From contig CANQCZ010000004.1 in NCBI GenBank assembly GCA_947591215.1, positions 1,770 to 65,769 of the forward strand: a stretch of 64,000 bases of DNA, written 5' to 3'. The notes under the pieces were generated by a model that was not told the origin of the DNA, did no database searches, and saw only the letters and a list, made by a program, of their open reading frames with translations. Below, piece by piece: positions 1 through 64,000 of the stretch (positions within the stretch are counted from its first letter, which is position 1; every line of letters begins with the position of its first letter). The translations under genes were made by a program, and so were the position numbers. The stretch is from an uncultured Bacilli bacterium (GTDB taxonomy: Bacteria; Bacillota_I; Bacilli_A; RFN20; CAG-449).

Positions 1-378
1 TTAATTGGAATATCTTTTATATTTGATTTATTAATTCCTTTATTCATGCCTTATTCAGAAACAATCGGCAAAAAGATTATGCATTTGGGTCTTGTTTCTA
101 AAGACGGATATAGCTTAAAAAAATATTTATTGATCCCTCGTTGGTTAGCCTATATTTTCTTAGAATATTTATTAGGTATTGTCACTTTCGGCGGTCTTTT
201 CTTAATTTCTTACACGATGTTCTTATTCTGTAAGAAAAGACGTTGTATTCATGATTTTTTAAGCAACTCGGTCGTTGTTGATGCGGATAATTCCATTTTC
301 TTCAGCAACAAAAAAGAAGAAGCTTTTTATATCAATCGGCAAAAAGCCAGAGGTATAAATAATGAAACAATCGGTTAG
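1..378 (+). CDS. RDD-family-like integral membrane protein, 5' end cut by window edge
   Basis: Frame 1 is open from nt 1 (LIGISFIFDLLIPLF...). Two hydrophobic spans, then the tail CIHDFLSNSVVVD that is typical of RDD-domain proteins. Stop at 376-378. Confidence 0.5.
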   Translation, partial: LIGISFIFDLLIPLFMPYSETIGKKIMHLGLVSKDGYSLKKYLLIPRWLAYIFLEYLLGIVTFGGLFLISYTMFLFCKKRRCIHDFLSNSVVVDADNSIFFSNKKEEAFYINRQKARGINNETIG

Positions 379-1426
379 AGTTTCAAAAGCTCCGTTAAAT
401 ATACATTTAGGGGCTTACGTGCTTGACACAATAAGTTTATTTTTAATGACTTTTATTTTATATTTAACAACTTTATATGGTGTATTTGCCACATCTTTTA
501 ATTATCTTGGTAACGAAAATCAAATGCGAGAAATCGAAGATCGATACAATCTAAATTTGGATGCAAATCAAGATTATACAAAATATGAAGCTGTGATTCA
601 AAATTTTTATTTTGAAGAGTTTAGCGATGAACTTGAAACTTACTACAATGACTACTATCAAACGAATTATACAATTATCCATATTTATAACTGCAATGTT
701 TTAAGATTAGTAAGTGAACCAAATTATCAAGAATATAAAACCGACTATTATCAATATGTTCAAAATGAAGACGGCTCATTTGATGTCGATAGTCTTGCAA
801 TAAAGTTAGAGGGATCCGGAAAAGTATACGAACAAAATATGCACGATCTTTTTTACAATTCATATACCGATTTAAAAGACTACTTAAAAATATTTAACGA
901 TGATTATTTAACATTATCTATTACAAACGAAAATTATCGTCTGCTTTCGCGAATCATCGGCTTTTCTTTAAGTTTTATCACTTTATTTACGATAATTCCT
1001 CTATGCAATAAAAATAATGAAACTTTATTTCAAAGATTTTTTAAAGTTACCTACGTCAATCGTAAAAATGGGTATTTACCCGCTAAATACAAGATAATTA
1101 TTCGTCCTTTTATTTTATTTATCATCCCTTTCATCGGTGTTTGCTTAGGAACCGATAGTTCACTCATCATTCTTTCGATCGGTTTTATTTTCATTAACTT
1201 TTTATTGATTTTACTATCAAAGAATAATAAAGATCTCGCCGATCGAATGCTTTCGATTTATCCGGCTTCAAATGAAGAATCTTTGATTTTTAAAAACACA
1301 AAAGACGAAGAAGATTTTTTTAACTCTCCCGAAGGTAAAAAAATATTAGAACCCGATCTTTTAGAAAAGTTAAATAATATTAAAGATATAAGTATCATCG
1401 AAACTCCTGATAATAAAAAAATATAA
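362..1426 (+). CDS. multi-pass membrane protein with a large Y/N/E-rich loop (RDD-like ends)
   Basis: 354-aa ORF overlapping the upstream gene by 17 nt. N-terminal LGAYVLDTISLFLMTF and C-terminal TM segments flank a hydrophilic region of about 170 aa. No family recognised with certainty. Confidence 0.45.
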   Translation: MKQSVRVSKAPLNIHLGAYVLDTISLFLMTFILYLTTLYGVFATSFNYLGNENQMREIEDRYNLNLDANQDYTKYEAVIQNFYFEEFSDELETYYNDYYQTNYTIIHIYNCNVLRLVSEPNYQEYKTDYYQYVQNEDGSFDVDSLAIKLEGSGKVYEQNMHDLFYNSYTDLKDYLKIFNDDYLTLSITNENYRLLSRIIGFSLSFITLFTIIPLCNKNNETLFQRFFKVTYVNRKNGYLPAKYKIIIRPFILFIIPFIGVCLGTDSSLIILSIGFIFINFLLILLSKNNKDLADRMLSIYPASNEESLIFKNTKDEEDFFNSPEGKKILEPDLLEKLNNIKDISIIETPDNKKI

Positions 1427-1441
1427 CATCATTTAAAGCAT

Positions 1442-1483
1442 AAAAAAACTAAGAGTACTTGATGATTTCCTCTTAGTTTTTTT
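1442..1483. terminator. bidirectional rho-independent terminator between convergent genes
   Basis: A7-CTAAGAG-(14 nt loop)-CTCTTAG-T7. The A-run and T-run flank the stem, so it can work in both directions. Confidence 0.7.
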
Positions 1484-1492
1484 GTTTACCGA

Positions 1493-4150
1493 TTATAAAC
1501 TTTTATAAGCGATAATCGTTTGATACGCTCTACAATTAGTTGTCGCCGATAATGTCGTTTCTTGAACGCCTAAGTAAGTGTCAAGATAAAGCGTAAATCC
1601 GGCAAAATCGACTGTGCCTAAAGTACCAGTACCGTTATTGTGAACGATTCTATAAAGTCTATTGTTCGCGGTATCTTTGATATCATAGACAATCTGATTA
1701 TTGTTATTTACAGTAATTTGAATATTTTTGCAATCATCAGTATCTAATGATAAACCATCGACAGATGTCTTCAATTCAATTAATTTTTTGTAATTTTCAA
1801 ACATCTTTGCGTTTTTGATTTTTAATGAATAATCTAATTCGTTAACTTCATAAGACGATTCGTAAGAATTATCGTCGCCACCTTTAGTTCTTAAGAATTC
1901 TTCTCCGGCGAGCATGAATGTCGTTCCTTGTGAAGTAAAGACAATTGAGTTGGCAAGCATCGCTCCGCTCTTGGCGTTAAAGGCACTTGTAATACCTGCT
2001 GCTTCCATGCGGTCCACTAAAGTGTAATTATCGTGGCACGTGACATAGTTGACGGTTTTATTAGGATCAGCGATATTGCTATTAGTAAATCCTTTAATAC
2101 CACTTGTAATTTTCGTCATATCTGTAGCTGAGGTAGTTGAAGAAGTATTAACCCAACCTTTTTCGGTTTTGCCGCTCATACCACCTTTAATTAACGCATC
2201 TCTCATTTGATCGTTAAATTGACCATAGCCTTGATATTTGCCGCCATTGATTTGTTTGGCACTTTGAGCATCTGGCAAAGTGGAAGTTCCTCCAGTCCAA
2301 GGTTCACCATAAACACAGATGGCTGGATTGAATTCTTTAAGATTGGCAACTAATTGATCCATCGTAGTAAGATCGTGCAATCCCATCAAATCGAATCTGA
2401 AACCACCGAGTTTATATTCTTTAGCTAAGAATTCAGTGGAGTCTTTCATGAACTTTCTAAACATCGGCATTTCAGAAGCAGTTTCATTGCCGCAACCGGA
2501 ACCATTAGATAATGCATTATTTGAAGTATAGCGATAATAATAACCTGGCATTAAAACATCGAAGTTAGAACCACCAACGGCATTTACGTGATTGTAGACA
2601 ACATCCATAATGATATTGATTCCGGCTTTGTTATTTGCCATTACCAATTCTTTGAATTCTCTGATTCTTACATAGCCATCATATGGATCGGTTGAATAAC
2701 CACCTTCAAGAACATTGTAATTTAACGGATTGTATCCCCAGTTAAACTTCATGTTAGTTTCATCGTTATATTGGTCAAACACCGGTACTAATTGAACAGC
2801 ATTTACACCTAACTCTTTAATGTGATCAAAACCAGTTTTTACAGTCACATCGTCTTTAGTGTAAGTAGTACCTTCAATATAAGCGCCTTTGAAAAGTTTA
2901 GCATATTGAGCATCTTCTTCTCTTGAAGACCATGTCGTAGAAGAAGTAAGATCGCTGATGTGAGTTTCATAAACCGCTAATTGTTTACGATCATATTGAT
3001 GTGGTTCTACTTCTTCCCAACCAACTGGATTCGTATCTTTGAAATCGACGATCATGCCTCTTAAACCATTGACACCGGCTGATTTAGCGTATGGATCGAC
3101 AACTTCCTTATCTTTATATTTGCTGTTAGTAACAACGTAAGTGTAGTATTTTCCAGCTAAATCTCCGGAGACATCTATGCTAAATACACCTTTGTCTCCT
3201 TTAGTCATCTCACGTTCTTCGTAAGTATCGTCGCCCTTTTCAGTCGAGACTGAAGTCGGTGTTCCGTTATTATAAATTCTTACTTTAATTTCACTAGAAA
3301 CCGGTGACCAAACTTTGAATGTTGTCTTATCTTCGCTATAAGTAGCTCCAAGATCGTCGCCTTCATAAGTGAATTCTCGATCGAAAGTTTCAGTTTTAAA
3401 CAATTGATTAATCTCGACAGTTTTTGTAATCTTTGTATCATCGGCACTAAACGTCACTTCAACTTTATAAGTATTGGTTAATGACGCAGGATGATCTTCT
3501 GTGAATTCATAAGTAAATGTCTGCGTGTCAGTATCAACACTAACATCTGCTATTACATCTTCATTTTCGTATATTTTATAATTTTTAATTGGTCCACTTG
3601 TTTGAAAGGTAATCTTATTTTCACTAACAAATTTTGGGGAGATAATATCATTTCTTTCAACTTCACTTGCATCCGTATAAATGGTCGGATCGTTAGTTTT
3701 CAAGTACACATGATAGGTGTCAGACGCATCCTTATTTAATTGTGAAAAATAAATGGTTCTATCACTTTCAACATCTTTTTGTGCCCAGCTTCCTTTTGAC
3801 TTAACAATAATTCCTAAATTCTTAGTTAAAACATTTGCACTCCAATTCGTAAGTGAAATCTGCGCATAAGCTCCATAATCATCGGTACTAGTAAATTGAT
3901 ACTCCTTACCATCAGTACCTCCCATTTCCCAAAGCCACAAGGCCCAACCACTATAGTCATTATCAAATCGATAATAGTGAATACTAATCGATTGCCCTTC
4001 TAAAGGATGGGGTTCAGATGGTCCGGTTGAAGTTGGCACTGATGAAGGTGGGGTTGACGATGAAGACGGCGAATCGTTAGAATCGCCATTACAACCAGCA
4101 AGACCCAAGGTCATCAAAGCTACTAAACCGAAAATAAATTTTTTCTTCAT
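1493..4150 (-). CDS. pulA: type I pullulanase (GH13) lipoprotein
   Basis: Lipobox LGLAGC followed by an S/P-rich linker. GH13 conserved regions DVVYNHV, GGFRFDLMG, YGEPW and YVTCHDN. Pullulanase-type N-terminal carbohydrate-binding modules. AAGGAG RBS. Confidence 0.9.
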   Translation of the reverse strand: MKKKFIFGLVALMTLGLAGCNGDSNDSPSSSSTPPSSVPTSTGPSEPHPLEGQSISIHYYRFDNDYSGWALWLWEMGGTDGKEYQFTSTDDYGAYAQISLTNWSANVLTKNLGIIVKSKGSWAQKDVESDRTIYFSQLNKDASDTYHVYLKTNDPTIYTDASEVERNDIISPKFVSENKITFQTSGPIKNYKIYENEDVIADVSVDTDTQTFTYEFTEDHPASLTNTYKVEVTFSADDTKITKTVEINQLFKTETFDREFTYEGDDLGATYSEDKTTFKVWSPVSSEIKVRIYNNGTPTSVSTEKGDDTYEEREMTKGDKGVFSIDVSGDLAGKYYTYVVTNSKYKDKEVVDPYAKSAGVNGLRGMIVDFKDTNPVGWEEVEPHQYDRKQLAVYETHISDLTSSTTWSSREEDAQYAKLFKGAYIEGTTYTKDDVTVKTGFDHIKELGVNAVQLVPVFDQYNDETNMKFNWGYNPLNYNVLEGGYSTDPYDGYVRIREFKELVMANNKAGINIIMDVVYNHVNAVGGSNFDVLMPGYYYRYTSNNALSNGSGCGNETASEMPMFRKFMKDSTEFLAKEYKLGGFRFDLMGLHDLTTMDQLVANLKEFNPAICVYGEPWTGGTSTLPDAQSAKQINGGKYQGYGQFNDQMRDALIKGGMSGKTEKGWVNTSSTTSATDMTKITSGIKGFTNSNIADPNKTVNYVTCHDNYTLVDRMEAAGITSAFNAKSGAMLANSIVFTSQGTTFMLAGEEFLRTKGGDDNSYESSYEVNELDYSLKIKNAKMFENYKKLIELKTSVDGLSLDTDDCKNIQITVNNNNQIVYDIKDTANNRLYRIVHNNGTGTLGTVDFAGFTLYLDTYLGVQETTLSATTNCRAYQTIIAYKSL

Positions 4151-4264
4151 TTCTTTGTCTCCTTGATATAATTTTATTTTATCATTATTTGTATTTTAAA
4201 AAAAGGGGCATTTATAGCTTTTTATATTCTAAAAAATTTAAAGAAATGTTATAATACCTACGTT

Positions 4265-4759
4265 ATGAAATTAAAAGTTTATCGATATGCACTTTTATCT
4301 AGTTTAATCGTTATTTTAGGGTTTAATGTCCTTTTTTTAACATTGGACATCGTCAATTTGGTTCAAAACGGCGCAGATAATATTTTTGATGAAATAATGT
4401 ATATCTTGTGTCTTGTATTGGCTTTATGTTTCATTGGCTTACAAGTATATAACACCATTATTTCTTTTAAAAAAGGAAGCATGTTTATAAAAAATCTCGC
4501 CTATAACGATGATAATTCTTTAAATGATCGTTTTTTAAAACTTTTAGGAATCGCTGATGTGATTCTATTTGCTTTATTAATATATTCAATACTTCTTTAT
4601 TGTGGGGTTTCTCTTCCTTTAAAAGATCTTTCTCAACCGATAAAATCAATTATGGTTACTTTTATCTCAATACTATTTATCGATGCTTTATTTATTTTGC
4701 TTTTTCCATTATTAGGCAAAGATGATCCCGCTTTTTCTAAAGCAAAAAAGAGAAAATAA
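4265..4759 (+). CDS. hypothetical 4-TM membrane protein
   Basis: 164-aa ORF with four hydrophobic segments and TGTTATAAT (extended -10) about 15 nt upstream. No recognisable family. Confidence 0.5.
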   Translation: MKLKVYRYALLSSLIVILGFNVLFLTLDIVNLVQNGADNIFDEIMYILCLVLALCFIGLQVYNTIISFKKGSMFIKNLAYNDDNSLNDRFLKLLGIADVILFALLIYSILLYCGVSLPLKDLSQPIKSIMVTFISILFIDALFILLFPLLGKDDPAFSKAKKRK

Positions 4760-4818
4760 ATTCAAATTTCAATTTATTAACTATATAAAAATAATCTTTA
4801 TTTTACGGATACGCTATT

Positions 4819-4848
4819 AAAAAACCGCTAAATGAATTAGCGGTTTTT
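4819..4848. terminator. bidirectional rho-independent terminator
   Basis: A6-CCGCTAA-atgaa-TTAGCGG-T5 between convergent genes. Confidence 0.75.
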
Positions 4849-4853
4849 AGTTT

Positions 4854-6533
4854 TTATTTAAGAATAACTGTTGAAAGTCTTCCGATCTTCAATTTGCCTT
4901 GTGAAAGTTCCGGTGTCAATTGCGTACATGATACTTCATCAAGCATTTCAGTCGCAAAGTCAGAAACATCTATTTCAACGTTTTTAGTCTCAAAATTATG
5001 AATTACAATGATATAATCATCATTTAAACTTAATTTATAAGCGAGAACATGATCATAATCTTGATTTACCTTAGTTGTTAAATTAGTAAATATACTTTGC
5101 TTTAAGAATGGATATTTATTACGAATATTAATCACTTTCTTATAATGATTTAATAGTGAAAATCCTTCTTCTTGAGCATCTAAAACGCCTTCTTCGACTT
5201 GTTCCGTGTCATCAAGATCTAATCGATTCCGTTCGGGGAATTGGCATTCACCTGTTTTATCGGTCTTTGACCAAATCATCGGCAATCTTCTTTTAGCATC
5301 GCTTAAATCGTCAGGTGTCGTATTTCGTTTCCCCTTAAGCATAATTTCTTCGCCATAGTACATAAATGGAGTTCCCGGAAGCAAATATGTTAATGACGCT
5401 GCCATTTTTGCATAGTATCCTGTAAAGGAATTTGAAGCACGGTCCATATCGTGATTTGACAAAAAATACGATGAATATCCATTAGAATTTTTCTCTTTTA
5501 AAATTCGTTCTTGGCTTTCGATCGTTTCACCAAATTTATTTGAAGAAATCAATGCTTTAACTTGGCGCAAAATCGAATCATCTCCATTGCTTTCTAGAGA
5601 AGCGTTGAATTTAAAAAATGAATCGCATTTTGATGTGTAATAATTGTTAATAACATTAATAGGATCCCAACATTCTCCGACAAAATAAACCGATGGTTTG
5701 TATTCACATATTTTTTCTTTTAAATAAGTTAAGAATTGTGAATTATAAGAGGTATTTCCGTAATCGAAATATTTTACGGCATCAAATCTAAAACCATCAA
5801 CTCCACGATCGACCCAAAACTTTAAAATATTTACCATTTCTTGGCGAACTTCTTCATTCTCGGTGTTAAAATCCGGCATCGATGAATCGAATCTTGATTC
5901 ATAAAAAACATTGCCGTATCTTGAAAAACCGGTTTTAAACTCTTGAGACCACACATACCAATCAGCTTTAGAATCAGCGCTTTGATTATTATTAACATAA
6001 TCATTATGTGAGTCAATAAACCATTGATTGTAGGTGCTTGAATGATTAAACACAATATCGATCATGACATCAATATGGTATTTTTCCGCTTCTTCAGTAA
6101 GCGCAATAAAATCATCCATAGTTCCATAATCGGGATTTACATCATAATAATCCTTAACATCATAACCATGATATGACGGGGAAGGCATAATCGGCATTAA
6201 CCAAATGGTTTTAATACCTAAATCTGCAAGGTACGGAAGTTTTTCTTTTACTCCGTTAAAATCTCCGGTTTTATCTCCGTCTGAATCATAAAAACTTCTT
6301 ACAAAAATTTCATAACTTACAGAACCATTTTCATTGGTACTTTGTTCATCAAATTGGTAATTAGTTCCACTATATTTTTGTAAATCAATTCTCTTATTTT
6401 CACTACTACTATTCTCTCCTCCACAATCCTCGAACATGTCATCACAACCTTCATTAGGATTGCTATTATTACAAGAAACTAGTGCTGAAAGTGAAAAAAG
6501 AGATGTAAGTATAAATACAAATCTCTTTTTCAT
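4854..6533 (-). CDS. GH13 alpha-amylase-family lipoprotein (extracellular alpha-glucan hydrolase)
   Basis: Lipobox LSALVSC. GH13 regions DVMIDIVFNHSS, GVDGFRFDAVKY, FVGECWD and FLSNHDMDR. Confidence 0.85.
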   Translation of the reverse strand: MKKRFVFILTSLFSLSALVSCNNSNPNEGCDDMFEDCGGENSSSENKRIDLQKYSGTNYQFDEQSTNENGSVSYEIFVRSFYDSDGDKTGDFNGVKEKLPYLADLGIKTIWLMPIMPSPSYHGYDVKDYYDVNPDYGTMDDFIALTEEAEKYHIDVMIDIVFNHSSTYNQWFIDSHNDYVNNNQSADSKADWYVWSQEFKTGFSRYGNVFYESRFDSSMPDFNTENEEVRQEMVNILKFWVDRGVDGFRFDAVKYFDYGNTSYNSQFLTYLKEKICEYKPSVYFVGECWDPINVINNYYTSKCDSFFKFNASLESNGDDSILRQVKALISSNKFGETIESQERILKEKNSNGYSSYFLSNHDMDRASNSFTGYYAKMAASLTYLLPGTPFMYYGEEIMLKGKRNTTPDDLSDAKRRLPMIWSKTDKTGECQFPERNRLDLDDTEQVEEGVLDAQEEGFSLLNHYKKVINIRNKYPFLKQSIFTNLTTKVNQDYDHVLAYKLSLNDDYIIVIHNFETKNVEIDVSDFATEMLDEVSCTQLTPELSQGKLKIGRLSTVILK

Positions 6534-6541
6534 AATTAATC

Positions 6542-7435
6542 CTATCCTTTAACTGCGCCACCCGTAACGCCTGATACATAATATTTTTGCAGTGCGAAGA
6601 ACAACAATGTAATCGGTAATCCGACACACACAGCTCCAGCCGCGAATTGCGTATAGTAAGAGGCCGCGATATCTTGTCCTGTAGTGAATTGATATAAACC
6701 AATAGCCACAGTCCAGTTTTCAGTATTTTGAAGTCCGATGATGTAAGAGGATGTTACGTAATCTCCCCATGGTCCCATAAAACTTGTTAAAACTGTATAA
6801 ACGATAATCGGTTTAGCAAGTGGTAAGATAATTTGCCAGAAAATTTGACTTTTTGAAGCACCATCTATCATCGCCGCTTCATCGATATTCTTAGATATCG
6901 TGTCGAAGAAACCCTTAGCGATATAGTATCCTCCGCCGGCACCGGCCGAATAAATGATTACTAATGACATATAATTTCCTTGCAAATGGAATATATCACG
7001 CATTACCCAATACATAATAATCATACTCAAGAATCCGGGGAACATACCGATAACGAGATTTACTTTCATAAAAATCGTTCTAGCCTTAAATCTGAATCTT
7101 GAAAGCGCGTAAGCTGTACCTAAAACAAATAATGTTGAAATTAAGCAAGATAGAACAGCGACGATAAGCGTATTACAGAACCATCCAAAGAAGTATCCAT
7201 CTAAAGAATGGTTTGAACCACGAGGATTCGTTATTCCTGTAAAATTACTAAATAAGTAAAGATAATTATTGAAAGTAAATTCACTTGGAATCAATCTCGC
7301 TTTGTCACCAATGCTGCCCCCGAATGATTGGAGAATAATCCAAACAATCGGAAGAAGCCAAACGATCGACATGAGAGCTAAAATTATATAAATAATTGTG
7401 TTCGAAATAATTCGACCTGTTTTTAAACTTTTCAT
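6542..7435 (-). CDS. carbohydrate ABC transporter permease (MalG-like)
   Basis: Six TM segments and the EAA loop DEAAMIDGASKSQIFWQIILPLAKP. It directly follows the MalF-like gene. Confidence 0.85.
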   Translation of the reverse strand: MKSLKTGRIISNTIIYIILALMSIVWLLPIVWIILQSFGGSIGDKARLIPSEFTFNNYLYLFSNFTGITNPRGSNHSLDGYFFGWFCNTLIVAVLSCLISTLFVLGTAYALSRFRFKARTIFMKVNLVIGMFPGFLSMIIMYWVMRDIFHLQGNYMSLVIIYSAGAGGGYYIAKGFFDTISKNIDEAAMIDGASKSQIFWQIILPLAKPIIVYTVLTSFMGPWGDYVTSSYIIGLQNTENWTVAIGLYQFTTGQDIAASYYTQFAAGAVCVGLPITLLFFALQKYYVSGVTGGAVKG

Positions 7436-7436
7436 A

Positions 7437-10295
7437 TTATTGGAATTGATCCTCCTCTTTAATAGAATTACTCTTGTTGTACATTACAATCGAAATAAAT
7501 GAACAAATGATGAAGATTACAATACCGATAGTACTAGCAATACCATATTGCGGATTGTTTGTCGATGTAATGATTTTATATAAGAATGTAATCAATAAGT
7601 CGGTTTGTCCTAAACCTAATAATGCGGATCCGGTAATAGCCGGGCCACCACCAGTCAAGAAAAAGATGACGTTGAAGTTATTGATATTTCCAACAAATTG
7701 AGTAATCAAGTATGGACCAGTGACGAATAAGATGTACGGCATAGTAATTTTGGTAAATTGAGTTACTGCACCGGCGCCATCAACTCTCGCTGATTCGTAT
7801 AAATCTTTTGGAATATTCAATAAGATACCGGTTGTCGAAAGAATCGTATACGGAATACCAACCCAAATATTAACTAAGATAATAATAATCTTGGTGATTA
7901 ATACGCCTTGTGCCGTTGTAGAAGAGCCAAAACCCAATTTAGTTCCAAACGTTTGCACATATAAAGTTCCAACCGCTCCAGTATCCTTAAGTAATGTTGC
8001 AATTGAAAGTAACGAAATGAATTGAGGAATAGCTACTGTCATCATGAAGATGGTTCTCCATAATTTCTTTAATTTTATTCCTTCTTTATTGATTAATAAT
8101 GCGACAACAATACCTAAGATGTAGTTAGAGAAAGTAGCAACGATTGCCCAAATCAAGGTCCATTGAACCGTTCTCATCAATGCCGAAGGTAAATATAGAT
8201 AAGGAGAATTTTCAGGTGGATTGAATAAAGTAAAGAAATTCTCAAGTCCGGTCCAAGTAAATAATTGAGTCGGCGGAATATGACCTTGCGAATAGTTTGT
8301 AAAGGCGACAAGGATCGAGAATAATAACGGCATAATTGAAATAAACAACATGCCCACTACCGGGAAGAATAAAATCGTGACATGGAATTTATCATTGAAT
8401 AAACCTTTAACAGTTTCAATAAATGATTTAGACTTGCCGACATATTTATCAGGATGTGCGGTAAGATATTCATCTTTTTGATTCTTGAGTTCGTTGAGTT
8501 TTTGCGCTACTTCTTCTTCAGATAAGAATCTCTTTTCTTTTTTATCCTCAGTAATAAATAACGCCTTTGCGAATTTAACCGCTTCTTTATATTCTAATTT
8601 ATAATCAAGGATCATCATATCGACTACTTCTTGAAAAGCAAATTCTTCACTTGTATAATTAGTCTTTAAGAATTTCTTATCGCGAATATAGGCGTTTTTA
8701 GATTCCTTAATTTCTTCTTTTTCCAATAATTTAATGTTTTTATCGGTCGGCAAATCATTTAATCGCCTCATAATCAAGGTTGTTTCATCAACCAATTTGG
8801 CTTTGGCTTCTAACAAGAGTTCTTCCATATTCGGCTCTTGAGCAGCTTTAATGGCATTAACCGATTCTTTATATGTGGTTTTAACTTGATTCAATTCATC
8901 ATTGAGTGCTTTTTTCTTTTCACGAATCTCATCAAAATTAGCTCTGGTTTTATTGATTTTTTCATTCATTTCTTTTCCAAGATCAACAATTGCCTGAGCG
9001 TTTTCTTGATTCTTTTCCTTATTTTTATCTAATCGTGATAAATAACGTTCTTTGAACTCGTTATAATGGGTGTAAAAGAGAATGTTAGAATCAAGATTTG
9101 CAACATGTTTATAGTAATCATTAAATTTACCATATTTATCATTGTTTTTAGTATGTTGCATTTCGACATAAGTAGAATATCTCTTGTTGATTTCTTCTAA
9201 AACATGTAGCTGTTTGCTAATTTTTTTATCGCTATGAGCAACCTTTAGCATAGTTTTGTTGTCGTATTTTTCAAGAGAAGCTTCTAATTTTTCAAGATAT
9301 AATTCATCGTCCCCAGTATATGCGGCACGCTTTTGCTCATATTTAGCCTTTTGAATTTCATATCCTTTAGCACGCTGTGCAACTAAAACTTCCTTGCGTT
9401 TTTTAAGTCTTTCGATAACTTTTTCTTGTTTTTGTACTTTTTTAAAATGTTTAAATGAATGACGACAATTGTTAATTAAAAGATATCTCGTGTAATCACG
9501 TTCTTGAACGTCTTCAATTTTTGAAACATACTCTTCGATTTCAACTTTTTTCGATTTTAAGAAGTTAGCTGAACTTACGCCCTCATCAAAAGCAGTTTTA
9601 GCTTCTTCGTCAAAGCGTTTTGAAATTTCAATGTTCTTTTTATCGATTTCTTCAAATTTAATAAATTCATCGATACGATAGTTATAATAACCGCTATCGA
9701 TGCTTCTGTTCCAAATATAAAGGAATAATCCAATCGACAAAATCCATAGCAATCCGTAAATTAAGATCATGATCGAGTTATCACCAGCAACCCAATCGCA
9801 GAACATTTCGTCTTCACAACTTGGATCAGAACCAGGAGTCACAAGACCTAATCTTCCGGCTGTCAACATATAGATAGCATTGACCCCAAAGATTGCAAAC
9901 ATCAAGATGTAGACTACTTCGAATAAGGCAAATAAAACACCATTCGTGTATTGCTTATGAGAGAATGATGAATAACCGAATAAGAAGTAGGATAATCTTC
10001 CGGCTTTATCATTATATTTAAATTGGTGAACTTTTCTTTTAAAGAAATTCACTATTCCAATGGCGCCATTATAAATACCCACTCCGATAATTTTAATGAA
10101 ATGGAAAATGGAACTGAACATTGAGAAAATTAAGTCTAAAAGCCAGTAAACTCCCTTCCAAATTGCATTTAAAACTGAAGTGAAAAAGTAAACAGCAGGA
10201 CTAATAGGATGAACTTTTTTGGTAAAGACACCATTTAATTCGGTGCTTTCCTTTTCATTTGAGTCTTGAATTTCATCTTTAGTATCTTTATTCAT
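7437..10295 (-). CDS. carbohydrate ABC transporter permease (MalF-like) with a roughly 640-aa N-terminal extension
   Basis: The C-terminal ~320 aa form a standard permease core (EAA loop YESARVDGAGAVTQFTKITMPYILF). The N-terminus has 4 TM segments plus a K/E-rich stretch of about 430 aa that looks like coiled coil. Start chosen at the second Met (10295) because AAGGAGAG lies 7 nt upstream. The track ORF starts at 10325, inside a terminator hairpin. Confidence 0.8.
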   Translation of the reverse strand: MNKDTKDEIQDSNEKESTELNGVFTKKVHPISPAVYFFTSVLNAIWKGVYWLLDLIFSMFSSIFHFIKIIGVGIYNGAIGIVNFFKRKVHQFKYNDKAGRLSYFLFGYSSFSHKQYTNGVLFALFEVVYILMFAIFGVNAIYMLTAGRLGLVTPGSDPSCEDEMFCDWVAGDNSIMILIYGLLWILSIGLFLYIWNRSIDSGYYNYRIDEFIKFEEIDKKNIEISKRFDEEAKTAFDEGVSSANFLKSKKVEIEEYVSKIEDVQERDYTRYLLINNCRHSFKHFKKVQKQEKVIERLKKRKEVLVAQRAKGYEIQKAKYEQKRAAYTGDDELYLEKLEASLEKYDNKTMLKVAHSDKKISKQLHVLEEINKRYSTYVEMQHTKNNDKYGKFNDYYKHVANLDSNILFYTHYNEFKERYLSRLDKNKEKNQENAQAIVDLGKEMNEKINKTRANFDEIREKKKALNDELNQVKTTYKESVNAIKAAQEPNMEELLLEAKAKLVDETTLIMRRLNDLPTDKNIKLLEKEEIKESKNAYIRDKKFLKTNYTSEEFAFQEVVDMMILDYKLEYKEAVKFAKALFITEDKKEKRFLSEEEVAQKLNELKNQKDEYLTAHPDKYVGKSKSFIETVKGLFNDKFHVTILFFPVVGMLFISIMPLLFSILVAFTNYSQGHIPPTQLFTWTGLENFFTLFNPPENSPYLYLPSALMRTVQWTLIWAIVATFSNYILGIVVALLINKEGIKLKKLWRTIFMMTVAIPQFISLLSIATLLKDTGAVGTLYVQTFGTKLGFGSSTTAQGVLITKIIIILVNIWVGIPYTILSTTGILLNIPKDLYESARVDGAGAVTQFTKITMPYILFVTGPYLITQFVGNINNFNVIFFLTGGGPAITGSALLGLGQTDLLITFLYKIITSTNNPQYGIASTIGIVIFIICSFISIVMYNKSNSIKEEDQFQ

Positions 10296-10312
10296 ATCAT
10301 TACTCTCCTTCG

Positions 10313-10352
10313 AAAAAAAATTCATTTAGGAGGAGGATTGCTCCTCCTAAAT
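10313..10352 (-). terminator. intercistronic rho-independent terminator/attenuator between the binding-protein and permease genes
   Basis: On the minus strand: ATTTAGGAGGAG-caatc-CTCCTCCTAAAT, a perfect 12-bp stem, followed by GAATTTTTTTT. Confidence 0.65.
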
Positions 10353-10371
10353 GAATATATGGTTCAAAAAA

Positions 10372-11664
10372 CTAGACAGCGTTTCTTAAAGTGTCCATTT
10401 GAGCTTGTAAGAAAGCAGCCCAAGTAAGGGTATTACCGTCAGCGTCTTTGATTTGGCTATCGATGTAAGCTTGTCCGATTGCTTTACCGATATCCCAATA
10501 TCTGCTTTCAGCAACTTTTGCTTGAACACAAGCAAATTCATTTTGTTTTAATAAAGCAGCACCGCCAATAGTAACGTGTTCAGTGTATCTTGTATCACTT
10601 GCGGCTTCATTGTTACATGGTAAAGTAGCTCTCTTTTCAAATCTGATTAATTGAGCTTCTTTAGTGGTTAATAATTCTGCTAAAGCAGCCGCGGTCTTTT
10701 GTTCTTCAACTGGTCTAGTTTTATTTAAAGCATAAATCTTAGAGCCAGTGAATGAGGCCATTTGATAAGCAGTACCATTAATCGTATAAGTCGGTAATTT
10801 GTCAGCAGCTAAGTCGTCTCCGAGAATTGGACTTAATTCACTTTCCATCCAAGTTCCAGAAACAGCAGCAATCATATCACCGGATTCAAAACCGGCAACG
10901 ATTTGTTCGTTACTACCACCGACCAAAGTACCACTGTTGGTATATTCGGTTAAAACTCCTGCAATGTATTCAGAGACTTCAACGCCTTTTTCATTGTCCC
11001 AGTTGGTATCATAGACGACTTTGCCTTCATCATTTCTCTTCCATAAAAGAGATTCCGGACCATTAGCTTGAGGGGACATGATAAATGAGTTGGCATACCA
11101 ACCATTAGCAACATCCATTAAGACTTGTTTTCCATTATCTCTAGCAAATTTAAGCAAATCTTCTAAAGAACCGATTTTGCTTTCAAGTCCTTCAATGCCC
11201 TTATTATACCATAAGAAGTATCCGTTATCGGAAGTAACCGGATAGCCGTAAAGTTTACCATCAATAGTAGCACCGGCGACAGCAACTTCACTGTTTTCAG
11301 CGATAATTTTGTCTCTTCTTTCGCCTTTAATTTCAGAGACGATATTTAAAGACTGTAAATTTGGAATATGGTCATCAGCACATAAGAATAAAGCCGGAGC
11401 ACCTTCAACTGTTGGGTCTTTAGCTAAAGTTGTACCTGCATCACTTTCTGCAACAGCAGTAAATTTAACTTTGAATTTTTTTGACTCTTCGGTTTGTTGT
11501 TTATTGAAATCTTCGATAACAGCATCGATAACTTGTTGTTCGGCAGCGGTTGCCCAAATATTGATTTCGACTTTATCAATATTTTCTTGAGTACCACGGC
11601 CACCACATGCTACTAAAGCTAATGTTGATAACAAAGCAGTACCAAATGTTAATAATTTTTTCAT
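10372..11664 (-). CDS. carbohydrate (maltodextrin-type) ABC transporter substrate-binding lipoprotein
   Basis: Lipobox LALVACG. Family-1 solute-binding protein length and composition. Sits inside the malFG/msmK operon. Confidence 0.85.
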   Translation of the reverse strand: MKKLLTFGTALLSTLALVACGGRGTQENIDKVEINIWATAAEQQVIDAVIEDFNKQQTEESKKFKVKFTAVAESDAGTTLAKDPTVEGAPALFLCADDHIPNLQSLNIVSEIKGERRDKIIAENSEVAVAGATIDGKLYGYPVTSDNGYFLWYNKGIEGLESKIGSLEDLLKFARDNGKQVLMDVANGWYANSFIMSPQANGPESLLWKRNDEGKVVYDTNWDNEKGVEVSEYIAGVLTEYTNSGTLVGGSNEQIVAGFESGDMIAAVSGTWMESELSPILGDDLAADKLPTYTINGTAYQMASFTGSKIYALNKTRPVEEQKTAAALAELLTTKEAQLIRFEKRATLPCNNEAASDTRYTEHVTIGGAALLKQNEFACVQAKVAESRYWDIGKAIGQAYIDSQIKDADGNTLTWAAFLQAQMDTLRNAV

Positions 11665-11688
11665 TCTTTCTTTCCTTTCTATAAACTA

Positions 11689-12225
11689 TTAAGCGGCTGC
11701 GGTGAAATTAATGACGAATTTGAATCCTCTTCCTTCGTCATCAGATCTTAAATCATAAGGATTATAAGTAATATGATAAGATCCTGCACAATCACCGGTT
11801 AATTCAATGTTAGAACGATTGCCAGTTCCTTCCTTCCAATCCTCTTTAGTTTTACCTGGGAATAAAGCTTTAAACGCATCGTTGCAAGCATCGAAATCAA
11901 CATCTTCCATACCATATTGGACATCCCAACTTGGTCCGGCAATGAATTTAAACATCGGGCTTTCAGTAGCCATCGCATCAGTCACTTCAAGATCGTAATA
12001 ATAGATACTGGTTTCTCCTTGTCTAAGGAATTTACAAGACGGATCAGCTGCTTCTTCAATAGTATCTGGGGTCCAGCTGTTCCAATGAGAACCAATAACA
12101 TACATCGTTTCTTCAGGAGCGACATACTGACTATTGTTTTGTTCAAACTCATCTCCGCTTCCGCTGCAGCCGACTAACCCAACTAATGCGACCGCGCAAA
12201 GAAGCATCTTTGTTTTGCTAAACAT
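11689..12225 (-). CDS. small lipoprotein, possible alpha-glucan-binding (CBM-like) module
   Basis: Lipobox LVGCSG. The aromatic pattern IGSHWNSWTP...FKFIAGPSWDVQYG resembles starch/glycogen-binding modules. Located between msmK and the binding protein. The function is inferred. Confidence 0.55.
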   Translation of the reverse strand: MFSKTKMLLCAVALVGLVGCSGSGDEFEQNNSQYVAPEETMYVIGSHWNSWTPDTIEEAADPSCKFLRQGETSIYYYDLEVTDAMATESPMFKFIAGPSWDVQYGMEDVDFDACNDAFKALFPGKTKEDWKEGTGNRSNIELTGDCAGSYHITYNPYDLRSDDEGRGFKFVINFTAAA

Positions 12226-12318
12226 TGTTTTTCTCCTTCCTTTTTTGAGCGGTTTTATACAAATCCGCTCATTAATAAATGTTTATATATTAATTAGGCA
12301 TAGCCTATTAATACCGAA

Positions 12319-13416
12319 TTAAATTGCCATTTCTGTATCAATATCGAAGAAATGGACTTTTTCGACTTTGAAATCGATTCTTAATTTATCGTGAATTGAA
12401 ATGATTTTGGTCGCTGGGAATTTAGCGACTAAATCAACTCCGCCAAATTCACTGTGAACATAATATTCATTTCCTAATAATTCAGCGACATTAACCTCTA
12501 TTTCGTAACCATCTTTTTCAACAGGAACGATATCTTCAGGTCTAATACCGAGAATAACCTTTTCGGGAATATCTTTACCTTCATAAACTTCTTTAGGAAT
12601 GACAAGTTCTCTTCCATCCGAGCATTTTGCAACACCGGTTTTTGAATCAAACTCAACCTTCAAGAAGTTCATCGCCGGAGAACCGATAAATCCCGCCACA
12701 AATAAGTTTGCCGGATGATTATAAATTTCAATCGGGGTACCGATTTGTTGAATGCGGCCTAATTTCATAACGACAATTCGTGTTGCCATTGTCATGGCTT
12801 CGGTTTGGTCGTGAGTAACATAAATGGTAGTCGCACCTAACGCTTCATGCAATTTAATGATCTCACTTCTCATTTGGACTCTCAACTTAGCATCCAAATT
12901 TGATAAAGGTTCATCCATTAAGAACACTTTCGCATTTCTAACGATAGCTCTTCCTAACGCCACACGTTGTCTTTGACCACCGGACAAGGCCTTCGGTTTA
13001 CGATCAAGGTATTCTTTAATTTGCAAAATTCTTGCCGCCTCGTGAACGCGTTTATCAATTTCATATTTCGGCATTCTACGAATTTTTAACCCAAAAGCCA
13101 TATTATCATAAACTGACATATGTGGATAAAGGGCGTAGCTTTGGAAAACCATCGCAATATCTCTATCTTTCGGAGTTTTATCGTTGCATAGTTCGTTATC
13201 AATGTAAAGTTCACCTTTTGTGATATCTTCCAAACCAGCAATCATTCTTAAGGTAGTGGATTTACCACAACCAGATGGGCCGACAAATACAATGAATTCA
13301 TGCTTTTTTATGTCGAGGTTGAAATCAAAAACAGCCTGAACATTATTATCGTAAATTTTGTCGATGTGCCTTAACGAAACATATGCTTCATCATTAGCGG
13401 TTAAATTTTTGTCCAT
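12319..13416 (-). CDS. msmK: sugar ABC transporter ATP-binding protein (MsmK/MalK/UgpC type)
   Basis: Walker A GPSGCGKST, signature LSGGQRQRVALGRA, Walker B FLMDEPLSNLD, and a C-terminal TOBE-like regulatory domain. Start moved to MDKNL (13416) because GGAGGAC lies upstream. The track ORF has 45 extra residues. Confidence 0.9.
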   Translation of the reverse strand: MDKNLTANDEAYVSLRHIDKIYDNNVQAVFDFNLDIKKHEFIVFVGPSGCGKSTTLRMIAGLEDITKGELYIDNELCNDKTPKDRDIAMVFQSYALYPHMSVYDNMAFGLKIRRMPKYEIDKRVHEAARILQIKEYLDRKPKALSGGQRQRVALGRAIVRNAKVFLMDEPLSNLDAKLRVQMRSEIIKLHEALGATTIYVTHDQTEAMTMATRIVVMKLGRIQQIGTPIEIYNHPANLFVAGFIGSPAMNFLKVEFDSKTGVAKCSDGRELVIPKEVYEGKDIPEKVILGIRPEDIVPVEKDGYEIEVNVAELLGNEYYVHSEFGGVDLVAKFPATKIISIHDKLRIDFKVEKVHFFDIDTEMAI

Positions 13417-13634
13417 GTCTCTTGTCCTCCATAGTGCATTTTTTACACCACATTTGATCAACACAAAATCAAACGTCTTAATGAACGAAAGAATTATAGC
13501 ATATAATTTTAAATTTTGAAAGCCCTTTCTTAAAAAAACTATGGCTTTCATTAAGCTTTTTAATAATTTTTTGCCTAATTTTAAGTAAAATTCAGATTTT
13601 GGTGCTCCAAAATCTTAAAATTATTTTATTTTTT

Positions 13635-13682
13635 TCCAAATAAAAAGACTGTCGATTGATGTCGTAACCAATAAACAGTCTT
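13635..13682 (-). terminator. terminator after tpiA
   Basis: Minus strand: AAGACTGT-(22 nt)-ACAGTCTT followed by TTTTATTTGG, immediately downstream of the tpiA stop. Confidence 0.55.
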
Positions 13683-13689
13683 AAAACAA

Positions 13690-14442
13690 TTAAATCAAAG
13701 CTTTAACCATCGCTTCAAATGATTCGATTTTTAGCGAGGCACCGCCTACTAAAGCTCCGTCAACATCTGCTTGTGAAAGATATCCCGCGATGTTTTCAGG
13801 CTTAACCGAACCGCCGTAAAGCACTAAGAGCTCTTCACTCACTGCGCCATACATACTTTTAACTATGTTTCTAACAAAGGCACAGACATCTTCCGCTATT
13901 CCTTCAGAAGCATTCTTGCCGGTTCCAATTGACCACACCGGTTCATAAGCGACAACGACATTTCTAAGTTGTTCACTTTTTAAATCTTTTAAACCGACTC
14001 TCAATTGTCTTTCCACAACTTCTTTAGTTAAACCTTCTTCAAATTCTTTTAAAGTTTCACCGACGCAATAAACCACAATCATGTCATTTGCAAGCAATTT
14101 TTGAATTTTTTTATTACATTTTTCATCGGTTTCGTTATCATATTGACGTCTTTCGGAATGTCCGATAATAACCCAATCGATACCCAACTCTTTTAACATC
14201 GGGATTGAAACTTCACCGGTAAACGCACCATGATCTTCATAATGGCAGTTTTGAGCCGCGACAATTAATCCAGAACTATTGCTTTTAACTGCATCTAAGC
14301 TTAAATATGTAGGAGCTACTCCAACCAAAATACCGGCAGATGAAGCCATTTTAACAATCGGTGCTGTAAGTTTTGCAAAGCTTTTCGCTTCCAAAACTGT
14401 TTTATTCATTTTCCAGTTACCGAGTAACAATTTTTTTCTCAT
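13690..14442 (-). CDS. tpiA: triosephosphate isomerase
   Basis: Motifs GNWKMN, IIGHSERR and YEPVWSIGTG. Confidence 0.95.
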   Translation of the reverse strand: MRKKLLLGNWKMNKTVLEAKSFAKLTAPIVKMASSAGILVGVAPTYLSLDAVKSNSSGLIVAAQNCHYEDHGAFTGEVSIPMLKELGIDWVIIGHSERRQYDNETDEKCNKKIQKLLANDMIVVYCVGETLKEFEEGLTKEVVERQLRVGLKDLKSEQLRNVVVAYEPVWSIGTGKNASEGIAEDVCAFVRNIVKSMYGAVSEELLVLYGGSVKPENIAGYLSQADVDGALVGGASLKIESFEAMVKALI

Positions 14443-14446
14443 AATT

Positions 14447-15652
14447 TTAGCCTATTACATCAATGCCGGGTAAATGGCCGTCATTTTCAATCATTTCCAA
14501 GGAAGCGCCGCCACCGGTTGAAACGTGGGAGAAACGATCCTTATAACCGAACTTTTTAACTGCTGAAGCCGAATCACCACCGCCGATAACCGTAAAAGCA
14601 TCTTTTAATTCGGCACAGGCTTTACAAACAGCGATCGTGCCGTCGACGAATTGTTCTTTTTCAAACACACCCATTGGTCCATTCCAGAAAACAGTATGAG
14701 CTTTGGCGATTTCCGAGCAATATAATTCGATGGTTTTGTCTCCGATATCCATACCTTCATAACCTTCTGGAATCTCGTCAACTGAAACTACTTTAACATC
14801 GGTCGGATTATCGAAGTCATTAGCGATTTTAACATCTACCGGAAGTAAAATTTTGCCGGTGTCATACATTTCGCGAGCATAATCTAATTGGTCCAATTCG
14901 CAAGGAGAAGCTCCGATGTTTTTTCCTAAAGCTTTTAAGAATGTGTAAGCCATCGCACCACCGATGATGACCTTATCGCATTTTTTAACCAAAGAATTGA
15001 TAACTTTAATTTTATCTGAGACTTTAAATCCACCTAAAATTGCTACATATGGTCTTCCTTCACTCGGTACCTCGACCACTCTTTTCAAAGAAACAACCTC
15101 TTTTTCAACTAAATAACCGATAGCTGTTTGTTTTCCTTCTTTATTTAATATTTCAGGAACGCCATAAGTTGAAGCGTGAGCTCTATGAGCAGAACCGAAA
15201 GCATCCATTACAAAAGCATCGCATAAGCTCGCCCATTCTTTTGAAAGGTCTGGATCATTTTTAGATTCGCCTTTTTCATAACGAGTATTTTGAACTAATA
15301 AAACTTCGCCTTCTTTTAAACCTTTTACTGCCTTAGCTAATTCTTCACCACGGACAGCTGGGCAGAAGAAAACTTCTTGATTTAGCAATTCGCCAAGACG
15401 AACCGCGACCGGAGCTAAATTATTTTTCTTTTTAGCTTTTTCGATTTCTTCCGGTGTTTTCTTATAATCAATCTTACCTAAGTGAGACATCAAAACAACT
15501 TTGGCGCCTTTTTTAATTAATTCCTTAATTGTCGGTAACGCGGCAACAATACGATTATCATCGCTGATTTTGCCATCGATAAACGGAACATTAAAATCGC
15601 AGCGAACTAAAACTGTCAAACCTTTGACGTCAAGATCTTTTACATTTTTCAT
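14447..15652 (-). CDS. pgk: phosphoglycerate kinase
   Basis: Motifs RCDFNVP, MSHLGK and VIGGGDSASAV. Start at MKNVKDL (15652), preceded by AAGGAG. Confidence 0.95.
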   Translation of the reverse strand: MKNVKDLDVKGLTVLVRCDFNVPFIDGKISDDNRIVAALPTIKELIKKGAKVVLMSHLGKIDYKKTPEEIEKAKKKNNLAPVAVRLGELLNQEVFFCPAVRGEELAKAVKGLKEGEVLLVQNTRYEKGESKNDPDLSKEWASLCDAFVMDAFGSAHRAHASTYGVPEILNKEGKQTAIGYLVEKEVVSLKRVVEVPSEGRPYVAILGGFKVSDKIKVINSLVKKCDKVIIGGAMAYTFLKALGKNIGASPCELDQLDYAREMYDTGKILLPVDVKIANDFDNPTDVKVVSVDEIPEGYEGMDIGDKTIELYCSEIAKAHTVFWNGPMGVFEKEQFVDGTIAVCKACAELKDAFTVIGGGDSASAVKKFGYKDRFSHVSTGGGASLEMIENDGHLPGIDVIG

Positions 15653-15763
15653 TCTTTTTCTCCTTTTCATAAAAATAAAGCGCCCAAGAAGCGGGCGCTA
15701 ATCTTAGTGATTTTTTCACTGGGTACAAAGCTACCCTAATTTAACACTTTCAGAAATTAGAAA

Positions 15764-16798
15764 TTAGCAATTTTCTGAGAAATATTTAATTGTACGAACC
15801 ATTTGAGTGGTGTAGGAATTTTCATTATCATACCAAGCGACAACTTGGACTTGATATAAACCATCACCTAAAGAAATGACCATGGTTTGAGTAGCATCGA
15901 ACAAGGAACCTTCTCTGATTCCAATGATATCAGAAGAAACTAATGGTTCTTCAGTATAGCCATAAGATTCATTGGCAACTGATTTCATATAAGCGTTAAT
16001 GGTATCTTTAGTAACTTCTTTATCGCTTTTAATAACTGCGACTAGGATAGTCGATGAACCGGTTGGAACTGGGACACGTTGAGCGGAACCGATAAGTTTG
16101 CCATTTAATTCCGGAATTACTAATCCGATGGCTTTAGCGGCACCGGTTGAGTTTGGAACGATGCTACAAGCCGCGGCTCTAGCTCTTCTTAAATCGCCTT
16201 TTCTATGTGGACCATCTAAGACCATTTGGTCTCCGGTGTAAGCGTGAACTGTCGTCATAATACCACTTTGAATAGGAGCGAAATCATTTAAAGCTTTAGC
16301 CATTGGTGCTAAGCAATTCGTGGTACAAGAAGCCGCTGAAATGATTTGATCTTCTTTTGTTAAAGTTTTGTGGTTAACATTGTAGACAATAGTCTTTAAA
16401 TCTTTACCAGCCGGAGCGGAAATGATAACCTTTTTTGCACCAGCATTGATGTGTGCCATCGATTTTTCTTTGGAACAATAGAAACCGGTGCACTCTAACA
16501 CCACATCGACATCAAGAGCTTTCCATGGGCAGTTATTCGCATCTTTTTCGGCATAGATTCTGATCTTTTTACCGTCGACTGCGATCCAGCCTTCTTCTGC
16601 ACCATCTTCGGAACAAGTGACCTTATCGGCGAGCTCATATCTTCCTTGAGCCGAATCGTACTTCAACAAATGAGCGAGCATTTTTGGGCTCGTTAAATCG
16701 TTGATAGCGACGACTTCATAACCTTCGGCACCAAACATTTGGCGGAAAGCGAGACGTCCGATACGTCCAAATCCATTAATTGCAATTTTTACTGACAT
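15764..16798 (-). CDS. gap: glyceraldehyde-3-phosphate dehydrogenase
   Basis: [12 protein letters not shown]-binding motif and active site SCTTNCLAP. Confidence 0.95.
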
Positions 16799-16992
16799 TT
16801 ATTATGTCCTCCTTCTTTTGCACTGCAAGTGTATTATACCTCATCTAATAAAAATTTTAAAAGTATTTTGATAATGTTTTATTGCGATTTTTTATAATGA
16901 ATAAAAAAATTTCGCAGCTGCGATTAATTTTTAATGTATATTTTTCGAATTTTACTCTTACACTAAATTAGACAACTTGAGGAAAAAATCTT

Positions 16993-17586
16993 ATGCCAAT
17001 TATTCCCGCAATCAGTATTCAAAGTTATGACGGAGTAAAAAATTACGACTTGTTTTCTTTACTATTGAGCGAAAGAATCATTGTTTTGTCAGGCGAAATC
17101 AATGATGAAGTCGCTTCTTTGGTGATTTCTGAAATTCTTTATTTGAGCGCCGCTTCACCGAGTGAAAAAATAACGATTTACATAAATTCACCGGGTGGAT
17201 CGGTAAGCGCCGGTTTGGCGATTTACGATGCGATGAAAATTTCACCATGTACCATCGAAACAATCGGGGTTGGACTTTGTGCATCTATGGGAGCTTTTTT
17301 GCTTTCAAGCGGCACCAAAGGTTATCGTCGCGCCTATCCTAATTGTGAGATTATGATTCATCAACCATTAGGGGGCACCAACGGGCAAGTCAGCGACTTA
17401 GAAATCATGACTAAACGTTTTATTTTCTTAAAAAAGAAACTCAATCGCATCTTAAGCGAAAATACATCACAACCAATCGAAAAAATCGAAGCCGATTGTG
17501 ATAGGGATTATTTTTTAGAGCCTCAAGAAGCAAAGGATTATAACTTGATTGATGATATTTTAAGTCGATCTTCCAACAAAGAATAA
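16993..17586 (+). CDS. clpP: ATP-dependent Clp protease proteolytic subunit
   Basis: YINSPGGSV, catalytic Ser in GLCASMGAF, His in MIHQPLGG, Asp in DRDYF. Confidence 0.9.
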   Translation: MPIIPAISIQSYDGVKNYDLFSLLLSERIIVLSGEINDEVASLVISEILYLSAASPSEKITIYINSPGGSVSAGLAIYDAMKISPCTIETIGVGLCASMGAFLLSSGTKGYRRAYPNCEIMIHQPLGGTNGQVSDLEIMTKRFIFLKKKLNRILSENTSQPIEKIEADCDRDYFLEPQEAKDYNLIDDILSRSSNKE

Positions 17587-17807
17587 TCGCGAATTCCCTC
17601 AAACAAATCGCTTAAACTAATCTGTAGAGCGATTGCAATTTTACGCAGAATTTTTAAAGACGGATTTCGTCTTCCGTTTTCTAAATCGGAAAGATAGTTT
17701 TTGTTAATTTCAGCTTCAAGCGCTAAATCTAACGAAGACATATTTTTTTGTTTTCTAAGGTAAACGATGCGTTGTCCCAATTGCTTATATATATTCGGTG
17801 TTTCCAT
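17538..17807 (-). CDS. XRE-family helix-turn-helix transcriptional regulator
   Basis: The sequence LGQRIVYLRKQKNMSSLDLALEAEINKNYLSDLENGRRNPSLKILRKIAIAL is a typical Cro/C1 HTH. Its ATG overlaps the whiA stop (TAATG). Confidence 0.75.
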   Translation of the reverse strand: METPNIYKQLGQRIVYLRKQKNMSSLDLALEAEINKNYLSDLENGRRNPSLKILRKIAIALQISLSDLFEGIRDYSLLEDRLKISSIKL

Positions 17808-18769
17808 TATTCTTGTCCTTTAAGTTTAATCGCTAATTTTTCGATATTTTTAAATATATGATTTACGCCCGACTTCGATAATTTTATATTGTATTGTTCC
17901 AATAAAACGTCGGAGATATCTTGCAATGTATATTCTTCATTTTTTTCTCGGATTTCGATAACTGCTTTAGTTTTACTATCAAGTACATTAAATCCGGATT
18001 TAGATTTGATAAATTCGATGGTCTTAAGTTGTGCCTTTGACGATTTAATTGTTTTAAAAAGATTAGCATTTTCACAAATTTGGCACCGATTGTTACTATT
18101 GATAAAATCCCTTTCGATACGATAATTTTCAAATTTCAAGCGCGATTGCGTTGCCCCTAAGACCATTAAAAACACACAGATTTGTTCTGATTTTTTGAGA
18201 TATAAAACAAATTTAGTTTTGCGAGTAATTTTCTTAAATGACATTTTTCTCTGTTCTTTGAATCGACTGTTCAATAATTTTAAAATGTAATCACAAAAAA
18301 CTTCATCGCTGAAAGCTAACTGCAAATGATAATTTGAAGAACTCGGATCATTCACCGTTCCTAAAGCAAGGAAAAGACCTCTTAAAAAATACTCGAAAAG
18401 TTTTCCTTTAACGAGTTCGTTAGGTAAAATCGGAACTATGCCATCAGAAACTTCAAGGTCGGTTAAAATTTCTTCGACTTTCTGATCAATCTTAATAGTG
18501 TATATTTTTTTTCGATTCAAATTATTTTTTTGGGAACTGAAAAGTTGTATTCGAATCCCGTACATCGATTCTAAACCATTAATTATTTGTTTGGCAGAAT
18601 TCTTGTTTTCTGTTCTTAGCACGATAGATTCCGCTTTAAAAGAAGACGATGCTAAAATATTGCCATTCGATTTTATAAATCCCGAAAGTAATGCTCTTAA
18701 TTCATTTTCACTATAAGTTTTACTTAAGATTTCTTCCTTGATTTCTTGAGTATATGAAGTGTTTTTCAT
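17807..18769 (-). CDS. whiA: DNA-binding protein WhiA
   Basis: About 320 aa. The N-terminus YTQEIKEEILSK...ELRALLSGFIKSNG, LAGLIDADG-like middle domains and a C-terminal HTH match the Firmicute WhiA/YvcL layout. ATG at 18769 is preferred over the TTG at 18781. Confidence 0.85.
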   Translation of the reverse strand: MKNTSYTQEIKEEILSKTYSENELRALLSGFIKSNGNILASSSFKAESIVLRTENKNSAKQIINGLESMYGIRIQLFSSQKNNLNRKKIYTIKIDQKVEEILTDLEVSDGIVPILPNELVKGKLFEYFLRGLFLALGTVNDPSSSNYHLQLAFSDEVFCDYILKLLNSRFKEQRKMSFKKITRKTKFVLYLKKSEQICVFLMVLGATQSRLKFENYRIERDFINSNNRCQICENANLFKTIKSSKAQLKTIEFIKSKSGFNVLDSKTKAVIEIREKNEEYTLQDISDVLLEQYNIKLSKSGVNHIFKNIEKLAIKLKGQE

Positions 18770-18810
18770 TAAATCACCCAAATTGATTATATACTACTAT
18801 GAGTGTATTT

Positions 18811-19734
18811 TCATTGATTTTTTTGCAAGAAACGATTTATCGAAGATGCCGCTAAAGCCCCATGTCCGCAAGCAACCACAATTTGATGCAATTTATTAGA
18901 TACTACATCACCGGCAGCAAAAAGTCCTGCTATTTTAGATTCAAGTGTATCATTGACACAAATATAACCTTCACTATCCAAAATATCTTTTTCTTGAATG
19001 AATTCCGTATTAGCCTCTGAACCGATATAGGTAAATATCGCTTGGCAATTTAATTCACGAACTTTTTTGGTGTGAACATTTTCGATAAGTAATTTTTCAA
19101 CGTGATTTTCGCCTTGAATTTCTTTAATTATAAAATATTCCAAAATTTCAATTTTTTCATTGTTTCTTACTTTGTCAATTAAAAATTTATCGGCGCGGAA
19201 ATTATCCGAACGATGTATTAATAAAACTTTTGAAGCAATCATTGATAAATACAAAGCTTCTTCAAACGCGGAATTGCCACCCCCGACGACTGCGACTATT
19301 TGATTTTGATAAAAGTTTCCATCGCATACCGCACAAGAAGACACTCCTTTACCGAAAAATTCTTTTTCTCCTTTAACACCGAGTTTTTTCTCCCTCGTTC
19401 CACTAGCAATTAAAACTGTTTTGCTTAGATACTCTCCTTTTGTACTTTGAACTACAAAAAGATTGTTGTCCTTTACTACCGAAACGATTTTTTCGGCTTT
19501 TAAGGTAATCTTATTGAATGATAATTGTTGATAAAATTTAAAAGCTAAATCGCCCCCGCTAATATGGTCAAAGCCCGGGTAATTTTCTACTTGATAAGTA
19601 AAATTAACTTTTCCACCGGGAACATTATCTTCGAAAATTAAAAAATTCAAACCGGCTCTTTTTAAATATATACCGGCAGTAATACCACTTGGTCCAGCAC
19701 CGATTACCAATGCATCATAAATCTTTTCCATCAA
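18811..19734 (-). CDS. trxB: thioredoxin-disulfide reductase
   Basis: GAGPSG FAD motif, redox centre CAVCDG, and a second dinucleotide fold VVGGGNSAFEEA. Confidence 0.9.
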   Translation of the reverse strand: MMEKIYDALVIGAGPSGITAGIYLKRAGLNFLIFEDNVPGGKVNFTYQVENYPGFDHISGGDLAFKFYQQLSFNKITLKAEKIVSVVKDNNLFVVQSTKGEYLSKTVLIASGTREKKLGVKGEKEFFGKGVSSCAVCDGNFYQNQIVAVVGGGNSAFEEALYLSMIASKVLLIHRSDNFRADKFLIDKVRNNEKIEILEYFIIKEIQGENHVEKLLIENVHTKKVRELNCQAIFTYIGSEANTEFIQEKDILDSEGYICVNDTLESKIAGLFAAGDVVSNKLHQIVVACGHGALAASSINRFLQKNQ

Positions 19735-20362
19735 GGATAACCTCCTTCAATTCTTTATAAGAGGAAATATATAATTGTGCTTCAGTTTCGATTTTTTTAA
19801 TTGACCAAATAACCAAGCCAAAATCGACACCCGCGTTAACCGCGCTTTCTTTATCGCTCAAATTATCTCCTATATATAAAGTATCTTCTTTATGACCATT
19901 TAATACATCGATCGCCTTTAAAATTCCTTGAGGATTCGGTTTTGGATAGTCTACATCATCAAGAGTAATCACAACATCAAAATATTTATCGAGATTAAAG
20001 CAAGATAAAGTTACCTTGGTGCTTTCTTTCATTTTTGAAGTGATGATTGCCAATTTAATTCCATTGCTTTTAAAAGCTTCTAACGTTTGATAAACTCCAT
20101 CATAAAGGATCGCGTAATGTGCGATGTTTTTTTTAGAAAAAGATACAAAGTATTCTATTGCCTTTTGAACTTTATCTTGAGGTAAGTATTTTGAAAAAGT
20201 GTCTTTCAATGTTGGTCCTAAAAAAGAAACCAATTCTCTAAGAGACAATTTATAATGTGGCAAAAATGCTTGAAAAGTATGGACAAAGGCATCGATTACC
20301 AATAAATCAGTATCGATTAAAGTACCATCTAAATCAAACAAAAGATTTTTATATTTCTTCAT
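19715..20362 (-). CDS. ppaX: HAD-family hydrolase (PpaX-like pyrophosphatase/phosphoglycolate phosphatase)
   Basis: Motif I LFDLDGTLIDT, motif II ITSK, motif IV YIGDNLSDKESA. The hprK-lgt-ppaX order matches Bacillus. Start at MKKYKNLLFD. Confidence 0.75.
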   Translation of the reverse strand: MKKYKNLLFDLDGTLIDTDLLVIDAFVHTFQAFLPHYKLSLRELVSFLGPTLKDTFSKYLPQDKVQKAIEYFVSFSKKNIAHYAILYDGVYQTLEAFKSNGIKLAIITSKMKESTKVTLSCFNLDKYFDVVITLDDVDYPKPNPQGILKAIDVLNGHKEDTLYIGDNLSDKESAVNAGVDFGLVIWSIKKIETEAQLYISSYKELKEVILDGKDL

Positions 20363-21266
20363 CTCGCTCTTTGATATATTTATTAAAATTTTCTTCAACC
20401 ATCTTTTGCTTCGGTTTTGCCACAAATTTATCATAAAGGTGACATCCGATAATCCCTAATATTCCACCGATTAAGAAAACCCAAGCCATCACAATAGAAG
20501 CCATAATTTTTTGCTGCGTTTCAGCATTTACTACTCCCATAATAAATTGATCATTTCGCATCGGTTCCATAATTATTCGTGTTAGTCCATACCATATTAA
20601 ATATGAACAAGCCATATCACCTGGAGCTTTAATCTTCTTTAATCCATAACCGATACCGAAATAAATAACGGCAAATCCGACTAAATTCGAGATAGCTTCA
20701 ATAAGGAACAACGGGACTGCAATTTGCCCTTGAACACATCCGGAATTAGGAATATTTGACATTTGATCAAGAATAAAGGATGGTAAGAAGCTCCACTCAC
20801 TACGACTCACACATTGTCCATATACTTCCTGATTAAAGAAATTACCGATTCTTCCGATTGCTTGAGCAACTAAAACTCCAGGAATTACCCAATCAACCGC
20901 TAAAAGCACAGGGAGATTTTTTCTACGATAATAAACAAAAAGAATCCCGACTGCAGCTCCTAAAAGCACACCGCCTTGAATCGCTAAACCGCCATTCCAA
21001 ATTTCGAAAATATCGGGGAAAGGATGCGCTGCAAATTCTTTTTGCCACTCAGCGATAACATACCAAATCCTCGCTCCGACAATGCCGCTTGGAAATGCGA
21101 TATAAAAGACACTTTCAAGAATTCTAAAATTGTAACCTTTCTTTTTTAAAGAATAAGCCGCAATAAAATATGCCGTAATTGCTCCAAGCAAAATAAAAAC
21201 AGCATAATAAGTAATATGTAACGAACCGATACTAATAATATCTTTTGGTAATGCTAATGTTTTCAT
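20349..21266 (-). CDS. lgt: prolipoprotein diacylglyceryl transferase
   Basis: Polytopic membrane protein with the Lgt signature GRIGNFFNQEVYG. Confidence 0.9.
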   Translation of the reverse strand: MKTLALPKDIISIGSLHITYYAVFILLGAITAYFIAAYSLKKKGYNFRILESVFYIAFPSGIVGARIWYVIAEWQKEFAAHPFPDIFEIWNGGLAIQGGVLLGAAVGILFVYYRRKNLPVLLAVDWVIPGVLVAQAIGRIGNFFNQEVYGQCVSRSEWSFLPSFILDQMSNIPNSGCVQGQIAVPLFLIEAISNLVGFAVIYFGIGYGLKKIKAPGDMACSYLIWYGLTRIIMEPMRNDQFIMGVVNAETQQKIMASIVMAWVFLIGGILGIIGCHLYDKFVAKPKQKMVEENFNKYIKERDEEI

Positions 21267-22198
21267 TGTGATTTCTTCCTATCCATTAATTCTTTCAATC
21301 TATTTTCAAAAACATACCCTGAATCATATCCGAACTTTTTAAGTTTTAAATTAGTGATAGCCACTTCAATAATTTCCGCCATCGAACGAGCTCCGGAAAC
21401 CGGTAAGGTCAAAAGTGGAATTTTTTTACCTAAGATTTCATAGTATTGAGTTTCAATACCGAGTCGTTCCATCGGTTCTTCAGGATGAAAATGCACTAGT
21501 TTAATCGCAAATGAAATCGTTGTACGATCTAACAAGGAATTAATACCAAACATTCTCGGCACATCAATAATACCGATACCGCGCACTTCCATCATTCCAA
21601 CTAAAAGTTCCGGTGCTCTTCCGATTAATTCTCCTTTAAATAAAGAAATTTCGACGCGATCATCAGCGACAATTTGATGCCCTTTTTTTATTAATTCTAA
21701 AGTCGTCTCCGATTTACCGATTCCAGATTCACCTAAGATAATGACTCCTTCAGAAAATATTTCAACTAACGAAGCATGGATCGATGTGTTAGGTGCTAAC
21801 TTTTCACCTAAATACACAACTGATTCATATGTAAGCTCATTAGTATTACGCATCGTTCCAAATAACGGAAAATTCTTTTTCACGCAAATATCCAAAAGAT
21901 CTTTGGGACATTCATGATTTTGACATATGACAATACCCGGACATTCATCGTTAGTAATAAAATCAAAAGCTTCTAATAATTTTTTTCGATTCGTACATGA
22001 ATTGATATAAGAAATTTCTTTATTACCTAGAAAAATAATACGATTAGCACGGGGATATTTAAAATATCCCGTCAGTTCTAATCCCGGTCTAGACACTACA
22101 TGTTCCGTAACCGGTCTTAATAAGGCCTGTTGATCTCCGTTAATCCATTTTAAACCGAAATGATTGGCAAAATCTCTAATTGTCAGTTTTTCAGTCAC
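21263..22198 (-). CDS. hprK: HPr kinase/phosphorylase
   Basis: Walker A GESGIGKSE, ADDRVE, and EVRGIGIIDV. Confidence 0.9.
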   Translation of the reverse strand: MTEKLTIRDFANHFGLKWINGDQQALLRPVTEHVVSRPGLELTGYFKYPRANRIIFLGNKEISYINSCTNRKKLLEAFDFITNDECPGIVICQNHECPKDLLDICVKKNFPLFGTMRNTNELTYESVVYLGEKLAPNTSIHASLVEIFSEGVIILGESGIGKSETTLELIKKGHQIVADDRVEISLFKGELIGRAPELLVGMMEVRGIGIIDVPRMFGINSLLDRTTISFAIKLVHFHPEEPMERLGIETQYYEILGKKIPLLTLPVSGARSMAEIIEVAITNLKLKKFGYDSGYVFENRLKELMDRKKSQ

Positions 22199-22237
22199 GT
22201 CATATCACCTTTATTAAGTTTATCATTTAAAACAATT

Positions 22238-25108
22238 TTAATCAACAACGCGACGATTCATTCGTTCTTTATCACGTTTGAGAATCTTTTTTAAATATTG
22301 ACCCGTGTATGAATTTTCGCATTGTGCCACTTCTTCGGGAGTTCCTTTAGCGATTACCATTCCTCCGCGGTCTCCCCCTTCCGGTCCCATATCGATAATA
22401 TAATCGGCGCATTTGATAATATCTAAATTATGCTCGATTATTACAATGGTGTTTCCAGTTGAAACAATCGTTTGCAAGACGCTTAATAAATCTTTAATAT
22501 CATTAACATGCAATCCTGTAGTGGGTTCATCGAGAATATATAAAGTTTTTCCCGTAGAGCGTCTTTGTAATTCATAAGCCAATTTCACTCGTTGTGCTTC
22601 CCCACCTGAAAGAGTCGCGGAACTTTGACCTAATTTAATATATCCTAAGCCAACGTCATAAAGAGTTTGAATTTTTCTTGCAATTGAAGGAATATTTTTA
22701 AAAAACTCTTTTGCTTCTTCTACTGTCATTTCCAAAACATCATAAATATTTTTGCCTTTATATGTTATAGATAATGTTTCATTATTATATCGTCGTCCTT
22801 CGCACTCGTCGCAAACAACGTAAACGTCCGGCAAAAAATTCATTGCGATTCTTCTTACCCCATCGCCATAACATTTTTCACACCGTCCGCCAGGTACATT
22901 AAAAGAAAAACGTCCCTTTGAATATCCACGTGCCTTAGCATCTTTGGTTTGCGCAAACAATTCTCGTATATCATCAAAAACTCCAATATATGTAGCCGGA
23001 TTGCTTCGTGGCGTTTTCCCTATTGGATCTTGCGACACGTTGATTACTTTGTCGATATAATTTAAACCGACAATATCGTCGCATTCTCCAGCTTCAATTT
23101 TAGTCTGCGATAATTGTTGTGCGATTTTTTTATATAACGTTTCCGTGATTAAAGAACTTTTTCCCGATCCTGAAACACCCGTAACTACAACCATGCACCC
23201 CAAAGGTATATCGACTGAAATATTCTTCAAGTTATTGCATCGAGCTCCGCGGATTTTAATAAAATTACCATTGCCCTTGGAACGATATCGCGGATAAGGG
23301 ATAAATTTTTCCCCTTTTAAATATTGTCCCGTTAAAGATTCGGGAGTATTTTTAACTTCTTCCGGAGTACCGCGAGCCATAATTTTACCACCATGTACTC
23401 CGGCACCAGGACCAATATCCACCAAATAATCGGCAGCTAACATCGTATCTTCATCGTGTTCGACAACAATTAAAGTATTACCTAAATCTCTCATGGCTTT
23501 CATCGTTTGAATCAAGCGGTCGTTATCTCTTTGGTGAAGACCGATCGATGGTTCATCTAATACATATAGTACACCGGTTAAACGTGAACCAATTTGAGTC
23601 GCAAGACGAATTCTTTGTGCTTCTCCTCCGGACAAAGTCATTGCCATTCTTGCTAAAGTCAAATAATCAAGTCCGACATCGATCAAAAACGAGCACCGCG
23701 AATTAATCTCTTTTAATACCATTGAAGCAATCTCAAGATTTTCACGATCTAATGATTTTTCGACTTGTAAAACAAATTCTTTGAGCTTTATAAGTGGTAA
23801 ACAGCAGACTTCATAAATATTTAAACCATTTATTCTTACTGAAAGAACTGCATCATTCAATCTTGCCCCATGACATGTAGGACACTCGTGATCTCTCATA
23901 AATCCGGCATAGTATTCTCTAGAAGTTTCAGAATTGGTTGTATCGAAAAGACGTTGAATTCGATGTTTGATACCTTCGAAACCATTACGATAAATCGTAT
24001 TGCCCGAACTGCTTTTTATTTTTACCGAATATTCTTTTTCAGAAACACCATTCATTAAGATATCTTTTTGCTTAGGTGTCAATTTTCTATAAGGTACATC
24101 AAGTGGGATGTGATAATAATCGGCAACACAACGTAACTCTTCCATATCAATAGTCGATTTACCTTCCATTGATTGATATTTAAAATATTTTATAGCGCCT
24201 TGGTTAATTGAAAAATTGTCATTTGGAACCAGAAGCTCTTCGCTAACTTCTTGTTTGATTCCTAATCCTTTACAATCTGGGCAACATCCTAAAGGTGCAT
24301 TGAATGAAAAGAGACGCGGCTCTAGTTCCGGAACCGAAAAGCCACAATATTTGCATGAACGATGTTCACTGAATAACGTTTCTTTTCCGTCACAAGAGAT
24401 TAAAACGTATCCGTCTGCGGCATTCAAAGCATTTTCGATTGAATCAAAAACACGTGAATAACTATCTTCTTTCAGTTTCAATCGATCAACCACGATATCA
24501 ATAAAGTGTTTTTTATTTTTTTCTAAAGGTTCCACTTCACTGATTCGCATTGTTTCACCTTGATCAATTCTTACTCTTTCATAACCTAATGAAGAGAATT
24601 TTTTTAAAGTGTCAACATGAGTTCCTTTTTCATTTCTAACAATTGGAGCCATGATAACAATTCTTGAGTCAAGTGGATTTTTCATCACAAAATCCGTCAT
24701 CTGCTTGGTGGTTATTTTTACGATTGGTTCATTATGCGTGGGACAATAAGCCACACCGATTCGGGCAAAAAGAAGCCTTAAATAATCGTAAATTTCCGTA
24801 ACAGTTCCAACAGTCGAACGAGGATTATGAGAAGTGGTTTTCTGATCGATAGCAATCGCTGGAGATAGTCCCTCGATTGTATCGACATCCGGTTTTTCAA
24901 CACCACCCAAAAATTGTCGCACATAGCTTGAAAGGGATTCAACGTAACGTCTTTGTCCCTCATTAAAAATAGTGTCGAAAGCCAATGTTGATTTACCTGA
25001 TCCAGAAACCCCTGTAAATACAATTAATTTTTCTTTCGGTAACTCTAAATCAATGTTTTTTAAGTTATTTTCTCGAGCTCCTTTGATTACGATTTTTTTG
25101 TTATCCAT
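22238..25108 (-). CDS. uvrA: excinuclease ABC subunit A
   Basis: 956 aa. Two ABC modules (GVSGSGKSTLA and GVSGSGKSSL, two LSGGEAQR signatures) and Cys4 zinc modules. Confidence 0.97.
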   Translation of the reverse strand: MDNKKIVIKGARENNLKNIDLELPKEKLIVFTGVSGSGKSTLAFDTIFNEGQRRYVESLSSYVRQFLGGVEKPDVDTIEGLSPAIAIDQKTTSHNPRSTVGTVTEIYDYLRLLFARIGVAYCPTHNEPIVKITTKQMTDFVMKNPLDSRIVIMAPIVRNEKGTHVDTLKKFSSLGYERVRIDQGETMRISEVEPLEKNKKHFIDIVVDRLKLKEDSYSRVFDSIENALNAADGYVLISCDGKETLFSEHRSCKYCGFSVPELEPRLFSFNAPLGCCPDCKGLGIKQEVSEELLVPNDNFSINQGAIKYFKYQSMEGKSTIDMEELRCVADYYHIPLDVPYRKLTPKQKDILMNGVSEKEYSVKIKSSSGNTIYRNGFEGIKHRIQRLFDTTNSETSREYYAGFMRDHECPTCHGARLNDAVLSVRINGLNIYEVCCLPLIKLKEFVLQVEKSLDRENLEIASMVLKEINSRCSFLIDVGLDYLTLARMAMTLSGGEAQRIRLATQIGSRLTGVLYVLDEPSIGLHQRDNDRLIQTMKAMRDLGNTLIVVEHDEDTMLAADYLVDIGPGAGVHGGKIMARGTPEEVKNTPESLTGQYLKGEKFIPYPRYRSKGNGNFIKIRGARCNNLKNISVDIPLGCMVVVTGVSGSGKSSLITETLYKKIAQQLSQTKIEAGECDDIVGLNYIDKVINVSQDPIGKTPRSNPATYIGVFDDIRELFAQTKDAKARGYSKGRFSFNVPGGRCEKCYGDGVRRIAMNFLPDVYVVCDECEGRRYNNETLSITYKGKNIYDVLEMTVEEAKEFFKNIPSIARKIQTLYDVGLGYIKLGQSSATLSGGEAQRVKLAYELQRRSTGKTLYILDEPTTGLHVNDIKDLLSVLQTIVSTGNTIVIIEHNLDIIKCADYIIDMGPEGGDRGGMVIAKGTPEEVAQCENSYTGQYLKKILKRDKERMNRRVVD

Positions 25109-25318
25109 GGTTGCATCACCTCAAAATTTTATTATACAACAAAAGCGGCTAAATCTCGACATTTTTTTCACAATTCTATAAATGGCTTTCAACTAACTTA
25201 TTCACTTACTTTTTTATTATTCGTTTAGAAATAAATATTAATTCATTTTTTTAAAGAATTAAAAATACATAAAATTAAGTCCTCCCTAATTTAAAGCATT
25301 CAAAGCAAGCAGAAATTA

Positions 25319-25347
25319 TTGAAATAAAATCAATTTTAAGTTACTAT
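25319..25347 (+). promoter_or_regulatory. sigma-A-type promoter of the tRNA gene
   Basis: TTGAAA-17 nt-TACTAT. The -10 element ends 10 nt before the first tRNA nucleotide. Confidence 0.5.
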
Positions 25348-25357
25348 ATGATTACTT

Positions 25358-25434
25358 CGGGACGTAGCACAGCTTGGTAGTGCACTACCTTGGGGTGGTA
25401 GGGGTCGTGCGTTCAAATCGCATCGTTCCGACCA
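25358..25434 (+). tRNA. tRNA-Pro, anticodon read as GGG, CCA encoded
   Basis: Hand-folded cloverleaf: acceptor CGGGACG/CGTTCCG, D stem GCAC/GTGC, anticodon stem CTACC/GGTAG with loop TTGGGGT, T arm GTGCG-TTCAAAT-CGCAT, discriminator A plus CCA. Confidence 0.9.
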
Positions 25435-25444
25435 TTTGAAATTT

Positions 25445-25476
25445 AAGATATCAAGTTTTCACTTGATATCTTTTTT
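25445..25476 (+). terminator. rho-independent terminator after the tRNA
   Basis: Perfect 12-bp stem AAGATATCAAGT-tttc-ACTTGATATCTT running into a T6 tract. Confidence 0.8.
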
Positions 25477-25484
25477 AAAGATAG

Positions 25485-26324
25485 GTGATTATATTGAACT
25501 TTAAAAAAATTGATTTGGAAGACATTGATATATTAAATAAATATCTCTCCCAACAAGAGTTTCGCTCTTCTTTATTTACTCTTGGTGTCCTTTATTATTA
25601 TGAGGATTATTTTTCGCCAGAATACACAATAATTGATGATACTTTACTAATTCGTTGCAAAGATCAAAATGGTGAAAGCAACTACCTTTATCCACTTGGC
25701 AAAAATTCTAAAGAATTGGCATTGTCTTTAAATAAAATCACATACGTTCCCGAAAGTGTTAAAGAAGAATTAAAAGAAAATTATAAAAGCGAGTTGATTC
25801 CTGATTGGTTTGATTATGTATATAAATATGAAGATTTAGTCAATCTTTCAGGCAAAAAATATCAAAAAATCCGCAATCACATTAATCGATTTTTAAATAC
25901 TTATCACGATTATCATTATGAAACAATTTCAAAAAACAATTTTAAAGATGTTTTAAAAATCATTTACGCTGTAAATCCAATTACCGAAGGCGGGAAACAA
26001 GAATTAAATCGCGTAAAAAGATGGATTGATTCTTATTTTTTATTTCCCTTTATAGGTGGAATTTTATATGTCAAAAACGAACCCGTCGCCTTTTCGTTTG
26101 GCGAAGTTATCAAAGATACCTTGCACGTCCAAATCGAAAAAACCATCAAGACATTTGATGGCGCCGGAGATATGCAAAGAAATTTATTCTTAAAATTATT
26201 TAAAGATCAAAATATTGTTTTTGTGAATCGGCAAGAAGATCTTGGAGATCCCGGATTAAGATTTCAAAAACGTTCGTTAAATCCTTGCGCACTACTAAAT
26301 AAATACGATTTAAAAAAGTTTTAA
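25485..26324 (+). CDS. DUF2156 / lysyl-phosphatidylglycerol-synthase-C-like acyltransferase-fold protein
   Basis: The N-terminal pattern (KKIDLEDIDILNKYL...SLFTLGVLYYYEDYF), GKKYQKIRNHINRF and a length of about 280 aa match this family as I remember it. The start is GTG 25485 or TTG 25494. Confidence 0.65.
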   Translation: MIILNFKKIDLEDIDILNKYLSQQEFRSSLFTLGVLYYYEDYFSPEYTIIDDTLLIRCKDQNGESNYLYPLGKNSKELALSLNKITYVPESVKEELKENYKSELIPDWFDYVYKYEDLVNLSGKKYQKIRNHINRFLNTYHDYHYETISKNNFKDVLKIIYAVNPITEGGKQELNRVKRWIDSYFLFPFIGGILYVKNEPVAFSFGEVIKDTLHVQIEKTIKTFDGAGDMQRNLFLKLFKDQNIVFVNRQEDLGDPGLRFQKRSLNPCALLNKYDLKKF

Positions 26325-26333
26325 ATCTCTAAT

Positions 26334-26362
26334 AAAAAACGATCCGAAACGGACCGTTTTTT
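26334..26362. terminator. bidirectional terminator between convergent genes
   Basis: A6-CGATCCG-aaa-CGGACCG-T6, with one mismatch in the stem. Confidence 0.6.
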
Positions 26363-26364
26363 AT

Positions 26365-27078
26365 TTACATTTTTGCGTTATGATAGACTTCCTGAACGTC
26401 TTCTAATTCATCTAACATCGCAAGTAATTCTTCAAACTTTTCCTTATCTTCACCCTCTAGTGTCACAGTGTCCAAGGGAAGCATTGTAATTTCACAAGTC
26501 GAGAATTCTTGAATCCCGATTCCCATCAAACATTTTTTAGCTTGCATTAAGGCTGTTTTTTCAACCGTCACGACGATTAAGTCGTCATCAAGTTTTACTT
26601 CATCTAAATCGATATCCGCCAAAATCAAAGCTTCTTCAACTTCATCAAGGTTAGAACCGACAAATTCAATTAGCCCAACTTCTTTAAAATTAAAGGAAAC
26701 CGAACCTTGAGAACCTAAATGTCCTCCTTTTTTATTAAACACATTTCTAATTGAGTCAAAAGCTCTTCTGACATTAGAAGTAAGCGAATCGACAATGATT
26801 GAAACATTACCCGGACCATATCCTTCATAACGACCGCTGATATAGTTCTCTTCTTCGCCACCGGCAGCTTTTTTAATCGCTCTTTCTATTACATCTTTTG
26901 TGACATTTTGTCCTTTGTATTTATCGATGACACTACGAAGAGCCAAATTGCTATTAGGATCAGGTACTCCTGATTTTGCCGCCATATAGATTTCTTTAGA
27001 AGCTCTCATAAAAAGCGCGGAACGTGCTGCCGCAGTTTGAGCCATTGATTTTGCACGAACTTCATGTGCTCTACCCAT
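26365..27078 (-). CDS. YebC/PmpR-family DNA-binding transcriptional regulator
   Basis: 237 aa with family-typical regions (NLALRSVIDKYKGQNVTKDVIERAIKKA; YEGYGPGNVSIIV). Confidence 0.9.
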   Translation of the reverse strand: MGRAHEVRAKSMAQTAAARSALFMRASKEIYMAAKSGVPDPNSNLALRSVIDKYKGQNVTKDVIERAIKKAAGGEEENYISGRYEGYGPGNVSIIVDSLTSNVRRAFDSIRNVFNKKGGHLGSQGSVSFNFKEVGLIEFVGSNLDEVEEALILADIDLDEVKLDDDLIVVTVEKTALMQAKKCLMGIGIQEFSTCEITMLPLDTVTLEGEDKEKFEELLAMLDELEDVQEVYHNAKM

Positions 27079-27131
27079 ATTTTTAACACCTCTGTTTCGT
27101 TTAATAGTATACTATAACTCAAAAATTTTTA

Positions 27132-28586
27132 CTACATGAGCGAAGCAAAAATTCTAAATAATCGCTCTTGAAATCTTTCCCATAAATTACGATTATTGTA
27201 ATCCTCGATAGTATATTCATTGGAATTATTGATATCTTCTTTAAAAATATTCACTTGCTGTTTAGCAAAATCTCGATCATAAATAATCGCATTGACTTCA
27301 AAGTTTAAAGCAAAACTTCTTATATCCATATTTGCTGTACCAATAGAAGCAACTTTCTCATCATAAACGAGACTTTTAGAATGAATAAATCCTTTGTATT
27401 TATAAACTTTTACTCCGCAATCGATAAGATCTTTTAAATATGAGCATGTAACTCTGTAAGGAATTTTATAGTCATATACACCAGGTACCATCAAATATAC
27501 TTGGACACCTGATAATTGTGCCAAAATTAATGCATTGATAATTGAATCATCCGGGATAAAGTAAGGTGTCTGGATATAAATACTTTCGTTAGCACTTGAA
27601 ATCATTTTCTCATAACAGTACTTGATGCCTTCATCTTCACTATCAGGACCTGAAGAAATAATTTGAATCGGACAAACTTTATTTACTTTAGTTATTTGAA
27701 AATACTCTTCTTTATTTTGATATTCTTGAACATCATTTTTATTTCGAGTAGTGCAATAATAAAAATCTTGCAAAAACCTCTTTTGTAAAAAAATAACCGA
27801 TTCCCCGATGATTCTTAAATGCGTATCACGCCATGGTTTAATGCGCTTATGCATGGAACGATATTCATCGCCGATGTTCATTCCGCCAACATAACCGATC
27901 TTGCCATCAATCACATAGATCTTTCGATGATTACGATAATTGAAATTTAAATTGAATCCCCTTATTTTGCTAGGGAAAAAGCGATATATTTCAGCGCCCG
28001 CTGCTTTTAATTTTTTGAAAAAATAATTCGGTGTTTTAATATTGCCGCTATCATCGTAAAGTAACTTTACTTTAACACCTTCTTTAGCTTTCTCAATTAA
28101 AATATCGCGAATCTCCGTTCCGATAAGATCAGGTCTATAAATATAAGATTCAATATGAATGGTTGATTTGGCATTTCTTAAATCTTCTTTTAAAGCATTA
28201 TACATTTCTTCTGCAGAAATAAATACTTTCGTATCATTATGTATGGTACATGGATTTTCGCTTATTCTAGTATTAAGTTTGATAATTTTTTCTAAAGAAG
28301 CATCTTCAATTCCATCATTATCCTCAAATTTCATTTTTGTTATTTTATCTTCGATCATCTTATCTGTTAATTTCTTCTTAGAACTCCATTTTTTCTTAGA
28401 AAAACGCGGGCCTTTTCCCCAAATAATATAAAAAAACCACGCAAAATAGGGAAAAGCAATGGTTCCAAGAATCCACAAAACCATTGAGCGCTGATTTTTT
28501 CTTTCAAGAAAAATAACTGAAATTATCGTCAGAAAATCAAAAACCAAAGAAACGATAAAGGCAATCTCAATTGGTGATAATGACAT
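27132..28586 (-). CDS. cls: cardiolipin synthase
   Basis: Two N-terminal TM segments and two HKD motifs (NHRKIYVIDGKIGYVGGMNIGDEY and IHSKSLVYDEKVASIGTANMDIRS). Confidence 0.9.
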   Translation of the reverse strand: MSLSPIEIAFIVSLVFDFLTIISVIFLERKNQRSMVLWILGTIAFPYFAWFFYIIWGKGPRFSKKKWSSKKKLTDKMIEDKITKMKFEDNDGIEDASLEKIIKLNTRISENPCTIHNDTKVFISAEEMYNALKEDLRNAKSTIHIESYIYRPDLIGTEIRDILIEKAKEGVKVKLLYDDSGNIKTPNYFFKKLKAAGAEIYRFFPSKIRGFNLNFNYRNHRKIYVIDGKIGYVGGMNIGDEYRSMHKRIKPWRDTHLRIIGESVIFLQKRFLQDFYYCTTRNKNDVQEYQNKEEYFQITKVNKVCPIQIISSGPDSEDEGIKYCYEKMISSANESIYIQTPYFIPDDSIINALILAQLSGVQVYLMVPGVYDYKIPYRVTCSYLKDLIDCGVKVYKYKGFIHSKSLVYDEKVASIGTANMDIRSFALNFEVNAIIYDRDFAKQQVNIFKEDINNSNEYTIEDYNNRNLWERFQERLFRIFASLM

Positions 28587-29384
28587 TTAAATTTCCACCT
28601 CATCAATTACATTTAAATCCCATTCTTTTATAAGGCGATATCCCGCATCATTTTTATCTGTCGAAATATCTCTAGGCGAATGGGCATCCAACCCTAAAAC
28701 TACTTTCACTTTATACTTTTTGGCGATATCCCAAAATCTTTTATATGGATAAGCATATCGATATTCTTCACCGATTTGTCTCTTGCCGCGCCGTAAAGCA
28801 CCAAAATTGAATTCTAATGGCATATTCATCTTTCGAGCGGTTTTACATATATTTTTAGCCACTTTTTCACAAGCACTATCCCATTTTAAATAACTTCCCA
28901 TAAAATAATCAGGGTGAGCGACATATTTAAATAAACCGGTTTTCATTCCTTTTACACAATAACGTCCATAATCGATGACGTCTTGTTTACTTGTAATATG
29001 AGAAAAAAAGAATTTTACTTGATTGTTTTCATTGAGGTAGCAATGATTTCCTAAAATCAAATATTCGACTTTTTTGGAATCTAAAAGTTCTCGATAATGC
29101 GGATAATATTTTTCAAATGCTTCTGCTTCATAACCGATTCTGATTTTAATTCGATTTGCATATTTCTTTTTTAAAGAATTTAAAGAATTTAAATATCCTT
29201 CTTCTAATTCATAATCTCCTCTTATCGATTTTTGAGAGAAGTTCGGAAGCATAATATGATCGGAGAACCCGAGTTCTACAATGCCTTGAGCAATTGCTTC
29301 AACAACATAATCTTCATCGCTTCCTTCAGCGTGTCCGCAACGATAAGTATGAGTATGATAATTGTGTCTCAGCATTGAAATCAC
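28587..29384 (-). CDS. PHP-domain histidinol-phosphatase-family (HisJ-like) hydrolase
   Basis: HTHTYRCGHA, FSDH, AHPDY and LDAH metal-ligand motifs. Confidence 0.8.
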   Translation of the reverse strand: MISMLRHNYHTHTYRCGHAEGSDEDYVVEAIAQGIVELGFSDHIMLPNFSQKSIRGDYELEEGYLNSLNSLKKKYANRIKIRIGYEAEAFEKYYPHYRELLDSKKVEYLILGNHCYLNENNQVKFFFSHITSKQDVIDYGRYCVKGMKTGLFKYVAHPDYFMGSYLKWDSACEKVAKNICKTARKMNMPLEFNFGALRRGKRQIGEEYRYAYPYKRFWDIAKKYKVKVVLGLDAHSPRDISTDKNDAGYRLIKEWDLNVIDEVEI

Positions 29385-29390
29385 TCCTTT

Positions 29391-30119
29391 CTAATAAATA
29401 ATATCATATAAATATAATCCCTGAGGAGGGGCTTTAAATGAAATTCGTTTTAAATAAGATGGTTCTAATAATTTTGGAATCTGATTTAAATCAAAACGAT
29501 TCAATCCTATTTCAATGAGCGTTCCTATTATCATTCTAACCATGTAGCGTCTAAAACCATTACCGATTAAGTCAAAATAAATCAATTCCTTTTCATTTTT
29601 AATCGAAAAATCATAAATAGTTCTTATAAAATCTTCATCATTTGTGCAAAAATTATGAAAACTATGTTCTCCGATAAAATAATTTGCTGCCTTTTGCATC
29701 TTTTCTAGATCTAAAGGTTGATTAACTTGATAAGTATACTTCCGCATAAATGGGTCATTCTTTTTTAAACTGACAATATAGCGATAATGTTTCTTTTTTA
29801 CTGAAAAGCGTGCATGAAAAGTCTCGTCGACAAATTCAAAATCGATTACTCTTATATCATCATTTAAAAGGCAGTTACAACTGTAAGCAAGTCGATCTAA
29901 AGTGACATTTAATTTAGAAACATCGAAATGCGCTATTTGTTTAATTGCATGTACCCCTCGATCAGTCCTTCCGGAAGCGACAACTTTTATCGGCTCATTC
30001 AAGATTTTTGAAAGTGTTTTTTCTATTTCATCTTGAATGCTTCTTTCAAATTCATGAGCTTGAATTTGATATCCGTAAAAGTCACTGCCATCATAACAAA
30101 ACGTCATCTTAATTCTCAT
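29391..30119 (-). CDS. truA: tRNA pseudouridine(38-40) synthase
   Basis: Catalytic motif SGRTDRGVHA. Conserved position after ecfT. Confidence 0.9.
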   Translation of the reverse strand: MRIKMTFCYDGSDFYGYQIQAHEFERSIQDEIEKTLSKILNEPIKVVASGRTDRGVHAIKQIAHFDVSKLNVTLDRLAYSCNCLLNDDIRVIDFEFVDETFHARFSVKKKHYRYIVSLKKNDPFMRKYTYQVNQPLDLEKMQKAANYFIGEHSFHNFCTNDEDFIRTIYDFSIKNEKELIYFDLIGNGFRRYMVRMIIGTLIEIGLNRFDLNQIPKLLEPSYLKRISFKAPPQGLYLYDIIY

Positions 30120-30961
30120 AGCACGAATCCCATCATTAAAAAGAAATCAAAAGAAGTAACTAATAACGTTATCATCCCACCGAAAAGCAACACTATAAAT
30201 ACCAAAGAAAGTGCATCTTTCATTTGCCATTGCATTTTCCGATACCGCGTTCTCTGCCCTGAAGGATCATAGCCTCTAGCTTCCATGGCATTTGCCAGTT
30301 CTTCACTTCTTTGAATCGCCGAAATAAATAAAGGAATAATCAAAGAGACGATTGCCCGGATTTTATCCTTAAGTTTTCCTTGTTCAAAATCAACTCCACG
30401 CGAAGACTGTGCTTTCATGATTCTTTCAGTTTCTTCTAAAAGCGTAGGAATAAATCGTAAAGCCAAAGAAATTATCATTGAAATCTCATGCACCGGCACT
30501 TTGATATATTTTAACGGATGCAATAACCACTCTAAAGCGTAGGTTAAATCCAATGGCTTTGTAGACGTCGTTAGAATCATCGTTAATGCAATCATCATCA
30601 CTAATCTAATTACAATATACAAAGTGTTATAAATCGCATTATGGTAAAGTTTAAATCCGAATATATCAAAATAAGGACCGGTCGAAGGCATAAGAACATT
30701 GATTATCAACAAGAATAAAATCATTACCCACATCGCTTTTAAAGATTTAAAGAGCGTCTTTAACTTAATATGAGATATTCTCATCAAAACGTAAATAAAA
30801 ATTAATAAGAGCGCATAGATAAAAAAGTTCATGGCCGTACTACTGAATTTAAAGAAAATCATTATCATCAGAGCGATTAAAGATAGTAATTTGGTACGAG
30901 GATCAAGACGGTGCAAAAACGAATCATATGGCACATAACGACCTAAAGCGATATTTTTCAT
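30116..30961 (-). CDS. ecfT: ECF transporter transmembrane (T) component
   Basis: Polytopic protein with ARG-type coupling helices (MEARGY). Follows ecfA1 and ecfA2. Confidence 0.9.
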   Translation of the reverse strand: MKNIALGRYVPYDSFLHRLDPRTKLLSLIALMIMIFFKFSSTAMNFFIYALLLIFIYVLMRISHIKLKTLFKSLKAMWVMILFLLIINVLMPSTGPYFDIFGFKLYHNAIYNTLYIVIRLVMMIALTMILTTSTKPLDLTYALEWLLHPLKYIKVPVHEISMIISLALRFIPTLLEETERIMKAQSSRGVDFEQGKLKDKIRAIVSLIIPLFISAIQRSEELANAMEARGYDPSGQRTRYRKMQWQMKDALSLVFIVLLFGGMITLLVTSFDFFLMMGFVL

Positions 30962-31818
30962 TTTACAGATCTCGCTTTCTCAATTTGTGCTATCAAGGAA
31001 TCAAAATCTTTTATTTCACTCAATTCCAGATTCATTCCATTAGCGATCAGTTTTTTGGCAAAAGAAATAATATGCGGTTCTTCTAAAGAAATTTCTTTTA
31101 GTAACTCTTCATCTTTAAATAATTCGCTCGGTTGTTCAATTTTAACAATCTTTGCATCTTTCATGACCACCGCACGATCGCAGTATTTTAAAACATTGTC
31201 CATATCATGTGTGATCATAATAACTGTGGTTCCACGTTCATTGATGGTCTTAAAAAGACTCATCATCTCTTTGGCACCTTGAGGATCAAGACCGGCAGTC
31301 GGTTCATCTAGCACCAAAATCTGCGGTTCCAATGCGATGATTCCCGCAATCGCGACACGTCGTTTTTGTCCTCCGCTTAACTCAAAAGGCGATTTATTGA
31401 ATAATGATTCTTCTATTCCGACTAACGATAGAGCTTTTTTAGCCTTTTCTAAAGCAACTTGTTCGCTGTCTTTAAAATTTTTAGGTCCGAAAGCAACGTC
31501 TTTTAAAACCGTTTCTTCAAATAGTTGATATTCTGGAAATTGGAAGACCAATCCGGCATACTTTCGTAATTCTTGTAATTTATTAACCTTTTTATCGGCA
31601 GCATCTATTACATAGTCGCCTACTAAAACTTTTCCTTTGCTTGGACGCAATAACGCGTTTATATGTTGAACTAAAGTCGACTTTCCACTACCGGTGTGAC
31701 CGATAATCGCGGTAAACGTTCCGTCTTTAATTTCTAAATCAATTCCATCTAAAGCCAAGTGCTCAAATGGAGTTTTCGGCAAATAAAGAAATGAGACATT
31801 TTCAAATTTTACTGACAT
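30958..31818 (-). CDS. ecfA2: ECF transporter ATPase A2
   Basis: Walker A GHTGSGKST, signature LSGGQKRRVAIAG, Walker B LVLDEPTAGLD. Confidence 0.9.
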   Translation of the reverse strand: MSVKFENVSFLYLPKTPFEHLALDGIDLEIKDGTFTAIIGHTGSGKSTLVQHINALLRPSKGKVLVGDYVIDAADKKVNKLQELRKYAGLVFQFPEYQLFEETVLKDVAFGPKNFKDSEQVALEKAKKALSLVGIEESLFNKSPFELSGGQKRRVAIAGIIALEPQILVLDEPTAGLDPQGAKEMMSLFKTINERGTTVIMITHDMDNVLKYCDRAVVMKDAKIVKIEQPSELFKDEELLKEISLEEPHIISFAKKLIANGMNLELSEIKDFDSLIAQIEKARSVK

Positions 31819-32624
31819 AAACGTCTCACCACCTCTTCTTCGTTTAAAGCATCATCGAGATCAATTCCTTTATTTTTTAGTTCTCTTTTTAAACGAACTA
31901 AAAAAGGAATATCAAGATCAATGTTTAAAAGTTCTTCATAATGAGAAAATACCTCATTAGGAATTCCATCAAACATAATTTTACCATCAGATAAAACCAC
32001 AACACGACTGGCGAGATAAGCTTCTTCAATATCGTGAGTGATTGAAATAATCGTCAAATTCGGATTATCGCCTTTCATTTTAGAAACCAACGTTAAAATT
32101 TCTTTACGACCTTTAGGATCTAACATCGCAGTCGCTTCATCAAGAATTAAAATATCCGGATTCATCGCTAAAACACCGGCTAGTGCTACCCGTTGTTTTT
32201 GGCCACCCGATAAATTGCTTGGTTCTTGATCAAGAAAGTCGAACATCCCCACTTTTTTTGAAAATTCATCGATCACATCATCCATTTTTTCTTGCGGGAT
32301 TCTCCGATTTTCTAACCCAAAAGCGATATCATCGCGAACCGTCGAACCGATAAATTGATTATCCGGATTTTGAAACACGATACCGACTTTTTCTCTTATG
32401 GTATGAATATTCTTTTCATTGACCTCGTTTTCCATCACTTTAATCGACCCGGATTTAGCTTCTAATAATCCGATGATCAATTTTGCCAAAGTCGATTTAC
32501 CGCTTCCGTTGTGACCGATAATACAAACGTGACTACCTAACTCAATTTCTAAATTAAGCTGTTTTAAAACCTCTTGATCTTTGGTATATGAAAAAGATAA
32601 ATTCTCAATTTCAATAGCTTTCAT
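31809..32624 (-). CDS. ecfA1: ECF transporter ATPase A1
   Basis: Walker A GHNGSGKST, signature LSGGQKQRVALAG, Walker B LILDEATAMLD. Confidence 0.9.
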   Translation of the reverse strand: MKAIEIENLSFSYTKDQEVLKQLNLEIELGSHVCIIGHNGSGKSTLAKLIIGLLEAKSGSIKVMENEVNEKNIHTIREKVGIVFQNPDNQFIGSTVRDDIAFGLENRRIPQEKMDDVIDEFSKKVGMFDFLDQEPSNLSGGQKQRVALAGVLAMNPDILILDEATAMLDPKGRKEILTLVSKMKGDNPNLTIISITHDIEEAYLASRVVVLSDGKIMFDGIPNEVFSHYEELLNIDLDIPFLVRLKRELKNKGIDLDDALNEEEVVRRLCQ

Positions 32625-32827
32625 CTTTTAACACCACCTTTTGGTTTGGAAAGAAAATATGCCACCACCGCATAAATGATAGTAAGTACAGCGATAACAG
32701 CGATAAAAATTAATCTTTGCCAATCTTCACTTAAATATAGATAATGATAAACCACCGAAAAAAGCGGAATGAAAATCATCAAATAAATAATGAACCATAT
32801 TACGATTTTTTTAGTCTTATCGGACAT
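32621..32827 (-). CDS. small two-TM membrane protein
   Basis: An ORF of about 68 aa (start MSDKTKK) with two hydrophobic helices. Its ends overlap the flanking genes, which suggests translational coupling. No family recognised. Confidence 0.4.
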   Translation of the reverse strand: MSDKTKKIVIWFIIYLMIFIPLFSVVYHYLYLSEDWQRLIFIAVIAVLTIIYAVVAYFLSKPKGGVKR

Positions 32828-33314
32828 GATTGAACTCCTTAACCATAATTTCAATACGACGTCCTTCATATTTTCGATATGTGATATGTGCTAGGTCAAA
32901 AAGGCGTTTTGCAGCCTTACTAGCCATACCATCAGCATATTTATCTTCGATATATATAACTTCTTTGATTCCGGATTGAATGATTGCTTTTGCGCATTCA
33001 TTGCACGGAAAAAGGGTGACGTAGATGCGACATCCTTCTAATGAACATAGCGAATTCAAAATAGCGTTGAATTCAGCGTGACACACATAAGGATATTTGG
33101 TATCTAATTCATCATCGGCTTCGCGTTCCCATGGCAAATCTTCATCATTGCAACCAATCGGCATTCCGTTATATCCCATAGTAACGACTTTATTTTGCTT
33201 TGAAGCTACGCAAGCTCCAACCTGAGTCGAAGGATCTTTGCTTCGAAGAGAAGACAAAATCGCCACTCCCATAAAATATTCATCCCACGAAATATAATCT
33301 TCACGCTTTGACAT
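32817..33314 (-). CDS. comEB: dCMP deaminase (ComEB-type)
   Basis: Zinc motifs CHAEFNAI and PCNECAKAI. Confidence 0.9.
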   Translation of the reverse strand: MSKREDYISWDEYFMGVAILSSLRSKDPSTQVGACVASKQNKVVTMGYNGMPIGCNDEDLPWEREADDELDTKYPYVCHAEFNAILNSLCSLEGCRIYVTLFPCNECAKAIIQSGIKEVIYIEDKYADGMASKAAKRLFDLAHITYRKYEGRRIEIMVKEFNHVR

Positions 33315-33433
33315 ATTATCACCGCTTTCTAATTGTCTATTTTATCATTTAATAAAAGGTTTTTAAATGATTTTACTATACAATAGCGGGATTTTACCCT
33401 TTCATAAAAATAAATATTACAGCGCATTTTTAA

Positions 33434-33472
33434 GCAACAAAAAACTGCTAAATCCTACGATTCAACAGTTTT
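33434..33472 (-). terminator. rho-independent terminator after rplQ
   Basis: Minus strand: AAAACTGTTGAATC-gtag-GATTTAGCAGTTTT (14 bp including 2 G:U pairs), running into TTTTTTGTTG. Confidence 0.65.
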
Positions 33473-33481
33473 AAATTTCTT

Positions 33482-33883
33482 TTAAGCTACAAAACTAACT
33501 AATGCCATTTGAGCATTATCACCGCGGCGACATTCGGTCTTTAACACTCTCGTGTAACCGCCATTACGATTTTCGTATCTTTTAGCGATATCATCGAAAA
33601 GTTTCTTAAGAGCGGTCGTTCCGTTTTTATCAACGACGACATTGCGAAGTTTTTGAGCCGCAAGACGGCGAGCATGCAAATCACCTTTTTTACCGAAAGT
33701 GACCATTTTATCTGCTAAAGCAGATAAGTCCTTAGCTACCGGCAAAGTAACCTCAACTTTTTCATTGGCAATCAATTCGGTAACAAGATTTCTTAACATT
33801 GCCTTGTATTTGCTAGGAGTAAATGCCGCCTTAAAACGGACACCACCCTTACCATGAACATTTTTACGTCCTTGTGTACGCAT
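33482..33883 (-). CDS. rplQ: 50S ribosomal protein L17
   Basis: KAMLRNLVTELIANEKVEVT...GGYTRVLK. Last gene of the alpha operon. Confidence 0.9.
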   Translation of the reverse strand: MRTQGRKNVHGKGGVRFKAAFTPSKYKAMLRNLVTELIANEKVEVTLPVAKDLSALADKMVTFGKKGDLHARRLAAQKLRNVVVDKNGTTALKKLFDDIAKRYENRNGGYTRVLKTECRRGDNAQMALVSFVA

Positions 33884-33896
33884 TTAACTTGTCCTC

Positions 33897-34847
33897 CTAT
33901 TCATATTCTCTGAAGCCAAGTCCGATCGCTGCAAGCTTTTCTTTGACTTCTTTTAAAGATTTCTTACCAAGATTCCTGACTTTCATCATGTCTTCTTCGG
34001 TCTTTTGAGTAAGCTCCATCACCGTAGCGATTGCTGCTCTTTTAAGACAGTTGTAAGAACGAACTGAAAGATCGAGTTCTTCAATAGTCATATCTTGATA
34101 TTTGTTCTTTGGTTCTTCAACCATTTCAGCGAGTACATCAGTAGATTTAGCCGTCTCACTCAATTCTTCAAACAACTCAAAGTGAGTAACTAAAATTTTA
34201 GCGGCTAACGCGACTGCGTCATGCGGCAACATTGACCCATTGGTCCAAACTTCTAAATCAAGTTTGTCATAATTAGAATTGTGTCCGATTCTTGTCGGGT
34301 CGACCGTATATTTTACTTTAGTAATCGGTGAATAATTTGAATCTGTCGGAATCACTCCAAGCGGTAACGATTTAGACTTATTACCTTCGGCAGTTACATA
34401 ACCTCTTCCATTACGAGCATAAATGTTCATAATCAATTTTCCAGATTCGTTGACATGAGCCAAAACCAAATCTTTGTTGACAACTTCAATACCGGCAGGG
34501 CATATAATATCCGCCGCTGTAACCACTTTTGCTTCTTGGACATTGACCATTAATTTAAAATTATTGTCGATGTCTTCATCGATTTTAAGAACTAAATCTT
34601 TTAGATTCAAAACAATATTTGTCACATCTTCTTCAATTCCGTCTAAGGCTGAGAATTCATGACGTGCTCCTTCCACTTCGATGGCATAGACACTTGCACC
34701 CGGAAGTGAAGAGAGCAATACTCTTCTTAAGGCATTTCCAATCGTCATTCCAAAACCACGTTCTAATGGTTCAATGACGAAATGACCGTAATTAGACGTT
34801 GTATCGTAACTAGCGATCTTAAATTCTGGCTTTTCAAATTTTTTCAT
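33897..34847 (-). CDS. rpoA: DNA-directed RNA polymerase alpha subunit
   Basis: GNALRRVLLSSLPG and the C-terminal domain LSVRSYNCLKRA. Confidence 0.95.
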   Translation of the reverse strand: MKKFEKPEFKIASYDTTSNYGHFVIEPLERGFGMTIGNALRRVLLSSLPGASVYAIEVEGARHEFSALDGIEEDVTNIVLNLKDLVLKIDEDIDNNFKLMVNVQEAKVVTAADIICPAGIEVVNKDLVLAHVNESGKLIMNIYARNGRGYVTAEGNKSKSLPLGVIPTDSNYSPITKVKYTVDPTRIGHNSNYDKLDLEVWTNGSMLPHDAVALAAKILVTHFELFEELSETAKSTDVLAEMVEEPKNKYQDMTIEELDLSVRSYNCLKRAAIATVMELTQKTEEDMMKVRNLGKKSLKEVKEKLAAIGLGFREYE

Positions 34848-34885
34848 AGTCTTTCCTCCCTAGTTTGATTTGTCCGTCCTAATGA

Positions 34886-35284
34886 TTAACCACGTGGACG
34901 TTTAGGTGGACGACATCCGTTATGCGGTATCGGTGTCGTATCGGTAATAACTTGAATTGTAAGCCCAGCCGCCTGTAAACTTCTAAGCGCTGATTCACGA
35001 CCTTGTCCAGGTCCTTTCACGTTAACATCGACGGTTTTTAATCCTTGATCAATCGCAGCTTTAGCACATTTTTCTGCCGCTAATTGAGCAGCGAATGGTG
35101 TTGCTTTTTTCGATCCTTTATAACCTATCGCCCCAGCAGAGCTCCAAGCGATAGCATTTCCGGCTTCATCGGTAATTGTCACAATCGTATTATTAAAGGT
35201 TGAATGAATGTGAGCAATTCCTTTAGTATAACTTCTTTTGATTTTCTTCTTACGAGTCGTAGAAGTTTTTTTTGCGTTTGCCAT
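34886..35284 (-). CDS. rpsK: 30S ribosomal protein S11
   Basis: [17 protein letters not shown]...[12 protein letters not shown]-like tail. Confidence 0.95.
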
Positions 35285-35303
35285 ATACTATTTACCTCAC
35301 TTT

Positions 35304-35681
35304 CTAACCTTGAGTTGCTTTCTTCTTGTTCGCAATGGTCTTTTTTGGTCCTTTACGGGTTCTCGCATTGGTTTTTGTTCTTTGACCTCGAACCGGTAAA
35401 CCTCTGCGATGTCTAATTCCGCGATAGCAGCCGATTTCGCTTAAACGTTTGATGTTTAAAGCGACATCTCTGCGAAGGTCACCTTCAGTCTTTATTTTAC
35501 TTACTTCTTTTCTAATTGCGGTAAGTTGTTCTTCTGTCAAATCTTTGACTCTTACATCTTCGCTTACTCCGGCAGCACTTAACACTTTTTTCGCAGTGGT
35601 AAGTCCGATACCATAGATGTAAGTCAACGAAACAACTACGCGTTTGTCATTGGGTATATCTACTCCAACAATACGTGCCAT
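35304..35681 (-). CDS. rpsM: 30S ribosomal protein S13
   Basis: [26 protein letters not shown]. Confidence 0.95.
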
Positions 35682-35701
35682 GTTACTTTTTCCTCCTAAA
35701 A

Positions 35702-35815
35702 TTAGCCTTGTCTTTGCTTATGCTTTGGGTTTTGGCAGATGACCATAACGCGGCCTTTTCTGCGAATAACCTTGCACTTGTCGCAAATCGGTTTTACTGA
35801 GGGTCTCACTTTCAT
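35702..35815 (-). CDS. rpmJ: 50S ribosomal protein L36
   Basis: Absent from the ORF track because it is under 60 aa. My translation is [37 protein letters not shown]. It sits between infA and rpsM. Confidence 0.95.
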
Positions 35816-35838
35816 AAAATTTTCCTCCTCGTTAATTT

Positions 35839-36060
35839 TTAATCCTTATGTCGATAAGTGATTCTTCCACGTGTTAAATCATACGGCGATATTTGAACTG
35901 TAACTCTATCACCTGGTAAAATGCGAATGTAGTTCATACGGATTTTACCAGAAACGTGGGCGAGAATTACAACGTCGTTTTGTAACTTTACATTGAACAT
36001 CGCGTTCGGTAAAGTTTCAACCACTACCGCCTCAACTTCAATGACATCTTCTTTAGCCAT
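35839..36060 (-). CDS. infA: translation initiation factor IF-1
   Basis: [22 protein letters not shown]...GRITYRHK. Start at the fourth codon of the track ORF. Confidence 0.95.
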
Positions 36061-36829
36061 TCTTGACATTGTCCTCCTTGTTAGTAAGCATCGTCAGAAT
36101 TTCACAACCATCCTTAGTGATAACTATCGTATTTTCATAGTGACTTGCTAATTTTCCGTCAATTGTCTTTGCCGTCCAATTATCTTTCATAAGACGAGTT
36201 TCCTTTCGTCCTTCATGAATAATCGGTTCAATCGCAAGACACATACCTTCTTTGAGTAAAACACCATGACCTTTTTCTCCGTAATTAGGAATCGACGGAT
36301 CTTCGTGAAGACTTCTTCCGATTCCATGTCCGGTGTAATCTCTTGGAACTGAATAGCCATGCTTTTCGGCATGTTCTTGAATTGCATTTGAGATATCACC
36401 AAGGTGATTGCCGGGTTTAGCAAATTTGATTCCCTCGAAGAAACATTCCTCAGTCACTCTTACAAGATCCGCTGCTTCTTTAGAAACTTTTCCAACGAGA
36501 TAAGTTCTACAAGCATCGCCGTTATAACCATTGAGTGTCGCTCCGACATCTAAAGAAACGATATCTCCTTCTTTTAATTTTTGACTCGATGGTATCCCAT
36601 GGACCAAGACATCGTTAACCGACGTGCAAATGGCCCCTGGGAATCCATTGTAATTTTTAAAAGTTGGATAAGCACCAAAACTTCGAATAACTTCTTCTGC
36701 TTTTTTAGCGAGTTCTTTAGTTGTAATACCCGGGACAACCAATGGTTCTAAAGCTTTAAACACTTCAGCTACCACTTGGCCTGCTTCTCTCATCAATTCG
36801 ATTTCACGAGCTGATTTGATTATGATCAT
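36053..36829 (-). CDS. map: type I methionine aminopeptidase
   Basis: Metal ligands in VLVHGIP, DVGA, GYNGD, GHGIG and IEP. Confidence 0.95.
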
Positions 36830-37483
36830 TTACTTAGCTACCTCAGATATAACTTTTTGAATGTCTTTGAAGACATCGCTTATGTCTTTCAAACCATCGA
36901 CTTCTTTGAGCAAGCCTTTTTTGTCATAGAATTCTATCAAAGGCTTAGTTTGATTTTCATAAGCATTTAATCTCACTTGCAATGATTCAATCGTATCGTC
37001 TTTGCGTTGCACAAGTTCGCTCTTACAATTGTCGCAAATTCCGTCTACCATCGGCTTTTTAAATTCGACGTGGTATGAATTGCCACATTTTGGGCAAACA
37101 CGACGTCCGGAGATGCGTTTAATTAAAGCGTCTTTTTCGCAAGTAATATTGATTACCAATTGAATCGGGCGTGAGATTTCTTGAGTTAATTTCTCTAAAG
37201 CTTCCGCTTGCGCTAAGGTGCGCGGGAAACCATCGAGAAGATAACCCTTTTGACAATCGGGTTTTGCTAATCTTTCTTTAACAAGTCCAATCGTCACTTC
37301 ATCAGGAACCAATAGTCCCTGATTAATATAAGAACTGGCGAGTTTACCGAGTTCGGTACCCTCTTTTATCGCTTCCCTAAACATATCTCCGGTAGAGATA
37401 TGCGGGATTTTGCAATATGCCAAGATCTTTTCAGATTGAGTTCCTTTGCCGGCACCGGGAGGACCCATAATAATGATATTCAT
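36830..37483 (-). CDS. adk: adenylate kinase (zinc-lid type)
   Basis: GPPGAGKGTQ and the lid CPKCGNSYH...CDNC. Confidence 0.95.
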   Translation of the reverse strand: MNIIIMGPPGAGKGTQSEKILAYCKIPHISTGDMFREAIKEGTELGKLASSYINQGLLVPDEVTIGLVKERLAKPDCQKGYLLDGFPRTLAQAEALEKLTQEISRPIQLVINITCEKDALIKRISGRRVCPKCGNSYHVEFKKPMVDGICDNCKSELVQRKDDTIESLQVRLNAYENQTKPLIEFYDKKGLLKEVDGLKDISDVFKDIQKVISEVAK

Positions 37484-37495
37484 GTTACTTACCTC

Positions 37496-38839
37496 CTAGT
37501 TAACCGAAGCATTGGATGATGCTGCCGCAAGAAGACCATTGATTTGATTCATGGTTTCAAGGGAAACACCGACGACGATGATCATTCCGGTTCCACCGAG
37601 AGCTAACGATTGAGGAACAACCTTCAATAAAGTTAAAACTACCGGTAAAGCTGCAATCAACGTCAAGGCTGTAGCACCGATGAAAGTTACTCTGTTTAAA
37701 ACTTTCTTTACGTAACGATAAGTTTCGTTACCCGGTCTTACACCCGGAATGTATGTTCCGTTCTTTTTAAAATCTTCTGCAAGACGTTCAGGATTGATCG
37801 TCAAATTAGAATAGAAGAAACTAAATAAGAAGGTTAATACGATATAGATGATAAGGCCCCATGGCATATACCAAACAGTGCCATTGATGCCAGGCATTTC
37901 AACAAGAGCCGAAGAGACGAAAATATTTAAAATATTTTGTAAGGTCGCATCAGTAGAACTTGTTGCAAAGCTAACGATTACCGCCGGAGCCATCATAATC
38001 GAACTAGCGAAGATGACAGGAATAACACCGGCAGAATTAATTTTAATCGGTAAGAAAGACGTGTTGTTAAGCTTTTGATTTAAAGCTCCACCTGTTCCGG
38101 AATGTTGTACCGGAATCTTTCTAATCGACAATTCAACAAAGGTTACAAAGACGATAATTAGAATATAAGTAATAATGTAAACACCTAACGATAAGGCACC
38201 TCTGATAATTAATTCCGAATCACCTGTAATCAATTGTTGACCGAAGAAATAAATAAAGGCGTTATATATTTGTGTCGGTAATGATGAGACAATACCGGCA
38301 AAGATGATCATCGAAATACCATTGCCGATACCCTTTGTGGTAATTTGGTCTGCCATCCACATCACGAGCATTGAACCGGCAAGAAGGATGATGACGATTT
38401 TCATATAGCCAAATAACGAGGGATCCAAAACTTCAAGCCCACTCGTATTTTCCATCGTGACCGTAATACCATACGCTTGAACAGAACCGAGCAATAATGT
38501 CAAATAACGCGTTGCCATTTCAATTTTCTTTCGACCTGTTTGCCCTTGTCGCGATAACTCGGTTAAAGCAGGAAGAACATCCATTGATAATAGCTGAATA
38601 ATAATCGATGAAGTGATATACGGCGATACTCCTAAGGCAAAGACCGAGAAGCTTTGTAAAGCTCCACCGCCTAAAAGGTTCATTAAGCCTAGAACATCAC
38701 TGTCGGTAAAACCTCCGGTGACGTTTACTCCTGGAACCGTAATCGCGGAGCCGATTCTAAAGATCAAGAAGATTCCCAAAGTAAAGAGAATTCTTCCTCT
38801 GATGTCTTTATTTTTAAGGATGGCTGCGAGTTTCTTCAT
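37496..38839 (-). CDS. secY: preprotein translocase subunit SecY
   Basis: 10-TM protein with FALGVSPYITSSIIIQLL. Confidence 0.95.
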   Translation of the reverse strand: MKKLAAILKNKDIRGRILFTLGIFLIFRIGSAITVPGVNVTGGFTDSDVLGLMNLLGGGALQSFSVFALGVSPYITSSIIIQLLSMDVLPALTELSRQGQTGRKKIEMATRYLTLLLGSVQAYGITVTMENTSGLEVLDPSLFGYMKIVIILLAGSMLVMWMADQITTKGIGNGISMIIFAGIVSSLPTQIYNAFIYFFGQQLITGDSELIIRGALSLGVYIITYILIIVFVTFVELSIRKIPVQHSGTGGALNQKLNNTSFLPIKINSAGVIPVIFASSIMMAPAVIVSFATSSTDATLQNILNIFVSSALVEMPGINGTVWYMPWGLIIYIVLTFLFSFFYSNLTINPERLAEDFKKNGTYIPGVRPGNETYRYVKKVLNRVTFIGATALTLIAALPVVLTLLKVVPQSLALGGTGMIIVVGVSLETMNQINGLLAAASSNASVN

Positions 38840-38840
38840 C

Positions 38841-39281
38841 TTAGATCACCTCGATTTTTCCACCGGCATCGACGATCGCCTTTTCGGCTGACTTCGAGAA
38901 CTTATTAGCAGAAACGGTGAGTTTCTTTTCCAAAGTTCCGTTACCTAAGATTTTCACTCCTTCGTATTCTTTGTTAACTAAACCAGCTTCTTTTAATAAA
39001 GTCGGAGTGACATTTACTCCTTCATCAAATTTATTTAAGTCGCTGACATTAACAATCGCGTAACGCACTTGACCGAAATTGGTAAATCCTCTTTTTGGTA
39101 AGCGACGATATATCGGGTTTTGTCCACCTTCAAAGCCGAGACGAACTCCGCCCCCGCTTCTAGATTTTTGACCCTTATTTCCGCTTCCACAATTCTTACC
39201 TTTTCCGCTTCCAAGGCCGCGTCCAACGCGCATTTTTTCTTTTCGTGCGCCTGGTTCGAATTTTAATTCATTAAGTTTCAT
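38841..39281 (-). CDS. rplO: 50S ribosomal protein L15
   Basis: [29 protein letters not shown]. Confidence 0.95.
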
Positions 39282-39292
39282 GTTGCGACCTC

Positions 39293-39886
39293 CTATTTAC
39301 GTAGCGCATTAATCTGCGCGGTAGTTTTAAGGTTATTTAAGCCGTCAACTGTTGCTCTAATGCAGTTGATTGCGGTTCTTGAGCCATAAACTTTAGAGTA
39401 GATGTTTTTAACACCGGCAAGTTCCAAAATTGCACGAACCGGGCCACCGGCGATGATTCCGGTACCATCCGGTGCCGGTTTTAAGAAAACTTTGCAAGCT
39501 CCGTATTTTCCGATAATTTCATGAGAAATTGTGCCACCTTTAACGATTGTGACGCGGCTCATGTTTCTCTTTGCCGCTTCAACCGCTTTCTTAATAGCAT
39601 CCGGTACTTCACTAGCTTTACCGGTTCCAAAACCATAGTTGCCTTTTCCGTCTCCGACAACCACTAAAGCGGCGAAACGTTGATGACGGCCACCTTTAAC
39701 CGTTTTTGAAACTCTATTAATAGCGACAACTCGTTCTTCATATTGCTTTTCAAAACGATTAGCACCCGGTTTATTTCCCGGTCTACGGCCTTGGCGTTCT
39801 GGACGATCAGAGCGGTGATTTTTTTCTTGCTTTGCAGCTGGCTTACTTTCAACTTCGGCTTCTGCAACAACTTTTTCTTCTGCCAT
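39293..39886 (-). CDS. rpsE: 30S ribosomal protein S5 with a roughly 45-aa charged N-terminal extension
   Basis: Core sequence [15 protein letters not shown]...[18 protein letters not shown], preceded by [22 protein letters not shown]... Confidence 0.93.
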
Positions 39887-39897
39887 TCTCGTTCCTC

Positions 39898-40254
39898 CTA
39901 GAATTCTAAGCCGTTAGCGCGAGCCGCTTCGGCTAAAGCTTTGATACGTCCATGATATAAATATCCCGAACGATCGAAAACAACCTTTTTGATTCCTTTA
40001 GCAACCGCTAATTTGGCGATTTCTTCACCAACTTTTGATGCAGCAGCGACATTTGAACCATTTTCTAATTTTAACGCTACTGAAGAGCATGCGACAAGAG
40101 TGACACCCTTATCATCATCGATCAGCTGCGCATGAATGTGAGCGTTCGAACGATAGACACTCAAGCGTGGACATTCATTAGTACCGCTTATTTTACGTCT
40201 GACACGAAGATGACGTCTCATGCGGCTAACATTTTTTGATTCTTTGTTAATCAT
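39898..40254 (-). CDS. rplR: 50S ribosomal protein L18
   Basis: [12 protein letters not shown]...[19 protein letters not shown]. Confidence 0.95.
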
Positions 40255-40277
40255 AAGCTATATCCCCTTTCTTGAGC

Positions 40278-40820
40278 CTACTTCTTACCGGCACGTTTAC
40301 CTTCCTTGCGGAGGATAAATTCGCCTTTATACTTAATTCCTTTACCCTTATATGGTTCTGGTTCACGAACTGCTCTGATTAACGCAGCAGTTTGGCCGAC
40401 CGCTTGGGCATCGTATCCTTCGACAGTAATGTTTACATTGTCTGCCACAGAGATCTTTACACCGGGTTCAGGTTTTAAAACGACTTCATGAGAATAACCC
40501 ATATTGAGAACGATATCTTCACCTCTCATCGCGGCACGATAACCGATACCGACAATTTCGAGTTCTTTTTTGAACCCTTGGCTAACTCCGACAACCATAT
40601 TGTTGAGATTAGCTCTGCAGGTTCCGTGAAGTTCCTTCATTCTAATCGAATCATCGGGACGAGTAACAGTTAATACATTGCCTTCTAATTCGATTTTAAG
40701 TTCTTTCGGAAATTCTCTTTTTAAAGTACCTTTCGGTCCTTTGACTTCGACCACGTGGCCATCGATAGTAATGCTAACTCCTTCCGGGAGTACAATCGGT
40801 TTTTTACCAACTCTTGACAT
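40278..40820 (-). CDS. rplF: 50S ribosomal protein L6
   Basis: MSRVGKKPIVLPEGV...EPYKGKGIKY. Confidence 0.95.
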   Translation of the reverse strand: MSRVGKKPIVLPEGVSITIDGHVVEVKGPKGTLKREFPKELKIELEGNVLTVTRPDDSIRMKELHGTCRANLNNMVVGVSQGFKKELEIVGIGYRAAMRGEDIVLNMGYSHEVVLKPEPGVKISVADNVNITVEGYDAQAVGQTAALIRAVREPEPYKGKGIKYKGEFILRKEGKRAGKK

Positions 40821-40830
40821 ACGCTACCTC

Positions 40831-41223
40831 CTACCACACATAAGCGATAACTTCACCGCCAACGCCATTTTTGCGGGCTTGTTTATCTGTCATCACACCT
40901 TTTGAAGTTGAAACAACGGCGATGCCTAAGCCATTTAGGACGCGTGGAAGTTTATCGGCTGGAACATTGACACGAAGACCTGGTTTAGAGATTTTCTTTA
41001 AACCGGAAATCGCTCTTGCTCCTTTATAACCATATTTAAGGTTAATGGTTAAAACCTTTTTTGTTTCGCCTTCGACTTTATAGTCGACAATGAAACCTTC
41101 TTCTTTCAAAATTTCAGCAATCCGAACTTTCATGGTAGAAGAAGGCATCGAGACGTTTTCATCGCGATTTTGATTTGCATTACGAATTCTTGTAAGCATA
41201 TCGGCGATTGGATCTGTCATCAT
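40831..41223 (-). CDS. rpsH: 30S ribosomal protein S8
   Basis: [16 protein letters not shown]...GGEVIAYVW. Confidence 0.95.
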
Positions 41224-41241
41224 TTTTTCATTCCTCCTATT

Positions 41242-41427
41242 CTACCAACTGGATTTTTTCATACCCGGAATCTCACCCTTATAAGCGAGTTCTCTAAGGC
41301 AGATACGGCATAAGCCGAATTTTCTAATGACTGAATGCGGACGTCCACAACGTTCACAGCGAGTGTATTCTCTGACTTTGAATTTCTGAGGACGATTGCA
41401 GCGAACAACAATTGATTTCTTTGCCAT
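41242..41427 (-). CDS. rpsN: 30S ribosomal protein S14, type Z (zinc-binding, 61 aa)
   Basis: [23 protein letters not shown], containing two CxxC pairs. Confidence 0.95.
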
Positions 41428-41441
41428 TTTCTCTATCCTCC

Positions 41442-42116
41442 TTATTTATGGAACGGCATTCCTAACATTTCGAGAAGTGTGTAAGCTTCTTCATCGGTGT
41501 TAGCGGTCGTAACGATGACGATATCCATTCCTCTAGTCTTTGAAACTTTGTCAAAGTCAATTTCTGGGAAAATCAATTGTTCTTTGACACCTAAGGTATA
41601 ATTTCCTCGTCCGTCGAAAGCATTTTTGCTGACACCACGGAAATCTCTTACACGTGGAAGGGAAATCGTAACAAGCTTATCAAGGAATTCATACATTCTC
41701 GTTCCTCTTAAAGTAACTTTACATCCGATTGGCATTCCTTCTCTTAATTTAAAAGATGCAATTGATTTTTTAGATTTAGTAACTATCGGTTTTTGACCGG
41801 TAATTTCACTTAATTCTCGAACCGAATCATCGAGCAATTTAGAATTAGAAGTTGCATCTCCGACTCCGACATTAACAACGATTTTTTCAATGTGAGGTAC
41901 TTGCATCACTGATTTATATTGATATTTTTCAATCAAAGCTTTGACAATTTCCTCGTCATATTTTTTCTTTAAGCGAGCGACATATTTATCGCTTGATACT
42001 TTGCTAGCTTTCGGAGTTTCTTTTTTAACTTCAGCTTTTGCCTTAGGAGCCGCTTTCTTGGCTGCCGGCTTTTTCACTTCTTCAGTGGTTGCTGGTTCTT
42101 TTTTTGCTGTTGCCAT
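41442..42116 (-). CDS. rplE: 50S ribosomal protein L5 with a roughly 45-aa K/A-rich N-terminal extension
   Basis: The core starts at [14 protein letters not shown].... It is preceded by [36 protein letters not shown]. Confidence 0.93.
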
Positions 42117-42130
42117 TACTCACTACCTCC

Positions 42131-42439
42131 TTAATCTAATTTCGTGTTGCTCTTTTTAGTAACACGAACTTTTTTACCATCGACAAATTGATATGAAACT
42201 CGAGTCGCTTTTTTAGCCTTGGCATCGTAAATAGCGACATTAGAAACATCGATTGGAGCATACATTTCAACACGTGAACCTTCAGCGTTGTTTTGTTTGG
42301 GTTTGCGATGTTTGATGACGGTGTTAACTCCATCGACAACGACTCTGTTTAATTTTGGGAAAGCTCTTTGAACAACTCCGACCTTTCCTTTATCCGCACC
42401 TGCGATAACGATAACTTTATCACCTTTTTTAATCTTCAT
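42131..42439 (-). CDS. rplX: 50S ribosomal protein L24
   Basis: MKIKKGDKVIVIAGADKGKVG. Confidence 0.95.
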   Translation of the reverse strand: MKIKKGDKVIVIAGADKGKVGVVQRAFPKLNRVVVDGVNTVIKHRKPKQNNAEGSRVEMYAPIDVSNVAIYDAKAKKATRVSYQFVDGKKVRVTKKSNTKLD

Positions 42440-42450
42440 GATAAACCTCC

Positions 42451-42825
42451 TTATAAGACCTCAGGTGCTAAGGAAATAATTTTCATAAATCCTTCACCTT
42501 TGTCACGAAGTTCACGGGCGATGGGCCCAAAAACTCTCGTACCGCGAGGAGATCCGTCATCGTTAATTAAAACGATCGCATTATCATCAAAGCGGACATA
42601 GGAACCATCTGGTCTGTTGATACCTTTTTTTGTTCTGACAATGACGCCTTTTACGACATCACCCTTCTTGATCTTACCGTTTGGAATGGCAGATTTAACT
42701 GCACATAGAACGATATCGCCGATCGAAGAAGATTTGCGGTGACTTCCGCCATACAAACGGAAGATACGAACCGATTTGGCACCCGAATTGTCGGCTACCA
42801 CTAAATTTGTTTCAGTTTGAACCAT
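42451..42825 (-). CDS. rplN: 50S ribosomal protein L14
   Basis: [14 protein letters not shown]...GPIARELR. Confidence 0.95.
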
Positions 42826-42843
42826 ATTCGTAAATCCTCCCCC

Positions 42844-43110
42844 TTATTTAACTTCTTCAGCTTTAGCGACTACTTTCAATAAACGGAAGCGTTTAGTTGC
42901 GGAAAGCGGACGGGTTTCCATAATGGTAACAACATCTCCCATCTTCGCTTCGTTTTGTTCATCGTGAGCTTTGTATTTCTTTGAATATTTAACACGTTTA
43001 CCATACATCGGATGGCGTTTATGAGTTTCGACCAAAACCGTGATGGTTTTATCCATTTTATCGGAGACAACTACACCTTGTAGGACTCTTCTTGAATTTC
43101 TTTCTTCCAT
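42844..43110 (-). CDS. rpsQ: 30S ribosomal protein S17
   Basis: [22 protein letters not shown]...HDE. Confidence 0.95.
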
Positions 43111-43124
43111 GATTTAGTTCCTCC

Positions 43125-43322
43125 TTAATTTAATCCTAATTCCCGCTCTTTAAGCACCGTGTAAATGCGAGCGATTGTTTTACGCATTTCAGTAATTTTC
43201 TTGCCTTTATCGAGTTGCCCTGTCGCGTGTTGGAAACGAAGTGTGAGCAACTCTTGTTTTAATTCATAAGCTTTTTCGTTGAGTTCTTCAGTTGAAAGTT
43301 CTCTGATTTCACTTAATTTCAT
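43125..43322 (-). CDS. rpmC: 50S ribosomal protein L29
   Basis: [23 protein letters not shown]. Confidence 0.93.
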
Positions 43323-43324
43323 AA

Positions 43325-43741
43325 CTACTCACCCTTTCCTTTCGCGATAATGCGAGTTTTAATCGGAAGTTTGTAACTTGCTAAGCGTAAAGCTTCACGA
43401 GCAACTTCTTCTGGAACACCGCCGATTTCAAACATCACACGACCAGTTTTAACGATTGCAACCCAAGAATCTGGGCTACCTTTACCAGAACCCATACGAA
43501 CTTCTGCAGGTTTCTTGGTTTTTGCTAAATGTGGGAAGATTCTAATCCAAATCTGCCCGGTTCTTTTAGTGTAACGAGATAACACAATACGCGCCGCTTC
43601 AATTTGACGGGAGTTAATCTCGTTACCGGAGATAGCTTGGAGACCGAATTCACCGAATGATACTTCATTACCGGCTTTTGACAAGCCTTCGTATTTGATT
43701 CCATGAGGTCTTCTGTATTTAACTCTCTTTGGTTGTAACAT
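43325..43741 (-). CDS. rplP: 50S ribosomal protein L16
   Basis: [11 protein letters not shown]...RMGSGKGSP. Confidence 0.95.
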
Positions 43742-43747
43742 TTGGAA

Positions 43748-44437
43748 TTACTCTCCTTTCTTTTCTTCTTTCTTTTCTTCGGGTTTAGCTTTCAAATTGA
43801 CAACCCCGCGGGAGATCCAAACTTTACAGCCTAATCTTCCGTATGTGGTATGAGCTTCAGCCAAAGCATAATCGACATCTTGACGTAAGGTATGCAAAGA
43901 AACGACTCCTTCTTTGTAACCTTCACTACGTGCGATATCAGCACCGGCCAAACGTCCCGAAACCATCGTCTTACATCCGACAGCACCCGCTTTAAGAACT
44001 CTTTGAATCGCTTTCTTTTGAACATTTCTGAACGAAGCACGATCTTCGAGTTGTTTAGCGATATCTTGAGCGATAATATTAGCGTCTAAAGAAGGATTTT
44101 TCACTTCGACAACGACTAATTTAACATCTTTCTTAACTTTTTTGTCTTTATTGACTAATTTATTAACCGCTTTATTTAACTCTTTAATTCTTGCTCCATC
44201 TTGACCAAGAACCATTCCAGGACGTGCTGTGAAAATCATCGCATTGATGGTTTCTTTAATTCTTTCAATCTCAATGTGAGAAAGCAATGAATCTTTCAAT
44301 TGTGCAGTCAAATACTTTCTGATTTGGATATCTTCTTTTAAGAAAGCAGCATAATCTTTTTTGTTAGCATACCATCTAGAATTCCAATCACGGCTAATGC
44401 CGATTCTCATTCCTACTGGATTAACTTTTTGTCCCAT
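43748..44437 (-). CDS. rpsC: 30S ribosomal protein S3
   Basis: MGQKVNPVGMRIGISRDWNSRWYA. Confidence 0.95.
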   Translation of the reverse strand: MGQKVNPVGMRIGISRDWNSRWYANKKDYAAFLKEDIQIRKYLTAQLKDSLLSHIEIERIKETINAMIFTARPGMVLGQDGARIKELNKAVNKLVNKDKKVKKDVKLVVVEVKNPSLDANIIAQDIAKQLEDRASFRNVQKKAIQRVLKAGAVGCKTMVSGRLAGADIARSEGYKEGVVSLHTLRQDVDYALAEAHTTYGRLGCKVWISRGVVNLKAKPEEKKEEKKGE

Positions 44438-44445
44438 ATGCTCTC

Positions 44446-44778
44446 CTACCTTTCTTTAACCACACAAGTGATGTGGCAAGTTCTTTTAACAAGTGATGAA
44501 GCAGATCCCTTCGCGCGAGGAAGAAATCTTTTAAGACGTGGTCCATCACCAGCGTAAATTTCGGCGATGTAGAGCTTTGATTCATCCATCTTATTGTTAT
44601 TAACTGCGTTTGCAGCAGCGCTTTTTATTAATTTGACAACAGGTGTAGTTGCCGACTTATTGACATTGGCTAAAATTCCAAGAGCTTCAGCAACATCCTT
44701 GCCTCTTACAAGGTCAATTACCAAGCGAGCTTTTCTTGGAGTAACGCGAACTCCAGTAACTTTTGCGATAGCTTGCAT
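44446..44778 (-). CDS. rplV: 50S ribosomal protein L22
   Basis: RVTPRKARLVIDLVRGK...PRAKGSA. Confidence 0.95.
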   Translation of the reverse strand: MQAIAKVTGVRVTPRKARLVIDLVRGKDVAEALGILANVNKSATTPVVKLIKSAAANAVNNNKMDESKLYIAEIYAGDGPRLKRFLPRAKGSASSLVKRTCHITCVVKER

Positions 44779-44783
44779 TCTAA

Positions 44784-45080
44784 TTACCTCCGAGCGGCCG
44801 CGGCTGCTTTATCTTCAGCAGTGTGACCGGTATGTCCTTTGTAGGTACGAGTAGGAGCAAATTCTCCTAACTTATGTCCTACCATATCTTCCGTCACATA
44901 AACGGTGATAAATTCATGACCATTATAAACAGCGAAAGAGTGTTCGATGAATTGTGGGAAGATAGTTGATCTACGTGACCAAGTTTTGATCAACTCTTTT
45001 TTGTTAGCTGCATTAAGGGCTTCCACTTTCTTCATTAAATGTTCATCAACGAAGGGACCCTTTTTTAAACTACGTGCCAT
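44784..45080 (-). CDS. rpsS: 30S ribosomal protein S19
   Basis: [15 protein letters not shown]...[11 protein letters not shown]. Confidence 0.95.
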
Positions 45081-45100
45081 ATTTCCTTTCCTCTCTTTCT

Positions 45101-45934
45101 CTATTTACCATTACGTCTTCTGACGATTAATTTATTGCTGGCTTTCTTAGTGTCGCGAGTCTTAACACCAAGAGCTTTCTTACCCCACGGAGTACGTGGC
45201 GCGCTGCGTCCGACAGGTGACTTACCTTCTCCACCACCGTGCGGGTGATCATTCGGATTCATGACAGAACCACGAACAGTCGGGCGAACACCTAACCATC
45301 TTGATTTACCAGCCTTGCCGAAATTAATCAAATTGTAATCTTCATTTCCGACAACGCCGATAGTCGCACGACATTTGGCTAAAATTTTTCTTACTTCCCC
45401 AGAAGCAAGACGAACCAAAACGTATTTTCCTTCTTTACCAAGAACTTGTGCAGAAGTTCCAGCAGCGCGGCAAAGTTGTCCGCCTTTACCTGGTGAAAGT
45501 TCCACATTGTGAACCGTAGTACCTTCTGGAATATTTCCTAATTCTAATGCGTTACCTACTTTGATGTCGACTTCTTCGCCAGAAACGATAGTATCTCCAA
45601 CCTCCAATCCTTTTGGAGCTAAAATATATCTTTTTTCGCCATCTACATAATCAATTAAGCAGATGTTAGCATTTCTATTCGGATCGTATTCGACCGTTTT
45701 AACTTTGCCTGGAATACCATCTTTATTTCTTTTGAAATCGATGATTCGATATTTTCTTTTATGACCACCGCCGATATGGCGAGTCGTAATCATTCCAGTA
45801 TTATTACGACCTCCAGTTTTTGAAAGTGAAACTAATAAGCTTTTCTCAGGAGTACTAGTAGTAATTTCGCTAAACGTAGAGTTAGTCATATGACGACGTG
45901 ATGGTGTCGTCGGCTTATAACTTCTAATTGGCAT
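45101..45934 (-). CDS. rplB: 50S ribosomal protein L2
   Basis: GGGHKRKYR...HPHGGGEG. Confidence 0.96.
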
Positions 45935-45977
45935 ATTTTTTTCTCCTATATTTTATTCTTAATTCGCCTCATTTGGG

Positions 45978-46325
45978 CTATGCACTGAGGACATCGAGGT
46001 TTTCGCTTGGATCAAGAGTTACAATCGCTTTCTTATATCCGCTGACATTACCTTCATAACGTCCGACTCTCTTGGCTTTCGGAGCCACATTCATGACTTT
46101 TACATCAATGACTTTAACATTGAAGATCGCTTCAAACGCAATTTTGATTTGCGCCTTATTAGCATCTTTTTTGACAACAACAGTAATTTTCTTTTGTTCT
46201 TTTTGAAGATTCATCGTCTTTTCGGTGACAATCGGTTTGATAATCACATCGAAGTCTTCGGCTTTAGGTGCCGCAAATTTTCTTTCTTCAACGACTTCTT
46301 CAACAGCTTTCTTTGCTCTTGCCAT
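45978..46325 (-). CDS. rplW: 50S ribosomal protein L23 with a roughly 20-aa charged N-terminal extension
   Basis: Core sequence DVIIKPIVTEKTMNL...KKAIVTL, preceded by MARAKKAVEEVVEERKFAAPKAE. Confidence 0.92.
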   Translation of the reverse strand: MARAKKAVEEVVEERKFAAPKAEDFDVIIKPIVTEKTMNLQKEQKKITVVVKKDANKAQIKIAFEAIFNVKVIDVKVMNVAPKAKRVGRYEGNVSGYKKAIVTLDPSENLDVLSA

Positions 46326-46969
46326 TATTTGAGCACCTCCTCAACTGCTTTAATCGCTTCTAAAGTCATCACTAAACTTTGTGTATTTAGGATATCGTAA
46401 ACACTTAAATTGTCGATTCCGGTTACGATAACACCTGGAATATTGCGGCTAGAAGCAACGAGGTTATCGTTATCTTCCGCGATTACAATCAAAGATTTAG
46501 TTTTCATATTGACTTTTTGCATTACTTCAACCATCGATTTTGTCTTTGGGGTTTCAAAATTGAAGGCATCGACTACGATTAAATCTTTTTCTGCTACTTT
46601 CATCGACAAAGCTGATCTCAATGCAACATCATGAGCTTTTTTATTCATCGATAATTTAAAATTTTGATTACCTTTAGGACCAAATACGATTCCACCATGT
46701 CTCCATAATGGGGAACGAGTTGAACCCGCTCTTGCACGTCCGGTTCCTTTTTGCCGGAATGGTTTTTTACCGCCGCCAGAAACTTCAGCTCTGGTTTTTG
46801 TTTTTGCTGTCGCTTGACGCATATTGGCTTGATAAACCTGAACGGCGTCGAACATTACTTGGTTGTTAACTTCGCAAGCGAACACTTCACCGCTTAAGCT
46901 AACTTTGTTAACTTCTTCACCGGTTTGATTAACGACCGGCAAAGTAACTTTATTTGCCTTTTCTGCCAT
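46325..46969 (-). CDS. rplD: 50S ribosomal protein L4
   Basis: SGGGKKPFRQKGTGRARAGSTRSPLWRHGG. Confidence 0.95.
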   Translation of the reverse strand: MAEKANKVTLPVVNQTGEEVNKVSLSGEVFACEVNNQVMFDAVQVYQANMRQATAKTKTRAEVSGGGKKPFRQKGTGRARAGSTRSPLWRHGGIVFGPKGNQNFKLSMNKKAHDVALRSALSMKVAEKDLIVVDAFNFETPKTKSMVEVMQKVNMKTKSLIVIAEDNDNLVASSRNIPGVIVTGIDNLSVYDILNTQSLVMTLEAIKAVEEVLK

Positions 46970-46997
46970 TGTTATTTCTCCTTTCCGTTACAGGCTA

Positions 46998-47687
46998 TTA
47001 ATTATTTTCACTGCCGGAAGCAGCATAATTGACAAGTTCGTGAACTTTTTCGACATTTTTTTGTGTCTTAACGGCGCTTCTTAAAGTCACGATTGATTTC
47101 TTAGCTCCAGGGACTGCACCTTTCACTAAAATGGCGTTCTTTTCAGCATCGACTGCAACAACGAGCAAATTAAGAATCGTCGCGCTTTGATTGCCGTGAT
47201 GACCGGCCATTTTCTTACCCGGATGTACGCGGTTATTACATCTACCGTTGGTAGCAAAGGAACCGGGACCTCTATGATATCCTGAACCATGACCTTTTGG
47301 ACCTATCGTGTAGTGATAACGTTTAATCGCGCCAGTAAATCCTTTACCTTTGCTGATGCCGATTACATCGATGATGTCACCCGCTTTAAAAATATCAGCT
47401 TTGATTTCTTCACCGACCCCATATTTCATCTCATCACCGGTTAATTCTTTAAGTTCATACTTCGGGGTAACGCCGGCTTTTTTAAAAATTCCTAACTCTG
47501 CTTTATTGCAACGTTGTTCTTTTTTATCTTCATAGCCAACTTGAATCGCATCATATCCATCTTTTTCTTTGGTTTTTACTTGTGTTACCACATTTGGTAA
47601 CACTTCAATAACGGTAACAGGATACATTTTACCATCTTTACCGAACACTTGGGTCATCCCCATTTTACGTCCTACGATTGATTTCAT
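46998..47687 (-). CDS. rplC: 50S ribosomal protein L3
   Basis: MKSIVGRKMGMTQVF.... Start at 47687, preceded by AAGGAGG. The track ORF extends 14 codons further upstream. Confidence 0.95.
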   Translation of the reverse strand: MKSIVGRKMGMTQVFGKDGKMYPVTVIEVLPNVVTQVKTKEKDGYDAIQVGYEDKKEQRCNKAELGIFKKAGVTPKYELKELTGDEMKYGVGEEIKADIFKAGDIIDVIGISKGKGFTGAIKRYHYTIGPKGHGSGYHRGPGSFATNGRCNNRVHPGKKMAGHHGNQSATILNLLVVAVDAEKNAILVKGAVPGAKKSIVTLRSAVKTQKNVEKVHELVNYAASGSENN

Positions 47688-47700
47688 CGTTCCTGCCTCC

Positions 47701-48012
47701 TTATAACTTAATTTCGATATCGACACCACTTGGCAAATCCAAACGAGTTAAAGTATCGATGGTTTGCTTTGTTGGATTGATGATATCGATTAATCTCTTA
47801 TGTGTTCTAATTTCGAACTGTTCTCTTGCATCCTTGTATTTGTGGACTGCTCTTAAAATTGTGTATACTTGCTTTTCCGTTGGAAGCGGTACAGGTCCGA
47901 CAACAGATGCTCCGGTATTTTTCGCTGCTTGAACGATCTTCGAAACGGAAAGATCGAGAATGTTGTGATCGTAAGCTTTTAAGCGAATTCTAATCTTTTT
48001 ACTTTTTGCCAT
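47701..48012 (-). CDS. rpsJ: 30S ribosomal protein S10
   Basis: [16 protein letters not shown]...[11 protein letters not shown]. Start at 48012, preceded by AAGGAGG. Confidence 0.95.
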
Positions 48013-48143
48013 AATTTCCTCCTTGTCTAAATCTTGGCTAGACATTACGCTCGGTGGAAGTTACCTATTTCAACGACAACGATTGTCGGTGTTTAGCAAT
48101 CTTTCACTTCAACGCGTGCAGTATAAAAAGCGTCGACTTTGGC

Positions 48144-48173
48144 ATTATACAAAACTTTATACGCTATAGTCAA
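48144..48173 (-). promoter_or_regulatory. sigma-A-type promoter of the S10 operon
   Basis: Minus strand: TTGACT-18 nt-TATAAT, with TG immediately 5' of the -10 element. This gives a leader of about 125 nt that contains a CGACAA-tcg-TTGTCG hairpin. Confidence 0.6.
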
Positions 48174-48328
48174 CAAGATTTTTGATTTTTGTAATAAAGT
48201 TGTAAATTTTAATTAAGCTTTTTAATAGGCGTTTCTAAATAGGCATAAAAATGCACATAATTTTTTTAATTACTATATCCTTATTAAAAAGAACCGCCAG
48301 TTAAATTCACCACACATTTTAATATTTT

Positions 48329-48357
48329 TTGATTTTTCATTGAATAGTAAGTATAAT
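48329..48357 (+). promoter_or_regulatory. candidate promoter of the apbE cluster
   Basis: TTGATT-17 nt-TATAAT, 15 nt upstream of the first ATG. Confidence 0.5.
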
Positions 48358-48371
48358 CTAGTCGAGGTGAC

Positions 48372-49724
48372 ATGACAAAGATGAAAAGAATTTTAACTAT
48401 TATATGTTCCCTTATCATGACTTGCGTTTTAGGAGCATGCCAAAAAGATTATGATCCTCACCCAGATTATACTCCAAGTTCTTTTTGCTCAAGTGAAAGT
48501 TCTTCTCTTCATTCTTCTAAAGCGAAGGTTATTAATGTGTGTGCCACAAGTCAAACAAAAATTTTGAATCATAATAAGTCCCATTCATCCAATCCATTTG
48601 ATACTTTGATTTATTTAAGATACGATGCATCAATCACGACACAAGAGCTTATGCAAATAGAAAATATTATTGGAAACACTTTAATACGTTTGCATAAAAT
48701 TGCCGATAGAAATTATTATTATACTGCTGATAATAGCGAAACTTTAATTAATAATATCAAAGTCATAAATGATTCTTATGGAACAAACAAGATTATTGAA
48801 AATGTTGACGATGATCTTTTAAATATGCTTGAAATGGCACTAGATGCAACTAAGAAAGGCAACAATAAATTTAATCCTTTTGTTGGCGAACTTTCTGATT
48901 ATTGGGATTCAATTATTGATGATAGCGATCATTTTAATGATCCTCTTAACACCGATAATCCTAATCGAGAAGATTCTTTAAAAAAGATTAATGAATTAGT
49001 CGCCAGTATTCCTACTTATGAAGAAATTATCGAAAATAAAATATTAGAAATCGATCACGTTCATAAAACCGTAAAATTCAATAAATTTAAAAATGTCGAC
49101 AAATTATCTTTGACTTTAGGCGGAATTGCTAAAGGATATGCAATTGATGTTTTAGCTAAGAATTTAATTGCTGAAGGATTTAACAAAGGTCTTATCAATG
49201 GTGGCACTAGTTCTTTAGAATCTTTAGGAGATGCAACTTTTACCGACGCTTGGTATATCGCACCGCAAAATCCAAATACTTTTAACAATTACTACAGTTT
49301 TGATGCCGATAAAAACTATATTGGTAACGTTAAATTGAACGGAGTTTTTAATGTTTCTACTTCCGGAGATGTAGAACGTGGTTATTATTTTATTAATCCT
49401 AATGATTCGACTGTCATTAGACGTAGACATCACATTGTAAATACTGATACCGGAATCCCAAGCAACTATTATCGCACTGTCACCCTTTTTTCAAGCGACA
49501 TTGATGCCGGTTATTTAGATGCGTATTCAACTATAGTTTTCAATATGCCTTTTGATGAAGCAAAAGCTTTTATCAAAAAAATTCGTGAAACGAATGATTT
49601 ACATGCAATCTTCATTCAAGAAAACGTTCAAGATATTAATAGTGTTTTGATTGATCAAGAACTATATCAACATTATAGTAATAATCAAAATTTAAATCTT
49701 CAGGTAGAAACTTATGAAGTTTAA
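48372..49724 (+). CDS. apbE: FAD:protein FMN transferase (ApbE family) lipoprotein with a long N-terminal linker
   Basis: Lipobox VLGAC. ApbE signature LSLTLGGIAKGYAIDV. About 130 residues after the lipobox are not recognisably ApbE-like. The start may instead be the second ATG at 48381, which has better spacing from GAGGTG. Confidence 0.8.
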   Translation: MTKMKRILTIICSLIMTCVLGACQKDYDPHPDYTPSSFCSSESSSLHSSKAKVINVCATSQTKILNHNKSHSSNPFDTLIYLRYDASITTQELMQIENIIGNTLIRLHKIADRNYYYTADNSETLINNIKVINDSYGTNKIIENVDDDLLNMLEMALDATKKGNNKFNPFVGELSDYWDSIIDDSDHFNDPLNTDNPNREDSLKKINELVASIPTYEEIIENKILEIDHVHKTVKFNKFKNVDKLSLTLGGIAKGYAIDVLAKNLIAEGFNKGLINGGTSSLESLGDATFTDAWYIAPQNPNTFNNYYSFDADKNYIGNVKLNGVFNVSTSGDVERGYYFINPNDSTVIRRRHHIVNTDTGIPSNYYRTVTLFSSDIDAGYLDAYSTIVFNMPFDEAKAFIKKIRETNDLHAIFIQENVQDINSVLIDQELYQHYSNNQNLNLQVETYEV

Positions 49725-50160
49725 AACTAAATTCAGCAAAGTTGATATCTTTTTTATTCCTATAGTCTTAATCGCATCTTTAATTCTTTCACTAGTGGTT
49801 TTTTTTGGCAATAGCGATACTCCAAGTGCCGTTTGTGTTTATGTTCAAGGCAAATTAGAATATAGTGAAAAACTTCCCGTCACAAAAAAAATTTATTTAT
49901 ATAAGACTGAAGAATCTGCAAAACAACATGGAGAAAACAAATGGTTTGACTGTTTGCAAGCGGATATGACGATTGAAATCGACGGACGTTCTGTGCGAGT
50001 TGAAAAAGAACAATCCCCACGTCATATTTGTTCACAACGCGGTTGGTTTACGACTCCTAACCTTCCGGTTTTGTGTGAACCTAATTCAGTATTAGTAATC
50101 ATTGAAAGTAGAGAAGATAATGATTTTATCGTACCGATTGGGGTGAAATTCAATGGGTAG
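49714..50160 (+). CDS. NusG domain II (DUF1312)-containing membrane-anchored protein
   Basis: N-terminal TM segment. The SPRHICSQRGWFTTPNLPVLCEPNSVLVII region matches the conserved Cys pattern of the NusG_II family. Overlaps both neighbours. Confidence 0.7.
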   Translation: MKFKTKFSKVDIFFIPIVLIASLILSLVVFFGNSDTPSAVCVYVQGKLEYSEKLPVTKKIYLYKTEESAKQHGENKWFDCLQADMTIEIDGRSVRVEKEQSPRHICSQRGWFTTPNLPVLCEPNSVLVIIESREDNDFIVPIGVKFNG

Positions 50161-50674
50161 TTCAAAACAAATCAGACGAATCACCACCCTAGCGATGTTT
50201 CTGGCTTTATCGGTTCTTCTCCATTATTTAGAATCATTACTCCCGGTCATCGTACCTATACCTGGTGTTAAACTTGGTTTAGCCAATACCATGGGATTAA
50301 TTGTCTTATACTTTTTTAATCGAAGAGATTTTGTCGCTATCGGTTTTTTAAGAGTGATGCTTGTCGGTCTTTTAACTACCGGTATTTTCACAAGCGGATT
50401 TTTTATTTCCTTTTCGGGATGGCTTTTATCTACTTTAATAGTATTGTTACTTTCTAATTTTAAATTTTTCAGTATTTATAGCCTATCTGCATGTTCTGCA
50501 ATTTTTCATGGTATTGGTCAAGTTGCTTGTTCCGCAATCCTATATTCTTCAATTTACATGATGGCATACACACCTATTATCGTTTTAAGCGGACTTATAA
50601 CCGGAATTTTAGTCGCTTTTTTATCTTCTCTCTTGATAAATCAATTGGAAAAAACAAAATTATTTATTAATTAA
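50153..50674 (+). CDS. Gx transporter family protein (heptaprenyl-diphosphate-synthase-component-I-like, PF07456-like)
   Basis: Five TM segments and the GVKLGLANTMGLIVLYFF motif. This family usually partners with NusG_II proteins. Confidence 0.7.
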   Translation: MGSSKQIRRITTLAMFLALSVLLHYLESLLPVIVPIPGVKLGLANTMGLIVLYFFNRRDFVAIGFLRVMLVGLLTTGIFTSGFFISFSGWLLSTLIVLLLSNFKFFSIYSLSACSAIFHGIGQVACSAILYSSIYMMAYTPIIVLSGLITGILVAFLSSLLINQLEKTKLFIN

Positions 50675-50701
50675 AAATTTTTGATTTTAATTTTAAATTT
50701 G

Positions 50702-50730
50702 TTTACAAACTAATATTATCTATATAAAAT
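50702..50730 (+). promoter_or_regulatory. candidate promoter of the two-domain lipoprotein gene
   Basis: TTTACA-17 nt-TAAAAT, followed by a strong AAGGAGG RBS. Confidence 0.5.
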
Positions 50731-50762
50731 ATAGACGCATTCATTAAGGAGGAAATATTTTA

Positions 50763-51839
50763 ATGAAGAAGAATGTATTATGTGCTTTAGCACTCTTAGG
50801 AGTCGTCGGAACTCTTGCTTCATGTGGTGGAAATGAAGGCGAACCCTCATCAAATGGTGGAGCATCTTCTAATTCTACTAACGGAGGTACTAGTACTGCT
50901 TACAAATTAGGTTTAGGACAAGCGATTAGTCTTACAAAAGGAGACGATGATATCATAACTCAAATTGATATCACCTTTGCTTCTGTGGTTTACCAAGGCG
51001 AAAAAGTTGTTAGCACCTACATCGATGTAGTACAACTCCCAATCGTCTACACTGCTGCGGACGGTGATACTGAAGAAAGTTACGCTTACAAAGACACTGC
51101 AAATCAAGTCAAAAACGCTGGAGATAAAAACGTTGAGACTAAAAAGGAACTTAAAGAGCGTTATGGTATGTCAGTTATCCCAGGTGTTACAGAATGGTAT
51201 GTCCAAGCTGGTAAATTTGAAGATTGGGCTACCGGTAAAAATTTCAACGATTTAACTGTTACCAAAGGCGAAGTAGACGATAACCATAGTGAAGAATGGA
51301 CTAATAACGTCACTGGTTGTACTATTTTAGTTGACGATTTCGTCACCGCGATGAAAAACGCCAAAAATCACAGCGTTGATTTTACTTCAGATGAAGCTCC
51401 AAAAGCTGGTGTCGGTGTTCTTGTCGGTGCTGCCGGTAGTCAAATTGATGTCAACTTTGCTTCAGTTGCTAACGTTGGAAACAAGGCTGCCGCAAGTGTT
51501 GTCGATGTTTATCAAATTCCTTTAAAAGAAGGAGTTTTAGATGCTGATAACAAGGCCGTTAAAAACAAATTAGACGGTACCGAATTTGCTTCTAAGTTTG
51601 AACTTAAGGAAAACTATGGTATGTCAGTTATCCCAGGTGTTACAGAATGGTATGTCCAAGCTGAAAAATTCCAAGAATGGGCTATGGGAAAAACTTCCGA
51701 AGAATTAAATGGCTTTACCGTCGGTCAACCAGACGATAGTCATAGTGAAGAATGGACTAACAATATCACTGGTTGTACTATGTCAGTCGGAGATTTTGTT
51801 GCTGCTATTCAAGAAGGCATGACCAACAAAAGAGCTTAA
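50763..51839 (+). CDS. lipoprotein with two tandem FMN_bind-like domains (PplA-like candidate flavoprotein)
   Basis: Lipobox TLASCGG. An internal duplication of about 150 aa, with each copy ending in ...YGMSVIPGVTEWYVQA...HSEEWTNN(V/I)TGCT.... The TGCT aligns with the SGAT flavinylation motif of FMN_bind domains. Confidence 0.7.
   Translation: MKKNVLCALALLGVVGTLASCGGNEGEPSSNGGASSNSTNGGTSTAYKLGLGQAISLTKGDDDIITQIDITFASVVYQGEKVVSTYIDVVQLPIVYTAADGDTEESYAYKDTANQVKNAGDKNVETKKELKERYGMSVIPGVTEWYVQAGKFEDWATGKNFNDLTVTKGEVDDNHSEEWTNNVTGCTILVDDFVTAMKNAKNHSVDFTSDEAPKAGVGVLVGAAGSQIDVNFASVANVGNKAAASVVDVYQIPLKEGVLDADNKAVKNKLDGTEFASKFELKENYGMSVIPGVTEWYVQAEKFQEWAMGKTSEELNGFTVGQPDDSHSEEWTNNITGCTMSVGDFVAAIQEGMTNKRA
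51162..51210 (+). repeat. 49-nt exact direct repeat, copy 1 (inside the lipoprotein gene)
   Basis: tatggtatgtcagttatcccaggtgttacagaatggtatgtccaagctg is identical to 51615-51663. Confidence 0.9.
51615..51663 (+). repeat. 49-nt exact direct repeat, copy 2
   Basis: Identical to 51162-51210. The flanking codons have diverged. Confidence 0.9.
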
Positions 51840-51869
51840 TTAAAATTAATTAATTTGCTTAAAAAAATT

Positions 51870-51899
51870 AGGTGTGGCTTTATCGCTACACCTTTTTTG
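51870..51899 (+). terminator. rho-independent terminator after the lipoprotein gene
   Basis: AGGTGTGG-ctttatcg-CTACACCT followed by TTTTTTG. Confidence 0.7.
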
Positions 51900-52007
51900 T
51901 TGAATAATGGCAAAAATTTATCACATTTTCATTAGATAATAACATGTTGATAATTAACTACTTTCAAGGATTTTCAAATTTAACTATAATATGGTTAAGG
52001 TAAAGAT

Positions 52008-52415
52008 ATGCAAAGAAAATTATTATATTTTATACTTCCGATTATTACTCTTGTTTTAGAAATATTACCCTATGGAGCAGTATGTATTTTTGCTGATGGC
52101 TTAAATCATATTCGCCGAGTGACATATTCTTACTTTGATTTAATTCCATTTGGAAATGCTAATTTTGCACCATTACTGACAGCGATAATAAGTTGTATTG
52201 TTATTATTATACTTATAATCTATTTATTTATAGATAAGTATCGAATAATATCGCTAGTAAAAACATTACTTTTAGTCGCTTTGATATTATCATTATGTCC
52301 TTTACTCTATGGTTTCGATTATTATTCACTTATCGACCTACTGATTACCTTATCTATATTTTCGGAATTACTATTGTTATCTTTAACTACAAAAAACACA
52401 AATGTTGAAAAATAA
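52008..52415 (+). CDS. hypothetical 4-TM membrane protein
   Basis: A very AT-rich 135-aa ORF consisting of hydrophobic helices. No family recognised. Confidence 0.45.
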   Translation: MQRKLLYFILPIITLVLEILPYGAVCIFADGLNHIRRVTYSYFDLIPFGNANFAPLLTAIISCIVIIILIIYLFIDKYRIISLVKTLLLVALILSLCPLLYGFDYYSLIDLLITLSIFSELLLLSLTTKNTNVEK

Positions 52416-52723
52416 TTTCTCATTTAATCTATAATTATTTAAATCTTAAATAATATCAACGTGAAATCACCTTGTACTGACTAATCCGATAAGAGCTAAT
52501 ACTCCACTGACCCATAAAGATCATGGAGGATCTAGCAACTAAGCATATTATCTTTCTTAATTTTGATATATTCTTTTTGTATCAAGTTCCATGTCAACAC
52601 AAAGTATTTCTCGCCTAGAATACCTTGTTTTCAAATTTATATTTTAAGTTTACAAATCTTTCAAATATCATCAAACTCAAACTGCTTTTTCCATTTTAAA
52701 CTTCATAGAAATTTGAAATAGGT

Positions 52724-52766
52724 GCCAAAGCAAGACAAAGAAGTTGGTCACAAGTGTCACAACTTC
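52724..52766 (-). terminator. candidate terminator of the long minus-strand operon
   Basis: Minus strand: GAAGTTG-(13 nt)-CAACTTC followed by TTTGTCTTGCTTT, about 45 nt after the stop at 52811. A second imperfect hairpin (CGGG-ttt-CCCG core) lies at about 52775-52800. Confidence 0.4.
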
Positions 52767-52810
52767 GCCCCTCAACAAACGGGAAACCCGCTTTTGGAGG
52801 TAGAATCAAA

Positions 52811-54832
52811 TTAATCTTTCACTGAGATTTGGCTTTTAAAAGCGTTCCAAAGACGACTGCGTTTATATTGTTCCACTAAGCTTGAAGGAACTGTAAATTC
52901 AGCTTTTTCATCTATTGAATAAAATGCATTTGCACCAAATGGTATGACTCTATCGCAGTGAATCAAAATCTTTTTAAGCCAATGGCAATAGCGAAAAGCA
53001 TTCATTCCTATCTCGACAGTTTCTGCCGGCAATTCAATCGTCTCTAATTCGTCACAATATGCAAATGCCCAGTCGCCTATTCGGTTAACATTATTGAAAA
53101 TAATTGTTTTCAATGCGCTGTTGTTATAAAAACTCCACCTACCGAAATTTTTCACATCATTTAACTCAAGCATTTCCAAATACGGATTGTTCCGGCAAAA
53201 ATCATCGCATATATCGCCGTGCACAATTAACGTTTTTATTTGAGGACACTCACCTGAAAAATAATACGAGAGTTTACGGTTACCGGGAATATCCATCTGT
53301 TTCAATTTGATACAATTATAAAAGATTCCTTTACCTATGCTTGTGGACTTTGCAATAGAAACAGACCGCAAATCCGTCGCGTAAAACGCATAATCTCCGA
53401 TAGAATGTCCTATGAATTCAAAATCTTTAACAGCTGTTTTTCCAAAAGCCACAATTCCGATTTTTTGAAGATCATTCGGCACGACACATAGACTATGGCA
53501 ATTCCATAACGCTCCCTTTTCTGCATAAACCAATCCTTTCACATTTATAAGCTGCGCACAATTTGTCATGGCGCAAGGAGCAAAATTTTTTACAGCAATC
53601 TGCTTTAAGGAAGAACATCCGAACATGCCAAACTTGCCTATCGAATCTATGTCGAGATTTTCATCCAGCATTTTGCAATTGTAAAATGCAAACGGTGGGA
53701 CTGATTTGGGGATAAAATCGACATGTTTTAAGCTTGTACAATTGTAAAATATGCCCTCTGGAAAATCTATCTTCTTTCCAAATATCACTGATTCAACCTT
53801 TGTATTGGCAAAACAATATCCCGAAAGCATCTCTATACCATGCGGCAAGGTAACTTCCCGTTCGATACCTAAATATTTATATAATGTCTTGCCTAGAATG
53901 GCAAATGAGCCTTGATCTTTAAACCACTTTGTGTCGTACAAAGCACTGTTTCCAATATGCTCTACGCTTTCACCACCATGGATTAACTTAAGGTTTTTTG
54001 CCCCAAGGAAAGCGTGTTCGCCGATGAATTTCAAAGTATGTGGAAGATTTATTTCAACTAAACCACTACACTTTGAGAATGCGTAATCTCCGATCATCTC
54101 AATGCCATCGGGAATTAGTATTTCCGTCATTTCACTGCGATCATGAAATGCGCCACTTGCAATAACCTTTACCGGTACACCGTCGATCTTTGCCGGTATA
54201 ATATGCTTTTTTAAACTTTTCCCTTCTTTCGTCAATCCTTTGATCTCAATAATATCGCCTTTACGGTTATACTTAAACTCATGATAGATCCCAAAGGACT
54301 TAGTTTCATATTTAATGTTTGAAGCGTTTTTGGTCGACAGCACTACAATCTTACAAAATTCACATCTCTCGTCGTATATCTTTTCAAATATATACGGCGG
54401 AGTAGAAGATGAGCAAAGCAATTTGATATTAGGATACATTTTTCTCAACCGATTGGCAAATAAAAACCAATCGCCACACTCCTGAATCTCATTAACAACA
54501 AGATATGTAATTTCATGCCGTTCCATAATTGCCTTTTGAAAAACATCTAAAATATTCGCTTCTTGCAGAAACGGCAATTCGTAATCAAGATATAATATTT
54601 GTTCTTTTTCTATACCTCGCTGCAAAAGATCGCGGCAAATACGACCAAGCATATCTGTCTTACGCAGCCCCGTTTCCCCCACCAAAAAAACATAATTATT
54701 CTGTGCGTTATCAAAATATAGTTCTTGCACTTCATTGTAATCATACGCAAATGCTGGATCGGAAAAATCTGTGTCAGGTGCGTCTTCGAAAACGTCATGA
54801 TTTATAATATAATTGATAAATTTTTCTTTCAT
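52811..54832 (-). CDS. AAA_14-like P-loop NTPase domain (degenerate Walker motifs) fused to BspA-type leucine-rich repeats (LRR_5)
   Basis: Residues ~45-165, YVFLVGETGLRKTDM...ILYLDYE...YLVVNEIQECGDW...KLLCSSS, follow the AAA_14 layout. From residue ~210 to the end there are about 10 repeats of the form IP.gv..IG..AF..C..L. No signal peptide and no TM segment. Confidence 0.75.
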   Translation of the reverse strand: MKEKFINYIINHDVFEDAPDTDFSDPAFAYDYNEVQELYFDNAQNNYVFLVGETGLRKTDMLGRICRDLLQRGIEKEQILYLDYELPFLQEANILDVFQKAIMERHEITYLVVNEIQECGDWFLFANRLRKMYPNIKLLCSSSTPPYIFEKIYDERCEFCKIVVLSTKNASNIKYETKSFGIYHEFKYNRKGDIIEIKGLTKEGKSLKKHIIPAKIDGVPVKVIASGAFHDRSEMTEILIPDGIEMIGDYAFSKCSGLVEINLPHTLKFIGEHAFLGAKNLKLIHGGESVEHIGNSALYDTKWFKDQGSFAILGKTLYKYLGIEREVTLPHGIEMLSGYCFANTKVESVIFGKKIDFPEGIFYNCTSLKHVDFIPKSVPPFAFYNCKMLDENLDIDSIGKFGMFGCSSLKQIAVKNFAPCAMTNCAQLINVKGLVYAEKGALWNCHSLCVVPNDLQKIGIVAFGKTAVKDFEFIGHSIGDYAFYATDLRSVSIAKSTSIGKGIFYNCIKLKQMDIPGNRKLSYYFSGECPQIKTLIVHGDICDDFCRNNPYLEMLELNDVKNFGRWSFYNNSALKTIIFNNVNRIGDWAFAYCDELETIELPAETVEIGMNAFRYCHWLKKILIHCDRVIPFGANAFYSIDEKAEFTVPSSLVEQYKRSRLWNAFKSQISVKD

Positions 54833-55512
54833 TTTTGATTCTCTCCCAAGGTTAAAAGTCTATTGTATACGGTCGAAAATTTTCCAACATCTTTGTCCAC
54901 GTGATAATGTCCGAAATACCATTTACGATACTCAACCGTATCTTTGATTGTCTCTAAATAATCGTTCAAAATTCGTTCTTGCGGCACAAGATTGGCTCCT
55001 ATTCGTTCGGCGACTGAAGTCGGTGCAACATGGGTAAGAACATAATCTACACGATTGCCGCACTGTTTCAAATTGGTTATTCCTCTTTCATATTCCTGTT
55101 CATTTGGCATTTCTTGATCCCATACGGAAATCGGCGAGGTTCCGTCAAGTTTTTTTACCGAAAAGCCACCCCCGAAAACGAATATCTTTGTATTATCGAA
55201 TGAAAATATGCATCCTCTCATCAGTCGATAGATTTTATCGCTAATTTTTTGCGCTTTGCCACCAAAAAAATTCTGTTCCTCATATTGTTCCAGCAGGTCG
55301 AAATTCTCATGATTGCCATCCAAAAACAAAGTTATATTCGGCAAAGAGTTATAAAACTCCCTTACCTCCTTATGTTCGGTTTTACTCCAAACGATTCCAG
55401 CATCTCCGAGAATAATGAGATAATCATCTTTTTGCAAGGGTATATTTTGCAAGAGTCCTTTAAGATAAGGAAGTCTTATATGCCCATGAATATCCGAAGT
55501 TAAATAGATCAT
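54829..55512 (-). CDS. calcineurin-like metallophosphoesterase
   Basis: Motifs SDIHGH, LGDAGIVW, DGNHEN and THVAP. Confidence 0.8.
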   Translation of the reverse strand: MIYLTSDIHGHIRLPYLKGLLQNIPLQKDDYLIILGDAGIVWSKTEHKEVREFYNSLPNITLFLDGNHENFDLLEQYEEQNFFGGKAQKISDKIYRLMRGCIFSFDNTKIFVFGGGFSVKKLDGTSPISVWDQEMPNEQEYERGITNLKQCGNRVDYVLTHVAPTSVAERIGANLVPQERILNDYLETIKDTVEYRKWYFGHYHVDKDVGKFSTVYNRLLTLGENQK

Positions 55513-58145
55513 TTAACGACCTCCTTTATAAGAGATGTAGATGTGTGAGCAAAAGCATTTTCTCCAAATGTAACTCCTCGTTTATAAGTAATCCGGGCAA
55601 GAGCTTTATCATAAGCAAAGGCCTTTTCATCTACATTCTTCACGTTGCGCAAATCTATTTCACGTAAATAATACGCATCCGATAAAGCTCGAAAAGCAAT
55701 TTTCTCCGTTACGTCAGGCGCTGTATATTTTTCATTCTTCTTCCCGATTGCATATTGAAGTAATGTTTTTTTATCAGCAGTATAAAGGTTGCCGTCTTGT
55801 GATGCAAATGCCGCATTGTTATCCGATACCGATATCCACTTTAGGCGTTCACAAGAACCGAATGCATAAGTACCGATTTCAATGACATTCGACGGGATTG
55901 ATATTTCACTCAACAAATCGCAACCATGGAATGCCCACGCACCGATAAAGACGAGCGAATCGGGAAGTTCAATTACAAGCAGATTTTTGCAATCGTCAAA
56001 TGCGCTAGTCTCAATTTTCTTAACGGTGCACGGCAATATGACTTTTTCGATGTTCCTTGCATTTTGAAATGCGTTACGTCCGATTGTTTCAACTCCCTCA
56101 GGAACAGTATATACTTTTTCGGGGGAAGCAAGCGGATACCTTACAAGCGTTTTCTTGTCCTTAGAGAACAGCACCCCAGATTCCGTACAATAAAATTTGT
56201 TATCTTTCTCAACGAAGATTTTTTTAATGCTGCTCGAATAGAAACAAGTTGGATCGACAACTTTGACAGAAGCATTTACATATAACTTTCCGGCATAAGA
56301 ATTATTTGTGCCGATTTCTTTCAATTCATCATAATGAACGAATCTCAATTCATGGCTTTGCGTCAAAGCTTCCACGTCGATTCCATAAGCAAATAAATCA
56401 CGCATGGTACGTTCAGCATCTTGCTCTAAGGCTTTCAGCAGATATTCCTTTGCTTTTTCCAAATCTTTTTCCACGCCTACTCCGTTCAAAAAACAATATG
56501 CTATGTCTCCGGTTCCGTGCGAATAGTGGTTCTTTGACGCCATTTCAAAATATTCCATAGCCTTTTGCGCATCAGCTTTTACGCCGTATCCGTGCAAATA
56601 ATTTTGTCCAACATCGCGCATCGAATGAACATATCCAAGATCGGCGGATTTCTTATACCAATAAAAAGATTTCTCTTCATTCTTCTCTACGCCCTGTCCC
56701 ACAAGATACATATAACCAAGGTCACACATTGCTTCGAGATTTCCCAAATTGGCCGCTTCTAAATAATATCCGAAAGCTATGTCAAAATTTCGCACTTTGC
56801 CGAGCCCAAACGAATACATATCGCCGAGAAGTACTAAAAAATCCGCTTTTTTATTTTTCGCCTTGCGTTCTATCTCGTCTTTTATTTCTGCTACGATTGA
56901 TTGTGCTTTGGAAATATCTTGAGAAGCACCATTCCCTTCAAAGTAACCTAATGCATAGTAAAATGCGCCTTTAGGATTTCCAAGCTTGGCCGCTCTAAAG
57001 AAACAGATTTGCGATAATTCTTTGTGCCGATAAAATCTTTTGCTTCCGATAGAATATTCTTTTCCTCTTTTAATCCATTCCTCAGAATCGATATTCGAGT
57101 AAATCCCATCGAAAACTCCAACTAAATAGTGGTCATCAAACCAAGCACATTTACAAGGCTGCACACTACGTTCCAGTCTGGACAAAGTGTCGATTTTTTC
57201 TATCCAAAGTTCCTCCTTGAGCGGCAAATATTCAAGCAAGCCAAGTTGTGCTTCTTGCGTAATCATCTCAGACACTAGACATTTGATACCGACCGCCTGT
57301 GCCTCAATCGAAACTATCGATAAACCCTCATATAAAGACGGCAATAGCAATCCATATGATAACGACATGAGTTCTGTAATGTTGCTGTCAGGTGGTAAAA
57401 TCTTAATATTATTAAGTCCGTTACGCGAAATAAAACTCTCGATTTCTTGCTGTAAATGACCATGACCTACAAAAACAAACCCAATATCCGTTCTATCCCG
57501 CATATTCAAACACAGATTTAATAAAAATTCGATATTCTTTTGCTTCGCAAATCTTCCCACGAATAAAAAATATTTTTTGTTTGCATCTAATCCGTACTTT
57601 GCAAATTCTTTATTGTCCATGTCGAAGAATCGGGAATAATCTATTGCATTGTATATTGTTTCGCCATCACGTCCATATAGGAACTCTCTTGCCGCATCGG
57701 AGCAAGCGAGGCAATGCGTCGCATATTTTTTTACCATCCGTGCAGAAATTGCTTTTGCTATTCTCTTTCCTAAAGTCAAGCCACGTGGATTGGCTTGATG
57801 ACAGTGGGATATCCGAACCGGCACGTTTTCTTTATATGATTGCTTCAAGTACAATCCATTATTTGAAAAATAGTGCGAATGAACGGCAATCGGCTTCTCT
57901 TTTCTTATGATTTCTCTTATTTGTTTTGACTGCCGCAATGAGCGTATAAGTCCCCGTCCCTTAACGCATACATCATACACTTTCCCACCTAGTGATAAAA
58001 TCTCTTCTCGATAATGGTCGTTTCTCTTTGCCGTATTAATAAAAATAAATTGATACTCGGTATGCATTTTGCGATACAATGTCATAATAAAGGACGAAAT
58101 CCCGTTTATTCTCAAATTGCCACCTATTTGAATGACTTTTTTCAT
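55509..58145 (-). CDS. GT4-family glycosyltransferase fused to Sel1 repeats and BspA-type LRRs
   Basis: Residues 1-~340 form a GT-B fold with FLFVGRFAKQKN and YEGLSIVSIEAQAVG. Residues ~385-600 hold about 5 Sel1-like repeats (LGYMYLVGQGVEKNEEKSFYWYKKSADLG and similar). Residues ~640-878 hold LRR_5 repeats (VPEGVETIGRNAFQNARNIEKVILP...). No signal peptide. Confidence 0.75.
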   Translation of the reverse strand: MKKVIQIGGNLRINGISSFIMTLYRKMHTEYQFIFINTAKRNDHYREEILSLGGKVYDVCVKGRGLIRSLRQSKQIREIIRKEKPIAVHSHYFSNNGLYLKQSYKENVPVRISHCHQANPRGLTLGKRIAKAISARMVKKYATHCLACSDAAREFLYGRDGETIYNAIDYSRFFDMDNKEFAKYGLDANKKYFLFVGRFAKQKNIEFLLNLCLNMRDRTDIGFVFVGHGHLQQEIESFISRNGLNNIKILPPDSNITELMSLSYGLLLPSLYEGLSIVSIEAQAVGIKCLVSEMITQEAQLGLLEYLPLKEELWIEKIDTLSRLERSVQPCKCAWFDDHYLVGVFDGIYSNIDSEEWIKRGKEYSIGSKRFYRHKELSQICFFRAAKLGNPKGAFYYALGYFEGNGASQDISKAQSIVAEIKDEIERKAKNKKADFLVLLGDMYSFGLGKVRNFDIAFGYYLEAANLGNLEAMCDLGYMYLVGQGVEKNEEKSFYWYKKSADLGYVHSMRDVGQNYLHGYGVKADAQKAMEYFEMASKNHYSHGTGDIAYCFLNGVGVEKDLEKAKEYLLKALEQDAERTMRDLFAYGIDVEALTQSHELRFVHYDELKEIGTNNSYAGKLYVNASVKVVDPTCFYSSSIKKIFVEKDNKFYCTESGVLFSKDKKTLVRYPLASPEKVYTVPEGVETIGRNAFQNARNIEKVILPCTVKKIETSAFDDCKNLLVIELPDSLVFIGAWAFHGCDLLSEISIPSNVIEIGTYAFGSCERLKWISVSDNNAAFASQDGNLYTADKKTLLQYAIGKKNEKYTAPDVTEKIAFRALSDAYYLREIDLRNVKNVDEKAFAYDKALARITYKRGVTFGENAFAHTSTSLIKEVVK

Positions 58146-59806
58146 TTTCGAATTATCTCCGCTTTACAATTATTGAAGGTATTCGGAAGAATCTTTATAT
58201 GTTTCGGTACAATAACTCTTTTCAAGCCATGACATCCATCAAAACACCAATCGGCAATTTCTTCCACGCTTTCGGGAATCTCTATTTCTTCAAGCTCGAC
58301 GCATTCCGAAAATGCACTCCTGCCAAGAAAGCGGAGCCCCTTCGGCAGTACGATTTTTTTAAGTGTGTAGCAACCTGTAAAAGCACTTCTACCGATATTG
58401 ACTACGCCTTCCGGCAAAACAATATTTCCTTCTTTTACCGCCGTCGAGGGACAAAAAACCACCTCTTTCCCTGTGGCATCATATAAGATGCCGTACCGCT
58501 CCATATAATATGGGCTATGATTTTCGAGAACTACGTTTCTACAATTCGCAAACGGATTATAACCAATCTGTCTGACAGAGGCTGGAATTATAATTTTTTC
58601 TATCATATCGCAATTCCAAAAACAATTTCTCCCAATGGTCCTTACTGTTTCGGGGAGTTTTACAATTTTTACTCCCAATCCCATCGAATAATGCATACAA
58701 GTAGTAATATTTTTGTCATACAATACGCCATCGATATAATGAAAATATTCACTTTCATTTTTGAGTTTGATGTTACGACAATCCGAAAAAGCATTGTTTC
58801 CCATAAATGTCACATTCTTGGTTATGACAACAAGGCGGAGATTTACGCATTTGTAAAAGCTGTGCTTACCTATCCACGTTACGCTTTCTGGAATTCGGTA
58901 TTCCCAAGAAGGATTGCTTGCCGTATAATGAATCAAAAACTTCATTTCACGATCAAACAGAACTCCATCTTTCAGGACAAAATACACACTGTTGTTTTCT
59001 ATTTCAATATCTAGGCAACCCGCAAACGGATCATCTCCCATTTCATCGACACTAGCAGGAATATTTATTTTTTTCAGGTTTTTACAGTAAACAAAAGCAT
59101 CACCGCAAATACAAGTCACACTATCTGGCAAAATTACTTCCTTAATAGCAAGATTTTTCCAAAAAGCCCCCGTGCCTATGCTTGTAATTCCGTTCGGTAT
59201 CTTCACAACAGGAGCACTGCCGAGATATTTTATCAATTCACCATTTTTGACATAAAACTCTTTCTCGTATTCTTGTTCATCGTAATCAATAGAAAAAGTA
59301 TCAGGATACAATGGAGCTTTTTTTTCAAACAACCCTTTGGTAAATTTCTTATCCAACACATGGATTTCTGACTTAAAATCCACAAGGCCACCGGAAAGTT
59401 GTGAAGTGTAGAGACATTCATTCTTCCCGCTCGATCGATAGCCACTTATGAGTTTCTCATAATCTTTTCCCCACCCGGAAACATAAATTCCAATATATAA
59501 AATTTTTGTCTGCGGATAAGTAATAGCAATATCATAGCCATCTGAATTGACAAGCACGCAAGAAGAATCATATCCCTTCTTCAACAATCTATCTATCACT
59601 TCTAAAATTGAGAAATCTTTGTACGCACGCAACTCGTAACTCTCACCACGATATTCAAACCTCTGCTCCTCGGAATATATTGTAATCGCGCAATCCTTAT
59701 AACGATATTTAAAGATATCGGGCGCCACTTCAAGGTAACCCAATTTCCGATAGAGAATAATGTATTTCATGTCAATAAACAATGTGTCTTTATGTTTTTC
59801 AATCAT
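58142..59806 (-). CDS. unknown ~190-aa N-terminal domain fused to BspA-type LRRs
   Basis: The C-terminal ~360 aa are LRR_5 repeats (IPNGITSIGTGAFWKNLAIKEVILP, LPEGVVNIGRSAFTGCYTLKKIVLP). I do not recognise the N-domain. No signal peptide. Confidence 0.7.
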   Translation of the reverse strand: MIEKHKDTLFIDMKYIILYRKLGYLEVAPDIFKYRYKDCAITIYSEEQRFEYRGESYELRAYKDFSILEVIDRLLKKGYDSSCVLVNSDGYDIAITYPQTKILYIGIYVSGWGKDYEKLISGYRSSGKNECLYTSQLSGGLVDFKSEIHVLDKKFTKGLFEKKAPLYPDTFSIDYDEQEYEKEFYVKNGELIKYLGSAPVVKIPNGITSIGTGAFWKNLAIKEVILPDSVTCICGDAFVYCKNLKKINIPASVDEMGDDPFAGCLDIEIENNSVYFVLKDGVLFDREMKFLIHYTASNPSWEYRIPESVTWIGKHSFYKCVNLRLVVITKNVTFMGNNAFSDCRNIKLKNESEYFHYIDGVLYDKNITTCMHYSMGLGVKIVKLPETVRTIGRNCFWNCDMIEKIIIPASVRQIGYNPFANCRNVVLENHSPYYMERYGILYDATGKEVVFCPSTAVKEGNIVLPEGVVNIGRSAFTGCYTLKKIVLPKGLRFLGRSAFSECVELEEIEIPESVEEIADWCFDGCHGLKRVIVPKHIKILPNTFNNCKAEIIRK

Positions 59807-60383
59807 GGATAAATCCTCTCTTTATTAGTTCGCTTTTCATTTTGGTAACAACTTCTTGTTCAGTCAAATCGGTCGTATCTAAAACGATACCCGGCATCTT
59901 GTATTTGTTCATGGCATATTGCATTTTTTTATATGCAGAAGGAATCAATGCCACCTTTTTAAGGTCGGGATCGTGAAGATTACGAGAACGCAATCTTCGT
60001 TCCACAACGATCGGATCGGCATAAACCAAAAAGGTAAAATCCGGTGCCCCAATCGTTTGGAAAATAGCATCGAAAATATAATCAGTATTTTGATCCCCGC
60101 TCCAACAGTAATTGGATAAGATATGCCTGTCCGTAATGATGTTTTGGTTTGCAAATCTTTCATAAAGATAAATATTGCCAAGCCCGTAAAACCAAGCAGT
60201 AAAGGCTTTATTTGGGTTTTTATTGACCTCATCACGGATACGGATGTACTCATCGTTCTTGCCATCCTCGTTAAATAAAAAATGTAAAGGCTTCTCAATC
60301 AACTTGAATCCAAGCATTTCGGAAAGGTTCCTAGCAGCCGTACTCTTTCCGACACCATCTATTCCTTCTATTGCAATATGCAT
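59799..60383 (-). CDS. thymidylate-kinase-like / deoxynucleoside(-monophosphate) kinase family P-loop protein
   Basis: N-terminal IAIEGIDGVGKST P-loop, a DRH-like motif (ITDRHILS), and a size of about 190 aa. Confidence 0.7.
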   Translation of the reverse strand: MHIAIEGIDGVGKSTAARNLSEMLGFKLIEKPLHFLFNEDGKNDEYIRIRDEVNKNPNKAFTAWFYGLGNIYLYERFANQNIITDRHILSNYCWSGDQNTDYIFDAIFQTIGAPDFTFLVYADPIVVERRLRSRNLHDPDLKKVALIPSAYKKMQYAMNKYKMPGIVLDTTDLTEQEVVTKMKSELIKRGFIHD

Positions 60384-60392
60384 ATGTTCCTC

Positions 60393-62087
60393 CTAATTAC
60401 TCGTTCTGGCACGAACTTCATTTTTCTTGCCCGATGTAAAACCGTCTAAAATTTCAAGATAACCGCTAACCCGTCTGATATGCGTTACATTTTCACACCC
60501 GCAAATCGGGCACAGATCAAACACCCCGGTGGCATGACAATTGTTGCAACTGTCAAGCGGAAAATTGATGCCGAGATATCTTACCCCCGCTGCAACTGCA
60601 ATTTCAACAAGCTCTTTAAGTCCCTCGTCGTTGCCTATCGGTGCCTCATTTAATTCGATATATGAGATGCTCCCACCATTTGCATAGAGGTGGAACGGTC
60701 CTTCTTTTGTCAGCTTTTCTCTTGCGGAAAGCCCGCTATCTACATTAACATGAAACGAATTTGTATAAAAACCCTTATCAAAGATATCGATATTTGGAGA
60801 AAACATCTTCTTATCCATTTCCGAAAATCTACCGCTTATCAACTCTCCACTTGTAGCAAGCAAAGAAAAGTTCAAATTTAATTTATTTCTTTGTTCGTCG
60901 CAATAGTTTCTCATAAACTTTACAAAATCAATGGCAATACGATAGGATTCATCGTTGGCATAATACCTGCTGCCTGTTATAATCTCGACCATCTCCGAAA
61001 GTCCGATAAATCCGATTGAAAGAGTACCATGTATAAACACATTCTTCGGATCATCGAATGGCACACACCACAATTGTCTTGATCTGTTTACGGGAAACTC
61101 ATCTGCATCGGAAATACATACCTTATGATAGCGATCCACCAAAATTTCGGTAACCATATCCGCTATTTCGGACCACCTCTCTTTTACCTTTGCAATTTTA
61201 TGAACCCACTCAAGATTTGGAAAGTCCCGATCCACTTCAAGAGCAAGTCGAGGAAGATTGATGCTGATATTAGCGATGTTTCCTCTTCCAATTGCCGTTT
61301 TCTCTCCAAATAGATCGTCAACCACACGCGTGCGGCAACCCATTACAGAAAGCTTTTCGGGAGCGACTCCTTCATCGGACGCACAATCGCAAAGAAGATA
61401 TGTCGGAATCATCTTCTTAGCCGAACATAGTAGTGCTTTTTGGAATAAATCAAAGTTGCCGTCTCCCGGATACCTATTGATTCCTTTTACGACCTTAAAC
61501 ACGATATTTGGCTTAAAAGTTGTCGCTCCTACCTTTTCGAATTCATTGATAAGTGCATATGCGATGAACCTCGCGAATTTATTTTTTGCAAGTCCTATAT
61601 TAAGCGTTATGTAATAACTTGTCTGTCCCATTCTTGTATGGGTGTTGCTGCACCAAATAATAAAGTCCCCTATGCATTCGGAGATAATGGCTTCCGTATG
61701 TTTTGAGTGCTTAACGCCGAGTTTAAAAAAAATTGTTGAAAGGTCATTATCGAAATTTGCGAATGCCATCCCACCGGACTGCTCATTTCCCATATCGGCA
61801 AACAACGTTTTAAAATAGCCGAATACCCGTATGATTTTTCCCGTTTCCGATAATCCATCAAACAATTGATATGGAAAATTTTGTAATAGGTTAAATGTCA
61901 AACAATTATAAGTTTTTCCGTAAGCATCTAGGTCATGAATGTGAATGTACCCTTCCGTGTGAAGTTTGGACCATTCTACGGGCAAAGAATCCAAAATTTC
62001 TTTTTTAAACTCTTTTTCGCCTTTATGATACACATAACCTACATAACTTGAGCGATTCGCCGCATTATCATTTGAAACTTGTTTCAT
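60393..62087 (-). CDS. nrdD: anaerobic ribonucleoside-triphosphate reductase (class III, short form without ATP-cone)
   Basis: C-terminal Zn ribbon CNNCHATGVFDLCPICGC followed by the glycyl-radical motif RRVSGYL. Adjacent to the activase. Confidence 0.85.
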   Translation of the reverse strand: MKQVSNDNAANRSSYVGYVYHKGEKEFKKEILDSLPVEWSKLHTEGYIHIHDLDAYGKTYNCLTFNLLQNFPYQLFDGLSETGKIIRVFGYFKTLFADMGNEQSGGMAFANFDNDLSTIFFKLGVKHSKHTEAIISECIGDFIIWCSNTHTRMGQTSYYITLNIGLAKNKFARFIAYALINEFEKVGATTFKPNIVFKVVKGINRYPGDGNFDLFQKALLCSAKKMIPTYLLCDCASDEGVAPEKLSVMGCRTRVVDDLFGEKTAIGRGNIANISINLPRLALEVDRDFPNLEWVHKIAKVKERWSEIADMVTEILVDRYHKVCISDADEFPVNRSRQLWCVPFDDPKNVFIHGTLSIGFIGLSEMVEIITGSRYYANDESYRIAIDFVKFMRNYCDEQRNKLNLNFSLLATSGELISGRFSEMDKKMFSPNIDIFDKGFYTNSFHVNVDSGLSAREKLTKEGPFHLYANGGSISYIELNEAPIGNDEGLKELVEIAVAAGVRYLGINFPLDSCNNCHATGVFDLCPICGCENVTHIRRVSGYLEILDGFTSGKKNEVRARTSN

Positions 62088-63202
62088 TTTTTCTCCCTCA
62101 GATTAATAAATTTTTGATTCGAAGATCCCAAATATGGTCTTGTCGTTGTTTTGTACCTTTCGTCAAATGCACCGATTTTAACGTAATGCAATTTTGACAA
62201 TATTGCTTGTGGTATGTCGGGCATATCATAACCCGTGTACATACAAAAATCAAATTCAGGCAACGCTTCAATTAGATTTTCGATTGCCTTTGCTTGCAAA
62301 AGCGGTTCGCCTCCCGAAAGAGTGATTTTTTTATTGAACGCCGTTTTGCGTATAATCTCTTTCAATTCTCCGACCGAGTATCGCGTGCCGCTTTCAAGCG
62401 GCCAAGTAGATGGGTTGTGACAATTTTTACAATGCCGTTTGCATCCTTGCAAATATATCACTGTTCGTAGCCCCGGTCCATCCACAAGCGACTCATGCTT
62501 CGAAATGGCATTGACATACAGCATCGAACTTTCAAATACTTCTTTCAGACATTTTAAGTTCGGAAGAGCAAGCATCGCTTTACTCGACGGGTGTTCCGTT
62601 ATCAAAATCGGCGTCAGCCCCACTGCTTCCGCTCCCTCGCAATCCTTGTCGATCTTATTCCCTACAAAATAAATTTCCCGACTTGCTCCCATCCCGATCA
62701 ATTCAAGGACTGCAGCAAAAGCTCGTTCCGACGGCTTTCTGTATCCAATATCTGCGCTGGAAATTAATCCTACAAAAAACTTAGATAAATAAAAGGTATC
62801 TAGATATTTTTTCAGTGTTACTGCAGAGAAAATGCTATTGCTAAGTACCGCCATCTTGTAACCACGCTCTTTCAAATAAGAAAGCGTATCAACTGCACCC
62901 TCTGACACTCTTTCCTTTCGGCAACAGATAAATGCCTCCCATTCAATATCTGCATACGATTTGGCAAAATGCTTACCAGTTTTCGTTTCATAAAACTTTA
63001 ACTGATGGACAAAACTTGTCTCACGATTGGTTTTATCTCTATCGCTCATATATTGCGAACGATATTCGGAAGCCAAATCATATATCCGTTTCTTTGCTTC
63101 GCCGAGACGTTCGGCTATGAGATCTAAAACCATATTATAATCGAACTGCTCCGTTTGAAGTAACGTTCCGAATAAGTCAAATAAAATAACTTTATCACTC
63201 AT
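62084..63202 (-). CDS. nrdG: fusion protein: HAD-superfamily hydrolase domain plus anaerobic RNR activating radical-SAM protein
   Basis: Residues 1-~215 are HAD (ILFDLFGTLL, VLSNS, YRKPS, FVGNKIDKD). Residues ~227-372 are NrdG (DGPGLRTVIYLQGCKRHCKNCHNP, ITLSGGEPL, GSSNQKFINL). One uninterrupted frame. No SD precedes the internal Met at 62524. Confidence 0.8.
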   Translation of the reverse strand: MSDKVILFDLFGTLLQTEQFDYNMVLDLIAERLGEAKKRIYDLASEYRSQYMSDRDKTNRETSFVHQLKFYETKTGKHFAKSYADIEWEAFICCRKERVSEGAVDTLSYLKERGYKMAVLSNSIFSAVTLKKYLDTFYLSKFFVGLISSADIGYRKPSERAFAAVLELIGMGASREIYFVGNKIDKDCEGAEAVGLTPILITEHPSSKAMLALPNLKCLKEVFESSMLYVNAISKHESLVDGPGLRTVIYLQGCKRHCKNCHNPSTWPLESGTRYSVGELKEIIRKTAFNKKITLSGGEPLLQAKAIENLIEALPEFDFCMYTGYDMPDIPQAILSKLHYVKIGAFDERYKTTTRPYLGSSNQKFINLREKK

Positions 63203-63221
63203 ATTTGCTCCTTTTTCATGC

Positions 63222-63791
63222 TTATAAGTTCATCATCGTATCCTTTTGGTAATTTCGCATATTCCAATTTTTCACGATCGCTTCATTCATTTTTAAAACG
63301 GACGAAAACGGTATTCTTGTAAGTCTCTTCACTCTCTCGTCACTAAAATGAGTATCGCCTATATAATAGATTATACCTACACCAGATTCTTTTATCTCTT
63401 CAATTTGGCGCATGAAATCTCTTTCCAAAATCTTTGCTCTCTTTTGACGATATCGCAGATTTTTTTTGTCTTTTTCTTTCTCGGATGAAAGCAGATATTG
63501 ATCATCCTGTATCCGTTCGTCAAAGTTTGGGATTCTTCGCTGATCTTGTATATTGTGACAATGCAAATATTGATCTTTTTTGTTTTGTTCTTTTAACAGT
63601 CTGTACTCCGAATACGAAATGCAATTAACTTCCGCAATTGCGTCTTTGTGGTCATGCTTTACACGTCCAAATTTACGAACACGTGTAGCGGCTTCGCTTC
63701 CGTTTTCAGCCATGACAGGAAAAACTATATAAATACACTTGCTTCTTCCAACATGCCCACATTTAGCTTTTACAGAATAATATTTTTTCAT
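63222..63791 (-). CDS. hypothetical KCGHVG-motif protein ending in a truncated metallophosphoesterase N-terminus
   Basis: Residues 1-~90 (KAKCGHVGRSK...RVKHDHKDAI) resemble small uncharacterised proteins I associate with Firmicute mobile DNA. Residues ~140-189, IIYYIGDTHFSDERVKRLTRIPFSSVLKMNEAIVKNWN, form motif I of a phosphoesterase. The ORF stops before motif II. Confidence 0.55.
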   Translation of the reverse strand: MKKYYSVKAKCGHVGRSKCIYIVFPVMAENGSEAATRVRKFGRVKHDHKDAIAEVNCISYSEYRLLKEQNKKDQYLHCHNIQDQRRIPNFDERIQDDQYLLSSEKEKDKKNLRYRQKRAKILERDFMRQIEEIKESGVGIIYYIGDTHFSDERVKRLTRIPFSSVLKMNEAIVKNWNMRNYQKDTMMNL

Positions 63792-63817
63792 TTCTTTTAT
63801 TCTCCTTTTCTACATTA

Positions 63818-63826
63818 ACTATAGCA
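63818..63826 (-). promoter_or_regulatory. extended -10 element (TGCTATAGT) upstream of the operon
   Basis: Minus strand TGcTATAGT, 27 nt upstream of the ATG at 63791, with AAAGGAGA as RBS. No good -35 element. Confidence 0.35.
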
Positions 63827-63909
63827 TCGCCCACATAAATAAAAAATTGCAATTCGAAAAAATTTTTGTTACCAAATATGCATTTTTTATTGATTTTTGC
63901 CGTATAAAT

Positions 63910-63928
63910 TGTTACCATATAGGTAACA
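63910..63928. promoter_or_regulatory. perfect 7-5-7 palindrome TGTTACC-ATATA-GGTAACA (candidate operator)
   Basis: Perfect inverted repeat 13 nt upstream of a plus-strand ATG (63941). A TGTTACCA half-site recurs at 63867-63874. Confidence 0.45.
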
Positions 63929-63940
63929 CAGAGGAAATAT

Positions 63941-64000
63941 ATGAAAGAATTTTGGGTCGAAAATGAACATATTAATTTGAATCTCACTTCTTTAGCGCAA
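63941..64000 (+). CDS. start of a divergent gene (MKEFWVENEHINLNLTSLAQ...), cut by the window edge
   Basis: The ATG is preceded by AGAGGAAA at 6-nt spacing. Only 20 codons are visible. LNLTSLAQ could be the start of an HTH, but this is unproven. Confidence 0.3.
   Translation, partial: MKEFWVENEHINLNLTSLAQ

Follow-up and report, generated by a model that had tools for sequence, protein, structure and literature searches.

A putative extracytosolic flavinylation module and its probable two-flavin lipoprotein substrate in an uncultured Bacilli bacterium

The extracellular electron transfer locus of Listeria monocytogenes brings together an FmnB-type ApbE lipoprotein, EetA, EetB and a lipoprotein with two flavin sites, in addition to FmnA, Ndh2 and DmkA/B. 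Listeria EetB is an ECF-S-like FAD exporter that is required for flavinylation of PplA and needs the ECF-T/A/A' subunits; it is the only EetB for which FAD export has been demonstrated. The Pfam families PF07009 and PF07456 correspond to EetA and EetB, respectively (Data Set S1 of Rivera-Lugo et al., mBio 2023, PMC9973259). The same study counts 3328 genomes in which eetB colocalises with eetA and 2169 in which it does so with apbE, and the three genes also form Rnf-associated modules in Clostridia.

Two further groups of proteins are relevant as potential substrates. The multi-FMN extracytosolic proteins of Gram-positive bacteria (Meheust et al., eLife 2021; 8P2B, 'FMN4 domain 1') are secreted or anchored and carry tandem flavinylation domains, and those characterised so far are of the FMN-bind1 type, arranged as 'beads on a string'. 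The FMN-bind2 subtype (Huang, Meheust, Barquera and Light, mSystems 2024, PMC11334425) has as its exemplar NTW96865.1 from an Erysipelotrichaceae bacterium, and the sheet faces of its paired domains are described as packing into a pseudo-symmetric two-flavin unit. In the literature available on FMN-bind2 proteins no experimental flavinylation was found, and covalent FMN is a prediction there too.

The locus described here comes from an uncultured Bacilli bacterium of the rabbit gut and lies in a stretch of 64,000 nt, the whole of which was analysed and is referred to below as the window. Four plus-strand open reading frames occupy positions 48372–51839 (Table 1). The first three overlap (genes 1 and 2 share 11 nt, genes 2 and 3 share 8 nt) and an 88-nt gap precedes gene 4, in agreement with the preliminary description of this DNA. 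It seems likely that the four genes make up an extracytosolic module for protein flavinylation along with the protein that it modifies, a two-flavin surface lipoprotein functioning in electron transfer, and the earlier proposal of a candidate extracytoplasmic flavinylation module was right in substance. Since all four parts are of kinds already described, the locus is a well-founded but rather unremarkable find.

Table 1. Positions of the cluster, its signals and related genes within the window
Feature	Coordinates	Strand	Evidence or remark
Promoter-like site, TTGATT-17-TATAAT	48329..48357	+	upstream of apbE, 10/12 matches
apbE/fmnB, predicted FAD:protein FMN transferase lipoprotein, 450 aa (gene 1)	48372..49724	+	PF02424, E 4.8e-35
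eetA homolog, NusG_II/DUF1312, N-terminal membrane anchor, 148 aa (gene 2)	49714..50160	+	PF07009, E 1.9e-13
eetB homolog, predicted ECF-S-like FAD-export membrane subunit, 173 aa (gene 3)	50153..50674	+	PF07456, E 5e-32
Promoter-like site, TTTACA-17-TAAAAT	50702..50730	+	inside gap 5' of gene 4
Lipoprotein of two FMN-bind2-type domains, 358 aa (gene 4)	50763..51839	+	halves 50% identical; family profile matches 2KZX
FMN-bind2-type domain 1, residues 45-207 (163 aa)	50895..51383	+	domain HMM boundaries
TGCT motif 1, residues 184-187; Thr187, predicted flavinylation site	51312..51323	+	motif register, conservation
FMN-bind2-type domain 2, residues 210-357 (148 aa)	51390..51833	+	domain HMM boundaries
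TGCT motif 2, residues 336-339; Thr339, predicted flavinylation site	51768..51779	+	motif conservation
Intrinsic-terminator-like hairpin and T-run	51870..51903	+	9-bp stem, 5 GC pairs, then TTTTTTGTTGA
ecfA - ecfA' - ecfT, shared ECF energising module	30116..32624	-	ABC_tran twice, CbiQ E 1e-44; then truA
lgt, prolipoprotein diacylglyceryl transferase	20349..21266	-	PF01790, E 3.7e-51; housekeeping

The first gene encodes an ApbE-family protein, scoring 121.8 bits against PF02424 (curated cut-off 25.6). A lipobox (LGAC, Cys23) can be read off its signal peptide, placing the protein outside the cytosol, and a Ser-rich linker of ~100 aa is present. The motifs GGIAKGYA, TSGD, HHI and DAYST (DAxST) align with those of TM1553 (1VRM) and Vibrio cholerae ApbE (6NXI). 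The corresponding GGxxKG, the Ser of TSGD, the catalytic-base His and the Asp/Thr Mg site serve FAD binding and catalysis (PMC12052999). The protein thus keeps the catalytic and Mg-binding motifs, and FMN transferase activity is predicted. The preliminary description, which had recognised an FMN transferase lipoprotein by its GGIAKGYAID, is borne out in this respect. The lgt gene elsewhere in the window provides the enzyme needed for lipidation of both ApbE and the gene 4 product.

The next two genes encode membrane proteins that had been named as NusG_II/DUF1312 and Gx-transporter (PF07456-like) proteins, and both matches exceed the curated Pfam cut-offs. The former scores 50.9 bits against PF07009 (cut-off 29.6), has a single hydrophobic segment visible at residues 12–31 and adjoins the latter, which matches PF07456 over its full length with 111.4 bits (cut-off 30) and also shows a weak match to ECF_trnsprt (E 0.015). 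Because these families are EetA and EetB, the earlier statement that no EetA/B genes are adjacent was incorrect. The accompanying remark that neither partner has an established function still applies to EetA, but not to EetB, an FAD-export ECF S-component serving ApbE. As EetB of Listeria depends on ECF-T/A/A', it is relevant that such subunits are encoded in the window too, 16 kb from the cluster; this shared ECF module is the probable partner of the EetB homolog.

The parallel drawn earlier with FmnB and PplA of Listeria is apt, and four corresponding components are encoded together. However, Ndh2, DmkA/DmkB, FmnA and Rnf were all absent from the scanned window ORFs of at least 120 aa, so that the locus is not a complete FLEET system; no dedicated FmnA-like ECF-T paralog was seen, and the sole Pyr_redox_2 protein in the window is a TrxB-like protein of 307 aa. 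Compared by features, the presumed substrate also differs from PplA in being of FMN-bind2 type, with TGCT in place of a canonical motif and no Pfam FMN_bind match.

Gene 4 begins with a lipobox (LASC, Cys21, read off the sequence) and a disordered Gly/Ser/Asn linker that extends to about residue 41. As had been proposed, the remainder consists of two homologous halves, which are 50% identical across 135 residues (E 2e-42, far beyond chance). AF2 models of the full protein (pLDDT 82.5, pTM 0.80) and of domain 1 alone (pLDDT 86.4) contain beta strands of 13–17 residues. The pTM obtained with both domains suggests that they are placed in a definite way relative to each other. The protein belongs to a family of 2078 representatives, mostly two-domain, whose named members are annotated as "hypothetical". 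Proteins with two domains (146), four (12) and six (2) predominate, and odd counts are found in 3 of 163.

The relationship of this lipoprotein to known flavinylation domains becomes visible at the level of the family. The protein itself matches no Pfam family, FMN_bind (PF04205) being missed even at E ≤ 1, and its sequence alone finds nothing among PDB sequences. Weak FMN_bind matches do occur in 2 of 15 and 3 of 38 family relatives (best E 1.3e-4), and this is the sole Pfam family matched by more than one member. A full-length family profile matches PDB 2KZX at E 1e-9, and a profile built from the Cys/Val-type domains alone does so at E 1.2e-9, each placing xGCTI on DAISGATI. The matched segment of 2KZX in turn scores 25.7 bits against FMN_bind (cut-off 22). 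The Cys/Val-type profile also matches the multi-FMN protein 8P2B, weakly but with the motif likewise aligned, and an hhalign comparison with an RnfG alignment brings the motif and the following helix into register (E 2e-4, 26 columns, probability 47%). The earlier alignment of TGCT on the SGAT flavinylation site is therefore upheld. Among solved structures 2KZX is the nearest relative in sequence, with the half of the domain containing Y-x-M...EW-x-EQA...G-K...xG(A/C)TI...helix common to both; however, it is an uncharacterised single domain of 131 aa solved by NMR, with a canonical SGAT, and it is absent from the Foldseek matches. Indeed, Foldseek searches of the PDB with the full and single-domain models returned no FMN_bind chain (3O6U, NqrC, RnfG or 2KZX), the best values being E 0.08 for the full model and E 0.014, to an unrelated VirB8-like protein, for the single domain (TM ≤0.23). 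Half of the refuting condition set in the preliminary description thus applies: the protein itself finds no FMN_bind match in Pfam or Foldseek, and the relationship is seen only with family-level profiles, which support the classification of the lipoprotein as a divergent double FMN_bind-type protein.

The TGCT motifs that close the two halves lie exactly where they had been placed. In the window they read N-N-V-T-G-C-T and N-N-I-T-G-C-T, and so depart from the canonical D-x-x-[S/T]-G-A-[S/T] by Asn for Asp at -3 and Cys for Ala, while the Thr, Gly and Thr fit. Asp-to-Ala and Ala-to-Val substitutions in flavinylation motifs are tolerated experimentally, the latter at ~50%. Position 4 is a hydroxyl residue in all 360 ungapped family domains (331 Thr, 29 Ser). 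Position 3 is Cys in 68% of 363 domains, Val in 23% and Ala in 5%. The Pfam-recognised classical RnfG in one relative's locus (L003) has AGCT, with AGVT, SGVT and AGTT in its relatives. The Cys noted earlier as unusual does depart from the canonical motif, but it is no oddity of one protein, being the family majority and found also in RnfG.

This Cys could be functional in its own right, as a thiol redox centre, a flavin-cysteinyl adduct or a metal ligand, which would make the family something other than plain FMN carriers. Such a role might be read from its predominance, from the fact that C186 and C338 are the sole cysteines of the mature protein in the window, and from the near-constant agreement between the two domains of a protein (C/C 103, V/V 24, C/V 5). 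However, shared ancestry can explain this agreement, many family members have further cysteines elsewhere, and Val or Ala freely replaces the Cys in full-length members. Free exchange of this kind would be expected of a buried small hydrophobic residue but not of a catalytic one, and a functional Cys appears very improbable.

In its characteristics the lipoprotein family matches FMN-bind2. The FMN-bind2 domain of ~160 aa, with insertions lengthening beta1-beta3, and the copy number of two or four per protein find their counterpart here in domains of ~150–160 aa with long beta strands and in mostly even domain numbers. The occurrence of domains in twos, each pair with two predicted flavin sites, the lack of an InterPro signature and the Bacilli-type host are likewise shared. 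Since this domain type has already been published (PMC11334425), the novelty implied by the preliminary description was overestimated. In its available parts, that account says nothing of Cys prevailing at position 3, of the linkage to apbE or of members with six domains. The family resembles the multi-FMN proteins in reaching four to six domains, but in place of 'beads on a string' its domains are predicted to pair into two-flavin units.

The genomic context is well conserved among relatives that are 24–69% identical, and apbE is found no more than 3 kb from the lipoprotein gene in nine of the 10 distinct loci, two of which lie next to Rnf operons. The eetB gene, which overlaps in a run with eetA and apbE in the window, is colocalised with both in L002–L007 and L009–L011. 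In L003 and L004 the module directly follows rnfCDGEAB, with the lipoprotein gene alongside, as in the Rnf-associated modules of Clostridia with the same ApbE-EetA-EetB genes, whereas in the window, L002, L005/L006 and L009 it stands alone, divergent from the S10 ribosomal operon. The same gene order is found in L007, where no S10 match was seen.

The position of apbE-eetAB at the tail of Rnf operons in relatives gives the module a sufficient reason to exist in Rnf itself. ApbE, EetA and EetB might then act only on proteins whose genes lie elsewhere (RnfG and RnfD, for instance), with the lipoprotein as a conserved neighbour binding flavin non-covalently, e.g. for scavenging or handover; its non-canonical motif (Asn at -3, Cys at position 3) and failure to match in Pfam or Foldseek would be compatible with this. 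However, a non-covalent binder has no need of the invariant hydroxyl at the exact flavinylation position, the GCT variant also occurs in bona fide RnfG, whose flavinylation Rnf requires, and apbE adjoins the lipoprotein gene without Rnf nearby in five loci (L005, L007, L009, L011 and L012). Non-covalent binding is accordingly considered unlikely, and the lipoprotein is very probably a substrate of the cluster's own flavin-attaching enzyme.

In L008 the gene after the family member has an N-terminal FAD_binding_2 (fumarate-reductase-type) match (E 5e-8, above cut-off). This might indicate that the flavinylated lipoprotein works as an extracytosolic oxidase or reductase partner, e.g. by supplying a fumarate-reductase-like enzyme or by reducing O2, and not as a general electron conduit. 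A characterised three-FMN protein can use O2 as acceptor (review PMC12052999). However, such a neighbour is seen in only one of 10 loci, the protein has no evident signal peptide, and no comparable gene adjoins the lipoprotein gene of the window, so this dedicated role seems highly unlikely.

If the cluster is a flavinylation module with its own electron-transfer substrate, EetB, as an ECF-type S-component with EcfT, EcfA and EcfA', would export FAD from the cytosol to the outer side of the membrane, with EetA as its conserved partner. The membrane-tethered FmnB-like ApbE would use the exported FAD and attach FMN through phosphoester bonds to Thr187 and Thr339. The FMN-bind2-type domains of the lipoprotein, which represent a divergent branch within the FMN_bind superfamily, may then pack together as a single unit with two flavins, and the lipid anchor and flexible linker would keep it at the cell surface. 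This unit would act as an extracytosolic electron-transfer protein, for which Rnf is a possible donor in relatives.

Potential transcription and translation signals are found on either side of the cluster and within it. A GAGGTG Shine-Dalgarno sequence lies just 5' of the apbE ATG, downstream of a promoter-like site. The gap ahead of the lipoprotein gene, described earlier as promoter-like, does contain such a site, followed by a strong AAGGAGG Shine-Dalgarno sequence that serves gene 4. Both promoter-like sites are weak evidence, since matches of this kind are common in the AT-rich window (33 found against 22 expected). A terminator-like hairpin 3' of gene 4 closes the unit.

The cluster consists of four plus-strand genes, apbE, eetA (NusG_II), eetB (PF07456) and a lipoprotein gene, whose coordinates match exactly the four reading frames claimed in the preliminary description. 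The first three genes overlap, by 11 nt (genes 1 and 2) and 8 nt (genes 2 and 3), and a gap of 88 nt precedes the fourth. The promoter-like character ascribed to this gap could be located in a definite site, and a similar site lies ahead of apbE. Such matches are frequent in the AT-rich DNA here, and both sites therefore carry little weight as evidence. A 135-aa membrane ORF (52008–52415) was rejected as a cluster member, as it lies past the terminator and has no family match. It encodes a multi-pass membrane protein conserved nowhere but in L002, the closest MAG (81%), and it is probably outside the module. The sequence of the window was found only in rabbit-gut DNA metagenomes in a sequence-run search, and a profile of five aligned sequences retrieved only two loci, both near-identical and from rabbit-gut MAGs.

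Features of the cluster and of the ECF module in the window
Feature	Position	Strand	Remarks
Gene 1, ApbE	48372–49724	+	450 aa ORF
Gene 2, NusG_II (EetA)	49714–50160	+	148 aa ORF
Gene 3, PF07456 protein (EetB)	50153–50674	+	173 aa ORF
Gene 4, lipoprotein	50763–51839	+	358 aa ORF
Promoter-like site ahead of apbE	48329–48357		
Promoter-like site within gap 5' of gene 4	50702–50730		followed by AAGGAGG ribosome-binding site
Hairpin and T-run 3' of gene 4	51870–51893		
ecfA-ecfA'-ecfT-truA, general energising module	29391–32624	−	usual position behind ribosomal protein operons

The family calls made earlier for the first three genes are upheld by Pfam matches above the curated cut-offs: PF02424 for ApbE (E 4.8e-35), PF07009 for the NusG_II protein (E 1.9e-13) and PF07456 for the product of gene 3 (E 5e-32). 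An N-terminal signal peptide with the lipobox LGAC is present in ApbE. Its sequence is divergent, with no PDB match at E<=1e-5 and a best PDB relative at E 1.3e-5 under a relaxed threshold that gave usable alignments. Aligned with TM1553 and V. cholerae ApbE, it retains GGIAKGYA, TSGD, the HHI histidine and the DAxST magnesium site, conserved residues to which functions are assigned in PMC12052999. Rivera-Lugo et al. (mBio 2023, PMC9973259) define eetB homologs by PF07456 and, in Data Set S1, name NusG_II (PF07009) proteins EetA, so the initial statement that neither EetA nor EetB is adjacent has to be withdrawn. According to the same study, Listeria EetB serves as a substrate-binding subunit of the ECF type; with FmnA (an ECF-T paralog) and EcfA/EcfA' it supplies FmnB, the extracytosolic ApbE homolog, with exported FAD, and PplA is without flavinylation in a delta-eetB strain. 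The genome survey there places eetB together with eetA in 3328 genomes, with apbE in 2169 and, among Clostridia, with Rnf in 572, and clean deletion of eetA gives no EET phenotype (PMC9973259). EetA is therefore still functionally unexplained, and the view that these partners have no established function is correct for EetA and incorrect for EetB, given its role in FAD export in Listeria. The EetB of the window also gives a weak Pfam match to ECF_trnsprt (E 0.015). The window encodes lgt as well, which is required for lipidation of both lipoproteins.

The product of gene 4 carries a signal peptide with the lipobox LASC and, behind it, a Gly/Ser/Asn linker, and residues 1–41 are disordered in the AlphaFold model. 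As had been recognised, it is made of two homologous halves (50% identity across 135 residues, E 2e-42), each with a TGCT motif at the position reported (residues 184–187 and 336–339; nt 51312–51323 and 51768–51779). As a single query it matches no Pfam family at E<=1, FMN_bind included, which was the profile match first looked for, and no NCBIfam of note or PDB sequence. A word-indexed search found 15 relatives, none carrying Pfam domains, whereas an exhaustive HMM search with the alignment of these 15 recovered 2078 representatives (50% identity clustering) at E<=1e-3 and 755 at E<=1e-30. The idea of a rare family was rejected on these counts. Members are mostly ~330 aa in length, with some of 650–990 aa, and those that are named are annotated 'hypothetical protein [Clostridia bacterium]'. 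A domain HMM resolved 163 family proteins into 363 domains, two per protein in 146, four in 12, six in 2 and an odd number in only 3. Between the window and L002 the lipoprotein is 87% identical, EetA and EetB 97–98% and S10 99%; the surface lipoprotein is the fastest evolving of these proteins in this comparison.

In these sequence searches it was family profiles, never the lipoprotein alone, that reached FMN_bind. The full-length profile matches the solved FMN_bind protein 2KZX (E 1e-9) with 'iaGCTI' on 'DAISGATI', and the aligned 2KZX segment scores 25.7 bits against Pfam FMN_bind (threshold 22). As a control for circularity, the profile was rebuilt from 38 domains, every one of them with Cys or Val at the third motif position, and this version again matched 2KZX (E 1.2e-9) and, weakly and in the same register, domain 1 of the multi-FMN protein 8P2B ('DVHSGATV'). 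Both profiles thus place TGCT on the SGAT site, as the preliminary description had it. Comparison with a small RnfG alignment by hhalign put the motif and the next helix on the RnfG site (E 2e-4, 47% probability, 26 columns), and among Pfam families FMN_bind alone is matched by two or more members (2/15 and 3/38). The AlphaFold models (full-length pLDDT 82.5, pTM 0.80; domain 1 by itself pLDDT 86.4) show domains of three long strands (13–17 residues) and then helices, with the motif Thr immediately preceding the last helix in order. The structural match anticipated at the outset did not appear, as Foldseek searches of the PDB with the full-length and domain 1 models returned no FMN_bind structure. 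The lipoprotein appears to be a remote FMN_bind homolog, yet it fails the formal Pfam FMN_bind test.

The family resembles the FMN-bind2 subtype of Huang, Meheust, Barquera and Light (mSystems 2024, PMC11334425) in domain size, even copy number, long strands, lack of a signature and host group, as compared by description. In that paper, FMN-bind2 domains measure ~160 aa versus ~120 aa for FMN-bind1, two or four copies are common, the beta-sheet face is lengthened by insertions, and adjacent domains form, in a model, a pseudo-symmetric unit with two flavinylation sites. The subtype was modelled on NTW96865.1 (Erysipelotrichaceae), which has no InterPro entry, and was discovered by BLAST, not Pfam. 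FMN-bind2 has so far been described from AlphaFold models only, and its flavinylation is a prediction in the literature as well.

Across the 363 domains, motif position 1 is Ala, Ser or Thr in 97%, position 2 is Gly (61%) or Ser (27%), and position 3 is Cys (68%), Val (23%) or Ala (5%). A hydroxyl residue occupies position 4 in all ungapped domains (Thr in 331, Ser in 29). Position −3 is Asp in 45%, and Asn in the window protein. In the mutational results excerpted in PMC12052999, citing Bertsova 2019, Thr-to-Ala abolishes flavinylation, Asp-to-Ala has minor effects only, and Gly-to-Ala and Ala-to-Val retain ~50%. The lipoprotein could instead bind flavin non-covalently beside a module serving Rnf; this would be compatible with the failed Pfam test and with relatives located next to Rnf, but is improbable beside a hydroxyl that never varies.

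The Cys at position 3 had been noted as standing where Ala is usual. A variant unique to the window protein is rejected, as Cys is the majority residue in the family and also occurs in the RnfG of L003, a related locus, where a protein with an FMN_bind match on record in Pfam has the motif DVDIVAGCTFSS. This RnfG (13128–14393, minus strand) is unusually long at 421 aa and represents the Cys variant in a classical Rnf subunit. Its relatives have SGVT, AGVT and AGTT, and Rnf subunits of a second related locus, L004, have TGST and ATGVT. Because Rnf subunits carry such variants too, Cys, Val or Thr at position 3 is a lineage-wide habit of these Firmicutes. The motif cysteines are the only two of the mature lipoprotein of the window, and paired domains almost always agree at position 3 (C/C in 103 proteins, V/V in 24, C/V in 5). 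Val and Ala exchange freely with Cys, which argues for a packing role over a catalytic one, and a functional cysteine centre is hardly credible. In the Rnf operon of L004, a close relative (region 7392–9601, minus strand), RnfD has 546 aa and a C-terminal extension ending in the FMN_bind-like motif DHVATGVTYSAKGIQDMAKSAY, and may be an RnfD-FMN_bind fusion; the adjacent gene encodes a 184-aa RnfG-like protein with the TGST motif and no Pfam match.

Ten distinct loci were compared, the window and its near-identical MAG copies L001 and L002 counting as one, and identities are from tblastn against the window lipoprotein. The order apbE-eetA-eetB-lipoprotein occurs in the window, L005/L006 (32%), L007 (43%) and L009 (26%). 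In L003 (30%) and L004 (69%) rnfCDGEAB ends in apbE and eetAB, and the lipoprotein gene adjoins these. The apbE module lies 2.7 kb from the lipoprotein gene in L010 (67%), L011 (27%) has eetB-lipoprotein-apbE, and L012 encodes a 991-aa six-domain member with apbE directly after it. In all, apbE lies <=3 kb from the lipoprotein gene in 9/10 loci. The exception, L008 (24%), is a short contig without apbE. Its next gene (5421–5987) is a truncated flavoprotein of the fumarate-reductase type, with an N-terminus matching FAD_binding_2 (E 5e-8), and might point to a reductase acting with FMN-bind2 lipoproteins. That the lipoprotein is the partner of a particular extracytosolic reductase or oxidase is very unlikely; such a neighbour was seen at L008 alone of the ten loci. 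The module is divergent from the S10 ribosomal operon in the window (47701–48372), L002, L005/L006 and L009. This placement is common to loci whose lipoproteins are merely 26–87% identical to that of the window, which points to an old, stable position.

The most likely scheme, held with considerable confidence, has three steps. EetB with the shared EcfT/EcfA/EcfA' would bring FAD to the external face of the membrane, the ApbE lipoprotein would transfer FMN onto Thr187 and Thr339, and the two-flavin lipoprotein would carry electrons outside the membrane. The gene identities, repeats, motif register, invariant hydroxyl and conserved linkage were observed; that FMN is bound covalently, that the shared ECF module takes part and that the lipoprotein has a redox role is inferred. 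All four parts are of described kinds (ApbE/FmnB, EetA, EetB, FMN-bind2), and the parallel first drawn with Listeria stands to the extent that the cluster is a counterpart of the part of the EET locus devoted to flavinylation. It falls short of a complete EET system, as no Ndh2, Dmk or FmnA turned up among the scanned window ORFs (120 aa or longer). Rnf is the obvious candidate electron donor, since relatives encode the module beside it; no Rnf, Ndh2 or Dmk genes were found within the window.

A self-standing module, not an Rnf accessory, is an unlikely reading. It draws on the S10-adjacent position, occupied in four distinct lineages (that of the window included) with no genes for Rnf, NADH dehydrogenase or quinones close by. 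Were every known membrane partner in electron transfer missing from the genome, ApbE would have no substrate other than the two-flavin FMN-bind2 lipoprotein, which would have to be charged in a way not yet described, perhaps through EetA. The alternative would be a role outside respiration, for instance storing flavin at the surface or handing it over in an auxotroph that imports flavin. On this reading the family-wide Cys beside the flavinylated Thr could be a functional tuning element, not a neutral substitute for Ala.

Under the three-step scheme, the locus offers a clean natural case of an ApbE-EetA-EetB flavinylation and FAD-export module adjoining an FMN-bind2 substrate. FMN-bind2 is missed by Pfam and InterPro, and its named members are 'hypothetical protein'. 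The size of the family (2078 representatives), the adjacency to apbE at nine of ten loci and the usual x-G-C-T, found in some RnfG too, can guide annotation and experiment. Because this motif has Cys and not Ala, screens for [S/T]GA[S/T] would miss most FMN-bind2 family proteins, and substrates missed in this way may explain part of the 'orphan apbE' problem (Meheust et al.). The size of the unannotated family, its x-G-C-T motif and the tight apbE linkage may be previously unremarked; the current picture of the flavinylation mechanism is unaltered.

Elsewhere in the window, a run of large BspA-type LRR_5 proteins (52811–59806, minus strand) comprises a 673-aa AAA_14 and LRR_5 protein, an 878-aa protein in which a GT4 glycosyltransferase is fused to Sel1 repeats and LRR_5, and an LRR_5 protein of 554 aa. 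A 372-aa HAD hydrolase and radical-SAM/Fer4_12 fusion (62084–63202, minus strand) lies immediately upstream of NrdD, the anaerobic ribonucleotide reductase (60393–62087), and resembles an NrdG activase to which a HAD domain has been added. Finally, a 962-aa protein (7437–10325, minus strand) has a C-terminal BPD_transp_1 permease as its only Pfam match. For a sugar ABC permease this length is unusual. The gene belongs to a cluster of maltodextrin type that also encodes a solute-binding protein, another permease, an alpha-amylase and a pullulanase.

Follow-up and report, generated by a model that had tools for sequence, protein, structure and literature searches.

The window, by which we mean the whole 64,000-nucleotide stretch of DNA analyzed from an uncultured Bacilli bacterium, carries near its end eight minus-strand ORFs that run from position 63791 down to 52811 (Table 1); their coordinates and all junction types were as described in the original prediction. 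ATGA overlaps occur at four junctions (54829-32, 55509-12, 58142-45, and 62084-87), and a fifth start/stop overlap is formed by ATGATTGA (59799-806). A 9-nt junction gap, GAGGAACAT, has AGGAGG before it, and a 19-nt gap holds AAGGAG. Promoter-like matches on both strands (50 versus 38.3 expected from shuffles) were uninformative, and terminator-like sites (6 versus 8.6 expected) did not exceed the shuffles; these counts are compatible with a single transcription unit without proving one. The domain calls made earlier, namely, NrdD, HAD::NrdG, the thymidylate-kinase family, three LRR_5 proteins, GT4 plus Sel1, Metallophos, and AAA_14 with degenerate motifs, proved right, with two refinements: the KCGHVG protein was resolved into a 135-aa domain plus a stub, and the X domain was assigned to a dead restriction nuclease.

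Table 1 Features of the eight-gene block and its borders
Feature	Position (nt)	Strand	Details
WYL-domain regulator gene, 5' end	63941..64000	+	20 codons, MKEFWVENEHINLNLTSLAQ; divergent from operon; 317 aa; runs past window
Candidate operator of WYL regulator	63910..63928	.	Perfect palindrome TGTTACC-N5-GGTAACA
Extra half-site TGTTACC	63867-63873		Near the palindrome
KCG_N fusion protein	63222..63791	-	aa 1-135 (nt 63387-63791) plus vestigial ~50-aa stub (nt 63222-63386)
HAD-like domain fused to NrdG radical-SAM activase	62084..63202	-	Pfam Hydrolase/HAD_2 and Fer4_12/Radical_SAM
NrdD, short class III ribonucleotide reductase (RNR) without ATP-cone	60393..62087	-	PF13597 at 1e-101
Thymidylate-kinase-family (deoxy)nucleotide kinase	59799..60383	-	PF02223, 48.4 bits, over its cut-off
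X-LRR	58142..59806	-	X = aa 1-185 (nt 59252-59806), then BspA-type LRR_5 domain; LRR_5 at 4e-58
GT4 glycosyltransferase-Sel1 repeats-LRR_5	55509..58145	-	Pfam domains
Metallophosphoesterase, 227 aa	54829..55512	-	PF00149; phrog_1649 at 1e-30
Pseudo-ATPase (degenerate AAA_14)-LRR_5	52811..54832	-	AAA_14 at 1.7e-8; LRR_5 at 1e-56
3' non-coding spacer	52416..52810	.	Operon end to convergent gene

The KCG_N protein had no match in a Pfam search, and members of its family (131-158 aa) share invariant KCGHVG and RVK motifs. The stub fused to it in frame is the leftover of a deleted small metallophosphoesterase gene, with a C-terminus matching the phrog_547 phosphoesterase; approximately 350 nt are deleted in the KCG_N/phosphoesterase region relative to L006, and the fusion is due to a 5-nt indel seen against the same-species strains L062-65. 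NrdG scored 96.5 bits against TIGR02491, under the cut-off of 126.1 bits, and its CxxxCxxC motif reads CKRHCKNC. Motif I of its HAD domain is DLF[DG]T, the D+2 residue being absent, and the HAD-NrdG fusion is confined to a Coproplasma-like clade. NrdD fell just below the TIGR02487 cut-off (320.2 versus 326.35). Alignment with the NrdD of phage T4 and Prevotella copri showed conservation of the two active-site Cys residues, the Asn, RVSGY (the glycyl radical site), and the CxxC...CxxC zinc site. Judged by these motifs, both NrdD and NrdG are intact. The kinase has an invariant P-loop (GIDGVGKST) and DRH motif, matches phrog_761 at 3e-19, and its profile matches the structures of Tmk, dNK/dGK, and SPbeta YorR.

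An exhaustive search of 1.84 billion representative proteins returned only 33 relatives of the X domain. Its AF2 model (pLDDT 86) had BsaXI as the best Foldseek match, and an HMM tied X to HSDR_N_2-N6_Mtase/Eco57I-Methylase_S enzymes. X has lost ExK, with VSG, VAA, CEQ, and similar residues standing for E..D..ECK, and a segment is deleted as well. By this homology and the model, X is an inactivated nuclease domain of type IIG/IIB restriction enzymes, related to their N-terminal PD-(D/E)xK domain. X-LRR is cytoplasmic and is found only adjoining these RNR and kinase genes; a search of the LRR proteins of the block for a signal peptide, anchor, or transmembrane segment found none. In the GT4-Sel1-LRR protein, the EX7E motif is kept in every ortholog checked. 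The metallophosphoesterase is intact, as its metal-binding motifs (DxH, GD, GNHE, and GHxH) are conserved. The few homologs of the pseudo-ATPase that were found have a metallophosphoesterase, LRR_5, or glycosyltransferase partner, either as a neighbor or in a fusion.

Upstream of the block, the start of the WYL gene was identified by its match to the start of L001:6845-7798(-) (reverse complement), and the domain call came from Pfam and a PADLOC WYL model (6e-17). Orthologs in L007-9 have the WYL+WCX architecture, and a WYL gene lies upstream of the gene cassette described below in this species, L007-9, L033, L106, and L131. The palindrome recurs exactly and at the same position in L007, L008, and L009, with the WYL gene on one side of it and the start of the cassette on the other, even though the WYL proteins of these loci share just 44% identity with that of the window. 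The WYL regulator and hydrogenase genes lie beyond nt 64000. An integrase or att repeats, envisaged in the original prediction, were not found at the block borders in this genome. At the other end, a weak hairpin, GCGGGTTTCCCGT, directly follows the stop codon, and then a T-rich tail in which the T run is not continuous. Over its first ~107 nt, the spacer matches the sequence that follows the L006 ortholog at 89% identity, and it had no match in an Rfam search.

The block had been predicted to be compositionally distinct. Five spot GC counts were reproduced exactly (23, 26, 34, 19, and 18 of 60). The bulk GC is indeed raised, but only modestly, and it is equalled by the ribosomal-protein region; it is the third codon positions that are clearly distinct. 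The mean GC3 of the block was 0.364 (0.326-0.395), which exceeds that of 32 other genes (0.276; Mann-Whitney p = 1.7e-6) and that of 19 genes in the ribosomal region (0.326; p = 0.004). Codon usage differed strongly between the block and the other genes, with CTG (0.09 versus 0.01), CGG (0.13 versus 0.03), ATA (0.31 versus 0.14), and GAG (0.31 versus 0.13) favored and TTA (0.21 versus 0.52) reduced. Of the 16 antisense ORFs in the window that are 80 aa or longer, ten fall in the block, reaching 165 aa, whereas the largest elsewhere is 93 aa, as had been noted. Computed across the window, GC3 and codon usage bear out the foreign character of the block; a GC3 difference between block and flanks is seen in L007, L015, and L019 as well.

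The block is an elaborated form of a wider cassette, present in Clostridia, RF39-like Bacilli, Brachyspira, and one Methanocorpusculum archaeon in the order [small KCGHVG protein]-NrdG-NrdD-[small phosphoesterase]-thymidylate-kinase-like kinase-X-LRR-[DNA methyltransferase]. Linkage was counted in 80 metagenome loci for which X was the sole anchor; binning errors are possible in loci that derive from MAGs. Upstream of X-LRR, the kinase was present in 76/76 loci, NrdD in 66/66, and NrdG in 63/63, and the invariant core, as judged from gene content, is NrdG, NrdD, the thymidylate-kinase-family kinase, and X-LRR. The RNR genes are thus more than loosely joined to LRR genes: X-LRR is obligately linked to NrdG-NrdD-kinase in bacteria and one archaeon, a linkage that the original prediction missed. 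Downstream of X-LRR, 57 of 65 loci have an intact Mod-like methyltransferase, and the remaining 8 have a GT/Sel1 module, comprising a Sel1-LRR protein (usually GT4-fused), the phosphoesterase, and the pseudo-ATPase-LRR, as in the window; none has neither. The GT4-Sel1-LRR gene occupies the slot of the DNA methyltransferase, which in most lineages is type III Mod-like (DPPY), either fused to X-LRR or next after it; the DPPY/FAGSGT motifs were intact in 11/11 methyltransferases. In the window lineage, a HAD domain was added to NrdG, and the small phosphoesterase of the ancestral cassette decayed.

The same eight-gene order is found in 10 or more related MAGs of Clostridia with NrdD identities of 69-90%, the full arrangement being present in L006-L015 and L066-L074. 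Compared with L006, all seven genes examined are under purifying selection (dN/dS 0.07-0.16), the first gene being outside this comparison because it is cut at the L006 contig end. The LRR domains (dN/dS 0.10-0.18) evolve as slowly as NrdD, and NrdD, the kinase, and X-LRR co-diverge (correlations of pairwise identity, 0.86-0.95). The block had been suggested to be a mobile-element remnant. Because approximately 10 species-level relatives keep the full arrangement and every compared gene is under purifying selection, it is not a remnant. The eight genes constitute a single compact, operon-like unit, in which one clade has elaborated a cassette that is widespread and spreads by horizontal transfer.

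In other lineages, the cassette adjoins Druantia, type I RM, GmrSD-like, or AbiD-like genes; its neighbors include DruE (1141 bits), a second DruE in L106, HsdR, a DdmD-like protein, HEC-05/GmrSD (611 bits), an AbiD-like protein, a DEDDh exonuclease, and serine recombinases. The cassette family moves horizontally, and its members are often located in defence islands. No described operon and no PADLOC system corresponds to this set of genes, in line with the original prediction, and no paper was found among published work on nrdDG operons that reports linkage to a kinase and LRR genes; the cassette is apparently undescribed. Given the foreign composition, the unmatched gene mix, the moving family, and the defence islands, the predicted horizontal origin and an undescribed conflict-flavored module are both reasonable readings.

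Another reading takes the block as phage or prophage cargo, or as a degraded prophage nucleotide module, serving phage replication, like the dNTP-synthesis genes of T4 or SPbeta bnrdEF-yorR-yorS. All the enzymes have PHROG counterparts, the kinase profile matches SPbeta YorR, serine recombinases lie near some loci, and the cassette is present on IMG/VR contig L045 and GenBank "phage NatCom_17901." In NatCom_17901, however, the cassette is probably host flank, because it lies outside the structural/recombinase part, its GC is lower (0.40-0.49 versus ~0.53), and chromosomal loci show synteny with its flanks. The closest NrdD from an isolated phage is ~30% identical, the block here has no structural, replication, or integrase genes next to it, and the arrangement is stable across species, so that we regard a phage origin of this kind as very improbable.

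We tentatively propose that the block is an inducible accessory dNTP-supply unit, coupled via restriction-modification-derived LRR scaffolds to a modifying enzyme and probably conflict-related. The WYL repressor (HTH in other clades) would probably keep this accessory module off until ssDNA, DNA-damage, or infection signals arise. The LRR proteins would serve as conserved scaffolds or adaptors, not as fast-evolving sensors, tying the RNR/kinase pair to a macromolecule-modifying enzyme, which would be the methyltransferase elsewhere and the glycosyltransferase plus phosphoesterase here. The likeliest role would be genome conflict (defence or counter-defence) or a damage response, over basal DNA synthesis, although the defence-island context is guilt by association.

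A serious rival, if an unlikely one in our estimate, is a housekeeping anaerobic operon encoding the main or only RNR, in which dNTP pools would be adjusted by the kinase, HAD domain, and phosphoesterase, X-LRR would serve the RNR as a dedicated accessory (for example, in place of the missing ATP-cone regulation or as a replisome tether), and the genes for the methyltransferase or glycosyltransferase would be passengers on the same transcript. The integrity of NrdD and NrdG and the strong purifying selection on all compared genes fit this reading, as does the one-way dependence expected of an accessory subunit: X-LRR never occurs without NrdDG, yet Brachyspira locus L035 has a related NrdDG without the kinase and X-LRR. 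All same-species contigs seen carry the block, with no strain lacking it among the few samples, and the cassette composition is native in RF39-like and Brachyspira hosts. RNR genes are classically inducible by DNA damage and WYL regulators also govern DNA-damage regulons, which would suit a WYL/ssDNA-sensing regulator here. NrdD may be the sole RNR in small-genome hosts, in which case the unit would be essential. On the other hand, the Methanocorpusculum cassette is a sharp low-GC island of 6.4 kb (GC3 0.31 versus 0.54 in its flanks), and its lack of amelioration implies that it was acquired by a host already equipped with an RNR. Several hosts, that of the window among them, carry the cassette with a foreign codon usage, and the flanks of close relatives differ, the WYL gene excepted. 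The cassette recurs beside Druantia, RM, GmrSD, and Abi genes and recombinases, and two lineage-specific modifying modules in one slot are hard to square with passengers.

A further reading is an anti-phage defence system as envisaged in the original prediction, in which NLR-like LRR proteins would sense the pathogen inside the cell and the phosphoesterase, glycosyltransferase, or RNR would act as effector, for example, in abortive infection via nucleotide-pool collapse. WYL regulators are associated with defence systems (PMC9122601, PMC11662680), and the regulator here is of that kind. The defence-island neighbors in several lineages, the restriction-modification ancestry of X and the methyltransferase, weak PADLOC similarities (PDC-S01, PDC-S10, and VakA), and an RNR that, having no ATP-cone, is without that form of feedback control are also consistent with such a system. 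The original prediction had likewise drawn an analogy to NTPase-plus-repeat sensors, which did not hold: in 8/8 orthologs, both Walker A (GE[TS]GLRK[KT]) and Walker B (NEIQ) of the pseudo-ATPase are degenerate, and no effector domain, nor any recognizable death effector, accompanies them. Diversifying selection was looked for in the LRR domains without any sign of it, their conservation being like that of NrdD; PADLOC matched no known system, and the nuclease domain is dead. We consider this reading improbable.

Among known systems, BspA-type LRR surface adhesins (Tannerella BspA and HupY/LrrG) share the LRR_5 repeat family with the block, but the LRR proteins here have no export or membrane-anchoring signals, are fused to intracellular enzyme-derived domains, and lie in a nucleotide-metabolism operon. 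NLR-like sensors (Avs/AVAST and bNACHT) resemble the cytoplasmic pseudo-ATPase-LRR in having a P-loop-type domain followed by repeats; the latter differs in its degenerate Walker motifs, an AAA_14 rather than a STAND domain, the absence of a fused effector, and slow-evolving repeats. X is homologous to the N-terminal nuclease domain of type IIG/IIB enzymes such as BsaXI, but without ExK, with a segment deleted, and with LRR_5 in place of the linker and target-recognition parts. The cassette methyltransferase of other lineages resembles type III Mod enzymes (DPPY and FxGxG motifs) and is beta-class, whereas type IIG enzymes are gamma-class; the cassette has no Res or nuclease partner, and the window has no methyltransferase at all. 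BREX/Pgl systems, also found in defence islands, have analogous parts: an RM-derived nuclease-free methyltransferase, a phosphoesterase, a kinase (PglW), an ATPase, a small first-gene protein, and a WYL (BrxR-type) regulator. However, the cassette has no homolog of PglX, PglZ, BrxC, BrxL, BrxA, or PglW and no PADLOC match to BREX; its kinase acts on nucleotides by family, whereas PglW is a protein kinase, and BREX has neither RNR nor LRR proteins. Phage dNTP modules (T4 and SPbeta) likewise combine an RNR, a dNMP/dN kinase, a nucleotidase/phosphoesterase, and often a DNA methyltransferase, and share PHROG families and the YorR-like kinase profile with the cassette, which differs in being chromosomal and stable within clades, in its host-type WYL/HTH regulator, and in always including X-LRR. 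Finally, class III RNR operons (nrdD-nrdG of phage T4, E. coli, and Prevotella copri) share with the cassette the glycyl-radical motif, two active-site Cys, Asn, and C-terminal zinc site of NrdD, the CxxxCxxC of NrdG, and adjacent, overlapping genes. The cassette NrdD is short and without an ATP-cone, NrdD and NrdG score just under the NCBIfam equivalog cut-offs, NrdG is HAD-fused, and, within this NrdD subfamily, a kinase and an LRR protein almost always follow nrdDG (the exception being L035).

The original prediction of eight minus-strand ORFs, joined by ATGA overlaps at four junctions and a ATGATTGA overlap at another, the remaining two being gaps of 9 nt (AGGAGG) and 19 nt (AAGGAG), was re-derived with the same coordinates. 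None of the eight proteins of this block contains a signal peptide or a transmembrane segment. The block had also been described as compositionally distinct, and the five single-line GC counts behind this description were reproduced exactly; the description holds for third codon positions but hardly for bulk GC. Bulk GC is 0.34 to 0.40 in the block versus 0.30 to 0.39 in the first 34 kb of the window, a slight rise, and the ribosomal-protein region equals or exceeds it. By contrast, GC3 is 0.364 in the block compared with 0.276 in the 32 other window genes (p = 1.7e-6) and 0.326 in the 19 ribosomal-region genes (p = 0.004), and the codon usage shifts accordingly, with G-ending and rare codons increased several-fold and TTA decreased from 0.52 to 0.21. 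The reported excess of antisense ORFs was likewise found: 10 of the 16 with at least 80 aa fall in the block, the largest elsewhere being 93 aa, and they are a by-product of the block's composition. Promoter-like matches were uninformative (50 found versus 38.3 expected, both strands), terminator-like sites were no more frequent than in shuffled sequence, and an Rfam scan of the whole window gave no match at the gathering threshold. The 395-nt gene-free spacer 3' of the operon has no Rfam match; over its first ~107 nt it shares 89% identity with the sequence that follows the ortholog in the closest relative (L006, a rabbit-gut Clostridia MAG). Elsewhere in the window, two ORFs on the same strand overlap by 86 nt, so that the listed start of the downstream one probably lies upstream of the true start, and a single tRNA gene is present.

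Features of the window with their coordinates, strands, and supporting matches
Feature	Coordinates	Strand	Match
KCG_N, fused to phosphoesterase stub	63222-63791	-	
Phosphoesterase stub within the above	63222-63386	-	
HAD fused to NrdG	62084-63202	-	Pfam domains
NrdD	60393-62087	-	PF13597, 1e-101
Thymidylate-kinase-family kinase	59799-60383	-	Pfam; phrog_761
X + LRR_5 (X-LRR)	58142-59806	-	LRR_5
GT4 + Sel1 + LRR_5	55509-58145	-	Pfam domains
Metallophosphoesterase	54829-55512	-	PF00149; phrog_1649, 1e-30
AAA_14 + LRR_5	52811-54832	-	Pfam domains
Palindrome TGTTACC-N5-GGTAACA	63910-63928		
Palindrome with half-site	63867-63928		
Gene-free spacer	52416-52810		
Overlapping ORF, downstream	19715-20434		
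Overlapping ORF, upstream	20349-21266		
tRNA-Pro(GGG)	25358-25434		

NrdD is, by its conserved motifs, a member of the class III ribonucleotide reductases (RNRs) with predicted reductase activity. Its glycyl-radical motif RRVSGYL (RVxGY) and zinc site CNNC...CPIC align with those of the T4 and Prevotella copri enzymes, and YNCLT, MGCRT, and GRGNI align with C79, C290, and Asn311 of T4, the active-site Cys pair and Asn. The protein marginally missed the equivalog model TIGR02487 (320.2 bits against a cut-off of 326.35), although PF13597 scored far above its cut-off, and it has no ATP-cone. The adjoining NrdG gene, which shares an ATGA overlap with that of NrdD, encodes the radical-SAM CxxxCxxC motif as CKRHCKNC and gave Fer4_12 and Radical_SAM matches in Pfam; its score against TIGR02491 was 96.5 bits, under the cut-off of 126.1. 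In the kinase, the P-loop GIDGVGKST, the DRH motif, and the LID arginines R130 and R134 are all invariant. It scored 48.4 against PF02223 (cut-off 27) and fell short of the Tmk equivalog TIGR00041 (42 versus 83), and its profile matched structures of Tmk, dNK/dGK, and SPbeta YorR. One metagenome locus (L124) shows NrdG fused to NrdD in a 724-aa protein (L124:30-2204) and, between the NrdD and kinase genes, a HAD gene of its own (L124:2045-2887), an arrangement that may be an intermediate toward the HAD-NrdG fusion of the window.

The N-terminal 185 residues of the X-LRR protein (X) had no match in Pfam. A sequence-profile search of the PDB was also empty, and X was resolved only by a fold search and an HMM link to restriction-modification enzymes. 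Relatives are rare, 33 among 1.84 billion representative proteins, and full-length members have about 550 to 564 or 822 aa. The AF2 model of X was confident (pLDDT 86.2, pTM 0.81), and in structure it came closest to the type IIB enzyme BsaXI, within the N-terminal nuclease region of the latter (probability 1.0, E = 5.6e-3); tRNA-splicing endonucleases ranked next. An HMM of X matched the N-termini of large viral-contig proteins (E ~1e-12 to 1e-24) that combine HSDR_N_2, N6_Mtase/Eco57I, and Methylase_S, the classic single-chain architecture of type IIG enzymes. In a joint alignment, the type IIG-like enzymes carry E...D...ECK. In the X-LRR family, the first Glu (E69) is retained and the Asp (D95) mostly so, VSG, VAA, AEG, CEQ, CYE, and similar sequences stand in place of ECK, and the GGQLFxY segment is missing. 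The PD-(D/E)xK catalytic residues (E...D...ExK) of type IIG/IIB endonucleases are thus incomplete throughout the family. Methyltransferase and target-recognition domains are absent from the window protein, which consists of X and LRR_5 only; its relatives carry a beta-class methyltransferase and no Methylase_S domain. The BsaXI-like fold, the HMM link to type IIG enzymes, and the loss of ECK and GGQLFxY together indicate that X is an inactivated restriction-nuclease domain, as predicted from sequence and model, and X-LRR, with or without the methyltransferase, is an exapted restriction-modification derivative. LRR_5 was detected in three block proteins (E = 1e-56, 4e-30, and 4e-58). These repeats are shared with BspA-like surface adhesins, but the block proteins have no secretion signal or anchor: no hydrophobic N-terminus or transmembrane segment was found, and the maximum 19-residue Kyte-Doolittle value was below 1.5.

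The position downstream of X-LRR (the slot) is mostly occupied by an intact DNA methyltransferase, and in the clade of the window by GT4-Sel1-LRR, the phosphoesterase, and AAA_14-LRR. The methyltransferase (PF01555 N6_N4_Mtase, E = 1e-30 to 1e-40; type III Mod-like) is encoded by its own ORF of ~280 aa or, in RF39-like Bacilli, fused to the C-terminus of X-LRR, which then measures 814 to 830 aa; its DPPY and FAGSGT motifs were intact in 11 of 11 sequences examined. The N-terminal part of the GT4 protein is predicted to be a retaining GT4 glycosyltransferase, with the GT-B fold domains Glyco_transf_4 and Glycos_transf_1 and an EX7E motif, EGLSIVSIE, kept in all orthologs checked. The metal motifs of the phosphoesterase were also kept in every ortholog checked. 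A divergent version (L075) has Sel1-LRR without GT4. Some loci of the window's type (L070 and L071) have in addition an LRR-methyltransferase of 715 aa, encoded upstream on the opposite strand (L070:1584-3731, minus strand), whose methyltransferase part in L070 is 74% identical to the RF39 type; both slot solutions can therefore coexist.

The AAA_14-LRR protein had been read as an NTPase-plus-repeat sensor. Its Walker A and Walker B sequences are GE[TS]GLRK[KT] and NEIQ in 8 of 8 orthologs, and the protein would therefore be a conserved pseudo-ATPase. Homologs of this domain are rare; the partner of the few found, adjacent or in the same protein, is a metallophosphoesterase, LRR_5, or a glycosyltransferase. 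An NLR-like defence system, in which such an NTPase would act as in STAND proteins (Avs, bNACHT), is improbable: functional Walker motifs are absent from all eight orthologs, an effector is lacking, with only ~45 aa before the P-loop domain and a weak PADLOC match to PDC-S01 only, and the LRRs evolve slowly (dN/dS of the three LRR domains against L006, 0.10-0.18).

The first gene encodes KCG_N, a family of 131 to 158 aa with invariant KCGHVG and RVK motifs for which no annotation was found anywhere. Its sequence had no match in the PDB, and no relatives were found on viral contigs. The AF2 model was confident (pLDDT 89.7), and Foldseek detected only a weak likeness to eL20/LX-type ribosomal proteins and unnamed phage proteins. 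In the window, KCG_N carries a ~50-aa C-terminal stub derived from a small phosphoesterase, the gene of which is intact in L006 (69-593) and has lost ~350 nt in the window's species. A 5-nt indel (TATTA) relative to the same-species strains L062 to L065 (L062:10350-10610) puts the stub in frame, so that the strains differ in having a fused product of 189 aa or an unfused one of 141 aa. Homologs also occur outside nrd operons, on a Rep/Mob/serine-recombinase element (L043:1-16396) beside genes for a 719-aa Sel1 protein, an FtsH-like AAA protease, and AAA_14-DUF4143, and between a DnaJ-like gene and rplU/rpmA (L041:7491-9318).

A scan based on NrdD, with one genome per species, returned 35 loci. 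The same eight-gene order was found in L006 (NrdD 90% identical), in nine loci recorded as 'Candidatus Coproplasma' or uncultured Clostridia (L007-L015; NrdD 69-73% identical), and in nine further metagenome copies (L066-L074). Against L006, dN/dS was 0.07 to 0.16 across the seven genes compared (NrdD 0.086), the first gene being cut at the contig end of L006. Both results contradict the earlier proposal of a remnant. Within this clade, X-LRR (66-88% identity) is about as conserved as NrdD (69-90%), and the flanking genes, except the WYL gene, differ between species with the full arrangement. All six same-species contigs that carry the flanking gene also hold the block wherever they are long enough, and none of them represents a strain without it. 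One MAG (CAMWPZ01, contigs 1 and 38; L007 and L008) contains two different full copies, explained either by genuine duplication or by the binning together of two related species. Since all related loci come from MAGs or metagenomes, and one full-arrangement locus was binned as Fibrobacteraceae, record labels may be wrong.

Outside the window's clade, the wider cassette has the order [KCG_N]-NrdG-NrdD-[small phosphoesterase, phrog_547]-kinase-X-LRR, and its recorded hosts include Borkfalkiaceae, Christensenellales, Mollicutes/Bacilli MAGs, Coprobacillus CAG:826, Brachyspira catarrhinii, and a Methanocorpusculum archaeon. NrdD, kinase, and X-LRR diverge in step, with correlations of 0.86 to 0.95 between their pairwise identities. 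For a linkage test independent of NrdD, metagenome contigs were scanned with the X-domain alignment alone, and 80 of 172 relatives were kept. Counting only loci whose contig reached far enough, the kinase (76/76), NrdD (66/66), and NrdG (63/63) were always upstream of X-LRR, and KCG_N was in 46 of 55; downstream, 57 of 65 loci had the methyltransferase, 8 the GT4/Sel1 module, and none had neither. The linkage of X-LRR to the RNR and kinase genes is thus obligate. A Brachyspira locus (L035) has a related NrdDG pair without accessory genes; X-LRR therefore depends on the RNR and not vice versa. A housekeeping RNR operon in which X-LRR would serve as an RNR accessory is a less probable but serious alternative to the reading favored below.

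A divergent WYL-domain gene starts in the last 60 nt of the window. The 149-nt region between this gene and the operon contains a perfect palindrome and a half-site, and the palindrome is exactly conserved at the same position in L007, L008, and L009, that is, in four species-level loci including the window. The WYL(+WCX) proteins of these three loci are only 44% identical to that of the window, WCX being seen in the L007 ortholog. Conservation in three other species-level loci makes the palindrome a candidate operator, and the WYL(+WCX) domains, divergent orientation, and palindrome in the shared intergenic region are those of wHTH-WYL-WCX regulators of the BrxR/CapW type. Upstream of the cassette, a WYL gene is likewise present in L033, L106, and L131, and other clades have an HTH_3 protein in this position. 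We tentatively favor, at somewhat less than an even chance, a reading in which the unit would be an inducible accessory supplier of dNTPs, and the restriction-modification-derived LRR proteins would be conserved scaffolds that couple it to a modifying enzyme, most likely in a genome conflict or damage response.

The cassette shows compositional and contextual signs of horizontal movement. Besides the window, block GC3 exceeds flank GC3 in L015 (0.41 versus 0.285), L007 (0.42 versus 0.32), and L019 (0.395 versus 0.316). The Methanocorpusculum cassette (L036; 0.31 versus 0.54) is a sharp low-GC island of ~6.4 kb, and in RF39-like hosts, L010, and Brachyspira the cassette is compositionally native. 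Neighbors in other lineages include DruE of Druantia (1141 bits in L022; again in L106), two DUF4238 proteins, a DEDDh exonuclease, serine recombinases, HsdR, a DdmD-like helicase, HEC-05/GmrSD (611 bits, L007), and an AbiD-like protein with an HTH protein. Upstream of the cassette, DruE and a conserved pair, a DUF4238 protein and an unannotated ~270-aa protein, recur in RF39-like and Christensenellales-like loci (L022:14-8348, L106:2-4123, and many of L078-L145); because they recur in two lineages, the conserved neighborhood may be larger than the cassette. The proposed check for flanking att repeats or an integrase beyond nt 64000 was negative: no att-like repeat of at least 11 nt was found between the block borders (the far side taken from L001, a stretch with the WYL gene), HydABC-type hydrogenase genes and no integrase follow the WYL gene, and no tRNA gene lies near the cassette in eight loci. 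Further copies of the cassette are carried by an IMG/VR contig (L045) and by PV036423.1 (L052/L053), deposited in GenBank as 'phage NatCom_17901, complete genome'; in the latter, the cassette and its chromosomal-type flanks lie at 44.5-57 kb, beyond the structural genes and two serine-recombinase genes, with a GC of 0.40-0.49 versus ~0.53. We rejected this record as proof of phage carriage on account of the GC shift, flanks syntenic with chromosomal loci, and lack of a terminal repeat; it probably includes host DNA, with the cassette as part of the host flank. That the block is prophage cargo is very improbable.

Textbook class III RNR operons comprise two genes. In the subfamily described here, the RNR is almost always (one Brachyspira exception) accompanied by a kinase and a newly recognized family of LRR proteins with a putatively dead type IIG nuclease, plus a DNA methyltransferase or glycosyltransferase module, in a cassette with a history of transfer between Clostridia, Bacilli, spirochaetes, and a methanogen. 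Regulation or localization of the reductase by the accessory proteins, if it takes place, would represent a new mode of RNR control for enzymes without an ATP-cone; should the unit act in genome conflict, it would connect the synthesis of dNTPs in gut anaerobes with epigenetic marking or defence. A bolder and rather unlikely reading is an RNR-centred conflict system of a new kind, in which the dead nuclease-LRR proteins, with methyltransferase or glycosyltransferase/phosphoesterase partners, would detect or mark nucleic acid and, upon WYL-mediated derepression, direct the feedback-insensitive class III RNR and kinase to remodel nucleotide pools. The outcome could be a dNTP boost for repair or counter-defence, or an NTP drain that aborts infection; if true, ribonucleotide reductase would for the first time form the core of an immune or counter-immune module, one common to bacteria and archaea. 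The cassette also illustrates cleanly that BspA-type LRR proteins can be cytoplasmic and have a conserved set of partners open to testing, and it provides a small WYL-operator pair useful for studying regulation in uncultured gut Clostridia.

As anticipated in the original prediction, none of the eight proteins had a full-length match to the component models of any described system in PADLOC-DB v2; partial generic matches were to PDC-S01, PDC-S10, VakA/PDC-M51B, and pVip, the last through the radical-SAM core. The cassette resembles BREX/Pgl in having a methyltransferase, phosphoesterase, kinase, ATPase, and WYL regulator, but PADLOC found no BREX/Pgl component in the block, PglX, PglZ, and BrxC/PglY included, and the likeness is one of analogy, not homology, as is that to phage dNTP-supply modules. 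Two pathways were rejected as counterparts. For DNA hypermodification resembling T4 hmC glucosylation, there is no hydroxymethylase or thymidylate-synthase-like gene, and a GmrSD-like enzyme adjoins the block in L007. For Pnkp/Hen1-like RNA repair, which combines a kinase, phosphoesterase, and methyltransferase, a ligase is missing, and the kinase and methyltransferase belong to the Tmk/dNK and DNA Mod types, respectively. Full-text literature searches for a NrdD-LRR or NrdD-methyltransferase cassette gave nothing relevant. The RNR part belongs to class III RNR and the remainder matches no described system; the cassette is an nrdDG operon whose accessory family is new and obligate.

Follow-up and report, generated by a model that had tools for sequence, protein, structure and literature searches.

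Within the 64,000-nt stretch of DNA from an uncultured Bacilli bacterium that we analyzed here (the window), a minus-strand gene with an ATG start (52,811–54,832) encodes a 673-aa protein, hereafter the target, in which an AAA_14-derived N-terminal domain (N-domain) is joined directly to an LRR_5 solenoid. Considering its domain anatomy, a fixed variant of the Walker motifs, purifying selection, conserved synteny, and gene fusions, the best reading in our judgment, held with about equal measures of confidence and doubt, is that the target acts as a non-hydrolyzing nucleotide- or phosphate-binding adaptor whose LRR is bound to a conserved partner from the gene cassette in which it lies.

The initial annotation described this open reading frame as combining AAA_14 with LRR_5 repeats, and Pfam bears out the assignment: AAA_14 (PF13173) matches residues 47–152 (profile positions 4–107 of 129) at 35.0 bits, above the cutoff of 27, and LRR_5 (PF13306) matches strongly, at 190.7 bits in 5 stretches, corresponding to about 460 aa of repeats. 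Residues 1–178 (54,299–54,832, minus strand; translation verified) make up the N-domain, an AAA+ alpha/beta core, and are followed by a beta-hairpin cap (residues 179–215), the repeats (residues 216–673), and the stop codon (together 52,811–54,298, minus strand). The cap, which reads EIKGLT...IP..I.G.PV..I...AF, is what we take to be typical of the BspA/TpLRR-type LRR_5 family, which the target resembles in this respect as well as in its strong profile match. The annotation had also proposed that LRR_5 replaces the usual DUF4143 domain (PF13635), and indeed the target gives no Pfam match to DUF4143 and has LRR_5 directly after strand beta5. The same architecture is common to 86 database clusters longer than 600 aa, drawn from independent assemblies, and to 18 genomic loci.

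A fold search was needed to place the N-domain, because a sequence search against the PDB returned only a P-loop match to DotB at an E-value of 1.3. The AlphaFold model (pLDDT 86.6, pTM 0.74) is an AAA+ core with no further domains, about 165 aa long, in which helix alpha0 is followed by strands beta1 to beta5. Only about 46 residues, mostly those of alpha0, precede beta1, and beta5 (residues 160–164) runs through a short loop into the LRR cap hairpins at residues 179–200, with no helical lid and no winged helix in the model. Foldseek matched the model to AAA+ cores with probability 1.00 and TM-scores of 0.40–0.48, the best structural matches being Orc1/Cdc6, DnaA, DnaC, RFC, and Clp; the first STAND protein among the matches, Avs4, appears at rank 37. 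Profile and fold searches agree with the original call of an AAA_14-type P-loop N-domain.

An exhaustive profile search covering 1.84 billion representatives finds this N-domain only in LRR_5 fusions, as 13 full-length representatives scoring 193–297 bits. The next full-length matches score at most 73 bits, leaving a gap of more than 100 bits, and those among them that were checked are all canonical AAA_14+DUF4143 proteins. These ATPases (PF13173 plus PF13635; COG1373-type) are the nearest relatives of the target family in that search, with a homologous N-domain built on the same beta1–beta5 core, the same "EIQ" after Walker B, and a Ser-rich end of beta4. They differ in their C-terminal half: DUF4143 is present in all eight outgroups tested, whereas the target is without the lid and DUF4143 and carries LRR_5 instead. 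We take the sequence comparison to indicate that the N-domain descends from AAA_14 ATPases, minus the lid/DUF4143 half.

The AAA_14+DUF4143 outgroups read GxRRVGKT[TS] at Walker A and hh[FL]DE[IV]Q at Walker B, in agreement with the canonical forms (GxxxxGK[ST] and DEIQ) against which the target had initially been judged. The target departs from both, and from the general Walker B form hhhhDE, with GETGLRKT at Walker A (residues 52–59; 54,656–54,679, minus strand) and YLVVNEIQ at Walker B (residues 110–117; 54,482–54,505, minus strand). Set against the outgroups, its family is without the ESGxGR motif and has given up three Walker positions, namely the Gly preceding the Walker Lys, the Ser/Thr of Walker A, and the Asp of Walker B, so that GK[ST] has become [RKH]K[KT] and DE has become NE. 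The description of these motifs as degenerate is correct insofar as the residues are altered, but the alteration is not random; the variant is fixed family-wide. Walker A follows the pattern G-x-[TS]-x-L-[RKHN]-K-[KT..], with K58 invariant (85/85 members) and position 57 basic (Arg, Lys, or His) in 63 of 86; in Walker B, N114 is present in 85/86 and E115 in 86/86. The Gly before the Walker Lys is kept in only 5 of the 86 members, with the canonical G-K kept by two (P0048 and P0064), and the Walker A Ser/Thr in only 28 of 86, including the target itself (Thr59). Alteration of both Mg-ligand positions throughout the family, with K58 and E115 invariant, marks a variant kept by selection rather than decay, and offers a clean natural case of a selected pseudo-ATPase. 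Because both Mg2+-ligand positions are altered across the family, a hydrolysis-driven switch is unlikely; some hydrolysis may nevertheless be possible at the target P-loop, as P0048 and P0064 keep G-K and 28 members keep the Ser/Thr.

AAA+ folds that neither bind nor hydrolyze ATP are found in the clamp-loader subunits delta and delta-prime, where they play structural roles. The fold search also returned RFC and clamp-loader chains for the N-domain, and delta and delta-prime resemble the target in combining an AAA+ fold with a degenerate nucleotide site that selection maintains for a structural or regulatory role in a multi-protein assembly. The resemblance does not extend from fold to sequence, however, and delta and delta-prime keep their lid and collar domains and pair with active AAA+ paralogues, whereas the target's cassette holds no active AAA+ partner.

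Given the loss of the lid/DUF4143 half and of both Mg2+-coordinating residues, we infer that the target binds a ligand with little or no hydrolysis. In the N-domain, the invariant Lys58 and a positively charged P-loop would most likely bind a ligand that carries phosphate, such as a nucleotide or PPi, and hydrolysis would be slow or would not occur; that the ligand might be a nucleotide is suggested only by the retained Lys and Glu. An unlikely though still serious alternative is that the altered P-loop and the invariant polar residues around it form a catalytic site of non-canonical chemistry, in which case the LRR would present a substrate and the target could act on it as a Mg-independent NTPase, kinase, or phosphotransferase. 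The family has an invariant motif in helix alpha0 (Y30-D31-x-N33-E34-x-x-E37; helix at residues 26–39) and invariant polar residues in the 165–174 loop (S166, K168, N169, S171, N172, and K174), more than a scaffold needs; E115 occupies the position of the AAA+ catalytic Glu; and a recurrent fusion to pyrophosphatase, described below, suggests a nearby PPi-releasing reaction. Yet the two Mg ligands have disappeared jointly, the target is without a lid domain and the arginine-containing ESGxGR motif, and the same invariant residues could equally serve as an interface between N-domain and LRR or as a partner-binding site.

The target is the last gene of an operon whose gene starts and stops overlap by 4 nt, and its own ATG shares 4 nt (ATGA) with the stop codon of the gene upstream. 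In operon order, and all on the minus strand, the preceding genes encode a HAD phosphatase fused with an NrdG-type radical-SAM activase (62,084–63,202); NrdD, a class III (anaerobic) ribonucleotide reductase (RNR) whose glycyl-radical motif reads RRVSGY and which ends in a Zn-ribbon (60,393–62,087); a 194-aa thymidylate-kinase-like P-loop kinase with a canonical GIDGVGKST (59,799–60,383); a 554-aa protein in which an unannotated, strongly conserved 195-aa N-terminal domain precedes LRR_5 (58,142–59,806); an 878-aa protein composed of a GT4 glycosyltransferase, Sel1 repeats, and LRR_5, with no signal peptide or TM segment (55,509–58,145); and a 227-aa metallophosphoesterase with intact DIHGH, GD, GNHE, and GHYH motifs (54,829–55,512). 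The partner enzymes all retain their catalytic motifs, and the P-loop of the target is the only degenerate one. The N-terminal domain of the 554-aa protein has no Pfam match and no PDB-sequence match; a fold search with its structure, predicted using database homologues, gave only weak restriction endonuclease (REase)-like matches, none at E≤0.001, from which we tentatively assign it a restriction-endonuclease-like fold. A common origin of this domain and the target N-domain was considered and discarded (hhalign probability 0.8%). A scan of the cassette for terminators and promoters yielded counts near shuffle expectation, and Rfam and tRNA scans of the window place nothing near the target locus.

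The seven-gene order is collinear in 15 of the 18 loci (L001–L012, L014, L015, and L018), at 40–85% identity and with differing flanking genes; because bin labels are unreliable, this synteny could partly reflect shared ancestry in one low-GC clade. The GC content of the cassette follows that of each host. We considered horizontal transfer across phyla and dropped it: bins labeled "Treponema" and "Clostridiales" are 78% identical in the target protein, with GC ameliorated to their hosts. A mobile-element origin was likewise rejected, as tblastn matches in phages and plasmids cover the LRR part only, at 22–28% identity, and PHROGs contains no match for the N-domain. In five loci (L014, L015, L018, L019, and L020), the phosphoesterase continues in-frame from the C-terminus of the GT4-Sel1-LRR_5 protein as a single ORF, and an inorganic pyrophosphatase is fused to the target in two sub-lineages; both are Rosetta-stone fusions.

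In the adaptor model, the LRR_5 solenoid of the target would bind a conserved partner rather than a variable foreign one, and the target would serve the conserved cassette as a dedicated adaptor or regulatory subunit without catalytic activity. The cassette comprises the class III RNR and its activase, the dTMP-kinase-like enzyme, GT4, the metallophosphoesterase, pyrophosphatase in some lineages, and another two cytoplasmic proteins with LRR_5. Between them, the three LRR_5 domains probably tether the cassette enzymes together or steer them to a shared target. The cassette proteins would associate physically, and may be linked to nucleotide or glycoconjugate metabolism. Against the adaptor model, the cassette has no single obvious pathway logic, defense genes adjoin some loci (AbiH and MazE in L019 and L020), and the AAA_14 region of the target gives a weak PADLOC match to PDC-S01. 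A more ambitious proposal, and one that we consider a long shot, is that the cassette forms a cytoplasmic multi-protein machine with three or four LRR_5 solenoids arranged around the class III RNR and an output from the dTMP kinase. Its solenoids would carry a Mg-independent phosphate-sensing pseudo-ATPase, an REase-like domain, and a GT4-phosphoesterase, and its job would be either the synthesis or attachment of a modification derived from nucleotides, or the linking of dNTP supply to a self/non-self decision. If true, this would be the first functional role of intracellular BspA-type LRRs in bacteria and a STAND-independent route to the NLR-like "nucleotide sensor plus LRR" design.

The individual domains are known; their combination and the cassette are apparently undescribed. 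As the initial annotation had suspected, we found no described AAA_14 plus LRR_5 example in the literature searched, which contained no paper linking LRR_5 with a bacterial NTPase and none linking an anaerobic RNR with LRRs. BspA-type LRRs have been treated almost entirely as surface adhesins, and the presence of three on cytoplasmic modules in one operon suggests an intracellular role in scaffolding or recognition. In uncultured low-GC gut bacteria, the cassette connects the essential anaerobic RNR with a glycosyltransferase, phosphoesterases, and a pyrophosphatase, and knowing its role could bring to light an unrecognized part of nucleotide or envelope metabolism, or a novel form of defense, in organisms that have yet to be grown.

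The target was initially likened to NLRs, on the grounds that a nucleotide-binding switch is fused to a repeat sensor, and such an immune reading, in which the LRR_5 detects an invader and the P-loop module switches or oligomerizes, perhaps with a response from neighboring enzymes (the phosphoesterase, for example, or the LRR protein with the REase-like domain), now appears improbable. Like bacterial NLR-related proteins (bNACHT and Avs, for example bNACHT16 with its C-terminal LRRs), the target places a P-loop before repeats and conserves the Walker A Lys, a residue that is essential in bNACHT01 (10.1101/2022.07.19.500537); degenerate Walker motifs also occur in a genuine STAND sensor, KpAvs8 (10.64898/2026.01.04.697583). 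The tentative REase-like domain of the partner LRR protein, and the AbiH and MazE genes, which lie downstream of the target in L019 and L020, lean in the same direction, as does the PADLOC PDC-S01 match (34.3 bits, E = 2.8e-9), although this covers only profile positions 40–127 of 412, corresponding to the shared AAA_14 core. Against this, the target has no Pfam match to NACHT, NB-ARC, or STAND at E≤1; it reads VVNEIQE where the NACHT Walker B signature is D[GAS]hDE (10.1101/2022.07.19.500537); and its truncated AAA+ core, with both Mg2+ ligands altered, comes without the helical and winged-helix domains and the N-terminal effector of NLR/STAND proteins. The fold matches favor AAA+ initiators and clamp loaders over STAND proteins, and the phage and plasmid collections contain no AAA_14-LRR_5 fusion. 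The C-terminal repeat region is present, yet it is conserved: mean pairwise identity in the family is 0.436 for the LRR and 0.448 for the N-domain, dN/dS lies at 0.09–0.24, and conservation peaks over residues 151–325, at the junction and first repeats. Comparison with an 85%-identical orthologue gives a dN/dS of 0.148 overall and 0.098 for the N-domain, with 0.086 for NrdD in the same pair. The LRR evolves under purifying selection, about as slowly as the N-domain, and so is not a diversifying sensor. Furthermore, the gene is tied to a metabolic operon in strictly conserved order with NrdDG, in a window whose context is housekeeping, rather than standing alone in a defense island. LRRs placed after a P-loop are not enough to define an NLR, and the case guards against such mislabeling.

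It is very improbable that the target is a surface or secreted BspA-type adhesin with an unrecognized export route and an incidental N-domain. LRR_5 proteins are classically surface adhesins, and the target has weak NCBIfam matches to the adhesins HupY/LrrG and Gli349. The annotation's premise that a missing signal peptide is unusual for a BspA-type LRR protein is weaker than supposed, in that a TM domain is present in only 193 of the 911 BspA-like proteins of Trichomonas (PMC2843621). The predicted lack of a signal peptide, lipobox, or TM segment withstood a hydropathy check, in which none was apparent (maximum 19-residue Kyte–Doolittle hydropathy 1.19, compared with 2.05 plus a lipobox in a nearby 358-aa lipoprotein), and N-termini are uniformly hydrophilic throughout the family. 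Unlike BspA/TpLRR-type surface proteins, moreover, the target has its repeats fused to cytoplasmic-type modules (the P-loop and, in some lineages, the pyrophosphatase) and its translation is coupled to that of cytoplasmic enzymes, in an operon where two more cytoplasmic proteins carry LRR_5 fusions; the protein is likely cytoplasmic. Finally, the prospect that the target is a decaying pseudogene or an assembly chimera of two genes, the latter raised at the outset as a refuting case, is negligible despite one frameshifted copy on a "Methanomassiliicoccales RumEn M2" contig, being refuted by 86 intact homologues from independent assemblies, the 18 loci, a dN/dS of 0.15, and the invariance of Met1 and the N-terminal motifs.

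Another minus-strand ORF, of 189 aa (63,222–63,791), is a possible member of the cassette. At its C-terminus it has the truncated remnant of a phosphoesterase, and at its N-terminus a domain of about 80 aa (CGHVGR...RVKHxHKDAI) that appears again in L015, joined to LRR_5, downstream of the target.

The open reading frame at 52811-54832 (minus strand) encodes 673 aa and begins at an ATG that overlaps the upstream gene's stop codon by 4 bases. We regard its product less as an NLR than as a new pseudo-ATPase–LRR_5 architecture of AAA_14 origin, encoded in an undescribed cassette linked to NrdDG. The domains proposed in the initial annotation were recovered: in Pfam, residues 47-152 match AAA_14 with 35.0 bits (gathering score 27), five stretches match LRR_5 with 190.7 bits, no further informative family is present in the protein, and the altered Walker A (GETGLRKT, 54656-54679) and Walker B (YLVVNEIQ, 54482-54505) motifs lie where they had been reported. 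The suggestion that the architecture was undescribed also held, as the literature searched contains no link between LRR_5 and a bacterial NTPase, or between LRR proteins and anaerobic RNR. We conclude that the observation is genuine and had not been reported.

With 28 aligned family sequences as input, AlphaFold gave a confident model of the N-terminal domain (pLDDT 86.6, pTM 0.74), which runs from a helix (alpha0) through five beta-alpha units and a low-confidence loop (170-177) to beta-hairpins capping the LRR; the model contains neither a helical lid nor a winged helix. Foldseek matched it in the PDB, with probability 1.00 at modest TM-scores (0.40-0.48), to the AAA+ cores of Orc1/Cdc6, TRIP13, DnaA domain III, DnaC, ClpA, RFC and IstB. 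An exhaustive HMMER search of 1.84 billion representatives with an N-domain profile returned 13 full-length family members (193-297 bits) as well as fragments. Full-length matches then drop to 73 bits, and each of the eight inspected below this gap is a canonical AAA_14+DUF4143 protein (460-507 aa). A non-NTPase fold is not indicated, because of these AAA+ matches and AAA_14 relatives. Relative to AAA_14+DUF4143 proteins, the target lacks the consensus motifs GxRRVGKT[TS], DE[IV]Q and ESGxGR as well as the entire DUF4143 half; its N-domain is a stripped AAA_14 derivative, existing only as an LRR_5 fusion.

In a search of 5.8 billion proteins, the two-domain architecture recurred in 87 clusters (34-100% identity), mostly at about 676 aa, and residues were counted over the 86 homologues longer than 600 aa. 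The Walker A lysine (K58) is present in 85/85 sequences with a residue at that column, and Walker B Asn114 and Glu115 in 85 and 86 of the 86, respectively. The glycine before the lysine survives in only 5/86, position 57 being Arg, Lys or His in 63/86, and the Mg-coordinating Ser/Thr at position 59 is kept in only 28/86, with Lys in 42/86. Also invariant are polar residues of the helix preceding beta1 (Y30, D31, N33, E34 and E37) and the stretch L165-S166-x-K-N-x-S-N-x-K174 past beta5. Measured against an 85%-identical orthologue, dN/dS is 0.148 for the whole target and 0.098 for the N-domain, with 0.086 for NrdD in the same genome pair. This family-wide constancy and low dN/dS indicate that the unusual P-loop is a fixed, selected state and not random decay.

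Since both Mg ligands were lost together and basic residues were gained around the invariant lysine, the altered P-loop may bind a phosphate-rich ligand independently of Mg. The most likely reading, which we hold at about even odds, is that the target is a non-hydrolysing adaptor, in which the N-domain would bind nucleotide or another phosphate-bearing ligand and the LRR would dock a conserved partner from the cassette. An unconventional enzyme, with the invariant polar residues and Glu115 on its side and the replaced Mg ligands against it, seems unlikely. The LRR itself is consistent with the adaptor reading: its pairwise identity averages 0.436, against 0.448 in the N-domain and 0.608 in the cap; residues 151-325 (the junction and first repeats) are the most conserved stretch, and variation peaks in the central repeats, whose dN/dS is still 0.20. 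By this pattern the LRR does not qualify as a diversifying sensor, and a binding partner that is conserved, and probably endogenous, would fit it.

The proposal of an NLR design did not survive comparison. What defines the NLR-related proteins of bacteria is an effector at the N-terminus, a NACHT with the D[GAS]hDE signature and a wHTH extension in the centre, and a sensor at the C-terminus, and bacteria do possess true NACHT-LRR proteins such as bNACHT16 (10.1101/2022.07.19.500537); the target fails every testable NOD-specific criterion and shares with them only the order of P-loop then repeats. The first STAND protein among the Foldseek matches, Avs4, stands at rank 37, and a weak PADLOC match covers only the shared AAA_14 core. 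At least one STAND sensor, KpAvs8, has degenerate Walker motifs (10.64898/2026.01.04.697583), and degeneracy alone is therefore compatible with a sensor role; an NLR-like defence sensor nevertheless strikes us as rather improbable.

Still harder to sustain is a surface adhesin, as BspA-type repeats might suggest. At the level of hydropathy the predicted absence of export signals is borne out: the N-terminus is hydrophilic and the Kyte-Doolittle maximum is 1.19 over 19 residues, whereas the same scan gives 2.05, with a clear lipobox, for a lipoprotein 1 kb away. BspA-like proteins without export signals are common, at least in Trichomonas, where 193/911 have a TM domain (PMC2843621). An assembly artefact can practically be dismissed, the same two-domain architecture being present in all 87 clusters.

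The target is the last gene of a minus-strand run, in which most genes overlap the next, stop to start, by 4-8 nt: HAD-NrdG (62084-63202), NrdD (60393-62087; RRVSGY glycyl-radical motif and Zn-ribbon), a thymidylate-kinase-like protein with a canonical P-loop (59799-60383), a 554-aa protein of LRR_5 repeats and an N-domain without known family (LRR554, 58142-59806), GT4+Sel1+LRR_5 (55509-58145), a metallophosphoesterase with all catalytic motifs intact (54829-55512) and the target. By tblastn of the cassette proteins against 18 genomic loci with a target homologue, this order is identical in L001-L012, L014, L015 and L018, down to 40% target identity; L016 and L017 show minor rearrangements, and on the short contig L013 the phosphoesterase still adjoins the target. 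The genes that flank the cassette in the window show no conservation across these loci, and the window otherwise consists of ordinary core chromosome. Cassette GC tracks host GC (0.28 to 0.50). Cross-phylum spread is not claimed, bin labels being unreliable because target proteins from 'Treponema' and 'Clostridiales' bins are 78% identical; the organisms with the cassette resemble gut Clostridia of low GC (Coproplasma-like) and lineages akin to Acholeplasma. A 'Promethearchaeota' bin (L017) likewise carries the target gene. In LJKL01000016.1 ('Methanomassiliicoccales archaeon RumEn M2'; L012/L021) phosphoesterase and target are both frameshift-split, and the contig may be mis-binned, because its neighbouring genes (Flg_new, He_PIG, LigT) appear bacterial. 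The window's NrdG-type radical-SAM activase has a HAD phosphatase fused N-terminally (62084-63202, minus); tblastn places the HAD-like part after NrdD, separate from NrdG, in L012/L021, and detects only the NrdG part in L016 and L017.

The N-domain of LRR554 (59222-59806, minus; 195 aa, 40 invariant columns in 13 orthologues) is unrelated to that of the target, matches nothing in Pfam, PHROG or PDB sequences, and occurs in only 11 database proteins. Its confident model (pLDDT 84.2, pTM 0.79) best matches the BsaXI nuclease domain, weakly (E 6.3e-3), with further weak matches to a tRNA-splicing endonuclease and an REase-like protein, none at E<=0.001; no obvious conserved PD-(D/E)xK triad is present, and a restriction-endonuclease-like fold is tentatively suggested.

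Phosphate and nucleotide chemistry on cytoplasmic LRR_5 solenoids is the recurring cassette theme. Five loci (L014, L015, L018, L019 and L020) encode GT4-Sel1-LRR_5 and, C-terminal to it, the phosphoesterase as one in-frame ORF of 1084-1111 aa; the phosphoesterase aligns with residues 861-1075 of the L019 ORF at 38.6% identity. Target forms of 1016 aa end in an inorganic pyrophosphatase domain (homologue P0072, PF00719 27.5 bits, cutoff 23.5), and those of 805-813 aa (L014, L018) in a tail that its motifs, read by eye, mark as PPase-like; the L014-type protein P0054 is named 'inorganic pyrophosphatase' by a source and has no PF00719 match at E<=0.001. In L016 the target is directly followed by a PHP-type phosphoesterase ORF (12024-12908; by eye, N-terminal motif MKIDLHTHSNHS only), at the site of the pyrophosphatase fused in other lineages. 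Downstream of its target, L015 has an extra LRR_5 ORF (12070-12909), whose C-terminal domain is a homologue of the N-terminal part of a 189-aa ORF in the window.

The window's GT4-Sel1-LRR_5 protein (55509-58145, minus; 878 aa) is cytoplasmic, with four Sel1 repeats and a visible GT4 E-x7-E motif. Between the target stop and a convergent 135-aa membrane-protein gene lie about 395 non-coding bp (52416-52810) that contain neither an Rfam match nor a consensus terminator; directly past the stop there is just a short GCGGG-TTT-CCCGT hairpin. The nearby lipoprotein (50763-51839, plus; 358 aa, lipobox LASC) has no Pfam match and contains a unit of about 130 aa that is internally duplicated (YGMSVIPGVTEWYVQAxKFxxWAxGK ... 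SEEWTNNxTGCT). In both L019 (13324-14226) and L020 (11824-12726) the PPase-fused target is immediately followed by an AbiH-family gene, with a MazE antitoxin beyond it in L019 (17206-17502), the sole defence-type neighbourhood seen among the loci. The 189-aa ORF (63222-63791, minus) is composite: its N-terminal ~80 aa, with the motif CGHVGR...RVKHxHKDAI, form the domain recurring in L015, and its C-terminal ~60 aa look like a truncated phosphoesterase remnant, because they match only positions 18-79 of the phage phosphoesterase family phrog_547.
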